A stretch of DNA of 64,000 nt from a virus. This document shows positions 1 through 64,000 of the stretch, one piece after another (position 1 is the first letter of the stretch; each line of letters opens with the position of its first letter). The notes under the pieces are model-generated. The model searched no databases. It was not told the origin of the DNA and saw only the letters and a program-made list of their open reading frames with translations. Both the position numbers and the translations under genes were made by a program. The stretch spans positions 10,722 to 74,721 of IMG/VR virus record IMGVR_UViG_3300008107_000046. One strand, given 5' to 3'.

Positions 1-2
1 CG

Positions 3-668
3 TATGATGGTTATAATTTCAAGTCTATAGATAAATTGCTAGATCCAGATAGAGGATATAATTCTTACATTTATAATATGAATACTGGATTGCCATCTGG
101 ATATACTGGTAAAATATTGGAATATTATTCTGATAAAACTATTGATGTTCAAAAAAGATTAATGATTGGTGGATATGGTACTAAACTTGAGGGGTTTGAT
201 CCATATACGGATAAATTTGGATATGCTTTAGTTGATTCTAAAAATCAACCTCAACTTGGAGGTAAAAAAATGCCTAAATTGACTTCTGATTTTACTGGAC
301 CTTCTAGAAAATCAATAAGAAGACTTGATATAGGACAACTTCCAAATGGATCAACAAGTAAAGAACAATTGAAAGGTGCGTTTACTCAAAATTTAGATGC
401 TGGTAATGTCATTGCACAATCTGCAATGAGATACAATCAGTTATTTACTTTAATAATGACTATAACTATTGCTGGAGATATTTCAATTAGGGCAGGTGAT
501 TTAATATATTGTGATTTTCCAGGGACAACCCCAAAAGAAAACCCAGATCCAGATAAGGAAATAAGTGGTATATATATGATATCGGATATATGCCATTTTA
601 TAGAACCAAAAAGAACATTCACTAAAATGAATTTAGTTCGTGGTTCTTTTGGGAGAACACCAAAGTAA
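3..668 (+). CDS. Baseplate hub/tail protein, C-terminal part (5' end outside window)
   Basis: Frame is open from position 3. C-terminus 'AGDISIRAGDLIYCDFP...SGIYMISDICH' resembles gp27/GpD-like hub proteins. Lies upstream of gp5. Confidence 0.6.
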   Translation, partial: YDGYNFKSIDKLLDPDRGYNSYIYNMNTGLPSGYTGKILEYYSDKTIDVQKRLMIGGYGTKLEGFDPYTDKFGYALVDSKNQPQLGGKKMPKLTSDFTGPSRKSIRRLDIGQLPNGSTSKEQLKGAFTQNLDAGNVIAQSAMRYNQLFTLIMTITIAGDISIRAGDLIYCDFPGTTPKENPDPDKEISGIYMISDICHFIEPKRTFTKMNLVRGSFGRTPK

Positions 669-680
669 GGAGGTTAAATT

Positions 681-893
681 ATGGACAATATCAATCAACA
701 TATTGACAGAGATAGAAAAATACTTGAGGATCCAACTATTTCTTCTCAGGCAAGAAGACATACTAAAGAAGAACTAACTTCTCTTGAGAAATATAAGCAG
801 CGTCATCCAGAAGATGATCATGATCCAACACCATTTGAATTATATTGTGATGAAAATCCAAACGCTCTTGAATGTAGGATTTACGAAGACTGA
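681..893 (+). CDS. cp12: CP12 Calvin-cycle inhibitor (C-terminal Cys pair type)
   Basis: 70 aa ending PTPFELYCDENPNALECRIYED, the CP12 C-terminal signature. RBS AAGGAGG upstream. Confidence 0.92.
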   Translation: MDNINQHIDRDRKILEDPTISSQARRHTKEELTSLEKYKQRHPEDDHDPTPFELYCDENPNALECRIYED

Positions 894-3259
894 TGGAATT
901 TACTGGATCTCTTTTTGATACAAATGCCCATGTTAACTATTGGGAAGGTATTGTTGTCGATAGGAATGAATGGCCAAGAACGGATACACCAATAAAGGAT
1001 GCTAAAGAACTTAACAACTGGGGTTATAGAGTTAAAGTAAGAATACAAGGAGTTCACCCTGCGGATAAAAATATATTACCAGATTCTAAATTACCCTGGA
1101 TAGAACTTCCAGGTAGTTTTTTTGGTAGTGGTCATCGTGGTGCTGGAATTACTCCAGGTGTAACTCAAGGGTCTATTGTTTGGGGTATATGGGCAGTACC
1201 TTCACTTAAAAAAACTCCTATTATATTAGGAGTAAAACAAAACAATGAGCAAACAAATTTAAGTAGAACTCAAGTTGGTGGTTTTGATCCATTTAGTGGG
1301 TTTAGTGATACTGATACTGTTCCAGGATATTCTGTACCTTTAACTGAAGGAAATCCATTAGAAGGTATTGCTTTTGGTAATTTTTGGAACCAGTCTGATG
1401 CTGGTAAAATGGAAGAATATACTTTTGGTATAGATTCACCTAAACCATGTACAGCATCTCCATTATCTGAAATACAACTTACGATACAATCATTAATACA
1501 AAAAATAGAAAAAGTTCAAAGACAATTAAAAACTTGGGCAAGTGCTGCTCAGGGGTGGATTGCTGAAAAACAAGCATATATTAATAAGTTAATTGAAGAG
1601 GCAGCAAAAAAAGTTGCTGAAGGTATTAGATGGTTAATGGAAACCATTAGAAAATATGTAATGGAATATGTACAAGACAAAATTAAAAAATTATATTTTT
1701 TAATTAATCCTTCAGATAGAGATAAAGCAAAAACTGCTCAAGATAAAGTTGTTGAACTTATAACATGTTTGTTTAATAAAATTATCAATGGTTTATTGGG
1801 AATAGTTCTTGGTTTATTAAAAAATGCTTTAGGTAGATTTGTTAATGTGCCAAAGTGTGTTGTTGAAAATATAATGTCTTCACTACTTGGAAATCTTTTT
1901 GGGTTTATTGGTGGAGCAATAGACAATATTTTAAGTTCTATTTCATCATTAATTGGTGGAATTGCTAGTGTTGCTGATGGAATTCTTGGATTATTAAAAA
2001 CTATACTAGGATTTTTCTCCTGTGATGATAATAATGATTGTCCAGAAACAACACAATGGAATATCTGGGGTGGTGGAAGACCATCTGCTACTTTTGATTT
2101 AGAATCAATATTTAATGAAGCTAAAAACATTGCATCCACTGTTAAAAATATTGCAGATCCAGATAATTTTAATTTTGATTTTACTGGAATGTTTTCTAAT
2201 CTTGCAAGTGGTGTAACTGGTTGTTTTACTGGACCAGTTTTATGTGGACCACCAAGAGTAGAATTTTTTGGTGGTGGTGGAAGTGGTGCTAGTGCAAATG
2301 CAATTATAAGTGCTACTGGTGAAATTATGGGAGTTGATATTATTACACCTGGATCTGGATACAGTAAAGCACCGTTTGCTAATATTGTTGATGATTGTGG
2401 TAAAGGTAAAGGTGCTGTAGTAAGGGCAGTTATTGGTCCTGTCACAACTCCAACTTCTCCTACTACTGGCGGTACTACTACAGGAACTGGTGGAGAAACT
2501 GGTGGAACAAATACTGGTACTGGTACGGGTACAGGTGGAGGTGTGGGTACGGGTGTTAATGGTAACGATGGAGGAACTGGAGCAGGTGCTGGAACAGGCA
2601 CTGGATTAACAGAAACTTTGGGTGTTATTGCCGTAGTTGTTGAAGAACCAGGATTTGATTATATTCCTTCTCCAGATGGTGATTTAGGTGGTGATGGTAG
2701 GATATGGGCAACTGCTGATCAAACTATTGTCAGAAGAAGTGACGGAACGTATGATGATCCATATAATGACGATGAAGAAATACCAAATTTAAATCCTGGT
2801 GATTTTGTAAGCACCCCTTCAGATAGAAATAGTTTAATTAACTTAGGTGGTGGAACTGGACAAGGAGTTGTTGGTGATGGATTTGTTGTTCGCAATTATC
2901 CTACTAGTGGTAGTGGTGAATATCCAGTTTTACTTTATCTTTGTGGAGTTGAAGTTGTTAGGTCTGGTATAAATTATTCTCCTACTGATAGAATTATCAT
3001 AGAACCAAATATTACTGGTACTATTTTAGAACCAGTTTGGGGACCATTTGGTGTTTTAGAAAAAGTAAATATACTTTCCCCTGGAATTGGATTTACCGAA
3101 AGACCACAAATCTATGTTAAGAGTGACACAGGATATAACGCTCAACTCAATCCTGTATTTTGTGTAAATAGAGTGGGTGATGATACTGTTGGTGAAATTC
3201 CTTCAGATATTACACCAGATAAAATCTTAAAAGTTGTAGACTGTGTTGGAATAGTTTAA
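893..3259 (+). CDS. Baseplate hub subunit, gp5-like (N-terminal OB fold)
   Basis: 'YRVKVRIQGVH...LPDSKLPW' matches the T4 gp5 N-terminal domain. Gly/Thr-rich linker. Repeated 'V...GSGY' motifs typical of cyanophage structural proteins. Confidence 0.8.
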   Translation: MEFTGSLFDTNAHVNYWEGIVVDRNEWPRTDTPIKDAKELNNWGYRVKVRIQGVHPADKNILPDSKLPWIELPGSFFGSGHRGAGITPGVTQGSIVWGIWAVPSLKKTPIILGVKQNNEQTNLSRTQVGGFDPFSGFSDTDTVPGYSVPLTEGNPLEGIAFGNFWNQSDAGKMEEYTFGIDSPKPCTASPLSEIQLTIQSLIQKIEKVQRQLKTWASAAQGWIAEKQAYINKLIEEAAKKVAEGIRWLMETIRKYVMEYVQDKIKKLYFLINPSDRDKAKTAQDKVVELITCLFNKIINGLLGIVLGLLKNALGRFVNVPKCVVENIMSSLLGNLFGFIGGAIDNILSSISSLIGGIASVADGILGLLKTILGFFSCDDNNDCPETTQWNIWGGGRPSATFDLESIFNEAKNIASTVKNIADPDNFNFDFTGMFSNLASGVTGCFTGPVLCGPPRVEFFGGGGSGASANAIISATGEIMGVDIITPGSGYSKAPFANIVDDCGKGKGAVVRAVIGPVTTPTSPTTGGTTTGTGGETGGTNTGTGTGTGGGVGTGVNGNDGGTGAGAGTGTGLTETLGVIAVVVEEPGFDYIPSPDGDLGGDGRIWATADQTIVRRSDGTYDDPYNDDEEIPNLNPGDFVSTPSDRNSLINLGGGTGQGVVGDGFVVRNYPTSGSGEYPVLLYLCGVEVVRSGINYSPTDRIIIEPNITGTILEPVWGPFGVLEKVNILSPGIGFTERPQIYVKSDTGYNAQLNPVFCVNRVGDDTVGEIPSDITPDKILKVVDCVGIV

Positions 3260-3837
3260 TGGCAAAACCTAAAACAGAATCCAGAAGAATGGGAACTCAT
3301 GAAGGTGAGTTAAAATTTGGTCATGTTGATATGAATGGAACAATGTCTGGTGTTCAATTGAGAAATGGTCCACCAGGACCAGATGCTGAACATTTTATGC
3401 AATTTTGTTCCACTGGAAAGATGAAAGGTGGTACAATTAATCGATGCCCTACGGTATATCAAATTCATTGTGCGGAAAAATCTGTTGATGGTATAGGATT
3501 TATATTAAATGTTGCTGATGGTGATATTGTTTTACGTGCTGCAAATGGAAGAATACGTTTGATTGCTGATAATATTGATTTAAAAGCGCGAGGTAAGGAC
3601 GGTAAAAATGGATTTATAAATCTTGACGCTGATGAAAAAGTTGTAATGCGAGCAAAAAATATTGAGGTAAATGGTACGTCAGTAGTTAAATTTTTCTCTT
3701 CTGGATTGTGTGAAATTGTTGGTAAAAATACTCTAAATTTTTATGGGGGTCTTGTTGATTGTGCTGATGGTGCAACTACTGGATTAAATTCTAAACATAC
3801 TTCTGGTTTAGAAATACAAGAAATGTTTACTGTATAA
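3259..3837 (+). CDS. Putative baseplate spike / gp5 C-terminal beta-helix-like protein
   Basis: Alternating hydrophobic beta repeats (DIVLRA.NGRIRLIADNIDLKA). Start overlaps the gp5 stop codon. Confidence 0.55.
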   Translation: MAKPKTESRRMGTHEGELKFGHVDMNGTMSGVQLRNGPPGPDAEHFMQFCSTGKMKGGTINRCPTVYQIHCAEKSVDGIGFILNVADGDIVLRAANGRIRLIADNIDLKARGKDGKNGFINLDADEKVVMRAKNIEVNGTSVVKFFSSGLCEIVGKNTLNFYGGLVDCADGATTGLNSKHTSGLEIQEMFTV

Positions 3838-3841
3838 GAAT

Positions 3842-4525
3842 ATGAAATTACCAGACATAGAAATAGGAAAAAGATTATTTTGTGGTAAAGGAAATCCTAC
3901 AAATGTTTTAGGTGTTGGTCCTACAGAAGTTCGTGGTTCTGGATATATTGAAGGTCCAACTGTAACTGGGGATCCTAGTTTGTTTAAACCAGCGCCACAA
4001 GAAATGGCAACGGTGATGTGTGGTCCAACAAAAAATCCAGATGTTGTTAAAGTTGGCACTATACCATTTCTTTCCTTGTTTGTGCAAACTTATGCAAGGA
4101 TTAAAGCTTTTTTGAAAGTTGATACTTTATTGTCAGTCAGGTTAATTAAATCTGATGTGATTTATACTAATGTTTTAATGGCGAACACTAAAAATTTCGT
4201 TATAGATCATCCATTAAAAGAGGGTAAAAAATTAGTTCATGGATGCCTTGAAGGACCAGAACATTCTGTATATGTTAGAGGAAGATTAAGAAATAATAAT
4301 ATAATTGAATTGCCAGACTATTGGATTAACTTAGTTGATGAAACTACAATTACAGTTTCTTTGACTGCTATTGGTGCAGAACAATCTTTATTTGTTGCAA
4401 AAATTAAAGATAATAAAATAGTTGTAGGTAACTATATGACTGAATTTGGTGAGTTACCAATAGATTGTTTTTACCATGTGTTCGCTGAAAGGAAAGATGT
4501 AAATAAATTAGAAACGGAGATTTGA
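3842..4525 (+). CDS. Virion structural protein with C-terminal 'F.IDHP...CLEGPE..VY.RG' domain
   Basis: ORF in the baseplate operon. C-terminal domain is shared with the next gene. Confidence 0.55.
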   Translation: MKLPDIEIGKRLFCGKGNPTNVLGVGPTEVRGSGYIEGPTVTGDPSLFKPAPQEMATVMCGPTKNPDVVKVGTIPFLSLFVQTYARIKAFLKVDTLLSVRLIKSDVIYTNVLMANTKNFVIDHPLKEGKKLVHGCLEGPEHSVYVRGRLRNNNIIELPDYWINLVDETTITVSLTAIGAEQSLFVAKIKDNKIVVGNYMTEFGELPIDCFYHVFAERKDVNKLETEI

Positions 4526-4527
4526 TT

Positions 4528-5328
4528 ATGCCAGCATTTAATTTTAAACAATATGGTACGTTTACTGGACCAGCAAAAAATTATGAGTTCATTGATGATG
4601 ATGCAACTTGGTGGAGTGATCTTCCAATAGATAGTTCATTTAAACTTAGTGATATTGGTGTTCTATTTTTCAATAACCAGGCAGACTATGCATATTTCCA
4701 TTTGTATGGAGTATCAACAAGCTTAGTTACTTTTGAAAAAAACAGCGGAGATTTACCTAACTTACTTGCCAATATTCAAAATACTATATTTAATGGAAAT
4801 ATAATCATTAATGGAACTACTGTAGCAAATGATAATATTGTATGTAATGCTAACGTTTCTTGTAATGGTGTATTAAATTTATCTGGAGTTGGTAATGCTG
4901 CTTCATACATGACAACTACCAGAACTATTGCTCAATCTAAAAAGTCTTTTGATATTCCTCATCCGTTAAAAGATGACCATAGACTTAGATATGTTTGTTT
5001 AGAAGGTCCTGCAGCAGAAGTTTATATCAGAGGTAAATTAGAAAATGAAAATATTATTACGTTACCAGAATATTGGAGTAGTTTAATAGATCAAGAAACA
5101 ATAGGGGTAACATTAACACCTATTGGATATCATCAAGAATTATTTGTTGAAAAAATAGAGTGGGGATCCAGAATTGTCATTAAAAATAATTCTGGTGGAG
5201 CAGTAAATTGTTATTACACAGTTACTGCAGAGAGAAAAGATACCCCCAAAAACATTCCAGAATATAAGGGGTTGACACCAAACGACTATCCAGGAGATAA
5301 TGATACTTATAATGTGAATGGACTATAG
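4528..5328 (+). CDS. Virion structural protein, paralogous C-terminal 'FDIPHP...CLEGP..EVYIRG' domain
   Basis: Beta-repeat middle section plus a C-terminal domain homologous to that of 3842-4525. Confidence 0.55.
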   Translation: MPAFNFKQYGTFTGPAKNYEFIDDDATWWSDLPIDSSFKLSDIGVLFFNNQADYAYFHLYGVSTSLVTFEKNSGDLPNLLANIQNTIFNGNIIINGTTVANDNIVCNANVSCNGVLNLSGVGNAASYMTTTRTIAQSKKSFDIPHPLKDDHRLRYVCLEGPAAEVYIRGKLENENIITLPEYWSSLIDQETIGVTLTPIGYHQELFVEKIEWGSRIVIKNNSGGAVNCYYTVTAERKDTPKNIPEYKGLTPNDYPGDNDTYNVNGL

Positions 5329-6005
5329 TGAATAAAATACATGAAATATTTCCATTGGTTGTTTATCAAGGAACAATAGATTGTCATAATGAATTTAAAG
5401 AAAAACATGTAAATTCATTGCGGGATTATTGGTTTAATGGGTATCAAAATGAAAGTCCAGAGTATTCTGGTAGAATTTTTGTTCACCATAATAAAGAATA
5501 TAAGATGTTCTTTGATGATCTTAAAAAAAATTTAGATCAATATATGGAACACTTGAATGTTGATTATAGTAAGTTAAGTTATCATATTATTAAAGCATGG
5601 GTTGGATATCATAAAGATGACGAAACACCATCTATTCAACCACATTATCATAATGAAGCAAACATTAGTTTTGTATATTATTTAAAAACCGATGAGACTT
5701 CTGATAAACTTTGCATCCAACAGCAAACAAATAGAAATGAATTTGCTGGTGGATTATTTGAAGTTGCTCAACAAAGAAATACTCTAATTGGATACAATAA
5801 GTATAACTGTAATTACTACACAGTGACACCAACTGAAGGTACTATTGTGATGTTTCCAAGTGATGTATATCACTTTACTCAAAAAACTACTGAAAGAAAA
5901 GGTGAAAGAATTGTTATTCCTGGTGATATTCGGATAACATTAAAGGAAGATAATCCAGACTATCATCAAGGGTCTACTCATCCATCTCAGTGGTTAGAAT
6001 TATAA
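5328..6005 (+). CDS. 2OG-Fe(II) oxygenase (TIGR02466-like)
   Basis: 'W....PHYH..ANISFVYYL...PTEGTIVMFPS...H...ERIVI' motif set. Confidence 0.8.
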   Translation: MNKIHEIFPLVVYQGTIDCHNEFKEKHVNSLRDYWFNGYQNESPEYSGRIFVHHNKEYKMFFDDLKKNLDQYMEHLNVDYSKLSYHIIKAWVGYHKDDETPSIQPHYHNEANISFVYYLKTDETSDKLCIQQQTNRNEFAGGLFEVAQQRNTLIGYNKYNCNYYTVTPTEGTIVMFPSDVYHFTQKTTERKGERIVIPGDIRITLKEDNPDYHQGSTHPSQWLEL

Positions 6006-6014
6006 ATTAAAAAA

Positions 6015-6020
6015 TAAATA
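6015..6020 (+). promoter_or_regulatory. T4-like late promoter (TAAATA)
   Basis: ATAAATA in the short intergenic gap before a structural gene. Confidence 0.55.
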
Positions 6021-6041
6021 ACTTAACAGCATACCATAGTT

Positions 6042-7241
6042 ATGACAACATTATCAACAGTTGGACAGACAGTTGTTTCTGGTTTAACATCAGAATCTTC
6101 AAATAGAACAGAAAGTAATTCTACTTTTGCAATTCCATTAGGAATAGCTGGTACTTCTATTAGTCAGTACCAATTGCCTGCAAGAGAATTAGATCTTGAA
6201 ATACTTGAAAATGTTCAACCAATATTAGATCAAATAAATGCTAAAAAATCACAAATAGTTTCTATTTGTGATCAAGTAATGTCTTCTTATATTCCTGGAA
6301 TAGCACCACCTTTATGTGCTGTTGAATCGGAACCGTCAAATTTAGATTCTCCAGTTATTTCTGATACTGATAAATATCCTGCCGTTATTGGTGGTTTTAG
6401 TGTTGCTGGAACTCCTAATCCAGGGACACCTCAAATTGCATATGGAAATGTCAGACCAGATAATATAAGAATATTGAGATACCCTAATTTAGAGAATAGA
6501 GTTGCTCCTAATGATAATGCTTTAGAGAATTATAAGTTTCCTGTATTGACATCTCAGAATGCTGGGCAAGGAAAAATAGATTCTTTTTTCAAAAATTCAA
6601 AATACAACGATGGTGTTCTTACTTACTATGTAACTAGTGATTCTGGCAATTGGAGTAGTGAAGCATGGAATAGTAATAGTAATGTAATTGGTCAGTATGT
6701 CAAAGTTACTGGACCAGGAATTGGTACTGTGGGAATTCCTGGAGCATATGATCATCCATCTCAAACATTTACACCAGAACCAGAATATTCTTCAATAGTT
6801 TCTGGATTAACTGGTATTACTACTGGAACTTTTAATGGTATTAGTGTTAATTTTAATCCAACAACATTGAAAATGGAATCAACTGGATTTTTTCCATTAT
6901 TTCTTTCTACCACAGGAACACTTGTTATTGCTTCTGGACTTAATGCAACAACTATTATTAATAGTATTAGTACTTTAGAATCTGAAATTGAAGCATTGAG
7001 GGTTGGGATTAGTACATGGTTCACTGAAGTTAATACTTTAAAAGAAAGAAGACATGGGCAACAGTTGAGAGTGTGGAGTTATAAGAGAGTTCAGCAGAGA
7101 AATAGCACTGAAAATGTTAATATTGGATTGGGAATAACTTCTGTTGAACGAGTTGATCCTAGACTACCAACTACAATTTACAACTTCTCTAGTGAAGATA
7201 ATAGATTTGATGATACCAGTATAACATTCGATGCTAACTGA
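6042..7241 (+). CDS. Putative virion structural protein
   Basis: 399-aa S/T/G-rich ORF with a coiled-coil end, following a late promoter. Confidence 0.5.
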   Translation: MTTLSTVGQTVVSGLTSESSNRTESNSTFAIPLGIAGTSISQYQLPARELDLEILENVQPILDQINAKKSQIVSICDQVMSSYIPGIAPPLCAVESEPSNLDSPVISDTDKYPAVIGGFSVAGTPNPGTPQIAYGNVRPDNIRILRYPNLENRVAPNDNALENYKFPVLTSQNAGQGKIDSFFKNSKYNDGVLTYYVTSDSGNWSSEAWNSNSNVIGQYVKVTGPGIGTVGIPGAYDHPSQTFTPEPEYSSIVSGLTGITTGTFNGISVNFNPTTLKMESTGFFPLFLSTTGTLVIASGLNATTIINSISTLESEIEALRVGISTWFTEVNTLKERRHGQQLRVWSYKRVQQRNSTENVNIGLGITSVERVDPRLPTTIYNFSSEDNRFDDTSITFDAN

Positions 7242-7244
7242 TAA

Positions 7245-7250
7245 TAAATA
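7245..7250 (+). promoter_or_regulatory. T4-like late promoter (TAAATA)
   Basis: Intergenic ATAAATA about 25 nt upstream of the ATG at 7275. Confidence 0.55.
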
Positions 7251-7274
7251 ATAACAAAATTATTTTATATAATA

Positions 7275-7871
7275 ATGGCAAAATCACTTATTAGTATTGG
7301 ATCGACATCTAATGATGGAACTGGAGATACATTAAGAGCGGGCGCAGAAAAAATTAACGCCAATTTTGATGAAATCTACAGCACATTTGGAAATGGAACA
7401 TCTTTAAGTTCTTCAGTTTCAAATGCAACAACATCTTCTTATGCATCAGTTGCTGGTATTGCAACAATTGCACAGGGATTAAGTGGCGCTCCTAATATTA
7501 CTGCAGGAATTGTAACTACATCTGGAAATTTAAATGTAGTTGGAATTATTACTTCATCAGGCGCAACAATTTACAACACAACTACATTAAACAATGTGGT
7601 TATTAGTGGTGTAAATACGCACAGCAATGTATCAAATTTCACTAATACTGTTAATTTTACTGGGACTAGTAATAGTATTAATCAATCTGCAGGAACCGCT
7701 GCCATTAATAGATTAGTTGTATCTGGGGTCACGACTTCTGGTGTAGGTAATACTGCAACTCTTGGTACTAATAGTACCATGCAATTTTTCCTTCAAAATG
7801 ATACAACTCTACGTGTTGCAGTTAGAGGTAGTGATGGGGTAACTAGATATGGAACAATCTCACTTGCTTAA
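7275..7871 (+). CDS. Baseplate wedge / tail-fibre connector with gp9/gp10-type N-terminus
   Basis: N-terminal 'ISIGSTSNDGTGDTLRAGAEKINANFDEIY' is the T4 gp9/gp10 motif. Confidence 0.75.
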   Translation: MAKSLISIGSTSNDGTGDTLRAGAEKINANFDEIYSTFGNGTSLSSSVSNATTSSYASVAGIATIAQGLSGAPNITAGIVTTSGNLNVVGIITSSGATIYNTTTLNNVVISGVNTHSNVSNFTNTVNFTGTSNSINQSAGTAAINRLVVSGVTTSGVGNTATLGTNSTMQFFLQNDTTLRVAVRGSDGVTRYGTISLA

Positions 7872-7875
7872 GGGC

Positions 7876-7904
7876 TTGACATACTGGTTTTGACCTTGTA
7901 TAAT
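7876..7904 (+). promoter_or_regulatory. Consensus sigma70 promoter
   Basis: TTGACA (7876-7881), 17-nt spacer, TATAAT (7899-7904). Confidence 0.85.
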
Positions 7905-7928
7905 GATGAGGTAAACAAAGGTGATGCC

Positions 7929-8132
7929 ATGATTGTTGATGATGGAGATGAGTATCTGACACGTTGCGTCGTGGATCCCAGCACTCGTACTTTTTTAATT
8001 TATTCAAACATGGGTAATGAAAAAGTAATTGATTGTGCTAATAGTGATGAATTCCTGAATGTTCTCAGTTTTGTTCGGAGCGTCCTTGGATCTGATACTT
8101 TAGTTTACGCTGATCCCCTTGTGAAAGGGTGA
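7929..8132 (+). CDS. Hypothetical protein
   Basis: ATG at 7929 with AAGGTG RBS, downstream of the promoter. Confidence 0.6.
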   Translation: MIVDDGDEYLTRCVVDPSTRTFLIYSNMGNEKVIDCANSDEFLNVLSFVRSVLGSDTLVYADPLVKG

Positions 8133-8137
8133 TCCCT

Positions 8138-8208
8138 GCGGGTGTGGTGTAGAGGTAACATCTGAGCCTTCCAAGCTCCAGTCACGGGTTCGATCCCCGT
8201 CACCCGCT
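8138..8208 (+). tRNA. tRNA-Gly (TCC)
   Basis: Acceptor stem GCGGGTG/CACCCGC, anticodon arm GAGC-CTTCCAA-GCTC, T-loop GGTTCGATCC. Confidence 0.93.
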
Positions 8209-8281
8209 TACCAAAATTGGACTTTAATTCCATTTTTGGTCGAAAAAATTTCCCGCCAAAAATTTGTTAAAAAACCTTTTT

Positions 8282-8491
8282 ATGAATCCTTATAAAATTT
8301 CATATAAAAAATTGCAGGAAGAAGTAGTTAAAACAACTCCTGAAAATGTTAAAGAAGCAAATGAGGGTTTATTTCATGCCAAAATGACTTTGCCAGCAGC
8401 AGCAAAACATTGTGGAATGACACAAAAAGAAATGAAATTGACTTTTTTTGAATATCTTAAATATAATAAACCTACTTATCAGGGGGAATAA
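8282..8491 (+). CDS. Small HTH-like protein
   Basis: 'MTLPAAAKHCGMTQKEMK' helix-turn-helix pattern. Confidence 0.55.
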   Translation: MNPYKISYKKLQEEVVKTTPENVKEANEGLFHAKMTLPAAAKHCGMTQKEMKLTFFEYLKYNKPTYQGE

Positions 8492-8542
8492 CTAAAGGGA
8501 TTGAGTATAACTCTCCGCCCCCATAAAATAAGGGAGGTAACA

Positions 8543-8818
8543 ATGGCGTATAAAATCAATACTACATATTGTTGGTATGAATTGGACAATGAATATGTCA
8601 TTGTTAAAATGTATTTTATTAATCATTGTCCATTTACCTTTGATGAGTTATCATCTATTGTTAGGCAAGACCCTGAAATAATCTCAATAGCAGATAAAAA
8701 TGTAAAATTTTGCCCAGAAGATTTGTACAAGTCTTCTTTTTATTTGATAGATGAACAAGTACATCCATGTTTATTTACACTAGATTTAGAAAATCCAGAA
8801 GAGTTGCCAAATGATTGA
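8543..8818 (+). CDS. Hypothetical protein
   Basis: ATG at 8543 preceded by a strong GGAGGT RBS. Confidence 0.6.
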   Translation: MAYKINTTYCWYELDNEYVIVKMYFINHCPFTFDELSSIVRQDPEIISIADKNVKFCPEDLYKSSFYLIDEQVHPCLFTLDLENPEELPND

Positions 8819-9296
8819 AAAATTTTGTAAATATTTTGAAGGGTATTTTAACAATCAAAAACAAGCATTTTCTAATCCAAGTTCATTTGCTTTGATTGAA
8901 CTTGAACATTTTCAATTGTCAAGTAATAAATTTAGAATTATCCAAAAGTATAATATTGATCCTACTCCATATAGAAAAAATATTATCGAAATTTTTGAAG
9001 AAAATGATCACTTGTTAATTAAAAATTATAAAGATAATGAAGAATTGACTTATCTTTCTGGGTGTGATATTATTATGGAATATAAAGATAATAAATTTTT
9101 TGGTAAAAATACTTGTAAAGACTGTATTGTTAACTGGCAAGAAAAGTCTACATATTTAATTACTGAAAGTATTCTTACTGAAAATCTTTATGAAGTAGTT
9201 GATCGTGGATTTGATACTACGACTGATGAACAAATTTGGGGTTCTTTTTTTGGATCTTTTCAGTTTAATAAAATTAAATCTTTAATTGAGGAGTAA
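8811..9296 (+). CDS. cpcT: CpcT/CpeT-family phycobiliprotein (bilin) lyase
   Basis: 'G.FNNQKQA...P..FA.I', 'PYR', 'GCD', 'DRGFD....QIWGS..G.F.F' T-type lyase motifs. Confidence 0.88.
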   Translation: MIEKFCKYFEGYFNNQKQAFSNPSSFALIELEHFQLSSNKFRIIQKYNIDPTPYRKNIIEIFEENDHLLIKNYKDNEELTYLSGCDIIMEYKDNKFFGKNTCKDCIVNWQEKSTYLITESILTENLYEVVDRGFDTTTDEQIWGSFFGSFQFNKIKSLIEE

Positions 9297-9307
9297 TCCT
9301 CTATTTT

Positions 9308-9381
9308 GCCTCTGTAGCTCAGTTGGATAGAGCAGGGCTTTTGTAAAGCTCAGGTCGCAAGTTCAAGTCTTGTCGGGGGCT
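9308..9381 (+). tRNA. tRNA-Thr (TGT)
   Basis: Acceptor GCCTCTG/CGGGGGC, D-arm GCTC..GAGC, anticodon loop TTTGTAA, T-loop GTTCAAGT. Confidence 0.9.
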
Positions 9382-9400
9382 TTGAGTTAATAACTCTAAT

Positions 9401-10537
9401 ATGAAAAACGAAGTAAATTTTAAATATATTGATGTCTTTGATAACAAAGATGTAACTTATGATTTGGAAAAATATCCAATGAATAAGATTATTCTTAGGG
9501 AAGTACAAAAATATTATCCAAGTGTCCAAGATCTAAGTCTTCTTCATGAACATATTGAAGGTGGAAAAGTATCTGATTTAATGTCTAAGGTAAGTAAAGA
9601 CTTAACAAAGACTGAATTTTACGAGTACTTTGATGATATTGTTAAACAATATGTTGTATCCCAAATTGATCGTGATGTTTTAATCCAAAAATTTGGAAAT
9701 GTTAGGGCAGTTATTCCAAATCAAGACAAAATTGGCGCTCTTCTTCATTTTCATCAAGGAAGATGGGTTGGTAACGGTCTTGGATTAAGAACTGTTTGGA
9801 TGGCATTTACTGATTGTTATGAAAGTAATAGTTTACAAATTCTTCCTTTAGAGGAAAGTAGAAAAATTACGATTGACGCAGTTAAAGAAAATTGGACATA
9901 TGAAAAACTCCAAGAAGAATGTACAAAATATGCATTCCCTGTAACTATTAAACCTGGACAGTTTCATTTGTTTACTCAGGAACATATTCATGGCAATTTT
10001 CCAAATCTCACTAATAAAACGAGAATTAGTATTGATGTAAGAATTCTATTGAAAGATGGTCAACCACACCGTAAATGGCCTGGTGCTTACTTTAGGAAAT
10101 TGGGAGATCTTGATATTAATTCTACACCAGTAGAAATTAAATCAGGTGAATCTACAGCAACATATGCTGAGTATGAAGGATTTAAAACAAAAGGAATTGA
10201 TCTTCATTTTCAAACTCTTACCGTAAGAAATTATTGTTCCAGAATGGGATATGTTTTCCCATATCAACATGCGGATAATGAAGGTACTCACCATGCACAT
10301 TTAGAACATTTAATTGAGCATGGAAATATTGATCATTTGTTCCTGTTTAGTATTTTTTCACTACCAGATGATCCAGATAGAAGACAATATTTAATGAATT
10401 TAGCTTTAAAGAGTAATTGTAAACTGCACTTTGCAAATGAAGAATTTGTACTTGACAATGAGAAAATGTTGAGTAAAATAGAGTACTTACGATCGTTTAC
10501 GAATGATTGGACAAATCCTGTTGATCAAGTTCTATGA
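9401..10537 (+). CDS. Fusion of a 2OG-Fe(II) enzyme (StrG/TIGR04324-like, HxG motif) and a TIGR04323-like domain
   Basis: N-domain 'LLHFHQGRW.G...VWMAFTDCYESNSL...HGN..N....TRISIDVR'. C-domain 'Q.LTVRNYC...FSIFSLP....R......AL.....LHFANE'. Confidence 0.72.
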   Translation: MKNEVNFKYIDVFDNKDVTYDLEKYPMNKIILREVQKYYPSVQDLSLLHEHIEGGKVSDLMSKVSKDLTKTEFYEYFDDIVKQYVVSQIDRDVLIQKFGNVRAVIPNQDKIGALLHFHQGRWVGNGLGLRTVWMAFTDCYESNSLQILPLEESRKITIDAVKENWTYEKLQEECTKYAFPVTIKPGQFHLFTQEHIHGNFPNLTNKTRISIDVRILLKDGQPHRKWPGAYFRKLGDLDINSTPVEIKSGESTATYAEYEGFKTKGIDLHFQTLTVRNYCSRMGYVFPYQHADNEGTHHAHLEHLIEHGNIDHLFLFSIFSLPDDPDRRQYLMNLALKSNCKLHFANEEFVLDNEKMLSKIEYLRSFTNDWTNPVDQVL

Positions 10538-10716
10538 AAATTAATCTTTGGTATTGTAATGATATGAAACAATGGCGTTGGACCTTATGTGATGATTCGA
10601 GACCTATATTAAAGCAAGAATCTGGTCAACAACCAAATCTTAGAGATGCAATGAATGATGTGGCAAATACTGTTGAATATATACTTGACAAACAAGAAAA
10701 TGGTGCTATAATTTAA
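10534..10716 (+). CDS. Hypothetical protein
   Basis: 60-aa ORF with ATGA overlap. Confidence 0.6.
   Translation: MKINLWYCNDMKQWRWTLCDDSRPILKQESGQQPNLRDAMNDVANTVEYILDKQENGAII
10685..10712 (+). promoter_or_regulatory. Sigma70 promoter with extended -10
   Basis: TTGACA (10685-90), 16-nt spacer, TGcTATAAT (-10 at 10707-12). Confidence 0.75.
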
Positions 10717-10717
10717 T

Positions 10718-10782
10718 TGCGATACTAATTCGCAGTGACCCAAAAAGTGTGACTTCAGAACCCTCTTTTAGAGGGTTTTGTT
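10718..10782 (+). ncRNA. Candidate ~65-nt small RNA
   Basis: Lies between the sigma70 promoter and an intrinsic terminator. 5' hairpin TGCGA/TCGCA. No ORF. Confidence 0.5.
10756..10782 (+). terminator. Rho-independent terminator
   Basis: Stem AACCCTCT-TTT-AGAGGGTT followed by a T-rich tail. Confidence 0.7.
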
Positions 10783-10810
10783 GTATTAAAATCACTATTT
10801 TTTATGTGAA

Positions 10811-10816
10811 TAAATA
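10811..10816 (+). promoter_or_regulatory. T4-like late promoter (TAAATA)
   Basis: ATAAATA 30 nt upstream of the large fibre gene. Confidence 0.6.
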
Positions 10817-10845
10817 AAACATAGTAGAAACCTAAGAGTAATAAA

Positions 10846-13800
10846 ATGGGTCTTAGTCGCTTAGATAATTTCTTAAAAAATAGCAGAGGAAATACTCTGT
10901 ATGTCGATCCATCGAGTATTGACGCTACAGACAGTATTGAAAATCAAGGTAATTCTCTTGCTCGCCCGTTTAAAACAATTCAGAGAGCACTGATAGAAGC
11001 AGCAAGATTTTCATATCAGCGAGGATTTGATAATGATAGGTTTGGTAGAACCACTATCATAGTTTATCCTGGTGATCATATTATTGATAATAGACCTGGA
11101 TGGATACCTATTCATGAAGCACCTGTAAGTGGTAGTAACTGGAGACAAAGAAGTGGTGCATTATCAAATGATTTTACTGCGTTTAATTTAGATTCTAATT
11201 TTGATGTATTTGATGATAATAATGATCTGTATAAATTTAATAGTGTTTATGGTGGAGTAATAATACCTCGTGGTACATCTTTAGTAGGACTTGATTTAAG
11301 AAAGACTAAAATCAGACCAAGATTTGTACCTGATCCTACAAATGATAATATTCAAACAACTGCTATTTTCAGAGTAACTGGTTCTTGCTATTTTTATCAG
11401 TTTACTCTTTTTGATGCCGATCCAGCAGGAACTGTTTATAATTCTTATAATAATACAAAATTTGTACCTAATTTTTCACATCATAAAGTAACTGCGTTTG
11501 AATATGCGGATGGAGCAAATCCAGTAAGTATTAATGATACATTTTTAAACTATTATACTGATAGAACTGATTTAGACTTATATTATCAAAAAATTGGACT
11601 TGCTTATGGTCCTTCAAGTGGAAGAGAAATTGCTAATGATTATCCTAGCACCGCTATAGATGTTCAAGCAAAAGTAGATGAATTTAGAATTGTTGGATCA
11701 AAAGGACAAGATGTTGGTATTACTAGCATAAGATCTGGTGATGGTGTAACTGCTAGTACCACAATTACTGTTGATTTAGAAGAAATTATTCCAGGTTTGG
11801 ATGTAGATACTCCAATCAGAATTGAAGGAGTTCCAGTATCTGGATATAATGGTCAATATGTAATTTCTACAGTAGAAACTCCAACTAGGATTACCTATAA
11901 AACTTCAGTCGCTCCTGTTAATCCTTTACCACTAATAGTAAGTGGTTCTCCTACATTAAACGTTGTAGTTGACACTGTAACATCATCTTCTCCATACATA
12001 TTCAACTGTTCTTTAAGATCAGTTTTTGGTATGTGTGGTCTTCATGCTGATGGAAGTAAATCAGATGGATTTAAATCAATGGTTGTTGCCCAATTCACAG
12101 GAATTGGACTTCAAAAAGATGATAATGCTTTTGTAAGATATAATAATTCTACAGGTGTATATGAGGATAATACTGCAGTAACGAATATTCACACAAATTC
12201 TTCTGCATTATATAAACCAACTTATGAAAGTTTCCATATTAAAGCATCTAATGATGCATTCCTACAATTAGTATCTATTTTTGCTATTGGTTATGCAAAT
12301 CACTTCTTAGTGGAAAGTGGTGGTGATCACTCTATTACTAACTCAAACTCCAACTTTGGTGCAAAGGCATTAGTTGCAAGAGGATTTAAGCGTGACGCTT
12401 TCCCAAGAGATGATACTGGATTTATAACTCACATTATACCACCAAAAGAAATTGAAACCTCAGATGTTACGATTGAATTTGATGCTATTGATGTTAATGC
12501 AACTGTTGGTGTTGGATCAACAACTAGACTGTACTTATATAACAGAACCAACCCTAATGACCCACCAAATCACATTGTAGAAGGATACAGAATTGGTGCT
12601 AAAGTAGACGATAGTTTGCATGTGTTGTTGAATGATGGTAGTGGTACTACAAGATCACTATCTGCTAGAATTATTATGCCTAATACCCAAAATACGGGTG
12701 TTTACGAATCAACTTCTAGAAAAATAGTTCATGTTGGTAGAACGACTGCAGGAATTAATAGTATTGCTGCGGATACATTAACATTTACTACTCCACATAA
12801 ATTTATTAATGGTGAAACTATTAGAATTACCAGTAGCACTGGTGAATTACCTGATGGATTAAGACATAATCAGGTTTACTATGCAATAACAAATGGTGTA
12901 AACTCTGACCAAATTCAAATTGCACAGACATTTAATGATACTGTTACTGCAGATGCAATTTCAATTAATAATAAAGGTGGTATATTAGTCGTAGAAAGTA
13001 GAGTATCTGATAAAGTTTCTGGTGATATTGGACATCCTATTCAGTTTGATAGTAATATAGGGCAATGGTATTTAACTGTAAGTGGAATTTCTACATTTAA
13101 TAATCTTACTTCTGCTATTGTTGGTCTAGGGACAAATGGATTAGGTAGTGCGACTTCCAGATCATTTATAAAAAGAACCCCAGATACTAGATCTTTATCC
13201 GATAAAATTTACAAAGCAAGATATATTATTCCAAGAGATTCTGTTGTTGTTGCTAGACCACCTCAGGAAGGATTTGTAATTCAAGAATCTAATGATAATA
13301 TTGGACCAAATGCTGCCGAAATTATAAAGTACAATAGTGTAGATTCTGTAAACTTATCTAATAGTTCTGAATTAAGAAACTATAGATTAATATCTGATGC
13401 TATTTGGGATAATTTAGTTGGTATTGCAACTTTTACTACAGAAGTTGCACATGAACTTTCTGCAGGTTCTTTAATTGAGATTAAAAATATTAAGACAACT
13501 ACCAATGTAAATGGTATTGGAAACAGTGGATTTAATGGATACCATGTAGTTTCATCAAAACCAACCAGAAGAACATTTACAGTTGGATTGACTACAAATC
13601 CTGGTACTTTTATAAACAATACTTCTGTTAGAGATGAAAATCTACCTTATTATAGTAGAGCAAAATTCAATAATACATTCGTAGTATATAAGTCTGATGA
13701 AATTCAAGAGTATGTTCCAAATGATAAAGATGGAATTTATCATTTAACCCTGCTAAGTGTTTCGAATTCACCAAATGTAGTACCATTTGATGGACTAAGA

Positions 13801-16731
13801 TTTTCTCAACCAATTAAAAATCTTTATCCTCAGTTAGATCGTGATAATTCAAATTCCGATCCACAAAAGGCAACATCGTTTGCACTACCAAATCCAATTG
13901 GTTTAGTTGAAGTTGATAACCCAGAACATAGTATTACTAGAGAAACTTTAGTTAATAAATTACATGATTTTGCAGTTGGTTTTGGACTAACTGACATTCA
14001 ATCATCATCTGGTGTTGCTCATACCTTATATACAAAATTAGATCATGGTCTTAATAGAATTACTAGAGTTGGTATTGTAAGTACTGGACGAAATTATGGA
14101 AATGGTTCAGGAACAGATCAAACTTTATACAATGCAAAGTTAGTTGGATTTGCTGGATCTACTACTGGTAAGTATGCAACTGCTAATATAAAAATTAATG
14201 CATCTGGTTCTATTACTGCTGTTAATATTGTTGATGGTGGTAGTGCATATGGCATTGGTAATACTTTAGCAATCGTTGGTGTTGCAACAACTTCCGCTCA
14301 TATTGTTGGTGTTGTAAGTGTAACTCAAATTTATAATAATATCGGTGATACCATTGCAGTAGAAGGTGTTCAGGGAGATACTTTTAAAACATATAATAAC
14401 TTATACAGAATTACAAGTATAAATGTGGGGCAAGAGAAACAAATTCAAGTTTCTTCTGCATCAACAATTACTGCAGATTATGAATTTATTGGATCATTAC
14501 CAATAATTGGTGTTAATACTAATGGATTGGTCAAAGTTAATACTGATGCTTTATTGTATACTGCAGCATATGTAACTGGAAAAACCATAGGAATTTCATC
14601 AATATCCTATCAAAAAACAACTGGTATTGCTAGTGTTACATTTTCACAACCTCATGGATATTATGTTGATAATAAAGTAAGAATTAGTGGATTTAATGAG
14701 AATTTCTTTAATGGGGATTTTATTGTTAAGAAAATTAATAGTGTAAATTCTTTTGATATTAATGTTGGTGTAAATACTATTTCCTTAGGAACTACTACAA
14801 ATACTGGTGCATATGCATTTAAACCTGGATTTGGTGCTCAAGGTGGATTTTTAAATGTTAATAATGAAAGAAGTTCTGGTAGAATTACCCCATATTATGC
14901 TGGAATTACAACTACGTTATCTATTGCATTAACAAACCCAAATACAAATACACTTACTGTTGCTGATGCTCTAAGACTTAATCTGCAGGTTGGTGATTAT
15001 CTTATTGTAGATAGTGAGATAATGAGAGTTTCTTCTACAGTAACATCTTCAACACAAATTAATGTTTTCCGTGGTTTATTTGGTAGTTCTAAAGAAAGTC
15101 ATCCACTTAATTCTGTTGTAAGAAGAGTTAAATTTATCCCAATTGAATTTAGAAGGAACTCAATTCTTCGTGCTTCTGGTCATACATTTGAGTATCTTGG
15201 ATTTGGTCCTGGTAACTATTCTACTGCTCTTCCAGAAAGACAGGATAGAAAGTTTACTGATACTGAAAGAGTACTGTCACAATCAGTAAGTGATGATGGT
15301 GGTGCTCCAATTTACACTGGTATGGATGACAGAGGTAATAATTATACTGTTAATGCTGTTACTAATTCATCTACTGGTCAAGAACTTCTTGTAAATACTC
15401 CAATACCTTCTGTTAGAGGTGAAGATTTAACATCAGACACAACTTCTGTTGGATTTGATGTACAATCAACATCAGAGTTAACAATTCAAAGATCATTAAA
15501 AGTTGAAGGTGGAAATGCTGGAACTATAATTTCGGAATTTAATGGTCCTGTTATATTCAACAATAAGTTATCATCTAATTCTGATGAAGGTATTGAAGCA
15601 AATTCCCTATATTTACAGGGTGATGCTACTATCTCTAGAAAGTACACTGTTGGTGTATCGCAACCATCTTTAGCAGGTAACCCAGGAGATATTGTATTTT
15701 ATTCTGATCCTCATCCAGGTGGAACGATTGGATGGGTTTATACAGTAGAAAATAATTGGAAAGAATTTGCACCAATTAAGAATGAAAATGGGCACTTTGT
15801 TGGTATCTTCAGTGGTTCATTTATTGGTGATGGATCTGCTCTTAGTAGTGTATCTGATATTTGGGTTTTTGATGGTGTTGGTATTTCAACGACTGCTAAT
15901 GTTGGTATCGAAACAACTTCAGCAAAACCAGGATATTCGCTTTATGCTTCTGGACCAGTATTATTTGAAAATAACGTAGAATTTAGATCTCAGTCTCTAC
16001 TTTGGAATATTACTAATGGTTTCTTAGTTAATACTGGTATTACTACATTTAATCAACAATTGAATGCTAATACATTTAGAACTGTTGGTGTTGCTACGTT
16101 CCAAAATGATATTATTGTAACTACTAATCCAGCAACAACTGGAGATACTGCTGGTAATTATTTAAAATTTGTTCAAACTGATACTGCTATCAACTCTTCG
16201 TATTTCTATGGTGGAATTCTTTGGGATGGTAATGATACTGGTAATAATGGAACTAGAGGATATATTAGAGGAGAATCTGAAGGAACTTCTGGTCAATTTG
16301 CTATAACTTTTGGTACTCAATCAACTGGTGCAAGTAATCCACAGGAAAGATTGAGACTTGATAGTGTTGGTGATGTTAATGTCACTAACAATTTAAATGT
16401 TGGTATTAATATTGTTGCTTCTGGTGAAATAACTGCCAATTCTGATGAAAGAATTAAAACTAATATTAAGACTATTGATAATGCACTTGATAAAGTTCTT
16501 CAACTTCGTGGAGTTGAGTATGATCGTACAGATATTGAAAAGCATCAAATTGGTGTTATTGCTCAAGAGGTTGAGAAAGTCTTACCAGACTTAGTTTTAG
16601 ATGGTGAGAAAAAGTCTGTTGCGTATGGTAACATGGTAGCAGTTCTTATCGAAGCGATCAAAGAGCAACAAAAACAAATTGATGCTCAAGGTAAGCAAAT
16701 CGAGGAACTTTTAAAGAGACTTGACGGATAA
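10846..16731 (+). CDS. Large tail fibre/structural protein with C-terminal peptidase S74 intramolecular chaperone
   Basis: 1961 aa. N-terminal 'LYVDP...GNSLARPFKTIQRA'. C-terminal 'SDERIKTNI..IDNALDKV.QLRGV.Y...IGVIAQEVE..LP..V' followed by a coiled coil. Confidence 0.85.
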   Translation: MGLSRLDNFLKNSRGNTLYVDPSSIDATDSIENQGNSLARPFKTIQRALIEAARFSYQRGFDNDRFGRTTIIVYPGDHIIDNRPGWIPIHEAPVSGSNWRQRSGALSNDFTAFNLDSNFDVFDDNNDLYKFNSVYGGVIIPRGTSLVGLDLRKTKIRPRFVPDPTNDNIQTTAIFRVTGSCYFYQFTLFDADPAGTVYNSYNNTKFVPNFSHHKVTAFEYADGANPVSINDTFLNYYTDRTDLDLYYQKIGLAYGPSSGREIANDYPSTAIDVQAKVDEFRIVGSKGQDVGITSIRSGDGVTASTTITVDLEEIIPGLDVDTPIRIEGVPVSGYNGQYVISTVETPTRITYKTSVAPVNPLPLIVSGSPTLNVVVDTVTSSSPYIFNCSLRSVFGMCGLHADGSKSDGFKSMVVAQFTGIGLQKDDNAFVRYNNSTGVYEDNTAVTNIHTNSSALYKPTYESFHIKASNDAFLQLVSIFAIGYANHFLVESGGDHSITNSNSNFGAKALVARGFKRDAFPRDDTGFITHIIPPKEIETSDVTIEFDAIDVNATVGVGSTTRLYLYNRTNPNDPPNHIVEGYRIGAKVDDSLHVLLNDGSGTTRSLSARIIMPNTQNTGVYESTSRKIVHVGRTTAGINSIAADTLTFTTPHKFINGETIRITSSTGELPDGLRHNQVYYAITNGVNSDQIQIAQTFNDTVTADAISINNKGGILVVESRVSDKVSGDIGHPIQFDSNIGQWYLTVSGISTFNNLTSAIVGLGTNGLGSATSRSFIKRTPDTRSLSDKIYKARYIIPRDSVVVARPPQEGFVIQESNDNIGPNAAEIIKYNSVDSVNLSNSSELRNYRLISDAIWDNLVGIATFTTEVAHELSAGSLIEIKNIKTTTNVNGIGNSGFNGYHVVSSKPTRRTFTVGLTTNPGTFINNTSVRDENLPYYSRAKFNNTFVVYKSDEIQEYVPNDKDGIYHLTLLSVSNSPNVVPFDGLRFSQPIKNLYPQLDRDNSNSDPQKATSFALPNPIGLVEVDNPEHSITRETLVNKLHDFAVGFGLTDIQSSSGVAHTLYTKLDHGLNRITRVGIVSTGRNYGNGSGTDQTLYNAKLVGFAGSTTGKYATANIKINASGSITAVNIVDGGSAYGIGNTLAIVGVATTSAHIVGVVSVTQIYNNIGDTIAVEGVQGDTFKTYNNLYRITSINVGQEKQIQVSSASTITADYEFIGSLPIIGVNTNGLVKVNTDALLYTAAYVTGKTIGISSISYQKTTGIASVTFSQPHGYYVDNKVRISGFNENFFNGDFIVKKINSVNSFDINVGVNTISLGTTTNTGAYAFKPGFGAQGGFLNVNNERSSGRITPYYAGITTTLSIALTNPNTNTLTVADALRLNLQVGDYLIVDSEIMRVSSTVTSSTQINVFRGLFGSSKESHPLNSVVRRVKFIPIEFRRNSILRASGHTFEYLGFGPGNYSTALPERQDRKFTDTERVLSQSVSDDGGAPIYTGMDDRGNNYTVNAVTNSSTGQELLVNTPIPSVRGEDLTSDTTSVGFDVQSTSELTIQRSLKVEGGNAGTIISEFNGPVIFNNKLSSNSDEGIEANSLYLQGDATISRKYTVGVSQPSLAGNPGDIVFYSDPHPGGTIGWVYTVENNWKEFAPIKNENGHFVGIFSGSFIGDGSALSSVSDIWVFDGVGISTTANVGIETTSAKPGYSLYASGPVLFENNVEFRSQSLLWNITNGFLVNTGITTFNQQLNANTFRTVGVATFQNDIIVTTNPATTGDTAGNYLKFVQTDTAINSSYFYGGILWDGNDTGNNGTRGYIRGESEGTSGQFAITFGTQSTGASNPQERLRLDSVGDVNVTNNLNVGINIVASGEITANSDERIKTNIKTIDNALDKVLQLRGVEYDRTDIEKHQIGVIAQEVEKVLPDLVLDGEKKSVAYGNMVAVLIEAIKEQQKQIDAQGKQIEELLKRLDG

Positions 16732-16792
16732 TTGACCAATTGATAAACTGTCACAAGGGGTCCCCCAGGACCCCTTTGTTTTGCTGTATAAT
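16732..16792 (+). promoter_or_regulatory. Early-type promoter with palindromic element (copy 1); includes a hairpin that may terminate the fibre transcript
   Basis: TTGACCAATT-GATA-AACTGTCACA, hairpin AGGGGTCC/GGACCCCT, TATAAT at 16787-92. Confidence 0.7.
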
Positions 16793-16805
16793 AATTACAT
16801 CATCA

Positions 16806-18047
16806 ATGAGTTCCATGTTCCAACTTCGCCCCCATCAGAAATCTGCTCTTGAGGCGATGCTGCTCCATGCAAAAGGTATTGTCGTTGCTCCTACAGGCGC
16901 AGGTAAGAGCATCATCGCTATCTATGATACTATTCGCCATTTCGCTTTGGGAAACCAAACTGTGGTTGTGGTTGCTCCTAGACTGCTTCTTGCTCAGCAG
17001 TTGTGTTCTGAGTTCATGGAGCACATCACTGATGCTTCTGTAATGCATGTTCACTCTGCTAAAGACTGCAATTACTTTGCTACAACTAAACCTGATGAGA
17101 TTGGCGATTGGTGTGAAAATACTCAAGGTAACAAACTGATTTTTACAACTTATAATTCTCTTCAGCGCATCGTTGACGCAGGTATTCATGTCAATGCTAT
17201 CTATTTTGACGAAGCACACAATTCTGTTAAAAAATCATTTTTTGATGGCACACGCATTCTATCTAAGTATGCTAACCATTGCTATTTCTTTACTGCAACT
17301 CCGAAATATTCTTCTACTCCGAAAAAACCAGGAATGAATGATCATGAAGTTTATGGTAAGATCATCTTTAATGTTCCTGCTCCTGAACTAATTGCCAATG
17401 GTTCCATTCTTCCTCCTAAAATCAATGCTATGAATATTGGTTCTGCTCGTGATAAGGATCAGAATGCTGCTGAGAGGGATTGTATGACCCTCCTGGATAC
17501 TATTCTGAATGAAGATCATATGGACAAAGTTCTTGTTGCTGCTCCTAACACCAAGGTTTTAATTCGTATGATTGCTGAGACTGATTTCATGACAGAAGTT
17601 CAGTCTTATGGTTATGATGTTCTTTGGATCACTGCTAAGTATGGTGCATTTATCAACAACACAAAAATCAGTCGTGAAGAGTTCTTTAACAAGATCTCTG
17701 ACTTTGGTAAAGATCCTAACAAAAAGTTCATTGTCCTTCATTACTCCATCCTTAGTGAAGGTATTTCTGTGCCTGGTCTTACTTCTCTTGTTATGATGCG
17801 TCAGATGAATGTGATTGAGATGTGTCAGTCTATCGGTCGCGTTATCCGTCTTCATCTTGATGACATCAAAGCAATTCAGAACGGTCAAATCAAGGCGGGT
17901 GACTTGAATTCATATACTAAATCTTTTGGTCTAATCCATGTTCCTGTTTACAGCAACACTGGTATTTCCACAGTGCGTCGTCTTCAATCTGTTGTCGATA
18001 CTGTGTTTGTTGAGGGTCAACCTGCTATTTCAGTAATTAAAAAATGA
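16806..18047 (+). CDS. Superfamily 2 (DEAH-box) helicase
   Basis: Motifs Q (LRPHQ), I (APTGAGKS), II (DEAH), III (TAT), VI (QSIGRVIR). Confidence 0.9.
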   Translation: MSSMFQLRPHQKSALEAMLLHAKGIVVAPTGAGKSIIAIYDTIRHFALGNQTVVVVAPRLLLAQQLCSEFMEHITDASVMHVHSAKDCNYFATTKPDEIGDWCENTQGNKLIFTTYNSLQRIVDAGIHVNAIYFDEAHNSVKKSFFDGTRILSKYANHCYFFTATPKYSSTPKKPGMNDHEVYGKIIFNVPAPELIANGSILPPKINAMNIGSARDKDQNAAERDCMTLLDTILNEDHMDKVLVAAPNTKVLIRMIAETDFMTEVQSYGYDVLWITAKYGAFINNTKISREEFFNKISDFGKDPNKKFIVLHYSILSEGISVPGLTSLVMMRQMNVIEMCQSIGRVIRLHLDDIKAIQNGQIKAGDLNSYTKSFGLIHVPVYSNTGISTVRRLQSVVDTVFVEGQPAISVIKK

Positions 18048-18481
18048 AATACGAAGTTATACGAGATCAATTTTATGAGTGTTTGGATCTGACCTGGGAT
18101 GTTATCAACACTCAAGTTGAAAAAGAAATTCAAAATAATACATGTAGAATTATAGGTAACGATGAAGAAAAGACTATTCTTCTTTTAGATAATGAGAATT
18201 TTCATCCAATCATATCTAAAATGTATGCTATAATGAGATATAAGTATCGTCTTACGACTTTACATATATACACTTCACAAAATAATGCACAGACATTTGG
18301 AAGGCATTGTGATCAGTCAGACGTTTTAATTGTTCAATCAATAGGTAAAATGTCTTATAAATTTGATGATGGTGAATTAATCGTATTAAAACCTGGAGAT
18401 GGGGTTTACATCCCAAAAGGAATGTATCATGATCCTATTCCTATCGAACCTAGAGTGTCATTAAGTTTTTCTTGGAATTAA
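18044..18481 (+). CDS. Minimal JmjC/cupin 2OG-Fe(II) oxygenase
   Basis: 'FGRHCDQSDVLIVQ..GKM.Y...LKPGD.VYIPKGMYH'. Confidence 0.8.
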   Translation: MKYEVIRDQFYECLDLTWDVINTQVEKEIQNNTCRIIGNDEEKTILLLDNENFHPIISKMYAIMRYKYRLTTLHIYTSQNNAQTFGRHCDQSDVLIVQSIGKMSYKFDDGELIVLKPGDGVYIPKGMYHDPIPIEPRVSLSFSWN

Positions 18482-18483
18482 TT

Positions 18484-18657
18484 ATGTTAGAAGGATTTGT
18501 AACAAAAGATGGGTATGCAGCAGTACCTTTTGGAAAACAACTTATGGTTATTTACGATGGACAGCAGTTGAAAGTATGCAGAACAGAAAGTTCTGCTAGG
18601 AATTTTATTAAAAAACACTCTTCTCAACCAAAACCTGGAACTATTTTTGTACAATGA
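18484..18657 (+). CDS. Hypothetical protein
   Basis: Short ORF tightly packed in the operon. Confidence 0.55.
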   Translation: MLEGFVTKDGYAAVPFGKQLMVIYDGQQLKVCRTESSARNFIKKHSSQPKPGTIFVQ

Positions 18658-18863
18658 TGATGAAAAAGGAAAAAACTAAATTTGTTTGTGTTTCCCCTCT
18701 TTCAAACAAAGCACGATATCACTTTCATTTGCATATGGATAATCTCCATTCGTGCCGAGTAAAAGATGAAAAGGATGGTAAAATCTATCTTGAGTCTTTA
18801 AATAAACAGCATTATTTTTGGATCGATAAAAACTCTGATAAAAATTGGAAAATTGAAAAATGA
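18654..18863 (+). CDS. Hypothetical protein
   Basis: ATGA overlaps on both sides. Confidence 0.55.
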   Translation: MMMKKEKTKFVCVSPLSNKARYHFHLHMDNLHSCRVKDEKDGKIYLESLNKQHYFWIDKNSDKNWKIEK

Positions 18864-19066
18864 AAGTTCAAACAGAAACAGATGCTCTGGTAACTATTAC
18901 TGTTGACAGAGAAGGTTTAGAAACAATGATTAATGCAGCTTCTGCTGCTATTACTTATCTGAATGAATGGAATATGGGTGATGAATATGATACTGACATC
19001 ACCCCTTATCATGAAATTTTATACACTCTTAAACAAAAATACGAAAGTGTCTATGGAAAATTTTAG
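18860..19066 (+). CDS. Hypothetical protein
   Basis: ATGA overlap with the previous gene. Confidence 0.55.
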   Translation: MKVQTETDALVTITVDREGLETMINAASAAITYLNEWNMGDEYDTDITPYHEILYTLKQKYESVYGKF

Positions 19067-19256
19067 TATTGCTCGTTCTGAATTGATGCATTATAGACTG
19101 CAGGCATTCCTAAGGGAATTTAACTGCTCAGACATTGAATATATTGGGTTGCGTAATTCTGAACATTGGTATAAAATTGATGGGCATGAGGTAAATGTAA
19201 AGGATATTGAGGAATTTGATCAAATTGATGATGATGAACAAACAGTTACTTATTAA
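19053..19256 (+). CDS. Hypothetical protein
   Basis: Likely start at ATG 19053 within the track ORF 18963-19256. Confidence 0.5.
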   Translation: MENFSIARSELMHYRLQAFLREFNCSDIEYIGLRNSEHWYKIDGHEVNVKDIEEFDQIDDDEQTVTY

Positions 19257-19719
19257 TGATAAAAATCTAATAAATTATTTTTTAAATTTATTAGATTTTA
19301 TCCAAAATTATCCTCAAGTTTATAGGGATGTGACAAACCATTGCTTGTCTCCAAACTGTTTTGCATCAAATAATCTTTTAAATCTAATAACCGATAATCA
19401 ATTTGTAAATAAAATCAACTTTATTCTGGGAGAATGTGAGAAACATATTCCAGATAAGGTTGATTATTTTTATATTCATATGGTTGACTATAAAAATGGT
19501 GGGGATATGTTAATACATAAACATGATCACAATGAAGATTATTCGTTTATTTTATATTTGAATGACTGTGATGATGGGTATACAACTTTATATACTGATA
19601 GACCTATCAGAGTAAAACCAGAAACTGGTAAAATTCTTATATTTTCTTCTGATGTTTATCATTCAGCAACTTCTTCAAATAGTAAAAAAGTATTAGTCGG
19701 AGGATTAAAAATAAAATGA
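19231..19719 (+). CDS. 2OG-Fe(II) oxygenase
   Basis: 'Y..GG....HKHD..EDYSFILYLND...P..GKILIFSS...H'. Start position approximate. Confidence 0.75.
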   Translation: MMNKQLLINDKNLINYFLNLLDFIQNYPQVYRDVTNHCLSPNCFASNNLLNLITDNQFVNKINFILGECEKHIPDKVDYFYIHMVDYKNGGDMLIHKHDHNEDYSFILYLNDCDDGYTTLYTDRPIRVKPETGKILIFSSDVYHSATSSNSKKVLVGGLKIK

Positions 19720-20339
19720 AGAGAAAATATCCACCAGATACTAGAGAATTTACCACAATGAATTATTTTGGTAATACTTTGTATCATGCATATAATATTT
19801 TGTCGGAAGAAGATAGACTTGGACTTTTGGAAGAAATTGAAGATGAAATAAAAACCAATTCTTCTGGTGGATATAATATTGTTGAAGCAACTAGTACTTT
19901 ACCGACACGAAAAATAAAAAATAAAAAGTGTTGGTATAATTTCTTTAAAGTTGTTAAAAAGCATCTTTATGAATATGCAAAAATAACTAATAATCCTAAA
20001 ATAAAAACATTAAAAGTTGCTGAATATTGGGCAAAAAGAATGGGACCTGACATTAGTGACGAGGATTACCATAATGAGATGTACATATATTATGGTAATA
20101 GTCATTCTCATAATAATCTTGACTTGGGTATCATATATTATTTGCAAAATCCATCTAGAATTTATGGAACTATTATGGAACAAGATGGTGTAGAATTTAT
20201 TGTTCCAGGAGATCAAAATTCTTTAATTATTCATCACCCAGATATTAATCATGAAGCAGTTCTTCCCCATCCATCATTTTTAGATGGAACTTGTAGATGT
20301 GTCCTGATAGTTGACTTTAAATACTCTAAATATACTTAA
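19716..20339 (+). CDS. 2OG-Fe(II) oxygenase-like protein (paralogue of 22140-22772)
   Basis: 'HSH...LGIIYYLQNP...GT...PG..NSLII...INH...R'. Confidence 0.7.
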   Translation: MKRKYPPDTREFTTMNYFGNTLYHAYNILSEEDRLGLLEEIEDEIKTNSSGGYNIVEATSTLPTRKIKNKKCWYNFFKVVKKHLYEYAKITNNPKIKTLKVAEYWAKRMGPDISDEDYHNEMYIYYGNSHSHNNLDLGIIYYLQNPSRIYGTIMEQDGVEFIVPGDQNSLIIHHPDINHEAVLPHPSFLDGTCRCVLIVDFKYSKYT

Positions 20340-20355
20340 CTACGACAATTATCTT

Positions 20356-20517
20356 ATGGATAATGATAAATGGAATAGAGGATTGGATCTATTCATTGAA
20401 AGTGTTCATAAACCAGATCCTGAATTGAGGCAATGTGCCCACAATCAAAAGTGCTATAATGAATTAATGTCAGTTCGTGAACATGTTCTTGAATATTTAA
20501 AAACAATAAGAAAGTGA
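20356..20517 (+). CDS. Hypothetical protein
   Basis: ATG at 20356; compact helical ORF. Confidence 0.55.
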   Translation: MDNDKWNRGLDLFIESVHKPDPELRQCAHNQKCYNELMSVREHVLEYLKTIRK

Positions 20518-20518
20518 T

Positions 20519-21055
20519 ATGAAGAATTATTTTGAAGCATTTACAATACCATATTGGCAAACTAAAGTAATAGATTGGGAATACAAGAAAAAATCTTTGC
20601 TATCATTACACTATAATAATAAACATAATATGTGTGGTGGTGATGAACAATATACTGATTATAATAGTAAGAACTCTTATCATTCTCAAGTACAATCTAT
20701 TTTATTAGATGATCTTTATTCTGCTCGTAAAGCTTTAAACTTAGAACACCATACGCTCAGAGTGACCACTGCATGGTTTCAAATGTATGAGCAATATCAC
20801 CATCATCCAATTCATAATCATGGTATAAATGGATTTAGTTCTGTTTGTTATATTGAATATGACCATAATGAACATGAACCTACAAGATTTGTATGTCCAT
20901 TTAATAGTTATATTAATAATGATATGATAGAATTTATACCGAATGATATTGAAGAAGGTTCTATAGTATTCTTTCCTAGTAATGTACCTCACTATGTCGC
21001 ACCAAATAAATCAACAAAACCTAGATTAATATTATCCTTTAATATAACTTACTAA
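20519..21055 (+). CDS. 2OG-Fe(II) oxygenase (TIGR02466-like)
   Basis: 'WFQ.Y....H.IHNHG...FSSVCY...EG.IVFFPS...H.V.PN.S..PRLILSFN'. Confidence 0.85.
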   Translation: MKNYFEAFTIPYWQTKVIDWEYKKKSLLSLHYNNKHNMCGGDEQYTDYNSKNSYHSQVQSILLDDLYSARKALNLEHHTLRVTTAWFQMYEQYHHHPIHNHGINGFSSVCYIEYDHNEHEPTRFVCPFNSYINNDMIEFIPNDIEEGSIVFFPSNVPHYVAPNKSTKPRLILSFNITY

Positions 21056-21309
21056 TGATATATACCCAACAATATATTTTTTACTTATTAGTATTTTCTT
21101 TCATCGCTTATTTTGTAGTGACAGATGAGAGTATTGCTGCATTAGTTATTTTAAGTATAAAAATTTTAAGAAATAATATAGAAAGATTAATTTGGATGAT
21201 TAGATTTCATCCTTTAGTAACTACAAACAAAATTATGCAGTGGTATATGATGCGTAAATATATGAAGGAGGCAGAAAAATTGCAAAAAGAACTATTTAAA
21301 GATGATTAG
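21055..21309 (+). CDS. Small membrane protein
   Basis: Hydrophobic N-terminal segment. Confidence 0.55.
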   Translation: MIYTQQYIFYLLVFSFIAYFVVTDESIAALVILSIKILRNNIERLIWMIRFHPLVTTNKIMQWYMMRKYMKEAEKLQKELFKDD

Positions 21310-22120
21310 AATACCTCACGAAGTTCAGTTACACATAACACATTCATGCAATTTGACATGTGAAGGATGTACTCACTATAGTAATCATGGACATTCTGGA
21401 ATGTTATCTTTGGAAGAAGGATCAGAATGGATGGATAGGTGGAATAAAAGAATAATTCCAGAAAGATTTACTATTCTTGGTGGAGAACCAGCATTGAATA
21501 AAGATCTTACTAAATTCATTTATCTTGCAAAAGAAAAATGGCCTAATTCATATTTGGAATTAATTTCCAATGGATTTCATTTACACAAACACCCAGATCT
21601 ACCAAAGGCTTTGATTGATACCCAAACTGTTATTGGTATTTCTGTTCATTCTAGAGAACATCCAGATTACATTGAGAAATTTAAACCAGTTTATAAATTG
21701 GCAAAAAAATGGTTATTGATGGGTGTAAAGGTCGAAATGAGACATTCATCTCTTGATTGGTTAAGGCAATATCAAGGGTATGGGGATAATATGCTCCCCT
21801 ATGAAGACAATAATCCAGAATCAAGTTGGAAAAACTGTGTTTCTAGAATGTGTATACAACTACATGAAGGTAAAATCTGGAAATGTCCAGGTTTAGCGTA
21901 TTTACCTATGCAAGCAGAAAAATATAATCTTTCTGAAAAATGGGATAAATATCTGAAATATGAACCATTGCATCATGATTGTTCTGATGAAGAACTTGTT
22001 GAATTTTTTAATAGGAAATGGGAAACGTACTGTGATATGTGTCCAGCAAATAAAGAACATTTCAAACCATCTGCAGATCCATTATTACCAGTTAGTTATT
22101 GGAAAAAACTCAACAAATAA
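21302..22120 (+). CDS. Radical SAM enzyme (paralogue of 26962-27801)
   Basis: CNLTCEGC (CxxxCxxC), GGEP, SNG, additional C-terminal cysteines. Confidence 0.88.
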   Translation: MIRIPHEVQLHITHSCNLTCEGCTHYSNHGHSGMLSLEEGSEWMDRWNKRIIPERFTILGGEPALNKDLTKFIYLAKEKWPNSYLELISNGFHLHKHPDLPKALIDTQTVIGISVHSREHPDYIEKFKPVYKLAKKWLLMGVKVEMRHSSLDWLRQYQGYGDNMLPYEDNNPESSWKNCVSRMCIQLHEGKIWKCPGLAYLPMQAEKYNLSEKWDKYLKYEPLHHDCSDEELVEFFNRKWETYCDMCPANKEHFKPSADPLLPVSYWKKLNK

Positions 22121-22139
22121 TTTCACATATTAATTTAAA

Positions 22140-22772
22140 ATGACAAAGCGTAAGAGAATATATCCACCAGATACAAGAACATTTACCACAATGAATTATT
22201 TTGGTAAGACTTTATATCATGCATATAATGTCTTATCTGAAGAAGATATTGTAGGATTGATAGCAGAAATAGATGATGAGTTAAAAAATACTTCGGATAA
22301 TAGAGATGGGTACGTTGAAGCAACTAATTGTTTATCTGCAAGAAAAATAAAAAATAAAAAATGTTGGTATAATTTTTTTAAAATGGTGAAAACTCACCTT
22401 TATAATTATTCTGAGATAGTAAACCAACCATCAATTAAATCTTTGAAGGTTGCTTCATATTGGGCAAAAAGAATGTATAAAGGGATTACAGACGAACAAT
22501 ATGAAGAACAGATGTACATTAATTATGGAAATGTTCACTCACACAATGATCTTGATTTGGGGATTATATATTACTTACAAAATCCATCTAGAATATATGG
22601 AACATTAATAGAACATCAAGGTAGAGAGTTTATAGTTCCTGGAGATGAAAATTCTATGATTATCCATCATTCTGACATGAACCATGCCGCAGTTTTACCA
22701 CCTCCAATACTAACAAAAGATGACCCAAGATGCACTATTGTAGTAGATTTTAAATATGGACACAAATTCTGA
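22140..22772 (+). CDS. 2OG-Fe(II) oxygenase-like protein (paralogue of 19716-20339)
   Basis: Shares 'YPPDTR.FTTMNYFG', 'HSH', 'LGIIYYLQNPSRIYGT' with 19716. Confidence 0.7.
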   Translation: MTKRKRIYPPDTRTFTTMNYFGKTLYHAYNVLSEEDIVGLIAEIDDELKNTSDNRDGYVEATNCLSARKIKNKKCWYNFFKMVKTHLYNYSEIVNQPSIKSLKVASYWAKRMYKGITDEQYEEQMYINYGNVHSHNDLDLGIIYYLQNPSRIYGTLIEHQGREFIVPGDENSMIIHHSDMNHAAVLPPPILTKDDPRCTIVVDFKYGHKF

Positions 22773-23220
22773 AAAAGAAAAAAGATTATCAGTAGTTAAA
22801 AAACAACTAGAACATCTTATTACCAAAATTAATAATAGATGTAACCCAGAAAATTATAACTCATTTTCTGAATTGTATGAATATGTTAAAACAACATCTA
22901 CTACAGGTGTTCCATCTTTTCTTAGTCCAGCGGAAGTTAGATTTATTCAATCAAATCCGCAGATTGAAAACAATATTTTAGATTTGTGTATTAAACAAAG
23001 AGAAAATGATAAAAAAAATAATTATTTCACAATAGGTAATATTTTAGATATTCTTTTGTTTACTAATAATTCTAATGATCTTTATAATTCAAAAATGACT
23101 GGTTTTAATAATCCTGACTTAGGTACTAGATTTTTGAAAGATCCTTCTTCACAACCAATACATGGGACTATAGAAGAAGTATTGGTCATGTTAGATTTGA
23201 GTATTGTTCCTTATAGATGA
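22756..23220 (+). CDS. Hypothetical protein
   Basis: 154-aa ORF with no recognised motif. Confidence 0.5.
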   Translation: MDTNSEKEKRLSVVKKQLEHLITKINNRCNPENYNSFSELYEYVKTTSTTGVPSFLSPAEVRFIQSNPQIENNILDLCIKQRENDKKNNYFTIGNILDILLFTNNSNDLYNSKMTGFNNPDLGTRFLKDPSSQPIHGTIEEVLVMLDLSIVPYR

Positions 23221-23277
23221 TAGACACTTTCGCAAGTGTCTATGGATATGGTTTCAAAGTCTATTATGTGCTATACT
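23220..23277 (+). promoter_or_regulatory. Early-type promoter with palindromic element (copy 2)
   Basis: Perfect ATAGACACTT-TCGC-AAGTGTCTAT; TGcTATACT with -10 at 23272-77. Confidence 0.7.
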
Positions 23278-23298
23278 ATGATTAATTACAGAATTGAA

Positions 23299-24468
23299 AT
23301 GTTGAACTATCAATTTCCACAAATCAATAATATTTCCGATATTATTTGTCATATTGATGGTAGGGATGAATATAAAGTAAGTGTGAAAGACTGGTATACT
23401 GTTGTTAATTATGCAGTTGCTTTTGAGGATACATTTAAATGGGATGATGCTGATCAAATTGGATCTAAAATTCGTAGAGAATGTCGTGGTCTGATCTTTG
23501 ATACTGAAACTGGGAAAATCATTTCTCGTCCGTATCATAAGTTCTTCAACGTTGGTGAGCGAGAAGAAACTGCTATCAACAAAGTTAATCTGTATGAACC
23601 TCATGTAGTTCTGGAGAAACTGGATGGTTCTATGATCCGTCCGATTCCTACTAAAGAAGGTTTTCGTCTTGGGACTAAAGCAGGCATTACTGATGTAGCA
23701 ATGAACGCAGAAGTGTTTATCGCAGATAAACCAGAGTATCGTGAGTTCATTCTTGCTATGCTTGATGGTGGAATGACACCCATTTTTGAATGGTGTTCGC
23801 GTAAAAATCGTATTGTTGTAGATTATCCTGATGATCAACTGATTCTCACTGGGGTTCGTAATACATTTAAGGGAACTTATCTTCTTCACTGGAACTTGGA
23901 AGAGTTTGGTGAACACTATGGTATTCCTGTTGTAAAAGCAGTGGATGGTCTTGCTGTTCAAGATATTAACCTGTTTGTCAAGCAGGTTCGGGAATGGGAT
24001 GATGGTGAGGGTATTGTGCTACGATTTGACGATGGGCACATGGTTAAAGTGAAAGCGGATGAATATGTGCTCCGTCACAAATCGAAAGAACAAATTAGTC
24101 AAGAAAAAAATGTTCTTCAAATTATCATCAATGATTCTGTTGATGATATTGTCCCCTTATTGACACAAAATGATGCAACTCGTCTTAAAGAGTTTCAGAC
24201 TGCTTTTTGGGCATCTGTAGATGATTTGGCATATGAGATGGCACAGATCTATTTGGGTGGCAATACAGTGTATCCTGATAAGAAAGATTTTGCTGTTGAG
24301 TTTGTTCAGAAGAAGATTTTACCAATTCATGCTCCGATCATGTATGCTATGAAAGGTGGCAAGGGTTCCCGTGCTACCATTGTTGACATGATTAGTAAAT
24401 CCTTGACTACTCAAACTAAAATTGATCAAAATCGTTGGTTATGGGGAGGTCTTGAATGGAATTCTTAA
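23299..24468 (+). CDS. rnlA: RNA ligase 1 (T4 Rnl1/gp63-like)
   Basis: 'ECRGLIFD', 'RPYHKFFN', motif I EKLDGS, 'EGIVL', 'VKVK..EY...H'. Start placed downstream of the promoter. Confidence 0.9.
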   Translation: MLNYQFPQINNISDIICHIDGRDEYKVSVKDWYTVVNYAVAFEDTFKWDDADQIGSKIRRECRGLIFDTETGKIISRPYHKFFNVGEREETAINKVNLYEPHVVLEKLDGSMIRPIPTKEGFRLGTKAGITDVAMNAEVFIADKPEYREFILAMLDGGMTPIFEWCSRKNRIVVDYPDDQLILTGVRNTFKGTYLLHWNLEEFGEHYGIPVVKAVDGLAVQDINLFVKQVREWDDGEGIVLRFDDGHMVKVKADEYVLRHKSKEQISQEKNVLQIIINDSVDDIVPLLTQNDATRLKEFQTAFWASVDDLAYEMAQIYLGGNTVYPDKKDFAVEFVQKKILPIHAPIMYAMKGGKGSRATIVDMISKSLTTQTKIDQNRWLWGGLEWNS

Positions 24469-24496
24469 TAGATAGAATGTAGAGTAAATTAATTCA

Positions 24497-24973
24497 ATGG
24501 ATCATCTAAAAATTGAATCCTACAAAACAATTTTAGTTCTTAATTCTAGTTATGAACCAATAAATTTTACTAATTGGAAGAGAGCGGTTGTATTGTTATT
24601 AAAAGAGAAAGCGCAAATATTATCATCTAGAGTAATACGTTTATTGAATTATGTAAAGTTACCATTAAAAAAAATTATGGACGAAAAACCTTCACGAGCA
24701 ATGATTTACAAAAGGGATAACCATACCTGTCAATATTGTGGATCGAAAAAATCACTTACTATTGATCATGTTATTCCTAAATCTAAAGGTGGACAAGATA
24801 CATGGGAAAATATGGTAGTTGCTTGTGCGCCATGTAATACTAAAAAAGGGCATACTTTACTTGAGCAAACTGGAATGAAATTGGTTAGGAAACCAAAAGC
24901 ACCTCCAAATAAGATGATTTTAGATATTGATAAATCTAATGTTCCAGAATGGAAAGAATATAACTATGTCTGA
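24497..24973 (+). CDS. HNH endonuclease (McrA-like)
   Basis: 'RD..TCQYCG....LTIDHVIPKSKGG...WEN.V.AC..CN..K'. Confidence 0.9.
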   Translation: MDHLKIESYKTILVLNSSYEPINFTNWKRAVVLLLKEKAQILSSRVIRLLNYVKLPLKKIMDEKPSRAMIYKRDNHTCQYCGSKKSLTIDHVIPKSKGGQDTWENMVVACAPCNTKKGHTLLEQTGMKLVRKPKAPPNKMILDIDKSNVPEWKEYNYV

Positions 24974-25442
24974 ACTTATTATGCTATGTGGAATTCCTAC
25001 TTCTGGAAAATCCACATATGTTGAAAAACTGAAGAAACTGGACTACTGGAAAGATGCAGTAGTTCTTTCTACTGACAATTACATTGAGAAACAAGCACAA
25101 CGTCTTGGACTGACTTATAATCAGGTCTTTGATGATGTAATCAAAGATGCTACACGGGAACTTGAAATGGAGTTCAACTGGTCAAAATCTAAGGGTAGGA
25201 ACATCATCTGGGATCAGACAAACTTATCGGTCAAGACCCGAAAGAAAAAACTTTCTAAACTTCCTTCCATCTATAAGAGAGGTGTGGTATACTTTACTGT
25301 ATCACTTGAGGACGCACTGGAACGAAACAACCACCGTGAGGGAAAGTTTATTCCTGAAAGCATCTTAAAAAGGATGTACGAACAGTTTGCAATTCCAACT
25401 ATTGAAGAGGGTTTTGATTATGTTGAAAAAGTTGAAAGTTAA
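24966..25442 (+). CDS. Polynucleotide 5'-kinase (Pnkp kinase module, AAA_33)
   Basis: Walker A CGIPTSGKST, 'STD', 'DQTNL....R', 'RN..R....IP'. Confidence 0.82.
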   Translation: MSELIMLCGIPTSGKSTYVEKLKKLDYWKDAVVLSTDNYIEKQAQRLGLTYNQVFDDVIKDATRELEMEFNWSKSKGRNIIWDQTNLSVKTRKKKLSKLPSIYKRGVVYFTVSLEDALERNNHREGKFIPESILKRMYEQFAIPTIEEGFDYVEKVES

Positions 25443-25647
25443 AGAACCTTACAATCATCACTTTGAGTATCAGAGCGACATTGATCGCATCGTAAAAATC
25501 TTTGCCGATCGTGGTTATGAGATTTCACATTCTGATGCTGTTCGTGCGTGGGAACAATTCTCTGATGGTATGGCAGCAGGTTGGATGAGTTTAGGTTCTG
25601 ATGCTGAGGTTTTTGATGATGCTTTTTATTATTTTGAGGAAGTATAA
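25420..25647 (+). CDS. Hypothetical protein
   Basis: ATG at 25420, inside the RNA-repair operon. Confidence 0.55.
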   Translation: MLKKLKVKEPYNHHFEYQSDIDRIVKIFADRGYEISHSDAVRAWEQFSDGMAAGWMSLGSDAEVFDDAFYYFEEV

Positions 25648-26090
25648 TGAAACCGAGTTGTTATGTTTTTGATCTTGATGGTACTATTTGTAACGTCAAG
25701 CATCGCCGTCAGTATGTTGCCACTAAACCTCGCAACTGGGATGCCTGGAACGCTGGACTTGTGAATGATAAACCAAATGAAGCGGTTCTTGGAATTATTC
25801 ATTCTCTCACATATTATTATCCGATTTTTATTGTTAGTGGAAGGTCTGATGATTACAGAGTTCAAACCGAAGAATGGTTAGAAAAGCATGGTATTTCTTA
25901 TAATGCTTTGTATATGAGAAAATATAAGGATCATCGTGATGATGCTGTAGTTAAGGCAGAAATTGCAGATGAAATTGATAAAACTCATCATATTATTGGT
26001 GTTTTTGATGATCGAAAGAGAGTTGTTGATATGTGGATTAATAGAGGTATATGGGTTTTTGATGTTGGACAGGGCAAAGGTGAGTTTTAG
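25647..26090 (+). CDS. HAD-family 3'-phosphatase (Pnkp phosphatase module)
   Basis: 'FDLDGT', 'SGR', 'MR...D.R.D..VK', 'FDDR..VVDMW' as in the T4 PseT C-terminal domain. Confidence 0.88.
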   Translation: MKPSCYVFDLDGTICNVKHRRQYVATKPRNWDAWNAGLVNDKPNEAVLGIIHSLTYYYPIFIVSGRSDDYRVQTEEWLEKHGISYNALYMRKYKDHRDDAVVKAEIADEIDKTHHIIGVFDDRKRVVDMWINRGIWVFDVGQGKGEF

Positions 26091-26092
26091 TT

Positions 26093-26641
26093 ATGTCTTA
26101 TATTAAGTTAAAAGATAAATTTTTTGTAGGTAAATATGATATAATTTCTAGAAAATATCAGTATGGATTAAATACACCTAATGGATTTTATGGAATAAAA
26201 TATTCATATATTGATCTTTCAAATTCCAATGAACTTCTTCAAGTAATACCCGAACACCATAGAGACAAATGTACATTGTCTGTGATGGATTTAAATCATA
26301 GAATTCCACCACACACTGACAGTGGCATTGAAGCAATTATTAATTTTTACATAAAAACTGATAATTGTAAAACTCAATTTTATAAGTTTAAAACTTCAGA
26401 TCCTAAAGAATTTAAATTACCAACACAAAGAGATGGATCTATTTTTGATGAAAATGATCTGGATGAAACAGAAAGTTTTATTTCTCAAGTTGGCGATGCG
26501 TATCTTTTAGACGTATCGCAACCTCATGCTGTTATTCCACTGCATGATGGACCTGTTGATAGGAAAGCAATTTGTCTTCAGTTGCTTTACACTACTTTTT
26601 CTGAAGCAAAACAACTCTTAAAACAAACTAATCAAATTTGA
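26093..26641 (+). CDS. Putative 2OG-Fe(II)/cupin-fold oxygenase
   Basis: 'IPPHTDSG....INFY...LLDVSQPHAV...R..ICL' (HxD...H...R). Confidence 0.6.
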   Translation: MSYIKLKDKFFVGKYDIISRKYQYGLNTPNGFYGIKYSYIDLSNSNELLQVIPEHHRDKCTLSVMDLNHRIPPHTDSGIEAIINFYIKTDNCKTQFYKFKTSDPKEFKLPTQRDGSIFDENDLDETESFISQVGDAYLLDVSQPHAVIPLHDGPVDRKAICLQLLYTTFSEAKQLLKQTNQI

Positions 26642-26645
26642 AACT

Positions 26646-26960
26646 ATGGTTGGAACTTTGATTGCTGGACTGACTTGTGGGATTGCAACATTTTACGGAA
26701 TTGGAGATGGATTTCATGGACAAAAAACCGCTAGCGGTGAACGGTTTAATGCTTATCGTTGGACTGCAGCTCATCCTTATCTTCCTATGGGTACAAAGAT
26801 TAGGGTAACAAATCAAAATAATATGAAACAAGTTATTGTCCGTATTAATGATCGTGGTCCTTATTCTCATGCTGACTTAGATCTTAGTTACTCCGCATTT
26901 TCCCATATCGAATCTGCAAGAAGAGGTAATGCTACTGTTTGTTGGCGAGTAGTTGGATAA
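26646..26960 (+). CDS. rlpA: RlpA-like lytic transglycosylase (DPBB domain)
   Basis: 'ATFYG..DGFHG..TASGE.F.....TAAH..LPMGT..RVTN......VRINDRGP....DLS..AF'. Confidence 0.9.
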   Translation: MVGTLIAGLTCGIATFYGIGDGFHGQKTASGERFNAYRWTAAHPYLPMGTKIRVTNQNNMKQVIVRINDRGPYSHADLDLSYSAFSHIESARRGNATVCWRVVG

Positions 26961-26961
26961 G

Positions 26962-27801
26962 TTACGATTTAAAGAATTCCTCTGATTCTTTTACAGACAT
27001 CAGAGGATTTTTTGTAGATTTTACATAGTTTTTATACGCTGGACACATTCCACAAACAGGTTCTGATTTTCTATTAAAAAACTCTATTAATTCTTCATGA
27101 CTACAATTTGGTTCTAGTGGGACATAGTTTAAATAAGGATCCCATTTTTCCGATATATTATATTTTTCTGCCATTAGAGGTAAGTATGCCAAAGGAGGAC
27201 ATTTCCATATTTTACCTTCATGTAATTGGAAACAGGTTCCTTCCATGAAACAGTTATTCCAACTACTTTCTGGATTATTATCTTCAAATGGCATTATATT
27301 TTCACCATAACCATTATAGATTTTTGTCCAGTATTCATGGGTGGTATTTATAGATACATTAATACCAAGTTCACGTTTCCATTTTAAACATAAATTTAAA
27401 TTATCTTTTATTTTGCTGAGATAATCTTTTGATTTACTATGAATTGATATTGATAGATTGATATTATTTTCTTTTATAGCATTTCCTAAATCTTTGTGTT
27501 TGTCCAGGAAAAATCCGTTAGTCGTAAGTTTTATGTAAGTGCTTCCCCATAGTTCTCTAGACAGATATAAGAAATCTATCAAATCTTTATGTAAAGTTGG
27601 TTCTCCTCCAAGTATTATAAATTGTTTTGGTTGAACTCTATCTTTCCAATAAGATATCCATTGTCTTCCTTCAGTTAACGATATCATTCTAGAATGTCCA
27701 TGATTTGTGAAATCAGAACAACTTTCGCAAGTTAGATTGCAATTATGTGTTATGTGAAAATCTAGAATTGGTATTTTTACTTTTGGATGCATTATTATCA
27801 T
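26962..27801 (-). CDS. Radical SAM enzyme (paralogue of 21302-22120)
   Basis: CNLTCESC, GGEP, TTNG, 'C.QLHEGKIWKCP', 'C.MCP'. Confidence 0.88.
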   Translation of the reverse strand: MIIMHPKVKIPILDFHITHNCNLTCESCSDFTNHGHSRMISLTEGRQWISYWKDRVQPKQFIILGGEPTLHKDLIDFLYLSRELWGSTYIKLTTNGFFLDKHKDLGNAIKENNINLSISIHSKSKDYLSKIKDNLNLCLKWKRELGINVSINTTHEYWTKIYNGYGENIMPFEDNNPESSWNNCFMEGTCFQLHEGKIWKCPPLAYLPLMAEKYNISEKWDPYLNYVPLEPNCSHEELIEFFNRKSEPVCGMCPAYKNYVKSTKNPLMSVKESEEFFKS

Positions 27802-27831
27802 GCTATAATCAGTATATAGTTAAAATGTGTT

Positions 27832-29031
27832 ATGAATAAACCTCATTGTATAGTTCCTTGGATATATTTTTTTGCGGAGGCAAATGGTGATGTAATGCCA
27901 TGTTGTGTTAATAATACTTTTCTTGGAAACATACAAGTTAATGATTACAAAAAGGTGTGGAATTCGCATCAAATGAAAAAATTTAGACGTAAAATGTTAG
28001 ACGGTGAGTTGCCAAAAACATGTGAAATATGCATAGAAAATAAGACTTTAACAGATGATGTTAATAACACATATAATCTTAAAGATTATTATAATAATTT
28101 TTTTAAATCTTCATTTGATGAAATTGAAAAAATTACTAATGAGGATGGATCTATTAAAGAAGATGAAATAAAATTTAAAGCGTTTTCATTCAAAGTTAGT
28201 AATAAATGTAATTTTAAATGTAGAATGTGTAATGCATACAATAGTTCTTTGATAGCAGGTGGTGTAATTGAAAATGGTGAGTTCTATAAATCTTTTGTTA
28301 AAGAAAACATTAATGATTTAGAATTAATAGAATTTATAGGTGGTGAATCATTTTTAATGGAAGAAACTTATGATATTTTACAGTATTTAATTGATAGAAA
28401 CAAACCACATCCACATCTACATTTTAATACTAACATGTCGGTATTGAGTTTGGGTGATAGAAACATTTTTGATTATTTGGAAAAATTAGATATCTCTAAA
28501 GTAGAAATAGTTGCTAGTGTTGATGAACTTGATGAGAGAGCAGAATATATTAGAAAAGGATGTAACTGGAAATCTATAGAAAAAAATCTAAAAAAACTTT
28601 CAAAAAAAGACTTTAAAACTAACACTAATATTGTAGCAAGTTGTTATAATGTTTTTAGATTACCTGAAATTATTACTCGTTTAGTTGATATTGGTCATAT
28701 AAATGAAAAGCATAACTATGAAAATTTTATGTTCAATCCAGTAATTGGAGATTGTGATATAATTTTACTAAGCGATGAATTTAAAAATAAAATAATGGAT
28801 AAATTGTATAATTTTATTGCTGAATATAATAAGACCTATAATGTTGATATTTCTTATAAGTTTAAGATTATCATAGGTAAATTAAAACAAGAATTGCCAG
28901 ATAATATTAATGAATTAAGAGTTCAATTCTTATATGAAAATCACAAAAAAGATAAAAAACGTGGTGAAAAGTTACTAAAAACTATACCAGAAATGAAAGA
29001 TGTAGTTTATTTGTTGAAAAATGGAAACTGA
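27832..29031 (+). CDS. Radical SAM enzyme with N-terminal SPASM/twitch-like domain
   Basis: 'C..PW...GDV.PCC...C..C' followed by CNFKCRMC, GGE, NTN. Confidence 0.85.
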   Translation: MNKPHCIVPWIYFFAEANGDVMPCCVNNTFLGNIQVNDYKKVWNSHQMKKFRRKMLDGELPKTCEICIENKTLTDDVNNTYNLKDYYNNFFKSSFDEIEKITNEDGSIKEDEIKFKAFSFKVSNKCNFKCRMCNAYNSSLIAGGVIENGEFYKSFVKENINDLELIEFIGGESFLMEETYDILQYLIDRNKPHPHLHFNTNMSVLSLGDRNIFDYLEKLDISKVEIVASVDELDERAEYIRKGCNWKSIEKNLKKLSKKDFKTNTNIVASCYNVFRLPEIITRLVDIGHINEKHNYENFMFNPVIGDCDIILLSDEFKNKIMDKLYNFIAEYNKTYNVDISYKFKIIIGKLKQELPDNINELRVQFLYENHKKDKKRGEKLLKTIPEMKDVVYLLKNGN

Positions 29032-29518
29032 AATTTTATTAGAATTATCTGCAAAATATGCTAGGTATAATTTTCATAGAGAAGAAGAACCTGTTTATAA
29101 AGAGTTTTCAGAATTATCTACATTAATGACTTTTGAGGAATATAAAAAATGGGTAAAAAGTAGGTTTGAAAATTATTACACTATTATTTGTTTGATGTGG
29201 AAAGGTGATGAGAAGAGAATTGAGATGCAACTTTTAGATGATTACACTAATTTGGTTGACATTTATAGAGAAAAAAATGATAACGTAAAACCGATTATAA
29301 ATGAGACCACAAAAAATTTAAAAGATTTGTTATCATTTGCGATATATTTTTGTGAGTATAGGATTCAGCACATAACATTTGATAAATTTTCTGAAGGAAA
29401 AGAATACCAAGAAATATGTTTTGATACTCAATATTTTAGAGAAAAAAAGGAAATGTGGTTAAAACAATATGATAAATTAATGAAAATGATTTATGAAGAT
29501 CTAACCCATTCTGCATAA
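29021..29518 (+). CDS. Hypothetical protein
   Basis: 165-aa helical ORF. Confidence 0.5.
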   Translation: METEILLELSAKYARYNFHREEEPVYKEFSELSTLMTFEEYKKWVKSRFENYYTIICLMWKGDEKRIEMQLLDDYTNLVDIYREKNDNVKPIINETTKNLKDLLSFAIYFCEYRIQHITFDKFSEGKEYQEICFDTQYFREKKEMWLKQYDKLMKMIYEDLTHSA

Positions 29519-30012
29519 ATTCTATTGTTGTTATCATACTTTAGATCTGTACATGTGAATTTAAAAACATTTGCAAATTTCATATGTAAATCATAAGACC
29601 ATGGAAAGAAATCAATATTTTCGCATTCTTCATTTCCATGATCTTTTCTTCCTGGATTGCATCTCCAATAAATTCTTGCAGATGGTTTAAGTAACTTTAC
29701 TACTGAATTAATTTCTGATATGATTTTATCTCCTGGTCCAAAGTTGATACTACCCAAACAAAAAGCAACATCAAATCTTATGTCTGTTTTGAATTTGTCT
29801 ATAGTTACTTTGTAATCCGCTTCATCAAATGCTGGGTCTATCCCAATTAAGTTTTTAATCTTACCTTTAAATGGGTTTGGTCCACATCCAACATCTAATA
29901 CACACTCATCGTCGGATACTTTATTAATTAAATCCCAACCAGAGTATTTGTATTGGTCTAAATTACTAGACCATTTAGTTGCAAAATAATTATTCAATTC
30001 TTCTTGTTTCAT
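29491..30012 (-). CDS. Class I SAM-dependent methyltransferase
   Basis: Motif I VLDVGCG, 'IGIDP', 'FDVAFCLGSINF', 'LLKP.ARIY'. Confidence 0.8.
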   Translation of the reverse strand: MKQEELNNYFATKWSSNLDQYKYSGWDLINKVSDDECVLDVGCGPNPFKGKIKNLIGIDPAFDEADYKVTIDKFKTDIRFDVAFCLGSINFGPGDKIISEINSVVKLLKPSARIYWRCNPGRKDHGNEECENIDFFPWSYDLHMKFANVFKFTCTDLKYDNNNRIYAEWVRSS

Positions 30013-30589
30013 GAAATTACCTAAGAGAATATTTTTTACTGGAGTTCCTGGATCCCGTTGGAGTGGTATCGCTCAGACATTAGAAACGATGTCTGGTATG
30101 AATACCTCTGATCGTACTCCTGAGCGTGAATACGTTCATCATAGTTATACTGGACATAAAGGAGCATATTTTGGACCTGGAATGGAATTTGAACCAATTC
30201 TTGATCCTGATTATATTGATCAGGCATGGGTTAAACCTCAAGGTTGTAAACTTGTTAAAAGTCATGAATGGTCTTATTATCTAGGTCAAATAAAAAATAA
30301 GTTTCCTGATGATTGGATTGTTATGGTTTATAGACCTGACATGAATAGTTATGCCTGGTGGCATGAAGCAGGTGGGTTTCAAATTAAATATCCAAACTAT
30401 ACATCTTATAAAAACAGTGCTATAATGATGTCTGAGATTATGAAACAAAATTCTGAAATATTGAATTTTGGTATGATAAATAAGTGCAAGTGGGAGTATT
30501 TTACTCCAACTTGGATAAATCAAAACTTTGGTCAGAACATTGAAGTGAAAACCGTATTTAATGATATTTTGATTACATTAATTAAATAA
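30011..30589 (+). CDS. Sulfotransferase-fold / non-canonical P-loop protein
   Basis: 'IFFTGVPGSRWS', 'LVKSH', 'IVMVYR' pattern of the sulfotransferase-like fold. Confidence 0.55.
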   Translation: MKLPKRIFFTGVPGSRWSGIAQTLETMSGMNTSDRTPEREYVHHSYTGHKGAYFGPGMEFEPILDPDYIDQAWVKPQGCKLVKSHEWSYYLGQIKNKFPDDWIVMVYRPDMNSYAWWHEAGGFQIKYPNYTSYKNSAIMMSEIMKQNSEILNFGMINKCKWEYFTPTWINQNFGQNIEVKTVFNDILITLIK

Positions 30590-30595
30590 TAAATA
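30590..30595 (+). promoter_or_regulatory. T4-like late promoter (TAAATA)
   Basis: Tandem TAAATA (30583, 30590) followed by an AAGGAG RBS. Confidence 0.55.
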
Positions 30596-30623
30596 ATAGT
30601 ACAATTTAAAGGAGTCTTTAAAA

Positions 30624-31298
30624 ATGCTTTCTGGAAAAGAATTTGTTAAAAAAATTAAGGAAGAGAATGCTGAACTTTTTGAGCAGTCACGCTTGAATGT
30701 TCGTCGTTTCTTTGCTTCAAATCCAAGCAAAGAGCATATGGTTGAGCACTTCCGTGGTCGCATGGTAAACGAAGCAATGAACATGAAGGCAATTGCTGCT
30801 GAAGTTGCTGCTGCTCCTGCATCCATGGACGTTACCGAACTTGAGTTGCTGACCAAGCAAGCACAAGATGAGGCAAAGCACTTCCGTATGGTTAAGGAAG
30901 TTATTGAGCACATCTCAGGCGAAACCGTAGATGTTGATGCTGCATTTGCTGCAGAAGCATCAGCACCACAAGCAAAAGGTGCTACCCTTTTGGATAAGTA
31001 CGGTGCATCTGAAGATCCTGCTGCTCTTGCTGCATACCAACTCGTTGCTGAAGGTCGTGCAGAAGCAGTTTGGAATGAAATGGCAGAATGTGTAGAAGAT
31101 GAGTTTATCTCTTCACGTTATGCTGCTATTGCTAAGGACGAAGGTTTCCATGCTAACATCGGTGGTTGGAAACTTGAGAAACTCGTAGAGGGTGCTTCTG
31201 ACCTTCAAGAGCGTATCCTTGCAATGGTTGCTCAAATGCGTTCTGATCTCCTTGAGATCAGCAACAAGAACACCGCTGTTCCTTTTGCTGCCGTCTGA
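30624..31298 (+). CDS. Ferritin-like di-iron carboxylate protein
   Basis: Ligand set E50, E83xxH86, E143, E173xxH176; all-helical sequence. Confidence 0.82.
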   Translation: MLSGKEFVKKIKEENAELFEQSRLNVRRFFASNPSKEHMVEHFRGRMVNEAMNMKAIAAEVAAAPASMDVTELELLTKQAQDEAKHFRMVKEVIEHISGETVDVDAAFAAEASAPQAKGATLLDKYGASEDPAALAAYQLVAEGRAEAVWNEMAECVEDEFISSRYAAIAKDEGFHANIGGWKLEKLVEGASDLQERILAMVAQMRSDLLEISNKNTAVPFAAV

Positions 31299-31315
31299 TA
31301 GATAATTAAAATATT

Positions 31316-31570
31316 ATGAGTACAGTGGAATTGAGAAGACGTAAAGATAAAACTCGCATAATTAAGTGGGTTAGCGCCAGCACAATACTCATCGCAATGG
31401 TGTTTCATGTGCTGGGGCTAACCCCTTGGAATAGCATCCTACAACTAATTGGTGCTTCAGGGTGGACGTATGTTGGATTTAAATGGAAAGAACGTTCAAT
31501 TATAATGAACTTTCTTCCACAATTTTTTATTATTATACCTGGATTGTTTTACTTATTTTTTATAAAATGA
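31316..31570 (+). CDS. Small three-helix membrane protein (DUF6552-like)
   Basis: 'KW.....L......LG..PWN......G..GW..VG..W..RS.I..N'. Confidence 0.6.
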   Translation: MSTVELRRRKDKTRIIKWVSASTILIAMVFHVLGLTPWNSILQLIGASGWTYVGFKWKERSIIMNFLPQFFIIIPGLFYLFFIK

Positions 31571-32523
31571 CTGAAGAAATTGATGAGTTAAAAAATTCTT
31601 TAGATTTTAGTAAAATAAGAATAGGATCACATAGATGGAGTGTTGAATCTAATAGAGAATTAGAATATATTGAGTGGGATAGTTTACCTGATGATGTTGA
31701 TGAACAACGAGATAACTTAAAAAGGTTTTTTTATGATCGTGATTATGAAAATATTTTATTGATTTTTTTTAAAAGTGGTGCTGGTGGGTTATTCTTATCA
31801 AATTGTCTTGCATTAAGTGATAGTGTTGGTAGTATTTTCATTGATATTGAAGAGAAAATAAGATTTTTTAATAAGTATCTTGAATCTCAAAAAGTTTTTT
31901 GGAATGATTGTTATATAAACAATACTTCACCAGAAGTCCATCAAAATAATAAAGAATACTTTAGAAAAAGATATCATTTTGTTTATGAACATAATCCAAA
32001 ATATATAAAGCATCATTTAAAATTTTGGAGTAATTGTAATGTAATATACTTTACAAATCCAGATTTATTTTGTAAAATACGTCAGTTATTGAAAAATATA
32101 GATGGGAATTTGGGATACATTAGTTATGAAAAAGTCAAAGAAGACTTAGATGATTATCCAATACCAAAAAGTTTTAAGGATTTTTTTAATCTCCCTAAAA
32201 AAACTCAAGAAAGTTTAAAAAATGCTTATAAGAGTGATGAAAATTTAAGCACATTTTGCTTTCTTAAAAACAAAAAGTTATTTTATGTTTGGGATACGAA
32301 TTGGTATTTTTCTGAAGAAGATACTGTAACTCATATTAGAGAACTTTATGATTTATTTGGATTTAAAGATTTTAATGATGAAGTGATACGCGAATTTTAT
32401 AGAAAATGGATTTCAAAATTGGATTATTTTGCAGAGAGAGAAATTCCAGATAATATACAAGAATTACTTAAAGATAAAAAAAATTTTGATAAAGACATAA
32501 CTTCTTTTTGGGATTTATACTGA
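31567..32523 (+). CDS. Sulfotransferase-fold-like protein, 'GAGG.FL.NCL' family copy 1
   Basis: 'FFKSGAGGLFLSNCLALS...YVWDTNWYFSEE...LY...GF...YRKW'. Confidence 0.55.
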   Translation: MTEEIDELKNSLDFSKIRIGSHRWSVESNRELEYIEWDSLPDDVDEQRDNLKRFFYDRDYENILLIFFKSGAGGLFLSNCLALSDSVGSIFIDIEEKIRFFNKYLESQKVFWNDCYINNTSPEVHQNNKEYFRKRYHFVYEHNPKYIKHHLKFWSNCNVIYFTNPDLFCKIRQLLKNIDGNLGYISYEKVKEDLDDYPIPKSFKDFFNLPKKTQESLKNAYKSDENLSTFCFLKNKKLFYVWDTNWYFSEEDTVTHIRELYDLFGFKDFNDEVIREFYRKWISKLDYFAEREIPDNIQELLKDKKNFDKDITSFWDLY

Positions 32524-33307
32524 TGACTAAAGAAATTAAAATTGGATCTCATAGATGGAACTCTAATTCTGGTAGACAACTTGAATATATCAAGTGGCAT
32601 GGTGTTCCAGATAACATAGAATATCAAAGAAAAAAATTAAAAAGATCTTTTTATGATCGTGATTACGATAAAGTTATAATTTTGTTTTTCCAAAGTGGTG
32701 CTGGTGGACTGTTTTTAGCAAATTGTTTGTCTTTAAGTATTTCTGTTTGTAGTTCATTTGTTCATTTAAATGAGAAAATAGAATTATTAAATAAGTATTT
32801 AAATTCTCAAGGGACTTTTTGGAATGATCTTTATCTGAATAATTATTATCCAGAATTGTTTTTAGAACAACCAGAAGAAGGTGTTTGGCACACTACAGAC
32901 GGGTATTTTTTTGTTCATGAACATGAAGGTAAAAATATACCTTTACATTTAGATTTTTGGAATAATGCAAGTATGATTTATTTCAAAAATACAGATCTTT
33001 TTTGTAAAATTAGAAAATTACTTAAAAATATTGATGGTAAAGCAGGTTATATAAGTTATGAACCACTGCTACCTAATAAAGAAGAATATCCTATCCCTCA
33101 TAGTTTTTCTGAATTTTTTAATTTATCTACTAAAGAGCAAGATGATTTAAAAAATGCTTATAGAAGTGCAGATTTATATTCATCATCATTTTTAAAAAAT
33201 AAAAAACCTTTATATGTTTGGGATACGAATTGGTATTTTTCTGAAGAAGATACTGTAACTCATATTAAAGAACTTTATGATTTATTTGGATTTAAAGATT
33301 TTAATGA
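32284..33307 (+). repeat. 95-nt direct repeat (32284-32378 and 33213-33307), one mismatch
   Basis: TATGTTTGGGATACGAATTGG...GATTTTAATGA in both copies; G32339 versus A33268. Confidence 0.9.
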
Positions 33308-33464
33308 AAAAATTATAACTTCGTATTATAGAAAGTGGATATCAACTTTAGATGAATTAAGCAAAACTGCGATACCTAAAATGCTTAATATTGATGAATT
33401 ATTAAAAGATAGGCAAAATTATGATGTTGCAATATCTAACTTTAAAGATATTACAAAAAAATAA
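32523..33464 (+). CDS. Sulfotransferase-fold-like protein, family copy 2
   Basis: Same motif set; contains a 95-nt block near-identical to copy 1. Confidence 0.55.
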   Translation: MTKEIKIGSHRWNSNSGRQLEYIKWHGVPDNIEYQRKKLKRSFYDRDYDKVIILFFQSGAGGLFLANCLSLSISVCSSFVHLNEKIELLNKYLNSQGTFWNDLYLNNYYPELFLEQPEEGVWHTTDGYFFVHEHEGKNIPLHLDFWNNASMIYFKNTDLFCKIRKLLKNIDGKAGYISYEPLLPNKEEYPIPHSFSEFFNLSTKEQDDLKNAYRSADLYSSSFLKNKKPLYVWDTNWYFSEEDTVTHIKELYDLFGFKDFNEKIITSYYRKWISTLDELSKTAIPKMLNIDELLKDRQNYDVAISNFKDITKK

Positions 33465-34357
33465 TGAAAAAAATATTTTCTTATCTTTGGAGTTCTCATG
33501 GTGTAGAATATAAGTTAATTGATGAACATGAAATAAAAAATGACAAGGAAAGAATATATTCTTATATAAATCCAGATTATAAAAATGTACTATTCATTTA
33601 CTACAAAAGTGGTGCTGGAGGACTATTTTTGGCAAATTGTTTGGCACTAAGTGAACAGGTATATACTTTACATTCTACTTTAGATAGTAAAATTGAGTAT
33701 TTAAATAATTCTTTAGAAAAACAAGAATTATTTTGGAATGATGTATATTTAATACCACCTATAATTGAATATGATACTCCAGAACATGTTCATAAAAACA
33801 GATACACAATAATATTTGATCATGATCCAAAAAATATAAAACTTCATTTGAAACATTGGAATAATCTGGATGTAATATATTTTACAAATCCAGATTTATT
33901 CTGTAAAGTTAGAAGATTGTTAAAAAATTATGATGGTGTATTTGTTAAAGATAGTGTAGAATACATAAAAGATTGTGATGAAAAAATGATTCCATCATCT
34001 ATAAATGGATTTAGTTCTCTTGAAAAAGAAAAGCAGATAAAATTAAAAAATATTTTTAAAAGTGGCGAAAACCTAAACAATTTTTGCTTTCTCAAAAACA
34101 AAAAATTATTTTATGTTTGGGATACAAACTGGTATTTTTCTGAAGATTGTACTATAATGCAAATAAAGGAACTTTATGAACATTTAAATTTTCCAGATTT
34201 TCATGAAGATGTAGTACGCTCTTATTATAAAAAATGGATTTTAAAACTAGATGATTTGAGGTCTAAAGAAATACCTACTGATTTTACTAGTATTATTAAT
34301 GATGAGAAGTACTACGATAAATCCATAGCAATACACGAAGAAAAAACCCCCATCTAA
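33464..34357 (+). CDS. Sulfotransferase-fold-like protein, family copy 3
   Basis: 'YYKSGAGGLFLANCLALS...FYVWDTNWYFSE'. Confidence 0.55.
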   Translation: MKKIFSYLWSSHGVEYKLIDEHEIKNDKERIYSYINPDYKNVLFIYYKSGAGGLFLANCLALSEQVYTLHSTLDSKIEYLNNSLEKQELFWNDVYLIPPIIEYDTPEHVHKNRYTIIFDHDPKNIKLHLKHWNNLDVIYFTNPDLFCKVRRLLKNYDGVFVKDSVEYIKDCDEKMIPSSINGFSSLEKEKQIKLKNIFKSGENLNNFCFLKNKKLFYVWDTNWYFSEDCTIMQIKELYEHLNFPDFHEDVVRSYYKKWILKLDDLRSKEIPTDFTSIINDEKYYDKSIAIHEEKTPI

Positions 34358-34362
34358 AGATT

Positions 34363-34986
34363 ATGAAAAAAATGGTAATTCTTACTGGACCACAAGGGTC
34401 TGGTAATCATCTTTGGTCTAAGATATTCTCACTGCACCCAGAAGTATTTGGGTGGAAGACACTTCTTGATAACTATTGGGAAGCACATAGATTTGCAGAA
34501 CCATTCTGTGAACATTGGAAAGACCCATCAAAACTTAAGGACTTTGATTGGTCTACTCATGACTATTTCTTTACAAGTATTAGTGTTCCTCTTGGTATTC
34601 AAGAAACTAAGTGGGAACCAAACATCATGAAGTTTGCAAATGAAGTTGAGAAACTTGGTATTGAAACTCAGATTGTTGTAATCGGTAGAGATCAAAATAT
34701 TCTCAGACATCAACAGAATAGATTGAGAAAAGAAAGTACTCTTCATCATTTCATGAAACAACTTCCAGAGTTTCGTAATCCAATCTTTTTGAGTTATGAA
34801 CTTCTTTATCTCTACAAACAAGATTATTTGAAGTCTCTGAATGTTGGTATTCCAATTGCTTGGGATGATGATAGAGTAGATGAAATACTATCTAATGATT
34901 CTAATGATAAGTATATTCAACATGTGCAGGAATATTTTCTAGATAATTGTAATAAAACTGGTATTCCATTAAAAACTCCAAAATAG
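34363..34986 (+). CDS. Non-canonical P-loop / sulfotransferase-like protein (GPQGSGNH family, copy 1)
   Basis: 'ILTGPQGSGNH', 'VIGRD.NI...QQ.R.R', 'FLSYE'. Confidence 0.6.
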   Translation: MKKMVILTGPQGSGNHLWSKIFSLHPEVFGWKTLLDNYWEAHRFAEPFCEHWKDPSKLKDFDWSTHDYFFTSISVPLGIQETKWEPNIMKFANEVEKLGIETQIVVIGRDQNILRHQQNRLRKESTLHHFMKQLPEFRNPIFLSYELLYLYKQDYLKSLNVGIPIAWDDDRVDEILSNDSNDKYIQHVQEYFLDNCNKTGIPLKTPK

Positions 34987-34987
34987 A

Positions 34988-35716
34988 ATGGAATGGCAAC
35001 CATTTTTTCCAGCGCGTTATAATTTTAATTTTGAAACACATGATGAAAGAATAATTGATTTTTATTCTAAATTTAAAAATAATAATAAAAACTCAAATTC
35101 CATTTTAATTATTTTTGAAGGAGGTTCTGGTGGAGGATTTCTTGCAAATTGCTTATCATTTAGCAGTAAAATTTCTTCCAAAATTAATAATAAATTAGAA
35201 TACTTATTGGAAAAATTAAATATAATGGATGTTGTTTGGGATGATTTTCACTTAAACAATGTGATAGATGAAAACAATTATTTCTTTATATTAGATCATC
35301 CACTTACAACAAATGTTTTAAAATATCATCTAAATTATTGGAAAAGTCCTACAGTCATTTTGTTTAAAAATCCCACATTATTTTGTAAATTGAGGAGATG
35401 TGTTTGGGACGTTTCTGGGGAGATATGTTATGACCCAAATTATTTGGATGGTCAATTAAAAGATTATAATAAGTTTGGGGAATATAATGATAAAAATCAA
35501 TTATATTCCTTTTGTGATATAAAAACAAAAACTAATTTTTACATTTGGGATACTAATTGGTATTTTTCATCAAAAGATACTATTGAAAATTTGAAGATAA
35601 TTTATCATTCTTTAGATCTTGGAGAATTTGACGAAAAATCTATATTGAAGTATTATAAATCATGGATTAATAAGATAAATTATTTAAAGACTTTACCTGT
35701 TGTAGATAATGAATGA
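34988..35716 (+). CDS. Sulfotransferase-fold-like protein, family copy 4
   Basis: 'FEGGSGGGFLANCLSFS...YIWDTNWYFS'. Confidence 0.55.
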   Translation: MEWQPFFPARYNFNFETHDERIIDFYSKFKNNNKNSNSILIIFEGGSGGGFLANCLSFSSKISSKINNKLEYLLEKLNIMDVVWDDFHLNNVIDENNYFFILDHPLTTNVLKYHLNYWKSPTVILFKNPTLFCKLRRCVWDVSGEICYDPNYLDGQLKDYNKFGEYNDKNQLYSFCDIKTKTNFYIWDTNWYFSSKDTIENLKIIYHSLDLGEFDEKSILKYYKSWINKINYLKTLPVVDNE

Positions 35717-36065
35717 ATATTCAAAGTTAATAAAACTTGCAGAAAGTAATAGCACTACTCAGGATAAACTTGAAGAGTTATCTAAACATGAGCACTATGG
35801 TATAAGATATCGAGTAGCAAAAAATTCTAATACATCATCTAAAATATTGTCTTCATTTATTTGTGATGAAAGTATATCAGTAAGATATGAAACTGCAAAA
35901 AATAAAAATGCTGATGTAAAAGATTTAGTTTCTTTACTTAAAGATAAGAGTTCAATAGTTGTCGATGCTGCTAAAAAAACATTAGAATTAAAGACTGGTA
36001 AAGAAATTTCAACAACAACTACTACTGGGATAAGAAAAGTTAAACTCATTACTGATTATTTTTAA
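35709..36065 (+). CDS. HEAT/LRV-repeat protein
   Basis: Repeats of about 24 aa, 'L..D....VR..VAKN.N'. Confidence 0.65.
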   Translation: MNEYSKLIKLAESNSTTQDKLEELSKHEHYGIRYRVAKNSNTSSKILSSFICDESISVRYETAKNKNADVKDLVSLLKDKSSIVVDAAKKTLELKTGKEISTTTTTGIRKVKLITDYF

Positions 36066-36066
36066 T

Positions 36067-36717
36067 ATGAAAAAACTCTTAATTATCACTGGACCACAAG
36101 GATCTGGTAACCATTTCTTCAGCAGGGTATTCAGTACTCACCCTAAAGTTGGTGGATGGAAAAGTCTCCTTGATAAGTATTGGGTTCCAAGTGATGAAGA
36201 ATACTTCGCTAAGTATTGGGTTCACCCAGAAGAACTCACCGAAAAGGATTTTGATGGATTTGATTATTGGTTGGCGAATGTAAGTTGTCCATTCTTCTAT
36301 GATGGTGTTAGGTATATTCCTAAGATCAAAGAGTTTGCAGAACGAGCACAATCTTTTGGGATTGATGTTCAGATTGCAATTATTGTGAGAGAACCAAACA
36401 TTAATGCTCAGCAGCAACTCCGTGTAAGAAAAGAGATTACAACTCCTATTGCTCAGGATTACTATTATAATACTCTTATTCCTTCTGGATTTAAAATACA
36501 CTTCTTAGATAATGAAGCATTCTTTTTGCATCGCCAACATTATCTAAAGTGGGTGAGCGAACTTTTAGACTTCCCAGTTGATTATGATAATCCTGATATC
36601 TTTAAGTTTATTGTGGATGATCCAAATAAAAAATATGTTAAGTATATTGATGAATATTGGTTGGACAAAGAGGTGTTGGATGGTGTAAGATCGAAGAAAG
36701 AGAGAGGAGTTTCCTAA
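36067..36717 (+). CDS. Non-canonical P-loop / sulfotransferase-like protein (GPQGSGNH family, copy 2)
   Basis: 'IITGPQGSGNH', 'IIVRE.NI...QQ.R.R'; paralogue of 34363-34986. Confidence 0.6.
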   Translation: MKKLLIITGPQGSGNHFFSRVFSTHPKVGGWKSLLDKYWVPSDEEYFAKYWVHPEELTEKDFDGFDYWLANVSCPFFYDGVRYIPKIKEFAERAQSFGIDVQIAIIVREPNINAQQQLRVRKEITTPIAQDYYYNTLIPSGFKIHFLDNEAFFLHRQHYLKWVSELLDFPVDYDNPDIFKFIVDDPNKKYVKYIDEYWLDKEVLDGVRSKKERGVS

Positions 36718-36896
36718 TGAACACTAGTCCACAATTTCCTTATCCTGGATTTCCTTATAAATTACAACATTTGGATAAAAAAGATAAGAAAGTTTGTTAC
36801 TTTGAATGCAAAGAACACCTGGATAAATATCTACTGAGAAATAATCTGAAGAAAAAGGACGTTAACATTGAAATTAATAAAAAAACTAATAAGTGA
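36717..36896 (+). CDS. Hypothetical protein
   Basis: ATG at 36717 with GAGGAG RBS. Confidence 0.55.
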   Translation: MNTSPQFPYPGFPYKLQHLDKKDKKVCYFECKEHLDKYLLRNNLKKKDVNIEINKKTNK

Positions 36897-36972
36897 TATT
36901 AAAGATTATTATTACTTGATTAGATTGAAAAAAAGATTAAAAGGAAAAAAAGATCCGTTTATTTACAAATGA
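36868..36972 (+). CDS. 34-aa micro-protein ending KKDPFIYK (not in the ORF track)
   Basis: TTG start after AAGGA; TGA stop overlaps the carbamoyltransferase ATG (ATGA). Confidence 0.6.
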   Translation: MKLIKKLISDIKDYYYLIRLKKRLKGKKDPFIYK

Positions 36973-38393
36973 TTACTTGGGGAATTTCATCCGAAAGTCA
37001 TAATGCTGCACTTTCTGTTTTTATGAATGATACTCTCATTTTTGCGAGTGAAAGTGAGAGATTTAGTGGTATCAAGAATGATCCTCAATTGAATGATGGC
37101 ATAATTAACTATGCATTATCATTTGGAAAACCAGAATTGGTCTGTTGGTATGAAAACCCATATAAAAAAACACTTAGACAACTTCTTGCTGGTCAAGGAT
37201 GGATCCAAAACGTCAAGAAGTATGTTGATGCTCCGATCAAGTATTATGATCACCATTATACTCATGCTTGTGCTGGTTATTTCACCAGCAAGTTTGACGA
37301 GTGTTGCGTGGTGGTTATTGATGCTATAGGAGAATTTCAAACACTTACAATTTGGGAAGCAAAGGGTAATAAACTAAAACTTAAATTTCAACGTAGATAT
37401 CCACACAGCGTCGGACTTTGGTACTCTGCAATGACCCAAAGGTGTGGATTGAAACCAAATGAAGAAGAATATATCCTCATGGGCATGTCTGCTTATGGGG
37501 ATAAACTGCGTTATGAAAATGATATTTACCGAGATTTTATAGGATTTAGAACTGCGGCATTTAAAAAAAACTTACATAAAGGATGTAAGGATTGGAGACC
37601 AGATATTAATAATACTTTTGATATTGCTGCTGCAACTCAAGACATTTATGAAACAATATTTAGAGATATACTGCAGAAGGCATCTAATATTGTTAAAAGT
37701 AATAATTTAGTTTTGATGGGTGGGTGTGCGTTGAATTGTGTTGCAAATCCAATTGCGTATTATTATTATGATAATGTGTGGATTATGCCTGCACCTGGAG
37801 ATAATGGATCTGCAATTGGTGCTGTGCTTGCACACAAAAAGAAACATATTGATTGGCATGGACCTTATCTTGGATATCATATTAAATCAGTTGCATCAAA
37901 CGAAGAAATTGTTAATCACTTGATGGATCATGGTCTTTGTGGAGTTGCAAGGGGTCGTGCAGAGTTTGGTCCCAGGGCATTAGGTAATCGTAGTTTGCTT
38001 GCTGATCCTAGAGATCCTCAGATTAAGTCAATGGTTAATAATATCAAACAAAGACAACAGTTCAGACCATTTGCTCCTGTGATTATGGAGGAATATGTAC
38101 ATGATTATTTTAGGATGCCTACGAATTCTTCACCATATATGCAGTATGCAGTAAAATGTAGATATTCTAAAAAGTTTCCTGCGATTGTTCATGTAGATAA
38201 GACAAGTAGAGTTCAAACTGTAAATAGACAGCAGAATGCAGAACTTTATGATCTTTTGAAATTGTGGTATGAAAAAACTGGTTGTCCTATGTTACTGAAT
38301 ACCAGTTTAAATATTAAAGGAAAACCAATGGTGAATGACGAAAAAGATTGTAAAGAGTGGGAAGATATGTATAAGGTTAAAGTTTTTATATGA
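36969..38393 (+). CDS. O-carbamoyltransferase (NodU/CmcH/TobZ family)
   Basis: 'H.AA', 'ERFS..K.D', 'HH..HA', 'DAIGE', 'GGCALNC.AN', 'RAEFGPRALGNRS', 'FRPFAP', 'LLNTSLN..G.P'. Confidence 0.93.
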   Translation: MITWGISSESHNAALSVFMNDTLIFASESERFSGIKNDPQLNDGIINYALSFGKPELVCWYENPYKKTLRQLLAGQGWIQNVKKYVDAPIKYYDHHYTHACAGYFTSKFDECCVVVIDAIGEFQTLTIWEAKGNKLKLKFQRRYPHSVGLWYSAMTQRCGLKPNEEEYILMGMSAYGDKLRYENDIYRDFIGFRTAAFKKNLHKGCKDWRPDINNTFDIAAATQDIYETIFRDILQKASNIVKSNNLVLMGGCALNCVANPIAYYYYDNVWIMPAPGDNGSAIGAVLAHKKKHIDWHGPYLGYHIKSVASNEEIVNHLMDHGLCGVARGRAEFGPRALGNRSLLADPRDPQIKSMVNNIKQRQQFRPFAPVIMEEYVHDYFRMPTNSSPYMQYAVKCRYSKKFPAIVHVDKTSRVQTVNRQQNAELYDLLKLWYEKTGCPMLLNTSLNIKGKPMVNDEKDCKEWEDMYKVKVFI

Positions 38394-39757
38394 ATTATAC
38401 TACAAATTTAGATGAATATTATGAAATAAAAACTAGTTTTGATGGAGTAACTTATCATAAAGTTAATGAGAAAAATAATATAGATGATGGAATTTATATT
38501 AATAAAAACTATGATAAAGTTGTTTTAGTTGCCTATGAATATAGTTCTGGGGGAAATTTTTTAATAAATTCTTTATCTCTTAGTGATGATGTTTGTTCTT
38601 CTTTTAATTCTATTAAAGAAAAGGAGGAATATTTTAATAAAAGTTTAAATGATATAAATTTGTATTGGTCAGACTTTACTATTTGTGATAAATTTTTTAC
38701 TTATGAAGATATTAAAAATAATAATAAAGAAAAGTATTTTTTCATATTTACACATATTGTTGATAAAGAAGAAACTAAGTCTCAAATAAATTATCATTTA
38801 AAACGTTTAAAAAATTGTAAAGTAATATATTTCGTAAACTCACATCTTTTTGTTAAATTAAGAAGGTGTGTTCATAATTATAAAGGATCATATAATTTTT
38901 CTAAATTTAAATCTTTGGATAATATTAAATTTTCTGATTATTTTACATTATCAGAAAAAGATAAAACAGCACTGAAAAATAAGTATACTGATGTAAAAAA
39001 ATATTCTTATTGTGATCTAAGCACAAAACAAGAAATTTATATATGGGATGTAAATTCATTTTTATCTGAAGAAGATTATTTAAATGATATAAAACAATTT
39101 TATATTGGTTTTAATTTATCCAAATTTGATGAAAAGTCTTTGAGAAAAATTTATAGATCATGGATTAAAAAACTATCTGATTTATCAGAAATTCCTATAC
39201 CAAAAAAATATAAACCATGGACAGCACTTATATCAAAGTTGTATAATGATGATATGGATTTTCTTGATGTTAGAACTAGTACATTATACCAAAATTTTGA
39301 TTTCGACCTTGATAACGAAAAAGCAATATTATTTTTGACGGAATCAAAATATGATTTTAATCTTGTTGTTAATTGTCTATCTTTTAGTAAATATGTTTCA
39401 TGTTCAAAAACATTAAGATATGATTTTCTAATTGAAAACATAAATGATAGATATTTCTTTTTAAATGATTGTACCGCTGAAGGTAAATACTTTTTTATTG
39501 TTGATCATTTGTGGACTAAAAGAACATTAAGTTTTCATAAATCACATTGGAAAAATTCAACTGTTATAGTTTGTAGTGAAAATGAATATTATAATGATTT
39601 GGCATATAAATGGGACCCTAATTTCTATCTAAAATTGAAAGACTTTTTAATTAATATTAAAAAATTATATAATTTTCTTGGTTTTGATGATTATGATGAG
39701 GATTTAATAAAAAAATACTATATTGCATGGATGAGTAATAAAAAAATTGACAATTAA
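38390..39757 (+). CDS. Sulfotransferase-fold-like protein, family copy 5 (tandem double domain)
   Basis: Domain 1 'SSGGNFLINSLSLS...YIWD'. Degenerate domain 2 'LVVNCLSFS...YKWD...LY..LGF....IKKYY..W'. Confidence 0.5.
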   Translation: MNYTTNLDEYYEIKTSFDGVTYHKVNEKNNIDDGIYINKNYDKVVLVAYEYSSGGNFLINSLSLSDDVCSSFNSIKEKEEYFNKSLNDINLYWSDFTICDKFFTYEDIKNNNKEKYFFIFTHIVDKEETKSQINYHLKRLKNCKVIYFVNSHLFVKLRRCVHNYKGSYNFSKFKSLDNIKFSDYFTLSEKDKTALKNKYTDVKKYSYCDLSTKQEIYIWDVNSFLSEEDYLNDIKQFYIGFNLSKFDEKSLRKIYRSWIKKLSDLSEIPIPKKYKPWTALISKLYNDDMDFLDVRTSTLYQNFDFDLDNEKAILFLTESKYDFNLVVNCLSFSKYVSCSKTLRYDFLIENINDRYFFLNDCTAEGKYFFIVDHLWTKRTLSFHKSHWKNSTVIVCSENEYYNDLAYKWDPNFYLKLKDFLINIKKLYNFLGFDDYDEDLIKKYYIAWMSNKKIDN

Positions 39758-39798
39758 AAATACTTCTGATAAATTGGATAATGTCTTTTCTAAAAACT

Positions 39799-39942
39799 AT
39801 GACCACTAAAACGCACGTACAAAAAGATGGAACTATTTGGGAATGGATTGAAACCCCAGAACTCAAAGAATGGATTTCTGTACAAGTAGCAAAAAAGACG
39901 CTTCTTCAACTTGACGATCCTAAAGTAAAAAATAATAACTGA
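39799..39942 (+). CDS. Hypothetical protein (47 aa, below the track cut-off)
   Basis: MTTKTHVQKDGTIWEW...; upstream TTGACA (39747), 17 nt, TAAATT. Confidence 0.45.
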   Translation: MTTKTHVQKDGTIWEWIETPELKEWISVQVAKKTLLQLDDPKVKNNN

Positions 39943-39944
39943 AT

Positions 39945-40151
39945 ATGGAAAAAACATTTATTGATGATGCTTTTTATGTTGAACAAAAAAGATGGGGAAC
40001 ATGGCAATCATATGATAAAGAAGGTAACGGGTTATTAACATCATTAACTGAAACACAATGTATTTCTGCTACTAGATGGTATCTGAAGAAAAAACAAGAA
40101 GGATTTGATGATGTGCAGGTTTATGAAGGTGTTGTAGGTGGAAAACTCTAA
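39945..40151 (+). CDS. Hypothetical protein
   Basis: 68-aa ORF. Confidence 0.6.
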   Translation: MEKTFIDDAFYVEQKRWGTWQSYDKEGNGLLTSLTETQCISATRWYLKKKQEGFDDVQVYEGVVGGKL

Positions 40152-40299
40152 TAATTATCCATATCATGTTTTAGATCCTACGACACCATGGTTTGAGTGG
40201 TTATCATACTGTGAATGTTGTCTTAGTTTAGGTGTTGAACCACGACTTGGTAGGTTTATGCGTTATAGAGAATATCTTAAAGAAGTTGGACTTTTATGA
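40138..40299 (+). CDS. Hypothetical protein (53 aa, GTG start)
   Basis: Fills the gap between neighbours; stop overlaps the next ATG. Confidence 0.45.
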   Translation: MENSNNYPYHVLDPTTPWFEWLSYCECCLSLGVEPRLGRFMRYREYLKEVGLL

Positions 40300-40514
40300 A
40301 AGTAAGAACCAAAAAAATTATCTTTTTTTGTATTATTGCATGGGCATTTTTTACAACAATAATTAGTCTCAATTTAATGAATAGAATTACTAAATTGGAA
40401 ATTAATCAAGCGTTTAATGATGAAAATGTTAAATCTTCAATTCAAAGATTATCATATGACATACATCAACTTCGGATAAATACCACACAGTATGATGGTG
40501 AAAATTTTGAATGA
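40296..40514 (+). CDS. Membrane-anchored hypothetical protein
   Basis: N-terminal transmembrane segment. Confidence 0.5.
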   Translation: MKVRTKKIIFFCIIAWAFFTTIISLNLMNRITKLEINQAFNDENVKSSIQRLSYDIHQLRINTTQYDGENFE

Positions 40515-40771
40515 ATAATATCATTTCTTGGATTTTTGGACCAAAAAAAGAACAAAAATACGTGATCAATTGTATTGATCATAATGAAGGTAAAAAAACT
40601 TCTTTGATGGAATTGATTTCTAATTTGGAAGAGAGAATTGAAAAATTAGAAAAAGAGAACATTGAACTTACTAATTCATTATATGAGGTTGAAAATACTT
40701 TACAATCTCAAATTGATGAGATAAAATTGCCTATATATAACTTACAAATGTATACCTTAGGAGAAAAATAA
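40511..40771 (+). CDS. Coiled-coil hypothetical protein
   Basis: Heptad pattern. Confidence 0.55.
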   Translation: MNNIISWIFGPKKEQKYVINCIDHNEGKKTSLMELISNLEERIEKLEKENIELTNSLYEVENTLQSQIDEIKLPIYNLQMYTLGEK

Positions 40772-41062
40772 ATGTCTTTTGATATTACGTTCGTAAATGC
40801 TGATGGGGTAGAAACTGTAGTACCTTGTGAAGCAGATCAATATATTCTTGAAGCAGCAGATGAAGCAGGTGTAGATCTTCCTTATTCTTGTCGTGCTGGT
40901 GCATGTTCTTCTTGTGCTGGTAAAGTCATTGAAGGTGAAGTTGACAATTCTGAACAAACTTTTCTTGATGACGATCAGATGAATGAAGGATTTACTCTTT
41001 TGTGTGTTGCATATCCACTTTCTGATTGTAAAATTCTTACTGAACAAGAGGAAAATCTATAA
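40772..41062 (+). CDS. petF: Plant-type [2Fe-2S] ferredoxin
   Basis: '[16 protein letters not shown]...FLDDDQ...GF.LLCVAYP.SDC.I.T..E'; AGGAG RBS. Confidence 0.96.
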
Positions 41063-41244
41063 TGTATGAAGAGTTAAACACATTTGAAACTGCTCTTTCT
41101 CATTTTGGGACTAGAGTTGATATTATATGTGCTTTAGAAATGGGAGGAAAAATTGATGCTGAAACTGCTTACAAAAATATTAAATTTGAACTTAAAGAAC
41201 TCAAAAAAATTAGAAAACGTTCAAAAAAAGACCAGGATATGTGA
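41062..41244 (+). CDS. Hypothetical protein
   Basis: 60-aa ORF coupled to the petF stop. Confidence 0.6.
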   Translation: MYEELNTFETALSHFGTRVDIICALEMGGKIDAETAYKNIKFELKELKKIRKRSKKDQDM

Positions 41245-41362
41245 CAAATGTGGAGTTGAAAAACCCCTAACTATTGAAAATTTTCAAACTGTGAAATATT
41301 TCAGAGATGGGTTTTCTTATTACTGTAATGAGTGTTCTACCGTAAATGGTAAGTCTAAATAA
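41153..41362 (+). CDS. Small Zn-ribbon protein (start uncertain)
   Basis: CDKC...CNEC motif. Confidence 0.45.
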   Translation: MMLKLLTKILNLNLKNSKKLENVQKKTRICDKCGVEKPLTIENFQTVKYFRDGFSYYCNECSTVNGKSK

Positions 41363-41379
41363 CAATAAATAAGTAAATA
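41356..41379 (+). promoter_or_regulatory. Tandem T4-like late promoters
   Basis: Three TAAATA copies (41356, 41366, 41374) before the fibre genes. Confidence 0.55.
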
Positions 41380-41400
41380 ACAAAGAAATCTTGAGATACG

Positions 41401-41961
41401 ATGGCAGTATTAACCGCAACTGGTGTCACTTTTAGTGATGCTACATCATTAACATCTAAGTATGGAGTGTTACCGCAATCCACAGTATCTGTATTTTTTC
41501 AAGCAGCAGCACCTACTGGTTGGACAAAAAGTACAACCCACGATGATAAAGCATTGAGAGTTGTAAGTGGAACTGGTGGTGGATTTGGATCTGGTGGTAC
41601 TGCAGGTGCTGGAGGTATTTCATTTACTTCTGCTTTTCCCGCTACAGCAAAACCGATTGCAGTTCCTATTTCAGTAACTGCGCCTGTGACTGCTACTGTT
41701 GGCAATACAACTCTTACTACAGCACAAATACCTCAGCATACTCATAATAGTTTAACTGGATCTGATGCTGCTGCAGCATCAGGATCTTCACAATTTAGAA
41801 CTCCTGGAAATACTGCTACTGGTGGTGTAGATAGTCCTTTGGGTACTGGAGGAGCACACACTCACCCATGGACAGGAAACGTGGCACTATCTACGACAGG
41901 TAATACTACAATGGACTTGAGAGTTCAATATGTAGACGTAATTCTTTGCTCATTTAACTAA
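41401..41961 (+). CDS. Short tail-fibre / collar-like protein
   Basis: 'F.Q.AAPTGWTK..THD.KALRVVSG', 'TLT.AQIP.HTH', 'GGAHTH' fibre His motifs. Confidence 0.75.
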   Translation: MAVLTATGVTFSDATSLTSKYGVLPQSTVSVFFQAAAPTGWTKSTTHDDKALRVVSGTGGGFGSGGTAGAGGISFTSAFPATAKPIAVPISVTAPVTATVGNTTLTTAQIPQHTHNSLTGSDAAAASGSSQFRTPGNTATGGVDSPLGTGGAHTHPWTGNVALSTTGNTTMDLRVQYVDVILCSFN

Positions 41962-41962
41962 G

Positions 41963-42532
41963 ATGGCGGTTTTAACAAATACTGGAATACAATTTGCTGT
42001 TGGTAATGAAATAAATTCAAAGTATTGGATGTATCCTGTTGGAACAAAAAAATTGTTTGTCCAATCTGCTGCTCCAACTGGATGGACTAAAGATACTACC
42101 CATGATAATAAAGCACTGAGAGTTGTATCTGGAAATGGTGGTGGAAGTGGTGGTACAAATAGTTTTACTACAACTTTTCCAGCATCTACTATACCAATTT
42201 CAGTACCATTTAGTTCAACACCTCAAGTAACTTCTCCAACTGGGCAAACAACATATACAGTTGGACAAACAACACTTTCAATTACACAAATTCCACAACA
42301 TACTCACAGTAGTCTTCAAGGAGTATCTGGTGGATCTGGTGCAAACCCATTCAGTAATGCTGGAACATTTAGGGTTGCTGGAAGCACTTCAACTCCAGGA
42401 ATGGTAGAATCGACTGGTGGTGGTGCTCACGATCATAGTTTTAGTGGAACTGCATCAGTAACAACTACTGGAAACACTGCAATGGACTTGAGAGTTCAAT
42501 ATGTTGATGCTATAATTTGCACATTAAACTAA
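41963..42532 (+). CDS. Short tail-fibre / collar-like protein (tandem paralogue)
   Basis: Same motifs as 41401-41961; shared 'MDLRVQYVD' C-terminus. Confidence 0.75.
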   Translation: MAVLTNTGIQFAVGNEINSKYWMYPVGTKKLFVQSAAPTGWTKDTTHDNKALRVVSGNGGGSGGTNSFTTTFPASTIPISVPFSSTPQVTSPTGQTTYTVGQTTLSITQIPQHTHSSLQGVSGGSGANPFSNAGTFRVAGSTSTPGMVESTGGGAHDHSFSGTASVTTTGNTAMDLRVQYVDAIICTLN

Positions 42533-42568
42533 ATATGTTATAATTTTTATTAATAGGTTGAAATTATT

Positions 42569-42907
42569 ATGCAAGTAAAACCAGGTAATTATTGTCCACT
42601 AATTAAAAAAGATTGTATTGGTCTCAAATGTGCTTGGTACACGCACGTTAGAGGTATGAACCCAAATACTGGGCAAGAAGTTGATGAATGGTCTTGTGCT
42701 ATTAATTGGTTGCCAATGATGCTTATTGAAAATTCTCAACAACAAAGATCTACTGGCGCTGCTGTAGAATCTTTCAGAAATGAGATGGTCAAAGCAAATG
42801 AAACTAATATTAATGTTTTATCTGCAGCAGCACAAATGTTGCAGGCATCCAGAGATGAGCGTGAAACAAAAATTCTTCCAACTGAAGTAAGAGAGGTAAA
42901 CGAATGA
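42569..42907 (+). CDS. Cys-rich protein adjacent to tail-fibre genes
   Basis: 'CPLIKKDCIGLKCAW...G..P.TG..VDEW.CA...GAAVESFRNEMV'. Confidence 0.6.
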   Translation: MQVKPGNYCPLIKKDCIGLKCAWYTHVRGMNPNTGQEVDEWSCAINWLPMMLIENSQQQRSTGAAVESFRNEMVKANETNINVLSAAAQMLQASRDERETKILPTEVREVNE

Positions 42908-43689
42908 GAGTAACTGTTATTTACGATGATCATTATATTTCTGTAGATGGTCAAGGAATTCATTTTGTTGATAATTGGCCATTTGATGAAGAAAATATTC
43001 ATGCTATTCAATGGTATGCTGATCATGGTGAATTGGAGTACAAAGACACTTCTCCAAATTTAGAATTTACCGATTATCCAATTATTGCAAAATACATAAG
43101 TCACTTTACTAAAGAAAAAGAACGTATTGAAGAAGAAAGAAGAAGAATTGAGGAAGAAGAGCGTAAAAGGCATGAAATGTGGCAGTTAGCAATGCAAGAA
43201 CTGCAAAAAGAATTGAATGAAACCAAAATGAATTATGAAAATACTATCCGAAATTTTGAGGAAGTCAAAACTAATTTGGATATTATGAGTAAGAGTTACA
43301 TGGAAACTCAAGAGCAGTTGTCAATTGCAAATCAAGTTAATTATGAAATTCAAAAGATTAATGAACAAATAAGTTATGTTAATCCAGACACTGAAATTAT
43401 GAATATAATTCAACCAAATGTTATTGATAATATTGCTGAGTTCAGTGATGGTGTTGATATGTCCTTATTTGAAGATGATGAATCTATTATACAACAATTG
43501 GAAGAACTTCAATCTTTAGAAACTGAAAGAACTGAATTTGATGTAAAAGCATTTGAAGAGAATTTTGATATTGATCTATTGGATGAAGTTAATCTTGCCA
43601 ATCCTCAAGAAAACGATGGTGAGGAGGATTATATTCTTTCTATCGAATCTTTATTAGATGAACTTGATTTAGAAGAAGAAACCAATTAA
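42904..43689 (+). CDS. Putative tail-fibre assembly-like protein with coiled-coil, acidic tail
   Basis: N-domain 'IHAIQW....GE.EY'; long coiled coil; position in the fibre module. Confidence 0.45.
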   Translation: MRVTVIYDDHYISVDGQGIHFVDNWPFDEENIHAIQWYADHGELEYKDTSPNLEFTDYPIIAKYISHFTKEKERIEEERRRIEEEERKRHEMWQLAMQELQKELNETKMNYENTIRNFEEVKTNLDIMSKSYMETQEQLSIANQVNYEIQKINEQISYVNPDTEIMNIIQPNVIDNIAEFSDGVDMSLFEDDESIIQQLEELQSLETERTEFDVKAFEENFDIDLLDEVNLANPQENDGEEDYILSIESLLDELDLEEETN

Positions 43690-43709
43690 AGTAAAAAATA
43701 TATGTTGTT

Positions 43710-44915
43710 ATGATTAAAGAATTAACTGAAAATAACTACTTAGTAGTTCCTAGTTTCGTAATTAAAGAAAAAGCAAATCAATTAGCAAACGATTTTAAAA
43801 ACTATTCCGAAAAAAATAATCTTTTAGGTGATAGTCAAGTACAAAATTCATACTCAAAATATGATTATATTTCATTCCTAGAACTTTTGTGTGAAAAAAC
43901 ACCAGAAGTTTCTAGGATTATTGGTGAAACGGTTCTTCCGACATATTCTTATGTACGAATTTATAAGAATGGAAATACCTTACCACATCATGTAGATAGA
44001 AAGGCATGTGAAATTTCTATTACTGTTAATTTAGATTGTGACATTCCTTGGGATATTTGGATCGTCACTCCATCAGGAGAAAAAAGGTCTGTAACTCTTC
44101 TTCCTGGTGATGCTATGATTTATTTGGGGTGTGCTGCAACTCATTGGAGGGAAGAATACTCTGGTAATTATTGCTCACAAGTATTTTTACACTATGTAAG
44201 AAGTCGTGGTCCTTACTCAAATGTGTATTTTGATAAGAAGGAATATAAAGAAAATAACGACATCTTGGAAGAAACCATTGAAGAAAAAGTTTCTTCTCCT
44301 ACATTGATTGTAAAAGAACCACAAAAAGATGAAGCGGTTATTATTCATAACAGTAAAACACCATTAGATGAATACATTAAGATTTTTTATAATGTAATTC
44401 CTAATGATACTTGCGATCTAATTCTTAATGAATATGTTTCATCTAATGACTGGACTGAAAGTAGAACTGGTGATGGGAATGTTAACAAGCACATTAGAAA
44501 TTGTGATATTATAAGTATTTCTCAAGCAAATGTTATTAATAAAAATCCAGAAACAAGACAAAAAATAGATCATTTACTTTTTAGTGCATCTGGTGAAGCA
44601 CTAAAAAGATACATTGAATTAATTCCAATGTGTGAAGTTAATACTGATAGTGGGTATGATCTATTAAGATATAATGAAGGTGGATATTATTCACTACATA
44701 CAGATTCTTTCAAAGATATTCCTCGTTCTGTGTCATGTTCATTTAATTTAAATGATGACTATGAAGGTGGAGAATTTGCTTTCTTCAATAAAGAATATGT
44801 CATCCGAGCACCTAAAGGTTCTGCAATAGTATTTCCATCGAATTTTATGTATCCTCATGAAATTATGGAAGTTAAAAAAGGATCTAGATATTCTATAGTT
44901 ACTTGGTTTATTTGA
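43710..44915 (+). CDS. Double-domain 2OG-Fe(II) oxygenase
   Basis: Domain 1 'PTYSY.R.Y..G..L..HVDR..CE...HWR..Y'. Domain 2 P4H-like 'LLRY..G.Y..HTD...GGE...FPSNF.YPH...G.RYSIVTW'. Confidence 0.85.
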   Translation: MIKELTENNYLVVPSFVIKEKANQLANDFKNYSEKNNLLGDSQVQNSYSKYDYISFLELLCEKTPEVSRIIGETVLPTYSYVRIYKNGNTLPHHVDRKACEISITVNLDCDIPWDIWIVTPSGEKRSVTLLPGDAMIYLGCAATHWREEYSGNYCSQVFLHYVRSRGPYSNVYFDKKEYKENNDILEETIEEKVSSPTLIVKEPQKDEAVIIHNSKTPLDEYIKIFYNVIPNDTCDLILNEYVSSNDWTESRTGDGNVNKHIRNCDIISISQANVINKNPETRQKIDHLLFSASGEALKRYIELIPMCEVNTDSGYDLLRYNEGGYYSLHTDSFKDIPRSVSCSFNLNDDYEGGEFAFFNKEYVIRAPKGSAIVFPSNFMYPHEIMEVKKGSRYSIVTWFI

Positions 44916-45493
44916 TGCAGGAAGAATATCAAGATTTTATTGGGATATACCGTAATGTAATTCCTAAGGAAGAATGTGTAGAGTTTGTATCAACTATAGA
45001 AAATTATTTTCAGAATGCAGATCAAACTACTATTCTTCCTGGTGTAACTCAATTTCAAAATACTGAATTGGGTAGAAATGATTACTCTACCAATGGATTT
45101 GTAAATCTTCCTTACGAATCGATGGCAATTCAAAATAAATTGAATGAATGTATGTTTAAATACGCTCACAAGTATTTTATTGTTAAACAGTTGACTGCTT
45201 CTTCAAAAGAGGTTAAAATACAAAAAACACCCCCTAGAGGTGGTTACCATCAATGGCATTGTGAGCAATGTAATATTGAAACTTCAACTAGAGTTTTAGG
45301 ATGGATGGTTTATCTTAATGATATTCCAGATGGAGAGGGTGAAACTGAATTCATATGGCAAAAATTAAGAGTAAAACCAGAAGCAGGTAAGTTTTTAATT
45401 TGGCCTGCTTCCTTTACTCACACCCATAGGGGAAATCCTGTTTATTCTTGTAGTAAATATATTGCTACAGGTTGGTATACATTGGATACTTAA
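44915..45493 (+). CDS. Prolyl-4-hydroxylase-like 2OG-Fe(II) oxygenase
   Basis: 'GGYH.WHCE...YLND...GETEF...WPA.FTHTHRGNP...KYIATGW'. Confidence 0.88.
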   Translation: MQEEYQDFIGIYRNVIPKEECVEFVSTIENYFQNADQTTILPGVTQFQNTELGRNDYSTNGFVNLPYESMAIQNKLNECMFKYAHKYFIVKQLTASSKEVKIQKTPPRGGYHQWHCEQCNIETSTRVLGWMVYLNDIPDGEGETEFIWQKLRVKPEAGKFLIWPASFTHTHRGNPVYSCSKYIATGWYTLDT

Positions 45494-45522
45494 TTATATT
45501 CTAACATTGGATTGAAAATTAA

Positions 45523-45744
45523 ATGGCACTATCTAAATCGGTTGAAGAATCTTTAAAAGAAGCAGAAGCATCTCTTCGTAATGCTCTTTCTTATGCTGCT
45601 CGTCAAGAAAAACCATTCATTGGTAAACATATTGCAGATATGATTTTAGAAATTGATAATCTCATTAAAACTGATGAACTTATTGATAAACTTGAAAATC
45701 GTATGAACGGTGATAGTGGTAAATGGGGACCTTTTGGTGAGTAA
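45523..45744 (+). CDS. Hypothetical protein
   Basis: 73-aa helical ORF. Confidence 0.6.
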   Translation: MALSKSVEESLKEAEASLRNALSYAARQEKPFIGKHIADMILEIDNLIKTDELIDKLENRMNGDSGKWGPFGE

Positions 45745-45746
45745 AT

Positions 45747-47033
45747 ATGAATAAAAAACCTTTATGCATAATGCCATGGACATATCTAGAAATATTAACT
45801 ACTGGTGATGTTACGCCATGCTGTGCTAGTTATTATTTGTATGGAAATGTAAAGGAAAAAAGTATAGAGGAAATATGGAATGATGATCCAATAAAAAAAC
45901 TTCGTCTTGACATGTTCAGTGATAAACTTCCTGAAGCATGTCATACTTGTAGAGAAATAGAAGAAACTGGTAGTGAATGTAGTTTAAGGATTATTAACAA
46001 TGATAAGTTTAAATCTACTTTCGATGACATAGAACAAATTACAAATCCTGATGGTTCTATTTCTCAACTTAAATTTAGGGGTTGGGACTTTAAATTAAAA
46101 AATAAATGCAACTTTAAGTGTAGAACATGCACTCCTTGGGAGAGTGAATTAATTGCAAAAGAAAATAAAGAAATTGTAGATCATAAGAGTAATTTAAGTT
46201 CGGTTAAAGGATCTTTTGATACTGATGATGTTCCAACATTAGAAAATACTTGCCAATCAGTAACTGATGATTTTGATTTTCGTCAATTTGCATTAGATCA
46301 AATTGATAATTTAGAAATGATTGAATTTGCTGGTGGTGAAACATTAATCATGGATGAACATTATGAATTGTTAGACATATTATTGAAAAATAATAAGACT
46401 GATATACATCTCTCTTATAACACTAATATGTCTATCATGAAGTATAAGTCTTATCATATACTAGACTATTGGCGTAAATGGAACCCAGATAAATTAACTG
46501 TTATTGCTAGTATTGATGAAATCGGTGAACGTGCTGAACACATTAGAAAAGGGACTGTTTGGAAAGTAGTAGAAAAAAATTTAAAGACAATAGTTTCTGA
46601 AGGTTTCAACAGAAGAACAAATGATGTTATAGGATGTCATAATGTCTTTAGATTACCTGAAATAATAACTTATTTGACAGAAATTGATTACATTTCACCA
46701 AAATTTGATTGTTTAAATTTTGATTTGTCAGTTGAAATTTCTAACTATGATTTAAGAGCATTGTCTGATGAGTTTAAAAGTGATATAATTATTAAGTTAA
46801 ACAATTTTATAGAAATTTATAACAAAAAATATAATACGGACATTTCTGCTAAATTTATCCATGTGATTGAAACTTTAAAAGAACCCCATCATATCAAATA
46901 TGCAATGAGATATTTTAAAGAAACTATCAAAAGAGATAAATTTAGAAATGAAAACACTTTTGAAGTAATTCCAGAAATGAAAGATATTAAAAAAAGTATT
47001 AAAAAGTATCTGAAAGAAAATTCTGTAAAGTAA
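45747..47033 (+). CDS. Radical SAM enzyme with N-terminal SPASM/twitch-like domain (paralogue of 27832-29031)
   Basis: 'CIMPW...GDVTPCC...C..C', CNFKCRTC, GGE, YNTN, 'ASIDE...RAE.IRKG..W'. Confidence 0.85.
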   Translation: MNKKPLCIMPWTYLEILTTGDVTPCCASYYLYGNVKEKSIEEIWNDDPIKKLRLDMFSDKLPEACHTCREIEETGSECSLRIINNDKFKSTFDDIEQITNPDGSISQLKFRGWDFKLKNKCNFKCRTCTPWESELIAKENKEIVDHKSNLSSVKGSFDTDDVPTLENTCQSVTDDFDFRQFALDQIDNLEMIEFAGGETLIMDEHYELLDILLKNNKTDIHLSYNTNMSIMKYKSYHILDYWRKWNPDKLTVIASIDEIGERAEHIRKGTVWKVVEKNLKTIVSEGFNRRTNDVIGCHNVFRLPEIITYLTEIDYISPKFDCLNFDLSVEISNYDLRALSDEFKSDIIIKLNNFIEIYNKKYNTDISAKFIHVIETLKEPHHIKYAMRYFKETIKRDKFRNENTFEVIPEMKDIKKSIKKYLKENSVK

Positions 47034-47120
47034 TATTGCAGAAATCCGAATAAAACATTAAGAATTTAATAATTAAATTGATATCCTGTTAGAATATCCT
47101 CACAAATTCACGAGGCGCTT

Positions 47121-47327
47121 ATGTCCCTTCCTTCCAATCGAACAAAAGAACTCACCAATGATGAGTGGAATGAATTAGTTGCACTGAAGGATGCAATTAA
47201 TAGTAATCCAGCATCAGTTCATCCTGAAAAGATGGAGTTGTTTACTGAATTACTTGTTCGGTCACTTGATGGGAAGTGTGATCCTCCGACGCCAAAAAAT
47301 TGGAGAGGTGGATCTTTATCTGAATAA
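47121..47327 (+). CDS. Hypothetical protein
   Basis: GAGG RBS; upstream TAGAAT -10 box. Confidence 0.6.
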   Translation: MSLPSNRTKELTNDEWNELVALKDAINSNPASVHPEKMELFTELLVRSLDGKCDPPTPKNWRGGSLSE

Positions 47328-47361
47328 TTTAATACATAATAGTATTAGCACCTTAAGATAA

Positions 47362-47784
47362 ATGGACGAAAATTATTATTCACTGTTTCCAGAAAAAAGA
47401 GTTTTAGAATTACAAAGAATTCAAAATATCATTGATAATACTCAGAAATTATGTGATCATTTGAATAAGGATTATTGTAATGAAACTCTAAGAATAAGTT
47501 CAAGATTAATTAGTTCTGGTGTTGATATTGAAAAAAATGAAACAATTATTGAAAATATAAATTCTGGAAACTTTCCAAAGTTCAGATATGAGGAAGGAAA
47601 AAAATATTATAAAGTAATACAAGATATTTCCACTGATAAAACACAGACCTATTGTTTTATTGATATGGAAACTGGAGAACTTTATAAACCAGCAACTTCA
47701 TCCTCCCCTTATAAAAATAAAGTTTATGATTTAGAAGAAACTATTTCACTTGCAGATTGGAGAGGGAATTATTTTAAATCATAA
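47362..47784 (+). CDS. Hypothetical protein, diverged paralogue of 51069-51506
   Basis: 'KY.KVI....CFID..TGE.YK.A....P.K...DL.....ADW.G.Y'. Confidence 0.6.
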   Translation: MDENYYSLFPEKRVLELQRIQNIIDNTQKLCDHLNKDYCNETLRISSRLISSGVDIEKNETIIENINSGNFPKFRYEEGKKYYKVIQDISTDKTQTYCFIDMETGELYKPATSSSPYKNKVYDLEETISLADWRGNYFKS

Positions 47785-47785
47785 C

Positions 47786-47845
47786 GTGTACCAGTTGCTT
47801 AACTGTCCACTGCCTCTTGACGGGGCATTTTTTATGCGTTATATT
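47786..47845 (+). promoter_or_regulatory. Early-type promoter with palindromic element (copy 3)
   Basis: GTACCAGTT-GCTT-AACTGTCCAC; TTGACG (47817), 17 nt, TATATT (47840). Confidence 0.75.
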
Positions 47846-47868
47846 ATGGAGGTAAATCAAACACAGAC

Positions 47869-48168
47869 ATGATTTCCCTTCCAAACTTCTCTGAGTATGC
47901 TGAAAGCGTTAATTCTGATGAAGAATTAAACGAGACTAACTACTGCGATCAGAAAGCAGTTACAATGGAATTTACTTTTGAAGAGCATGATCTTTTGAAT
48001 GATATTTTAAATCATTCTCTTGAAACAATTGATTTTGCTATTGGGTCTACTTTGATTTTTGATGCTTATGAACTTGATAAAGCGTCAGAAATTCGTAAGC
48101 GTTATGAAATGCTTGAGGGAATGAAAAAACGCTCATATGAACTTTGGTCAAAACGATTTGGTAACTGA
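47869..48168 (+). CDS. Early hypothetical protein
   Basis: First ORF after promoter copy 3. Confidence 0.6.
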   Translation: MISLPNFSEYAESVNSDEELNETNYCDQKAVTMEFTFEEHDLLNDILNHSLETIDFAIGSTLIFDAYELDKASEIRKRYEMLEGMKKRSYELWSKRFGN

Positions 48169-48292
48169 TTATGATTACAACTATTATGGCAGCGTTTGCC
48201 TTTGGTTATTGTGTTGCTGATATTGTTATCTGCATCAATAACAAAAAACGCGACAAAGAACTTTTGGAACAAATTCTTGGAGAATCTAAACG

Positions 48293-48481
48293 ATGAAAAC
48301 TTCTACTGCTCTTGGTGCTGCCTTTTTTCTAATTGTTCTTGCAACTGCTGGTCTCTTCTTTGAAGCATGGTTGCTTGGTCTCATTCTGTCTTGGTTTGGT
48401 GTATCCCTTTCCTTCTGGCAGAACTTTGCTATCATCTTCCTTGCTAACGCTATCTTTAAAACTAACGTATCTTCTAAATGA
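48293..48481 (+). CDS. Small membrane protein
   Basis: Almost entirely hydrophobic, 62 aa. Confidence 0.6.
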   Translation: MKTSTALGAAFFLIVLATAGLFFEAWLLGLILSWFGVSLSFWQNFAIIFLANAIFKTNVSSK

Positions 48482-48669
48482 AAAACGGATACACTCTCGT
48501 TGAACTGATGATTGTTGTTGCTATTGCTGGTATTGGATGTGCTATTTTGTTTGGCATTGCTACTGGCAATTCTGTAGTCCCAGGAAAACAAGCGTGTTTG
48601 AATGCTGGTGGAAAATGGTCTGAAGGTATTCAATACGGTCGTATTACTCAACTTTGTACTTATAATTGA
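48478..48669 (+). CDS. Mini type IV prepilin-like protein
   Basis: MKNG/YTLVELMIVVAIAGI class III signal with E at +5; two cysteines. Confidence 0.78.
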   Translation: MKNGYTLVELMIVVAIAGIGCAILFGIATGNSVVPGKQACLNAGGKWSEGIQYGRITQLCTYN

Positions 48670-48670
48670 T

Positions 48671-48988
48671 ATGAAACCTATTCTTGCTATTGTCGGCGGT
48701 GTCGTTGGTGTTGGTGCCCTTGCCTGGGGCCTTACCTATCACGAACTGATTTTTACGTCATTCTTTGCTCCTAAGTTTGAGAATGTTCGTAGGAACACTT
48801 TTGAACAGTCAAAGTCCTTCCGAACTGGTGCTGTTCAAGAACTGCAAAATATGCAGTTTGAATACATCAAAGCATCACCTGAACATAAGAAAGCACTTGC
48901 AGATATTATTCGGCATCGTGCTGTAGAAGTTCCTGCCGATGCTATGCCTTCTGACCTCCAATCCTTTATCTCTAATCTTCCTCAATGA
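48671..48988 (+). CDS. Membrane-anchored hypothetical protein
   Basis: N-terminal TM segment, then 'E.VRR.TFEQS.S'. Confidence 0.6.
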   Translation: MKPILAIVGGVVGVGALAWGLTYHELIFTSFFAPKFENVRRNTFEQSKSFRTGAVQELQNMQFEYIKASPEHKKALADIIRHRAVEVPADAMPSDLQSFISNLPQ

Positions 48989-49470
48989 AAACCATCGTTT
49001 CTGTTGCTGCACTTGCTGTTCTTGGTCTTACTCTGACTGGTTGTGAAATTGAACAAAATTCTGATGATACTCAGCGTTCCCAACAAGAGCGAATTCTGAA
49101 GGAAGGTACTGCTCAAAGTGGTATGCCTGCCATCAAGAACTTCCGTGAACGTAAGTTGCTGAAGCAGATTATTGAAATGCGTGACCAAGATGGTCTGGTG
49201 ACTTATACTTATACTGTTCCTGAAACTACTGGTCGTCCTGTGTTTCTGTGTAATTCTATTGGGTATGGTCTTCCTGCTGCCACTCAATACACTAATCCAG
49301 AGAAGTATGAATACACTGGCACAACTCTTCCACAGGCAGATCCTAATGGTCTCTTCTCTCCTGACAGTGCCGAAGGTACTTGGGTGATGTGTTCTGATCC
49401 TGATGGTAGTGGCAAAACCCGTCCTGTTTATGTTGAACCTCGCATTATTGTTTCACCTTTCAAACTTTGA
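48985..49470 (+). CDS. Putative lipoprotein
   Basis: Signal peptide with lipobox LTGC. Confidence 0.7.
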   Translation: MKTIVSVAALAVLGLTLTGCEIEQNSDDTQRSQQERILKEGTAQSGMPAIKNFRERKLLKQIIEMRDQDGLVTYTYTVPETTGRPVFLCNSIGYGLPAATQYTNPEKYEYTGTTLPQADPNGLFSPDSAEGTWVMCSDPDGSGKTRPVYVEPRIIVSPFKL

Positions 49471-49472
49471 TT

Positions 49473-49895
49473 ATGACTAAAGTAGTATATAACGCCAAAT
49501 ACGGTGGGTTCAGTCTGTCCCGTGAGGCGTGTCAACGTTACTGGGAACTTAAAGGTCAACAAGTTTGGATTGAAGATGGTGACTTCCTGGATATGTTCAC
49601 TGTTTGGTTGGTTCCGCCTGAAGAACGAGTAGTCAAATCAGAAAACTGGTATGATATTCCTACAGATGAACGTATTGCTTACAACCGAAAGTATAACGAA
49701 CAAACTTGGTATGACCGTAATGTTTCCCGTCACGACCCTATTCTTGTTCAAGTTGTAGAAGAACTGGGTGAGAAAGCAGACGGAATGTGTGCTAAACTTG
49801 CTATTGCTGAGGTCTCTGGTCCTTATCGTATTGATGAATATGATGGATATGAGACTGTCAAACAACCTGATGGTTACGATTGGATTACTCCCTGA
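49473..49895 (+). CDS. Conserved phage hypothetical protein
   Basis: 'KVV.N..YGGF.LS', 'RHDP.L..VVEELG..A.G..AKL...Y.I.EYDG.E'. Confidence 0.65.
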   Translation: MTKVVYNAKYGGFSLSREACQRYWELKGQQVWIEDGDFLDMFTVWLVPPEERVVKSENWYDIPTDERIAYNRKYNEQTWYDRNVSRHDPILVQVVEELGEKADGMCAKLAIAEVSGPYRIDEYDGYETVKQPDGYDWITP

Positions 49896-49914
49896 ACTTT
49901 ATTTGAGGTAAATT

Positions 49915-50322
49915 ATGACTCGTTACAATGACCCCAACACCCCTGTTGCTATCGTATTTGGTGCTGGATTTGTAGTTGTTGTTGCTCTACTATTCTTTGG
50001 TGGGCCACTCTACAATGTTTGGCAACAATCTCTTGCTGGTAAAGCAGAACTACAGAAGGCAGAGTATACTCGTCAGGTGGCAGTTCTTGAAGCACAAGCA
50101 AAGAAAGATAGTGCTCAACAACTTGCTGATGCTGAAATCATTCGTGCTACTGGTGTTGCTAAAGCAAACCAAATCATCGGTGATAGTCTGAAAGACAATC
50201 GTGAGTACCTCCAGTATCTGTATATCACTGGTCTTGAAGATGGTAGCAAGAATGGTAACGTGACCATCTATGTTCCTACTGAAGGTGGTATGCCCGTTCC
50301 TACTCTTCAAATGAACAAATGA
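49915..50322 (+). CDS. Membrane protein with SPFH/band-7-like coiled-coil tail
   Basis: TM segment plus Ala/Glu-rich coiled coil 'AE..RA.G.AKAN.II..SL....YL.Y'. Confidence 0.6.
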   Translation: MTRYNDPNTPVAIVFGAGFVVVVALLFFGGPLYNVWQQSLAGKAELQKAEYTRQVAVLEAQAKKDSAQQLADAEIIRATGVAKANQIIGDSLKDNREYLQYLYITGLEDGSKNGNVTIYVPTEGGMPVPTLQMNK

Positions 50323-50483
50323 TTGAATTTCTAATTGCAGCAGCGGTGTCTACTGCTCCCATGGACCGTTCGGAACAGATTAATCGGTTCTGTGCTTATG
50401 TAGTGGGTATTCCATATGCTAGTGATAACTTCACAGACGAGGAATGGGAACGGTTCAAATATTGTAGAGAAAATCTTCAGTAA
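50319..50483 (+). CDS. Hypothetical protein (54 aa)
   Basis: ATGA overlap; signal-like N-terminus. Confidence 0.45.
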   Translation: MIEFLIAAAVSTAPMDRSEQINRFCAYVVGIPYASDNFTDEEWERFKYCRENLQ

Positions 50484-50509
50484 TTCATTATCTTAATTTA
50501 AATCTAATT

Positions 50510-50989
50510 ATGGCAACCTGGAAAGCAGACGTATTTGTTAATTCTCAAGTTGGTAGGATTACTACAGAAGTTGAAGCATCAACTTTTCAAGGAGCACAGC
50601 AACAAATCTATGCTAAACATGGTGATGTCCAACAAATCACAAATCTTCGTCAAGTAAGAAATTCAAATTCATCTAGTTCATCTTCTAGTTCTGATGTTGG
50701 AGGAACTGTTGCTCTTGTTGGATTAATTGCTGTTGGATGGGCATTTGTTTCTTTTACTCCATGGATTTTAATGGGAGTTGGTGGAGCATTTGGTACTTGG
50801 ATTGGTCAACTTGCAACTGGTCAAACAGTAGAAGAATATGCGGAAAGTAATTCTGATACTGGGCATACTAAAGCAGCAATTACTTTGGCACTAGCACTTC
50901 TTCTTGGTGGAATTGGGTTTGTTCAGGGAAATGAAATCAAAAAAGGATTTGATGTTCCTGATGCTCCTCAAACTCAACAGGTGAAGTGA
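50510..50989 (+). CDS. Membrane protein
   Basis: Soluble N-domain, Ser-rich linker, 2-3 TM segments. Confidence 0.6.
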   Translation: MATWKADVFVNSQVGRITTEVEASTFQGAQQQIYAKHGDVQQITNLRQVRNSNSSSSSSSSDVGGTVALVGLIAVGWAFVSFTPWILMGVGGAFGTWIGQLATGQTVEEYAESNSDTGHTKAAITLALALLLGGIGFVQGNEIKKGFDVPDAPQTQQVK

Positions 50990-51044
50990 CAGTTTAGATA
51001 GTGGCACACTTTGGGTTCTCAGTGCCCTGAGAACCCTTTATAAT
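50986..51044 (+). promoter_or_regulatory. Early-type promoter with palindromic element (copy 4)
   Basis: GTGACAGTT-TAGA-TAGTGGCAC; hairpin GGGTTCTCAG/CTGAGAACCC; TATAAT at 51039-44. Confidence 0.72.
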
Positions 51045-51068
51045 ATCAAAGTAATCAACGGATCACTC

Positions 51069-51506
51069 ATGACCACCACCTTCGCTGAATACGCCGCTGC
51101 TGCTGAGGCACAGAAGAACATTGCAGAAGCAGTTCTAGGGCATACCTATGCTCTTTGTGAGGCACTGAGGCAGAATTACATTGATTATTCTATTCGCAGT
51201 CATCAAAAGTTCATTGCTGATGCTGATACTCACAACTATCACAAAGAACAGATTGCTAAACTGAAGCAAGGTATTAGTGATTATGAGTTCTATCCTGAGA
51301 CTGGTAGAAAGTATCACAAAGTTATTATGAGCGCAAATGGTTCGCGCAGTGTGCATTGCTTCATCGACAAGAAGACTGGTGAAGTTTACAAGTCTGCATC
51401 TTGGAAAGCACCTGCTAAAGGTGTTCGCTTTGACCTTCGCATCATCAATCAACGTGAATGGTTGCTTCAACACGCCGATTGGGCAGGTGGTTATCTTTAT
51501 AAGTGA
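51069..51506 (+). CDS. Conserved cyanophage early protein
   Basis: 'GRKYHKV....SVHCFIDKKTGEVYKSASWKAPAKGVRFDL...ADWAGGYLY'. Confidence 0.7.
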   Translation: MTTTFAEYAAAAEAQKNIAEAVLGHTYALCEALRQNYIDYSIRSHQKFIADADTHNYHKEQIAKLKQGISDYEFYPETGRKYHKVIMSANGSRSVHCFIDKKTGEVYKSASWKAPAKGVRFDLRIINQREWLLQHADWAGGYLYK

Positions 51507-51663
51507 TGAATGAATTTACTTTTCGCCAAATCATGTTTCTTTTACATAAAGATTCTTCAGATCAAGCATATGATGCAATGGAATATTTTTTCTATGAGTA
51601 TCTTCCAGATGATGTAGATCCTGATGTTACACTAATTGATTATCTTGATTCTATGATGTATGT

Positions 51664-51837
51664 ATGACTAATCAACAACTAAGAAGTGAGCTTGATTTTA
51701 TTCTGTATGCATTGGGCGAAACTCTTTGCTATGCTGAAGCAGATCCAGATTGTGATGTGGATGAAATTCCAGAACTTGTGTTTGATGCACAAAAAAGACT
51801 TTTGAATCTTCGTTCTTTTTTCAATGACAAAGACTGA
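51664..51837 (+). CDS. Hypothetical protein (57 aa)
   Basis: MTNQQLRSELDF..., + strand ORF below the track cut-off. Confidence 0.4.
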   Translation: MTNQQLRSELDFILYALGETLCYAEADPDCDVDEIPELVFDAQKRLLNLRSFFNDKD

Positions 51838-51928
51838 CAAACTGATCTTTATGGGATCATTCATTTGGTTAATGCATTGGGGTGTACGGGTTGTTGAAGA
51901 GTTGTTAAAATAAATAAAAGTAAAAAAT

Positions 51929-52975
51929 ATGAACACCCTAAGAGTAAAAGTTCCGAGGAGTGATAAAAATTATGGAATATCTTTAGGTGATTCATTACAA
52001 AGATGGTATCAGGCATATTATTTGGTACAAAAATCTGGTTTAAATTGCAAGATAATTCTTCAAGAACAAGATTGGCCAGAATTAAATTTTATATCTTTAC
52101 CGATTACTGAAACAAGAAAAACCGATATTACTAAAAATGCACAAAAGATTGATCTTGACTGTGTAATAAAATTATTAGTAGATAATGATTATAGTGTATT
52201 AAAAGATTATGATAATTGGTATATTGAAGATTGGTTTTTCTTTAATAATATATTTGAATATTATATTGATGATAATTTAATTAACGAAAAACTTTATTTT
52301 TACAAAGATATTCAAAAAGATTATTTAAATTTAGTTAGATTTAACGATAATGAAATCAATGACTTTTTTGATGAACAATTTAGTGATATTATTTCACTTC
52401 ATTTTGAAAGAGATTTTGATATTAGGATAACACAATATGATGTAATGTCATTTCCTGATGATGTTAGAATGAAATTTTATAAAGATTATCTTACTAAAAG
52501 AGTGCAGTATAGAGGGGTTAAAGAGAACATATACTATCCAAATTTTATATCTGATATAGAATATTATGGTATAATAGAAGAATGTTTAGAATATGAAATT
52601 AATCAAAATTTTTATATAAGCACATCTTCACAAATAGAATTTTTTCAAAATTATAAAGAAAGATACAGAAACATAAAAAATAAATTTGATTATATTGACA
52701 TATTTTTAAAACTATTGGTTGAAAAATATGGGAAAAATTCTATAAAGGATTTAACTGTAATTTATAGGTTATTTGATCTGTTTGTCTTATTGAAAAGTAA
52801 ACTTGTAGTACAACCTCATTCATCACCATTTGCTAAATTTTCTACACAAAATGAGAATGCGAGAGAATTAATTTTACCAGTTAAATACGGTAAATATAAG
52901 TCTAAGTCTATAAGAAAAGTTTATAATGGGAAATTTAAGTATGCTGAATTAAATATATTAGAAAATTTCACTTAA
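51929..52975 (+). CDS. Fucosyltransferase-like (GT11/GT23-fold) glycosyltransferase
   Basis: 'SLGD.L', 'ISLHFER', 'FYIST', 'DLFVL...K.V....S.F'; preceded by TAAATA at 51911. Confidence 0.55.
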   Translation: MNTLRVKVPRSDKNYGISLGDSLQRWYQAYYLVQKSGLNCKIILQEQDWPELNFISLPITETRKTDITKNAQKIDLDCVIKLLVDNDYSVLKDYDNWYIEDWFFFNNIFEYYIDDNLINEKLYFYKDIQKDYLNLVRFNDNEINDFFDEQFSDIISLHFERDFDIRITQYDVMSFPDDVRMKFYKDYLTKRVQYRGVKENIYYPNFISDIEYYGIIEECLEYEINQNFYISTSSQIEFFQNYKERYRNIKNKFDYIDIFLKLLVEKYGKNSIKDLTVIYRLFDLFVLLKSKLVVQPHSSPFAKFSTQNENARELILPVKYGKYKSKSIRKVYNGKFKYAELNILENFT

Positions 52976-53897
52976 ATGAAAACTATTACAGTCATTACAC
53001 CAAAATCAAATAATCTGGATGGATCTATAGGTAATAGTATATTCATGTGGGCGCAAGCATATTACTTAAATTATAAATGCAATTTTGAATACAAAATAAT
53101 ATTAGATTATTCTACATGGTCTGAATTGAATTTGGTTGAATTTCCATATACAGAACTAGGAAACATTGAAATTTCGGCAAATTATCATATAATTGATTGT
53201 AATTTGATAAAAGAAGTTTTATTGAATAATAATATAAAAAATTTCATAAAACATGATCATTTAGTTATCGATAAATGGTATATTTTTGATAATAATGTGA
53301 TATTAGATGATGATCAAAAAAAGATTAATTTTACTTATGATGATATAGATCCAATAAGTTTAATTAAATTCAAAGATGTTGCTTTGGAAGATTTTTTTAG
53401 AAAAGAATTTTCTGACTTCATATCAATTCATATCAGAAGATATCACGGTGTAATAATTTCTGAATCAAATTTAACAACATTACCAGAAGAAATACAGTAT
53501 GATTTTTATTGTCAGTATCTAAATGATTGTAAAATATATTACAATAATTGGCCAACTGCTTCATATAAACATCCTTTTATTGATGATAAACAGTTTTATA
53601 AAGTAATTGACACTGCATTAGGGTTTAATAAAAACCAAAAATTTTATATTAGTACAGATATACCAAAAACTTATTATAGATACTATTTTGATAAATATCA
53701 AAACATATTTGACAAATACTCTTATCTTAAAACATTTATCTAATTCTAAATTACTTGTTAGATCATATATGTCTTCGTGGAGTATTGTTGCAAAACGATT
53801 AAGAAATACCCCTAGTATAATACTTCCTTTATCTGACAAATATAATTTGTCAACAAAGACACAGCATCTCAATTCAATTATAAAGAGTGTTATGTGA
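52976..53897 (+). pseudogene. Frameshifted GT11-like glycosyltransferase (ORF 52976-53743 plus C-terminal remnant in another frame)
   Basis: 'SIGN', 'ISIHIRR', 'FYISTD', then a stop. 'LSNSKLLV.S..SSWS' continues in a different frame, and the DLF-containing segment is missing. Confidence 0.6.
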
Positions 53898-53950
53898 CAC
53901 TTTTAAAAGTGTCTACTGATGTGGTTTTTAGAAAATTCTGACCTTATACT
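53894..53950 (+). promoter_or_regulatory. Early-type promoter with palindromic element (copy 5)
   Basis: GTGACACTT-TTAA-AAGTGTCTAC; TATACT at 53945-50. Confidence 0.7.
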
Positions 53951-53973
53951 AGTGGGGTAGTCAACCAAACTTC

Positions 53974-54438
53974 ATGTACTACCTGGACATCAGCGGTTAC
54001 GGATACCGTAAAAGGGTCTGTGAGAGCGTTGTAGACTGGTTTATGAACCGATACCTGCCACGACATCACGTTGGTATTCGTCTGGTTCATCGTGGTCTAA
54101 AGCGCGAATTGGTTTATGGATGGTGTGACTTTGAAGACGACTACAAGCGTCCTCGTTCATTCTTGATTGAACTCCAATCACACATGGAGCAAGAAAATTA
54201 CATTAAAACCTTGATCCATGAGTTAGTTCATCTTCGTCAATGGGTTCTTGGTGATCTCCGCCAAAAACGGGGTAAAACTTATTATGGATCAACTGATGTT
54301 GATGAACTCGATTATGAGGACCAACCTCATGAAATCGAAGCAAGAGAGCAAGAAGAAACTCTCTACATCACTTATCTGATCGAAACTGGTCAGATGTTCC
54401 CCCAAACAAAATCGTTCCCACCATCTTCTCTGAGGTAA
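53974..54438 (+). CDS. HEXXH zinc metalloprotease-like protein
   Basis: 'TLIHELVHLRQ' and 'Y..QPHEIEA'. Confidence 0.72.
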   Translation: MYYLDISGYGYRKRVCESVVDWFMNRYLPRHHVGIRLVHRGLKRELVYGWCDFEDDYKRPRSFLIELQSHMEQENYIKTLIHELVHLRQWVLGDLRQKRGKTYYGSTDVDELDYEDQPHEIEAREQEETLYITYLIETGQMFPQTKSFPPSSLR

Positions 54439-54444
54439 TTAACA

Positions 54445-55044
54445 ATGAAAAAATATGACCCAAATGAATATCTTCTTGAAAATCTTCTTCCTCGTATTCT
54501 TGCTATAAAACCTGTTACTGATGAAAGTGATATTTTTGAATGTCTTGGTGGAGATCCTGAACTGACTTCACAAGCATCTTGTCGAATTCAATTTGGAAAT
54601 CAAATTGAAAGTTTTGGTAATAAAGTAATTTCTGACGTTACTACAAATTTGCTTGAGGAATCTAATTATGTTATTATTGGTGGTAAAAAGCGACAAGTAG
54701 ATCATCTTTTTATTACTAAAGGTGGTGTTATTTGCTATCTTGAAAGTAAATGTAATCTTAATTTTGACAGCGAAAAAGTAATAATGAGTAATGAAAAAGT
54801 TAAAATTCTTGCAGAAAAGTTTGGAAATATAGTACCATATTACTTTGTTCCTGTCAGGAGACAACCAAGAAGGAAACATGTGGTAAAATATAAAAAAGAA
54901 GGTATTGAGGTTGTTGGTATGGAATGGTTATCAAATCAAATTGATCTTCCATTTGAAGTTGATCATTATTTTACCTTTCTTAAAGATGTTTGTGGTCCAA
55001 TTATGGAGGAAAAGGGTATGATTCTTAAGGATTTGAGGAAATGA
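54445..55044 (+). CDS. Putative PD-(D/E)xK restriction endonuclease
   Basis: 'G..IE...RQVDHLF......YLESK.NLNFDSEK'; ATGA-coupled to the methyltransferase. Confidence 0.55.
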   Translation: MKKYDPNEYLLENLLPRILAIKPVTDESDIFECLGGDPELTSQASCRIQFGNQIESFGNKVISDVTTNLLEESNYVIIGGKKRQVDHLFITKGGVICYLESKCNLNFDSEKVIMSNEKVKILAEKFGNIVPYYFVPVRRQPRRKHVVKYKKEGIEVVGMEWLSNQIDLPFEVDHYFTFLKDVCGPIMEEKGMILKDLRK

Positions 55045-55895
55045 AACCTATAATTAAATATCAAGGTGGCAAATCTCGTGAAATTAAATTCATCAAGGAG
55101 ATTATGCCACCCTCTTACAATCGAATTATCGAACCTTTCTGTGGAGGGGCAGCAGTGTCCTTCCATTTTGGTGTTCCAGCAATCCTTTCCGATGTCAATT
55201 GGCAAGTAATTAACCTTTATGGTCTTGTTGCAAGTCCAGTTTACGAAGATCTTCAACGATTTGTAGATCAAGTGAAGACATTTGATCATGATCAGTTAGA
55301 AAAACTGTTTTATCATTCACGAAGCGTGATCAACGATCAAAAGTCCCACAGTCCATTTGAAAATGCAACCGCATACATTATTGTAAGGCAACTGTGCTTC
55401 AGTGGCATGGAACGTTATAGTAGCAAGGGTGAATTCAATGTTCCCTTTGGACATTACAAGACATTTTCTTGCAATCTATCAAAAGAGCATCATGACTTCT
55501 TACTAAAATGTAAGATTTCTCATGCTTCTTTTGAGCAGTGTTTCAAATACGATACTGAGAATGACTTTATCTTCATTGATCCACCTTATCTTGACCGCCT
55601 TGGTTATACCACTGGTGATGGTGGTTTAAACCTACACGAAGAACTTCTAGGTTGCCTCAAGACAACATCTGCAAAGTGGATGATCGTTCATTCCGATCAT
55701 GAATTCTATCGTGATAGTTATAAGGATTATAATGTCATGACAAAGGATTTCTTATATTCTCAACGCTTTGGTAGAGGTAAGGATCATAGTGGTGCAAGTG
55801 TGCAGCATTTGTATATCACAAACTACGATGCTGTGCCAGGTAACAAACTGGTACAACAGGTTGCCAATCCACTAGCAGATGTCCTATACTCATAG
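55041..55895 (+). CDS. DNA N6-adenine methyltransferase (Dam/D12 class)
   Basis: 'KYQGGKS', 'EPFCGG.AV', 'G.FNVPFG', 'FIDPPY'. Confidence 0.9.
   Translation: MKPIIKYQGGKSREIKFIKEIMPPSYNRIIEPFCGGAAVSFHFGVPAILSDVNWQVINLYGLVASPVYEDLQRFVDQVKTFDHDQLEKLFYHSRSVINDQKSHSPFENATAYIIVRQLCFSGMERYSSKGEFNVPFGHYKTFSCNLSKEHHDFLLKCKISHASFEQCFKYDTENDFIFIDPPYLDRLGYTTGDGGLNLHEELLGCLKTTSAKWMIVHSDHEFYRDSYKDYNVMTKDFLYSQRFGRGKDHSGASVQHLYITNYDAVPGNKLVQQVANPLADVLYS
55832..55890 (+). promoter_or_regulatory. Early-type promoter with palindromic element (copy 6, inside the MTase 3' end)
   Basis: TGTGCCAGGT-AACA-AACTGGTACA; TTGCCA (55861), 18 nt, TATACT (55885). Confidence 0.68.
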
Positions 55896-55911
55896 TAGTT
55901 AATCATTCATC

Positions 55912-56757
55912 ATGTATCAAGGTTCCGTAAAGTTCATTTACAAAAGCAAAGAAATTATACCGACATATAGTTCTACGTTTCCAGAACTTATTCCTGATGA
56001 AACAGTGACTGTTCAAAGTGATTGTTATGATCTTAACATTCACCAGTATTTTGAACTATTCAAGAAATTTGTTAGTGCTCTTGGTTTCGATGAGAAAAAC
56101 ATTGTAAAAGGTGCTTGCCACCTTGCTTTCAATGAATCTAATAAAGAAGATGTGATGCGAGAAATCGCAGAAGAATATGATCTGATCATGTCTGAAGATC
56201 TTCCTGGCATCATGGAGGATCGTTTAAAGCAAGAGAAAGAATGGTTAGAACAGAATAAATCAGAACCAGATGTTTGGGAAAAACGTTATTGGCAATTGTA
56301 CAATCGTTTTTGTAAGTTTGCACGGTTTACTGATGATGAATTGGATCAGATGGTAAAGGATACTATGCCTCCTTGGGGTCATAGTGATATGGAAGCACTT
56401 AAGTATACTGATGCAGAGATGAACGCCATGTGCGACAAAGCAGCATCTGATGAAGAGAAACGAAAATGTCAAGAGTATAATCTACGTGAGGCAGAATATT
56501 ACAATAATGACAAAGTTGCATCAAATAGTATGACTTGGGATCAAGCAATTGCTGACGGATGGGAAATGACTGCAGATGGATTTTGGATCAAAGAATCTAA
56601 GAAACCACTAAATCCTTGGAATGGTTTAATTCCTGGTTCTTCTGAAGCAAGAGATGCTGGATGTTTGTGTCCAGTGATGGATAATGAAGAAATGCCTGTA
56701 GATAAAAAATGGGTTGATGTTGAATGTCCCATTCATGGTAGAAAGAAGAATGACTAA
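55912..56757 (+). CDS. Hypothetical modular early protein
   Basis: 281 aa; C-terminal 'PGS.EA...GC.CPV.DN......W....CP.H' Cys/His module. Confidence 0.6.
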   Translation: MYQGSVKFIYKSKEIIPTYSSTFPELIPDETVTVQSDCYDLNIHQYFELFKKFVSALGFDEKNIVKGACHLAFNESNKEDVMREIAEEYDLIMSEDLPGIMEDRLKQEKEWLEQNKSEPDVWEKRYWQLYNRFCKFARFTDDELDQMVKDTMPPWGHSDMEALKYTDAEMNAMCDKAASDEEKRKCQEYNLREAEYYNNDKVASNSMTWDQAIADGWEMTADGFWIKESKKPLNPWNGLIPGSSEARDAGCLCPVMDNEEMPVDKKWVDVECPIHGRKKND

Positions 56758-56920
56758 TTATGACATGATGATTGATGCAGTGGTAAATCAAATTTACTTG
56801 CTGTATAATCAAACAGATAGTTGGAATGAACAACTATCTAAGGAAACTGCCCATCGTATTCTTCAAATTATAGAAGAATACAAAAGTAAATAAATTATTA
56901 ATGTAATTTGCAAAAAACAA

Positions 56921-57103
56921 ATGAAATGGATCTGTAAAGCAATGACCTCAGACACATATCTTGCTGCTGATGGTGGTTGGGTTCCTCTGCAATCCGATGC
57001 AAAACTTTTCACAACAGAGGAAAAGGATGAACTCAATCAAACAAAATACAAAATCCTTGAAAGATTTTGGGATAATATGTGGATCCCTATGGGGGATGAA
57101 TGA
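56921..57103 (+). CDS. Hypothetical protein
   Basis: 60-aa ORF. Confidence 0.5.
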   Translation: MKWICKAMTSDTYLAADGGWVPLQSDAKLFTTEEKDELNQTKYKILERFWDNMWIPMGDE

Positions 57104-57231
57104 AAGAAAACACTAAGTTTATTCTTGCCCTGATGCAGGTTGAAAACATTAGCAACCTTGTAAAGGATAATGAATATGAACAATTTTTCATTTCTCATTT
57201 AATTCCAATTAAAGTTGAACTTGAAAGACAA

Positions 57232-57260
57232 TTGACAAACCTGAACCATTCACTTAAAAT
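57232..57260 (+). promoter_or_regulatory. Sigma70-type promoter
   Basis: TTGACA (57232), 17 nt, TAAAAT (57255). Confidence 0.6.
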
Positions 57261-57283
57261 CAAGGAGTAATTTAAAACAAGAA

Positions 57284-57517
57284 ATGAAGTATCTCTACAT
57301 TGTTGACTACTGGGTTCCTTTTCCTTCTTCCGAATACGGTGGTGTTGTAACCGTAATCGCTCAAGATGATAATGAGTGTCATGATCTTCTCTTGGATTGG
57401 CGAGATGAATATGAAAATACCCATGATTCTCGTATTATGGAGCGTGTAGTCAACGCTAACAAATTTGCTCTTCTTGATGAAGAGGAATCCCGAATTGTTG
57501 ATTCTTTTACTACCTGA
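57284..57517 (+). CDS. Conserved cyanophage hypothetical protein
   Basis: 'YIVDYWVPFPSSEYGG'. Confidence 0.65.
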   Translation: MKYLYIVDYWVPFPSSEYGGVVTVIAQDDNECHDLLLDWRDEYENTHDSRIMERVVNANKFALLDEEESRIVDSFTT

Positions 57518-57518
57518 T

Positions 57519-57716
57519 ATGGGACTTAATACTGAAATCATGCGCGAAGCATGTATTAATCACATCGAAGAGTTTTTTTGTAATCAAGTTCTTAATCAAA
57601 TGGATCGGGGAAACCTTCTTAATGCCCAGTCTCTCCATGAAGAATTTGTTGTTAATGGTGAAGATGTTGCTAAGGAATGGATGTTTCTTAATGATCTGAC
57701 TGAGTATGAACTTTGA
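57519..57716 (+). CDS. Hypothetical protein
   Basis: ATG at 57519, immediately after the previous stop. Confidence 0.5.
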   Translation: MGLNTEIMREACINHIEEFFCNQVLNQMDRGNLLNAQSLHEEFVVNGEDVAKEWMFLNDLTEYEL

Positions 57717-57862
57717 GGAGGGTAAATTTGTAGAGTACAAGGGTTTTGTTGGTGAAATCTCTTTTGTAGATAGTAATTATCTATCAATTGCTAGACCATC
57801 TGTAATTGGAAACCCTTGGCCAATAACTGTTGTTGTCCATCGTAGCGAATTTTATCTTATCA

Positions 57863-58021
57863 ATGAAGTATCAAGTGATCTATAAAGAACCTAAGTCTAA
57901 AAAAGGTTTCTATTATGAACAAAAAGCAACCTTTTTAGATATTAGTGATGCCATGTTTTGGCACGAACATATTAAAAAACAAGGTGCTATAGATATAGAA
58001 GTAATCCCTGTATTTTCATGA
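57863..58021 (+). CDS. Hypothetical protein
   Basis: ATG at 57863; ATGA overlap with the next gene. Confidence 0.5.
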   Translation: MKYQVIYKEPKSKKGFYYEQKATFLDISDAMFWHEHIKKQGAIDIEVIPVFS

Positions 58022-58437
58022 CTGTACCATTAACAATGAAACCCTTTGATTATTATGATATTTCAAAGGTAGTTCAACCAGATATCAAAGATTACATGAC
58101 AACTTATGTTTATGATAAAGGTCAACTGTTAGCAACGATTACTCCAGGTACTACTATTGAACAGGTTTTGACTGATAATAACATAAAACTTTCTACTACT
58201 GCAATAAAGCAGCAAATTTTGGATACTGAAAAGTATGAACTTGACATGAAAAATTATAAAGATCAAATTTCAACCATGGCAAAAGAACTTGGTTTTGATT
58301 TGTTCAAAGAGTTCGGTGTTGAAGATAATCCAAAAAAAGATAGGTGCTATAGTCTTGCTTATAAATTTGGTGGTCAATATGGTCCTCAAGGAGTTTATGA
58401 TTGTTTTGAAAAGTTGGTGACTTTAATTAAAGATTGA
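58018..58437 (+). CDS. Hypothetical protein
   Basis: 139-aa ORF. Confidence 0.55.
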   Translation: MTVPLTMKPFDYYDISKVVQPDIKDYMTTYVYDKGQLLATITPGTTIEQVLTDNNIKLSTTAIKQQILDTEKYELDMKNYKDQISTMAKELGFDLFKEFGVEDNPKKDRCYSLAYKFGGQYGPQGVYDCFEKLVTLIKD

Positions 58438-58961
58438 TGCATAAAATTAATGTAAGATCAGATAATACTGAAATCTTTATATTTAATCATCCCTGTCCAG
58501 AAGAACTTAATGTTCAACTGGAGAGGGACATTCGTATTTGTGGTGATCAACAAAATAAAAGCACTAATGTAAAAGCACTAATGACACATTGGGATATGTT
58601 CAATCATAGTGATGCATTTAATAATCTTCTTGATTGGATTACGGAATGTTTTGGGCAATGTGATTTACTATCTTTTAAGCGTCAGACAGAATATAAATTA
58701 AATTCATTGTGGGGGATGATCTATAAAAAAGGTGAACATGCAAGACCTCATGATCATCTACCATCTTATTTCAGTTTTGTATATTTTGTTAAAGTTGATG
58801 AGACATCATCACCACTTATATTTGAAGCAAGTAGTACCTACATTAAACCAGAACCTGGAAAGATTGTATTATTCCCATCACATTTAAAACACTATGTACC
58901 AGAACAAACTAGTGATTGTGAGCGTATAACTATTGCAGGAAACATAATTGCGACAGAATAA
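58437..58961 (+). CDS. 2OG-Fe(II) oxygenase (TIGR02466-like)
   Basis: 'WG..Y.KG....PHDH....FSFVYFV...PEPG..VLFPS.L.H.V....RI.IAGN'. Confidence 0.85.
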   Translation: MHKINVRSDNTEIFIFNHPCPEELNVQLERDIRICGDQQNKSTNVKALMTHWDMFNHSDAFNNLLDWITECFGQCDLLSFKRQTEYKLNSLWGMIYKKGEHARPHDHLPSYFSFVYFVKVDETSSPLIFEASSTYIKPEPGKIVLFPSHLKHYVPEQTSDCERITIAGNIIATE

Positions 58962-58962
58962 T

Positions 58963-59136
58963 ATGGACAGTACTATTCAAACAGCAGGAACTTTTGATGG
59001 GGAATATTATTCTCTTATCATTGGATTTAGAAAAAGTGATCATGCAATTACTTTAGATGGACTTTCTAAAGGTGACATGTTAGAATTAAAATCTTGTATT
59101 GATTGTATGCTACTTGGGGAGGAAGATTGTGAGTAA
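58963..59136 (+). CDS. Hypothetical protein
   Basis: Short ORF between two oxygenase genes. Confidence 0.5.
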   Translation: MDSTIQTAGTFDGEYYSLIIGFRKSDHAITLDGLSKGDMLELKSCIDCMLLGEEDCE

Positions 59137-59932
59137 TATATTGAAATATGGATTTATTGATACTTTAACTAAAGAAGAAGTTGAAAAGGTAAGTGGACTA
59201 GTTGATTTGTTCCATGAATACTGGGTTCACCGTGGTTTCTATTGTCCAGAAACTGGATTTGCAGTCAATGTAGATACTCCAATAGATTTTTATACTATTG
59301 GTGGAGTTACATATATTGATGGACTTGCTGGACTAGATGGGTATTATAATTATTCAAAAGCAGTCAATCCAACCTTAAAGGAGTACTTTGGTTGGTTATA
59401 CGATATTGTTTTTGATAAATTAGAAAAAGAAATAGGTCCATGTGAGTTAATTGATGAATTGGCACATCCTGGATTTCATATATTTGGTCATCAACCAGGA
59501 CGACACACATATTCTCATACGATACAATATGTAACACGTCCTTTAGCAACAATTCATTATGATCTACAACAAAATAAACATTTAAAAATTTGGGAACAAT
59601 TTAAAGAATGTGATCTTGAAAATTGTTTGTCATTTACATTGTGCATTGAAATTCCTACTTCTGGTGGTGGATTGAATACTTGGTATGAACCATCTTTGAA
59701 ACAGTATGAACCAAGAAATCCTTATACCCTTGAAGTAAGAAACATGGATTATGAGGATTTGGGGTCACCCACTGCAGTAGTTCAATATCAACAAGGAAAA
59801 ATGTTTTATTTTATTGGGAAACTTTTACATCAGATGGCACCAGCAGCACAATCTTTGTCCAGTAAAGAACGTAGGATTACATTGCAAGGTCATGGTGTGA
59901 AATGTGATGGTGTGTGGAAAATATATTTTTAA
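59129..59932 (+). CDS. Putative 2OG-Fe(II) oxygenase
   Basis: 'PGFHIF', 'IHYD', 'SFTL.I..P..GGGL', 'HQ.A', 'RITLQGHG'; GTG start after GGAGG. Confidence 0.7.
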   Translation: MSNILKYGFIDTLTKEEVEKVSGLVDLFHEYWVHRGFYCPETGFAVNVDTPIDFYTIGGVTYIDGLAGLDGYYNYSKAVNPTLKEYFGWLYDIVFDKLEKEIGPCELIDELAHPGFHIFGHQPGRHTYSHTIQYVTRPLATIHYDLQQNKHLKIWEQFKECDLENCLSFTLCIEIPTSGGGLNTWYEPSLKQYEPRNPYTLEVRNMDYEDLGSPTAVVQYQQGKMFYFIGKLLHQMAPAAQSLSSKERRITLQGHGVKCDGVWKIYF

Positions 59933-59935
59933 AAT

Positions 59936-60907
59936 ATGAACAAAAGTATAAGATTTATTGATAATTTTTATTACTATGATGATGGTGGATGGGGACAAAG
60001 AATTTATTCTTTAGAACAAGCGTATTATATTGGATATAAAATGAATTTTGAATATAATATACTTGTACAAACTCCTCATTGGCCAGAGTTACATTTTTTG
60101 GATATTCCAAAAGTAACTGGTATAGAATGTGATGATATTCAAGAGTTTATAAAAACATCAAATGGTGAAAAAGCATCATACTTGAACTCTGAATTGATGA
60201 ATGATGTCTTAATGAATGGTAAACATAATATTTTAAGACAAAGTAATCATTGGTATTTTGACGAGTGGATAGAAGAAACTAAAGATCTTGTAAAAGAAAC
60301 ATTCTTCATTAAGAAAGTAAAGTTTAAAGATCCAAAAATTGAAGAATATCTAAAAAACAACTTTAAAGATGTAGTTGGGTTTCATTTAAGAAGAAAATAC
60401 TGGGTAAAAGTTGAAGAAAAGGATCTTGAAACTTTACCAGAACATTTAAGAGAAAAATACTGGAAAGAAACCGAGAAGTATAGAGATACACCTGTTGATC
60501 AATACTTGTTTATACCAGATCATCAATACTTTAAAGTTTTAGACAAAATCGTTGAGAGAAACAAAAAGCAAAAAATTTTTATCTCTTCTGATATTTCTCC
60601 TGAATTCTATGCTCATTATTATGAAAAATATGACATAATCACTTATGAAAATTTTAAAAAAGAATTTAAAGAATTATTGAGTGAAACTGTTGACAAAGAA
60701 GTTGTTAATCGCTATCCTGATACTATAAATGCTTTATTTGATGCATTTGCGTTATCTTATTGTAAACTAATAGTTAATTCTCCTTCATGCTTTTCAATGT
60801 TTTCTTCTGATAGAAATGAAGTTCCAACTATTACAATAAAAAGAACTAATAAAAAATTTATAGTTTTTAATTATCCACATCACAAAGGTTTTTTACATAA
60901 TAATTGA
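59936..60907 (+). CDS. Fucosyltransferase-like (GT11/GT23-fold) glycosyltransferase
   Basis: 'GGWGQR', 'VGFHLRR', 'IFISSD', 'D.FALSYC..I..S.S.FS'. Confidence 0.65.
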   Translation: MNKSIRFIDNFYYYDDGGWGQRIYSLEQAYYIGYKMNFEYNILVQTPHWPELHFLDIPKVTGIECDDIQEFIKTSNGEKASYLNSELMNDVLMNGKHNILRQSNHWYFDEWIEETKDLVKETFFIKKVKFKDPKIEEYLKNNFKDVVGFHLRRKYWVKVEEKDLETLPEHLREKYWKETEKYRDTPVDQYLFIPDHQYFKVLDKIVERNKKQKIFISSDISPEFYAHYYEKYDIITYENFKKEFKELLSETVDKEVVNRYPDTINALFDAFALSYCKLIVNSPSCFSMFSSDRNEVPTITIKRTNKKFIVFNYPHHKGFLHNN

Positions 60908-60908
60908 C

Positions 60909-61136
60909 ATGAAACAGAAGAATTTATGGCGTTGGTGGGCAAAGGCGATTGGTGAAAAGGCAAGTAAGTGTGACAAGGAAAGTGACACTGTTGCAGTTAT
61001 TAGAACAATTATATTTTTAACATACTTGATTACTAACTGTTTTATTGTTGCTGGGGTAGTACGGCATTGGAACGATGACAATAAAATCGAAATTTTTATT
61101 GAAAATGTTCCAGTAAAAGAACAATCAATGATATGA
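60909..61136 (+). CDS. Small membrane protein
   Basis: 'WR.WAKA.GEK.....D.VA.IRT' followed by a TM segment. Confidence 0.6.
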   Translation: MKQKNLWRWWAKAIGEKASKCDKESDTVAVIRTIIFLTYLITNCFIVAGVVRHWNDDNKIEIFIENVPVKEQSMI

Positions 61137-61375
61137 AAGTTAAACTAATACATCCATTAATTGGTCAATGTGTTATAGTTAATAATGTAATGTTTAGAAG
61201 GATATGGTCTGAATACAATGATATTATTTTGTGGGATAGATATGATGAAAAAAATGATGAATGGAAAAAAGTAAAAACTGATCATCAAAATAAATTAGAA
61301 TTAATTTATAATAAAAGTATTGAAGATAATTTAGAAGTTGAAATCAATAAAATCATAGAGTTTTTAGAAAATTGA
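61133..61375 (+). CDS. Hypothetical protein
   Basis: ATGA overlap. Confidence 0.5.
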   Translation: MKVKLIHPLIGQCVIVNNVMFRRIWSEYNDIILWDRYDEKNDEWKKVKTDHQNKLELIYNKSIEDNLEVEINKIIEFLEN

Positions 61376-61382
61376 GTGAGAA

Positions 61383-61440
61383 GTGGACGGATTTTAAACT
61401 GTCCACCACAGGATCTCATTGCTCCCACATGCCTTATACT
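61383..61440 (+). promoter_or_regulatory. Early-type promoter with palindromic element (copy 7)
   Basis: GTGGACGGAT-TTTA-AACTGTCCAC; TATACT at 61435-40. Confidence 0.7.
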
Positions 61441-61464
61441 AATTAAGTAATCGGAAACAACCCA

Positions 61465-61653
61465 ATGATTTCCTTCCCATCACGAGCACATCACGTTGCC
61501 TCTTTGTATGATGCTTGCAAGTTGATTGTTGACACTTATTGCAACACCGATTTGCTTGATGTTTATGAAGATCATAAACTTGGTGATGCCTACCAACTAC
61601 AAGCAACATGTCGTGAAATCGTGAACCTGATTGCTGAGGGAGAAATCAAATGA
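61465..61653 (+). CDS. Early hypothetical protein
   Basis: First ORF after promoter copy 7. Confidence 0.55.
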   Translation: MISFPSRAHHVASLYDACKLIVDTYCNTDLLDVYEDHKLGDAYQLQATCREIVNLIAEGEIK

Positions 61654-61959
61654 AACCTTACCCTCTTGGACTTGACAATCCCTATGTAATCCGTGGTATC
61701 ATTGGATCATCTCGTTGGGGATTGTATGATCGTGAAACCTATCAAAAAATTGCAGAATTTCCAAATGAATACGCTGCATATGATGCTCGTCGTGCAATTC
61801 TAAAATCTCAAGGTTATAATGCATGAAAAAATATATTATAATTTCTTTAAGTGTAATTGTTGCATTGAATGCTTTTATCATTTATCGTGATAAACAATTG
61901 TTTAAAGCATATGATGCATGTAATCAATCTATTAATCATCCAGATTGCCCATACAAAAA

Positions 61960-62550
61960 ATGACTATTTCACAAGGACTAGTTGAAACTGAACACGAAGA
62001 TCCTGGATTTGAGATTATTCATCTGTCATTCAGGAGACGAGAATCTTCCCACCTCTATGGTGGTCCCGTGTATTACTACATTGGCAACATCGTATTCCGT
62101 TTGACTAACGAGGATGCCAAAGGTCGCATGGAATATATCATGCAAGAGAACGAAAGAGTTCGTGTAGCACCAGACGAAGAACTTCATGACAAGTATTATG
62201 ATGGTCTTCACTTCAAGTTCAATACTGAAGAACGAGAAGAGGATGCTGTAGAAGATGAGGATGGACAGAAGTTCTATCCATTAGATATTATCAACAAACA
62301 TGGTATCAAAGATGAAGATGTATTCATCTGGGGATACCGTCGTAACATGGATCCTCTTCATGACTTCATTGAATACAATGAGAAGTTTGATTGTTACAGA
62401 ATGCACGAATACTTCCAAGACACCCCAGTAGTTCGTGGTATAATCCAGTATCTCCAAGACATGAAAGATGGTAAACCTAATCCAAGTCGCACGGTCTATC
62501 ATGAGCAGTTCCTCGCAACGCTCACAAACCTCTGCTGGTGGTGGGATTGA
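61960..62550 (+). CDS. Hypothetical acidic protein
   Basis: ATG at 61960; ends WWWD. Confidence 0.6.
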   Translation: MTISQGLVETEHEDPGFEIIHLSFRRRESSHLYGGPVYYYIGNIVFRLTNEDAKGRMEYIMQENERVRVAPDEELHDKYYDGLHFKFNTEEREEDAVEDEDGQKFYPLDIINKHGIKDEDVFIWGYRRNMDPLHDFIEYNEKFDCYRMHEYFQDTPVVRGIIQYLQDMKDGKPNPSRTVYHEQFLATLTNLCWWWD

Positions 62551-62732
62551 TGAAACCTAAAATCCGTGTCATCTTAGAAATGGCAATCGAAGAAGGTGTG
62601 CGTCGTGGTTATGCTCGGGCACACAAACATGTTGAAAATCCTAATGAAGGGTCAATCATTGCTCACATTGAGGAGCATGTGATGTCTTCTATCTACGAAT
62701 ACTTTACTTTTGATGAGGAAAATTATCAATGA
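62550..62732 (+). CDS. Hypothetical protein
   Basis: 'AIEEGV..G..RAHKH'; coupled start and stop. Confidence 0.6.
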   Translation: MKPKIRVILEMAIEEGVRRGYARAHKHVENPNEGSIIAHIEEHVMSSIYEYFTFDEENYQ

Positions 62733-63004
62733 GTTTTTCTAAGACTGTTTCTGTATTTGCTGCTCTCGCAAGTATTTTTGCTGCTGGTGCTGCTGGTTGG
62801 AAACTGGCAAATGAAAATCAACCACAACCAGTAGATCAACAGAAACAAGATGTTTCTGTTTTTGAGGAGAAAATCAATGAACTTGAAGAACAACTGAAAG
62901 AAGTTAAGGAGCAACCTAAACCTGAAACTGTAGTTGTTAAACAACCTGCTATTCTTCCTCCACTTCCTCCAGTTCCAGAACCTAAACCAGGAGAATTTGA
63001 ATAA
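62729..63004 (+). CDS. Membrane-anchored coiled-coil, Pro-rich protein
   Basis: N-terminal TM segment, coiled coil, Pro-rich tail. Confidence 0.55.
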   Translation: MSFSKTVSVFAALASIFAAGAAGWKLANENQPQPVDQQKQDVSVFEEKINELEEQLKEVKEQPKPETVVVKQPAILPPLPPVPEPKPGEFE

Positions 63005-63210
63005 TGTCTCTGATTGATACTCTTGAATATTTTATTGATGATGTTGGGCAACATTTAGAAGATCTTGCATGGGAAATTAGTGAAGAAACCAACTATGATG
63101 ATGAAGGACACCAAGAACGAATGGATGACTTCTGTGAGCAGTATGATGAACACAAAGAACGATTAGAAGATCTTAAAACCATTAAATCTATTATTGAGGC
63201 ACAACAATGA
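63004..63210 (+). CDS. Hypothetical protein
   Basis: Coupled ORF. Confidence 0.55.
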   Translation: MSLIDTLEYFIDDVGQHLEDLAWEISEETNYDDEGHQERMDDFCEQYDEHKERLEDLKTIKSIIEAQQ

Positions 63211-63404
63211 CTTACGACCAACTCTACGAGCATATTACCTTTTATGTTTCTCAAAAACTTGATGATAAGCGTAAAGCATGTTTGATTCTAGGTGCATTTA
63301 TGGAATTTAACCTTGATTGTCTTGATGAAGGTGTAGACCCTCGCACACTTGATTTGACTGGTTTTGTGAATGAAAAACTTGATGAATTGGAGGAAGTAAA
63401 ATGA
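63207..63404 (+). CDS. Hypothetical protein
   Basis: ATGA overlap, GAGG RBS. Confidence 0.55.
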   Translation: MTYDQLYEHITFYVSQKLDDKRKACLILGAFMEFNLDCLDEGVDPRTLDLTGFVNEKLDELEEVK

Positions 63405-63790
63405 GCGGCGGGCACTTTGGAGATTGTGGTTACGATTACTATAAGGTAGCACAGTTTGCTGATGAGTTGGAAGTAGAGATTGAGAATAATGGTAAGGAAA
63501 AGAATGAAGATCGTACTTATGGTTATGAATGGTATCCTAATCACGAACCAGAAGTAATTGAGTATCTAAAGAAACAAATTCCTATTCTCAATAAGATGTC
63601 AGAAATTATGCGTCATATTGATTATCTGTATTCAGGTGATCTTGGTGATGATACTTTTATGGAACGGGTTAAAGAAACAGAAGCAAAGTATAATGACCCT
63701 ATTCAGCAGATCTTAGATGATCCTGATGATAATTTGAATGAAAGGATCGCTGCTGCCCTTCAAGAAGCAATAGTAGAATATGACACTTGA
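63401..63790 (+). CDS. Conserved phage hypothetical protein
   Basis: 'MSGGHF...IDYLYSGD.G.D.F'; GGAGG RBS. Confidence 0.6.
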   Translation: MSGGHFGDCGYDYYKVAQFADELEVEIENNGKEKNEDRTYGYEWYPNHEPEVIEYLKKQIPILNKMSEIMRHIDYLYSGDLGDDTFMERVKETEAKYNDPIQQILDDPDDNLNERIAAALQEAIVEYDT

Positions 63791-63837
63791 ATAACTGGCA
63801 CAGGGCATCTCCACAGGTGCTCTTTTTGCTGTATAAT
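63780..63837 (+). promoter_or_regulatory. Early-type promoter with palindromic element (copy 8)
   Basis: ATGACACTT-GAAT-AACTGGCACA; hairpin GGGCATCT/AGGTGCTC; TATAAT at 63832-37. Confidence 0.72.
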
Positions 63838-63858
63838 GACTTCAGTTCAAACAAAGGG

Positions 63859-64000
63859 ATGACCACCATCACTCAAGAGCACTGGAACACACTCTACACC
63901 AAACTCTATGAGGCGTATGAAGAGTGCAGCAAAAACTATGATGAGACTTACCGACAAATGATCGGTCAAGTTCTGGATCACATGATCTACAACAAACCTT
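63859..64000 (+). CDS. Early hypothetical protein (3' end outside window)
   Basis: MTTITQEHWNTLY... open to the window end. Confidence 0.5.
   Translation, partial: MTTITQEHWNTLYTKLYEAYEECSKNYDETYRQMIGQVLDHMIYNKP

What the first reader, a model, noticed from the sequence alone, without database searches (positions are those of the whole stretch)
9401..10537. Candidate phage non-heme-iron halogenase: HxG iron motif in a two-domain fusion
Seen: the N-domain reads LLHFHQGRWVG, with H118-Q119-G120 at nt 9752-9760, a distal H197 (HGN) and R208 (TRIS). As I recall the StrG/TIGR04324 family pattern (LLP.HAD.WSG), the W and G anchor the register and put Gly where the iron-binding Asp normally is. Established: replacing that carboxylate with Ala or Gly opens the halide site in Fe/2OG halogenases (SyrB2 HQA, BesD and WelO5 HxG). 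The C-terminal ~130 aa resemble TIGR04323, which is normally a separate neighbouring gene. The cyanophage halogenase I know of (VirX1) is flavin-dependent. Inference: a virus-encoded radical halogenase acting on a sugar or nucleotide-like substrate, or another non-hydroxylating chemistry. Caveat: H116 could instead provide an HxH triad.
Basis: partly seen in the sequence, partly recalled or inferred. Interest (0 to 1): 0.8.

Follow-up and report, generated by a model that had tools for sequence, protein, structure and literature searches.

The report
Phage sugar oxygenase with remodelled iron site
A lake cyanophage-like virus carries a two-domain iron/2-oxoglutarate enzyme in which glycine replaces the usual iron-binding aspartate, always paired with one glutamine beside the second histidine; it could be an oxygenase with a rebuilt iron site or a new halogenase, and only an assay can decide.

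Summary
ORF 9401-10537 (+) encodes 378 aa. The N-domain is a PhyH-type Fe/2OG fold (AF2 pLDDT 95; PtlH Z 14.4). The C-domain passes the TIGR04323 cut-off. H118-Q119-G120, H197 and R208 are invariant in 95 homologues and in every viral locus read. G120 sits in the Asp column of the wider H-x-D-x-W family. H116 is not conserved, so an HxH triad is rejected.

New points:
- G120 always occurs with Q193, four residues before the distal His (23/23). HxD relatives have a small residue there (91/101).
- The two states switched together at least five times on a supported tree.
- Q193 is the position of the relocated Glu ligand in HygX (HxG...E-x3-H) and of a small Ser in the halogenase CytC3.
- AspH is a natural HxG hydroxylase, so HxG alone does not prove halogenation.
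- The C-domain has a serine-recombinase-like fold.

The gene is mostly viral: 264 IMG/VR contigs against 10 of about 185,000 bacterial species genomes. It usually lies between cpeT and a giant tail fibre gene. A bacterial copy lies in a polysaccharide cluster.

My odds: oxygenase with Gln filling the Asp site 45%, radical halogenase 30%, other 25%. Earlier agents of this scan reported the same family on other phage DNA.

The parts
9401..10537 (+). Whole gene, 378 aa: fused Fe/2OG oxygenase domain plus TIGR04323 domain
   Evidence: ORF list. NCBIfam and Pfam hits. AF2 model with pLDDT 95.3 and pTM 0.91.
9401..10120 (+). N-domain, residues 1-240: PhyH-type double-stranded beta-helix Fe/2OG fold
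   Evidence: VIA-align gives PtlH Z 14.4, rmsd 3.5, 209 aligned, with GriE, FtmOx1, AviO1 and EvdO1 at Z 12-13.5. Foldseek's top hits are CurA Hal, ThoJ, GriE and SyrB2.
9752..9760 (+). H118-Q119-G120: proximal iron His, with Gly in the Asp column
   Evidence: Invariant in 96 of 96 sequences. The wider family has H-x-D here. The profile aligns it to PtlH H-Q-D. All four Gly codons are used.
9977..9979 (+). Q193, at H-4 of the distal His: covaries with G120
   Evidence: G with Q in 23 of 23. D-type sequences have P/S/A/T/N/G here in 91 of 101. The two positions switch together on the tree. This is the position of the HygX Glu ligand.
9989..9991 (+). H197: distal iron His (HGN)
   Evidence: Invariant. 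Aligned to the distal His of PtlH, CytC3, PhyH and AndA.
10022..10030 (+). R208-I209-S210: RxS, the likely 2OG C5-carboxylate clamp
   Evidence: R208 is invariant in the whole family and S210 nearly so. Aligned to the RMS of PtlH. The binding role is inferred.
10148..10534 (+). C-domain, residues about 250-378: TIGR04323 / LIC12192 family, serine-recombinase-like alpha/beta fold
   Evidence: TIGR04323 at 56.4 bits, above the 55-bit cut-off, and 59.1 bits in the six-frame search. Domain model pLDDT 86.5. Ten serine recombinases at Z 8.1-11.6, next class at Z 6 or below. Foldseek top hits are the TP901-1 integrase domain and a resolvase.
9308..9381 (+). tRNA-Thr(TGT) 20 nt upstream, after a terminator-like hairpin at 9288-9301
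   Evidence: ARAGORN. Terminator scan.
10534..10716 (+). 60-aa ORF overlapping the stop codon (ATGA), followed by a terminator-like hairpin at 10756-10780
   Evidence: ORF list. Scan. No family hit.
10846..16731 (+). 1961-aa tail-fibre-type protein, the conserved downstream neighbour
   Evidence: Peptidase_S74 chaperone domain at residues 1866-1918. A homologue lies downstream in 50 of 80 viral loci.
8811..9296 (+). CpeT-family gene, the conserved upstream neighbour
   Evidence: Pfam CpeT, 2.9e-25. The most frequent upstream neighbour family is a ~135-aa ORF in 51 of 80 viral loci. That this family is the CpeT homologue is inferred from position and size, not scanned.

Best explanation
The gene encodes a 2-oxoglutarate-dependent non-haem iron enzyme of a sugar-pathway family (a sister group of TIGR04324) fused to its usual partner domain (TIGR04323). 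Its iron site has been rebuilt. The Asp of the His-x-Asp...His triad is replaced by Gly120. The side chain of Gln193, four residues before the distal His197, fills the vacated space. There it either ligates Fe(II) through its amide oxygen (a 2-His-1-Gln site) or holds a water ligand. 2OG binds via R208/S210. The enzyme oxidises a C-H bond of a sugar or sugar nucleotide by hydroxylation or a related non-halogenating outcome. In the phage it acts alone, on a host-made envelope sugar precursor or on a glycan linked to the neighbouring tail fibre. Shown here: the fold, the ligand columns, the G-Q coupling and the gene context. Inferred: the geometry of Q193, the substrate and the chemistry.
For: The fold and the two His ligands are secure.
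G120 and Q193 are coupled. Gly goes with Gln in 23 of 23 cases, while Asp goes with a small residue (P/S/A/T/N/G) in 91 of 101. That is the pattern of a size-compensating swap.
In IQ-TREE, D/non-Q forms (P0108, P0117, P0120, P0103, P0107) sit singly inside the G/Q clade with 86-98% UFBoot, apart from the weakly supported P0106/P0107 pair (69%). The two states have therefore replaced each other repeatedly within one two-domain architecture.
HygX, a PhyH-type sugar oxygenase, has HxG...E-x3-H with the acid relocated to exactly H-4 (PMC13374393). A side chain of this length at this position can therefore reach the metal.
The halogenase CytC3 has Ser at H-4, which leaves room for halide.
AspH shows that a natural HxG...H enzyme can hydroxylate (PMC10947486).
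Bacterial fused HxG copies lie in surface-polysaccharide loci. In Roseivirga these encode GDP-mannose dehydratase, an epimerase, fucosyltransferase-like proteins, a sulfotransferase, an ABC-2 exporter and a GT2. In an alphaproteobacterium they encode RmlC and Bac_transf.
Against: Gln193 is never Glu in more than 100 sequences, although CAA/CAG is one base from GAA/GAG. A simple relocated carboxylate would be expected to appear as Glu at least sometimes.
Asp+Gln forms exist (P0110 and viral L093/L094 with HCD...Q-x3-H). In these, Gln cannot be a fourth protein ligand if O2 is to bind. This suggests Q193 may instead be a second-sphere hydrogen-bond donor to an anionic ligand.
A neutral Gln leaves the site one negative charge short, which a halide would supply.
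I could not read model coordinates, so the Q193-to-metal distance is untested.
A natural 2-His-1-Gln site in a 2OG oxygenase has no precedent that I know of.
Confidence: 0.45

Rival explanations
1. It is a radical Fe/2OG halogenase. With Gly120 the Asp site is open and binds chloride or bromide. The NH2 of Gln193 hydrogen-bonds the halide. The ferryl abstracts a sugar hydrogen and the halogen rebounds, giving a halogenated sugar.
For: The invariant HxG lies in the Asp column. H116 is not conserved, and no invariant acidic residue exists in the N-domain. Gln is strictly kept and never becomes Glu despite a one-base path, which fits a hydrogen-bond donor to an anion. Asp+Gln forms show Q193 is compatible with an anionic ligand already in that site. 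Foldseek's best E-values are to CurA Hal, and SyrB2 and CytC3 are also among the hits. Most characterised HxG/A enzymes are halogenases, and mining by this motif has found real ones (PMC11186838).
Against: In CytC3 the H-4 residue is a small Ser, whereas here a long side chain fills that space, as in HygX. AspH and HygX are natural HxG enzymes that do not halogenate. By Z-score the closest structures are hydroxylases (PtlH 14.4), not halogenases. TIGR01762 scores 16.7 bits against a cut-off of 226. Repeated G/Q to D/small switches within one architecture would each mean a change of product. I know of no natural halogenated polysaccharide sugar. This phage is found in lake water, where chloride is low; this last point is weak evidence.
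Confidence: 0.3
2. The third ligand comes from the substrate. An acidic sugar (uronic, nonulosonic or Kdo-type) or a phosphate binds iron in the vacated site, or the site runs as a bare 2-His centre with water, as in AspH.
For: AspH works with two His ligands only. The family is tied to surface-carbohydrate loci, where acidic sugars are common. Q193 could hydrogen-bond such a ligand. No conserved protein carboxylate is available.
Against: No acidic-sugar pathway genes were seen next to the bacterial copies examined; those loci point to GDP-fucose or rhamnose-type sugars. This reading does not explain why the D-type relatives with the same architecture do without it.
Confidence: 0.15
3. It is a non-catalytic or non-2OG protein: a decayed oxygenase kept as a binding module, for example for the neighbouring tail fibre.
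For: The triad is incomplete. The gene has a conserved position next to a fibre gene.
Against: H118, H197, R208, S210 and the glycine-rich loop are invariant over sequences down to 27% identity. Synonymous codon turnover at these positions shows selection on an active site.
Confidence: 0.05

Closest known systems
TIGR04324 'sporadic carbohydrate cluster 2OG-Fe(II) oxygenase' with TIGR04323 'LIC12192 family' partner (both uncharacterised)
   Same: It is the best family match for both halves. The motif frame H-x-[D/G]-x-W-x-G ... HG-x-x-x-N-x-T-x-x-R-x-S-x-D is shared. The bacterial copies have a carbohydrate-locus context.
   Different: The N-domain scores 86 bits, below the 150-bit cut-off. 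Strict members (208-269 bits) are unfused proteins of about 245 aa with HSD. Here the two families are one polypeptide and Asp is Gly.
HygX, hygromycin B orthoester synthase (PDB 4XCA/4XCB), and its relatives AviO1 and EvdO1/2
   Same: It is a PhyH-type Fe/2OG enzyme acting on sugars. It has an HxG motif plus a compensating residue exactly four residues before the distal His (PMC13374393). AviO1 and EvdO1 are structural neighbours at Z 12.2-12.5.
   Different: HygX has Glu at H-4, while this family has an invariant Gln. There is no detectable sequence match to HygX. HygX has no TIGR04323 domain.
SyrB2 / CytC3 / CurA Hal Fe/2OG halogenases
   Same: They share the PhyH-type fold and the absence of the carboxylate at H+2. 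They are among the top Foldseek hits. There is a weak sequence match around the distal His.
   Different: They have Ala rather than Gly at H+2 and Ser rather than Gln at H-4. They act on carrier-protein-bound substrates. TIGR01762 scores 16.7 bits against a cut-off of 226.
PtlH, 1-deoxypentalenic acid 11-beta-hydroxylase (PDB 2RDN)
   Same: It is the closest solved structure (Z 14.4) and the only significant sequence-profile hit (8e-08). F-H-Q-D-G aligns with F-H-Q-G.
   Different: PtlH keeps the Asp and has Ala at H-4. It is a terpenoid hydroxylase with no second domain.
AspH, human aspartate/asparagine beta-hydroxylase
   Same: It is a natural HxG...H 2OG enzyme with two protein ligands, and it hydroxylates (PMC10947486).
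   Different: It belongs to an unrelated branch of the superfamily and has a protein substrate. It was not among the structural neighbours listed.
VirX1 / PrnA-type flavin-dependent halogenases of cyanophages
   Same: They are virus-encoded and sit in the same variable region. In S-SRM01, the nearest isolate by helicase, a 'tryptophan halogenase' gene lies among the tail-fibre genes.
   Different: They have a different fold, cofactor and chemistry, and are not homologous.

Membership tests
Fe(II)/2OG oxygenase superfamily, PhyH-like branch | Double-stranded beta-helix fold | tested here: met
   AF2 pLDDT 95.3. PtlH Z 14.4 with 209 residues aligned, and many PhyH-type enzymes at Z above 12. Pfam PhyH at 32.8 bits, above the 22-bit cut-off.
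Fe(II)/2OG oxygenase superfamily, PhyH-like branch | Proximal and distal iron His | tested here: met
   H118 and H197 are invariant in 113 family members and align to the two His of PtlH.
Fe(II)/2OG oxygenase superfamily, PhyH-like branch | Asp or Glu two residues after the proximal His | tested here: not met
   Gly120 is invariant.
Fe(II)/2OG oxygenase superfamily, PhyH-like branch | Basic residue binding the 2OG C5 carboxylate | tested here: met
   R208 is invariant and S210 nearly so. It aligns to the R-M-S of PtlH. The binding role itself is inferred.
TIGR04324 (SpoChoClust_2) | Score at or above the curated cut-off of 150 bits | tested here: not met
   86.2 bits and 87.3 bits in the six-frame search. 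Strict members score 208-269 bits.
TIGR04324 (SpoChoClust_2) | H-x-D iron motif | tested here: not met
   HQG here, against HSD in P0151, P0156 and P0177.
TIGR04323 (SpoChoClust_1, LIC12192 family) | Score at or above the curated cut-off of 55 bits | tested here: met
   56.4 bits at residues 255-363 and 59.1 bits.
Fe/2OG radical halogenases | HxG/A in place of HxD/E | tested here: met
Fe/2OG radical halogenases | An open, halide-occupied coordination site not filled by another side chain | tested here: inconclusive
   Q193 covaries with G120 at the position where HygX places a Glu ligand and CytC3 a small Ser. No model coordinates could be read.
Fe/2OG radical halogenases | Halide-dependent formation of a halogenated product | not testable with these tools
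   This needs an enzyme assay.
TIGR01762 SyrB2-type chlorinating enzyme | Score at or above the cut-off of 226.3 bits | tested here: not met
   16.7 bits, covering residues 177-209 only.
HygX-type relocated triad (HxG...E-x3-H) | Gly at H+2 together with an acidic residue at H-4 of the distal His | tested here: not met
   Gly is present, but H-4 is an invariant Gln and never Glu. The motif is taken from PMC13374393.
Serine recombinase catalytic domain (C-domain only) | Resolvase-like alpha/beta fold | tested here: met
   Z 11.6 to the phiC31-type integrase N-domain, and ten recombinases at Z 8.1 or above.
Serine recombinase catalytic domain (C-domain only) | Nucleophilic Ser after strand 1, and sequence-family membership | tested here: inconclusive
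   No Resolvase family hit in Pfam at E up to 1. The invariant residues are Q271, Y278, S317, R328, H343, N346, E347 and P373, with no invariant Ser near strand 1. No residue-level structural alignment was available.

The most novel reading that the evidence does not exclude
This is the first virus-encoded Fe/2OG radical halogenase, and the first one acting on a sugar. Hundreds of lake and marine cyanophage-type viruses, and a few bacteria, would then chlorinate or brominate a cell-surface or fibre-linked sugar, with Gln193 as the halide-holding residue.
Probability: 0.3. Interest if true: 0.85.

Novelty: new variant of a known kind. Interest (0 to 1): 0.6.

Why it matters
Both leading readings would be new. 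One is a natural 2-His-1-Gln (or Gln-supported 2-His) site in a 2OG oxygenase, which would extend the short list of facial-triad variants (AspH, HygX). The other is a halogenase, which would add a viral, sugar-directed class to radical halogenases, enzymes of interest for C-H functionalisation.

The family is uncharacterised; a full-text search for its accession found no paper. It is abundant in uncultured cyanophage-type viruses. It holds a fixed place beside a tail-fibre gene. It offers natural G/Q and D/small pairs of close relatives, which are ready-made controls for an experiment.

The result also warns that mining for halogenases by HxG alone will pick up this family.

Tried and rejected
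- HxH triad through H116: rejected. H116 is His in only 3 of 96 sequences.
- Another conserved carboxylate: none is invariant in the N-domain. E194 is E or H among close homologues but G, D or A in other HxG members. D212 is shared with the HxD forms.
- PHROGs: no family hit.
- tblastn of the protein and of the homologue P0029 against 50,697 GenBank phage records: no match.
- The search for related loci with alignment A4 failed because it had no conserved stretch. P0103 gave no viral locus.
- Sequence-profile searches of the PDB did not reach HygX, AspH, BesD, WelO5 or AdaV, so the comparison with HygX rests on the published motif.
- C-domain profile against the PDB by sequence: nothing.
- Other ORFs of the window against NCBIfam for TIGR04325/04326-type partners: none found.
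- Sequencing runs: no RNA holder was listed, so there is no information on expression.
- Model coordinates are not exposed by the tools, so the Q193-to-iron geometry could not be measured.

Full report
WHAT IS THERE. The ORF 9401-10537 (+) encodes 378 aa. It follows a terminator-like hairpin (9288-9301) and tRNA-Thr (9308-9381). A 60-aa ORF overlaps its stop codon, and a terminator-like hairpin follows at 10756-10780.

The window is part of a 74.7-kb IMG/VR virus record estimated to be 34% complete. Its genes are those of a T4-like cyanomyovirus: a gp9/10-like baseplate protein, CpeT, a DEAD-box helicase, several small 2OG oxygenases, radical SAM/SPASM proteins, a carbamoyltransferase, an RNA ligase, and a 1961-aa fibre protein with a Peptidase_S74 chaperone domain. 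The nearest isolate by helicase is the freshwater Synechococcus phage S-SRM01, at 57% identity. Near-identical DNA is held by lake and freshwater metagenomes from about 15 studies.

FAMILY AND FOLD. NCBIfam gives TIGR04324 for residues 29-215 at 86.2 bits, below the 150-bit cut-off. It gives TIGR04323 for residues 255-363 at 56.4 bits, above the 55-bit cut-off. Pfam gives PhyH.

An AlphaFold2 model built on 61 homologues has pLDDT 95.3 and pTM 0.91. Its N-domain is a PhyH-type jelly roll. PtlH is the closest solved structure (Z 14.4, rmsd 3.5, 209 aligned). GriE, FtmOx1, OkaE, EctD, AviO1 and EvdO1 follow at Z 12-13.5. Foldseek's best E-values go to CurA Hal, ThoJ, GriE and SyrB2. Fold comparison therefore places it among both hydroxylases and halogenases and does not discriminate between them.

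THE IRON MOTIF. Among the query and 95 homologues of 32-96% identity, H118, Q119, G120, H197, R208 and S210 are invariant. H116 is L/A/P/Q and rarely His. No acidic residue of the N-domain is invariant.

An index-free HMMER search of 1.84 billion representatives with the N-domain found 296 relatives. In a MAFFT alignment the wider family reads F-H-x-D-x-W-x-G-H/D/N-G with the same spacing as F-H-Q-G-R-W-V-G-N-G. A profile of 113 family members aligns this H-x-D and the distal His with the F-H-Q-D-G and H-K-S of PtlH at E 8e-08. By my recollection of the PtlH structure paper these are its iron ligands His137, Asp139 and His226, which are SEQRES positions 140, 142 and 229 in the alignment. So G120 does occupy the Asp column.

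Across 86 loci all four Gly codons occur at position 120 and both Gln codons at position 193. GGT/GGC is one base from Asp and CAA/CAG is one base from Glu. The amino acids are therefore held by selection.

THE COUPLED GLUTAMINE. In the representative set, every sequence with Gly at 120 has Gln at 193, four residues before the distal His (23 of 23). This holds whether the motif is HQG, HTG or HNG. Sequences with Asp have P, S, A, T, N or G there in 91 of 101 cases, Gln in 4 and Glu in 1.

I built an IQ-TREE tree with columns 119, 120 and 193 masked. It places single D/non-Q sequences inside the G/Q clade. P0108 (HQD, M) sits within nodes of 96-98% UFBoot. P0117 (HCD, P) pairs with P0097 at 90%. 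P0110 (HND, Q) pairs with P0105 at 86%. P0103 and P0120 lie within nodes of 86-94%. P0107 (HSD, E) also pairs with a G/Q sequence (P0106), but only at 69%. That makes at least five coupled switches, most simply read as reversions from G/Q to D/small. All of these proteins keep the same two-domain architecture.

WHAT THE COUPLING MEANS. Position H-4 is next to the carboxylate site, and three known enzymes show this.
- HygX is a PhyH-type sugar oxygenase with 'H-X-G ... E-X3-H'. The acid is relocated to H-4, and the enzyme catalyses oxidative cyclisation, not halogenation (PMC13374393).
- In the halogenase CytC3, the alignment puts a small Ser opposite Q193.
- PtlH has Ala there.

D+small against G+Gln is therefore a volume-compensating swap. 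Something the length of Glu now fills the space the Asp left. I read this as favouring Gln193 sitting in the old carboxylate position, either as a neutral ligand or holding a water, over an empty halide pocket. AspH independently shows that a natural HXG...H enzyme can be a hydroxylase (PMC10947486).

Three points count against this reading.
- Gln is never Glu.
- Asp+Gln forms exist, including intact genes on two viral contigs (L093 and L094, HCD ... Q-E-R-V-H). In these, Gln cannot be a fourth protein ligand.
- A neutral Gln leaves the site short of one negative charge, which a halide would supply.

These points keep the halogenase reading alive. I could not inspect model coordinates, so the geometry is inferred.

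THE SECOND DOMAIN. Modelled alone (25 sequences, pLDDT 86.5), residues 238-378 form a three-layer alpha/beta domain. Its only strong structural neighbours are serine-recombinase catalytic domains: Z 11.6 to a Streptomyces temperate-phage serine recombinase N-terminal domain (4bqq) and ten recombinases at Z 8.1 or above, against Z 6 or below for everything else. Foldseek's top hits are the TP901-1 integrase domain and a resolvase.

There is no sequence-level match to recombinases. The invariant residues (Q271, Y278, S317, R328, H343, N346, E347, P373) do not include a Ser after strand 1. I take it as a recombinase-like fold reused for another role, either substrate binding or oligomerisation. 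That role is unknown.

Fusion is not special to the HxG forms. 47 of 101 D-type and 19 of 23 G-type representatives carry the domain. Strict TIGR04324 members (208-269 bits) are unfused HSD proteins of about 245 aa. All fused forms, D or G, score 76-98 bits.

DISTRIBUTION AND CONTEXT. IMG/VR holds 264 contigs encoding a relative. The best 80 are 38-97% identical, and every one that covers the motif reads HQG. Among genomes of about 185,000 prokaryotic species only 10 have a relative, at 27-37% identity. These are Roseivirga (HQG), Planctomycetota (HNG or HTG) and Alpha- and other Pseudomonadota (HTG), all with Q-x3-H.

In Roseivirga the gene lies among an ABC-2 exporter pair, a sulfotransferase, two fucosyltransferase-like genes, GDP-mannose 4,6-dehydratase, an epimerase, a GT2 and a GDSL esterase. 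In an alphaproteobacterium it lies next to Bac_transf and near RmlC. The link to carbohydrate pathways is therefore real.

In the viruses the gene has no sugar-pathway neighbours. In about 50 of 80 loci it lies between a ~135-aa upstream family, which I take by position and size to be the CpeT homologue (it was not scanned), and the giant fibre gene. In a different virus (L093) the D+Q form again lies beside a fibre-like protein with an autoproteolytic chaperone domain and near a B12-radical SAM gene. The substrate in the phage must be host-made or linked to the fibre. This is inference.

VERDICT. It is a selected, family-wide change of an iron ligand. My odds are:
- 45%: oxygenase with Gln193 filling the Asp site
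- 30%: radical halogenase with Gln193 as halide holder
- 15%: substrate-completed or bare 2-His site
- 5%: non-catalytic
- 5%: unassigned

A full-text search for the family accession found no paper, and the halogenase-mining papers I read do not mention it. Earlier agents of this scan reported the same family on other phage DNA and reached a similar verdict. I took the HygX lead from one of them and checked it in the literature. I derived the G-Q coupling from my own data.

Noticed in passing
window 10685-10782: A perfect sigma-70-type promoter (TTGACA, 16 nt, TG-TATAAT; 12 of 12 matches) at 10685-10712 leads straight into a terminator-like hairpin at 10756-10780, between the 60-aa ORF and the fibre gene.
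   Followed up: partly
window 10112-10534 (C-domain): The TIGR04323 / LIC12192 'sporadic carbohydrate cluster protein' domain has a serine-recombinase catalytic-domain-like fold (Z 11.6) but no conserved nucleophilic Ser. Its fold and role appear undescribed.
   Followed up: partly
window 5328-6005, 18044-18481, 19207-19719, 20519-21055, 43710-44915: Five further 2OG-Fe(II) oxygenase or JmjC-cupin genes lie in the same window. Their iron motifs were not examined.
   Followed up: no
window 21302-22120, 27832-29031, 45747-47033: There are three radical SAM genes. Two have an N-terminal SPASM/twitch domain placed before the radical SAM core; one of these matches NF033640 'twitch domain-containing radical SAM protein' at 255 bits.
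   Followed up: no
window 31483-36717 and 38390-39757: A low-GC block (25-28% GC) holds seven ORFs of 207-455 aa with no Pfam or NCBIfam match, flanking a NodU/CmcH-type carbamoyltransferase at 36969-38393. It may be a sugar-modification island.
   Followed up: partly
L092 (Synechococcus phage S-SRM01, record 41680-43137): In the nearest isolate, a flavin-type 'tryptophan halogenase' gene is annotated between the tail fibre and adhesin-tip genes, in the region that corresponds to where this window carries the HxG Fe/2OG gene.
   Followed up: no
L093 / L094 7001-8125: Two viral contigs (105 kb and 83 kb) carry a fused relative with both Asp and Gln (HCD ... Q-E-R-V-H). It lies beside a Peptidase_G2 fibre-like protein, a B12-radical SAM, a CobS-like AAA protein, DUF2201 and ThyX. 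It is a natural intermediate state for experiments.
   Followed up: partly
L077 7956-9131: A contig labelled as a giant-virus MAG (GVMAG-S-1059906-5) carries a 38% identical HQG copy.
   Followed up: no
P0194: A 1603-aa metagenomic protein matches the query segment 113-137 (the HQG-RWVGNGLG loop) in 13 separate stretches. It may be a repeat protein or a low-complexity artefact.
   Followed up: no
window 8138-8208 and 9308-9381: tRNA-Gly(TCC) and tRNA-Thr(TGT) flank the cpeT gene just upstream of the finding.
   Followed up: no
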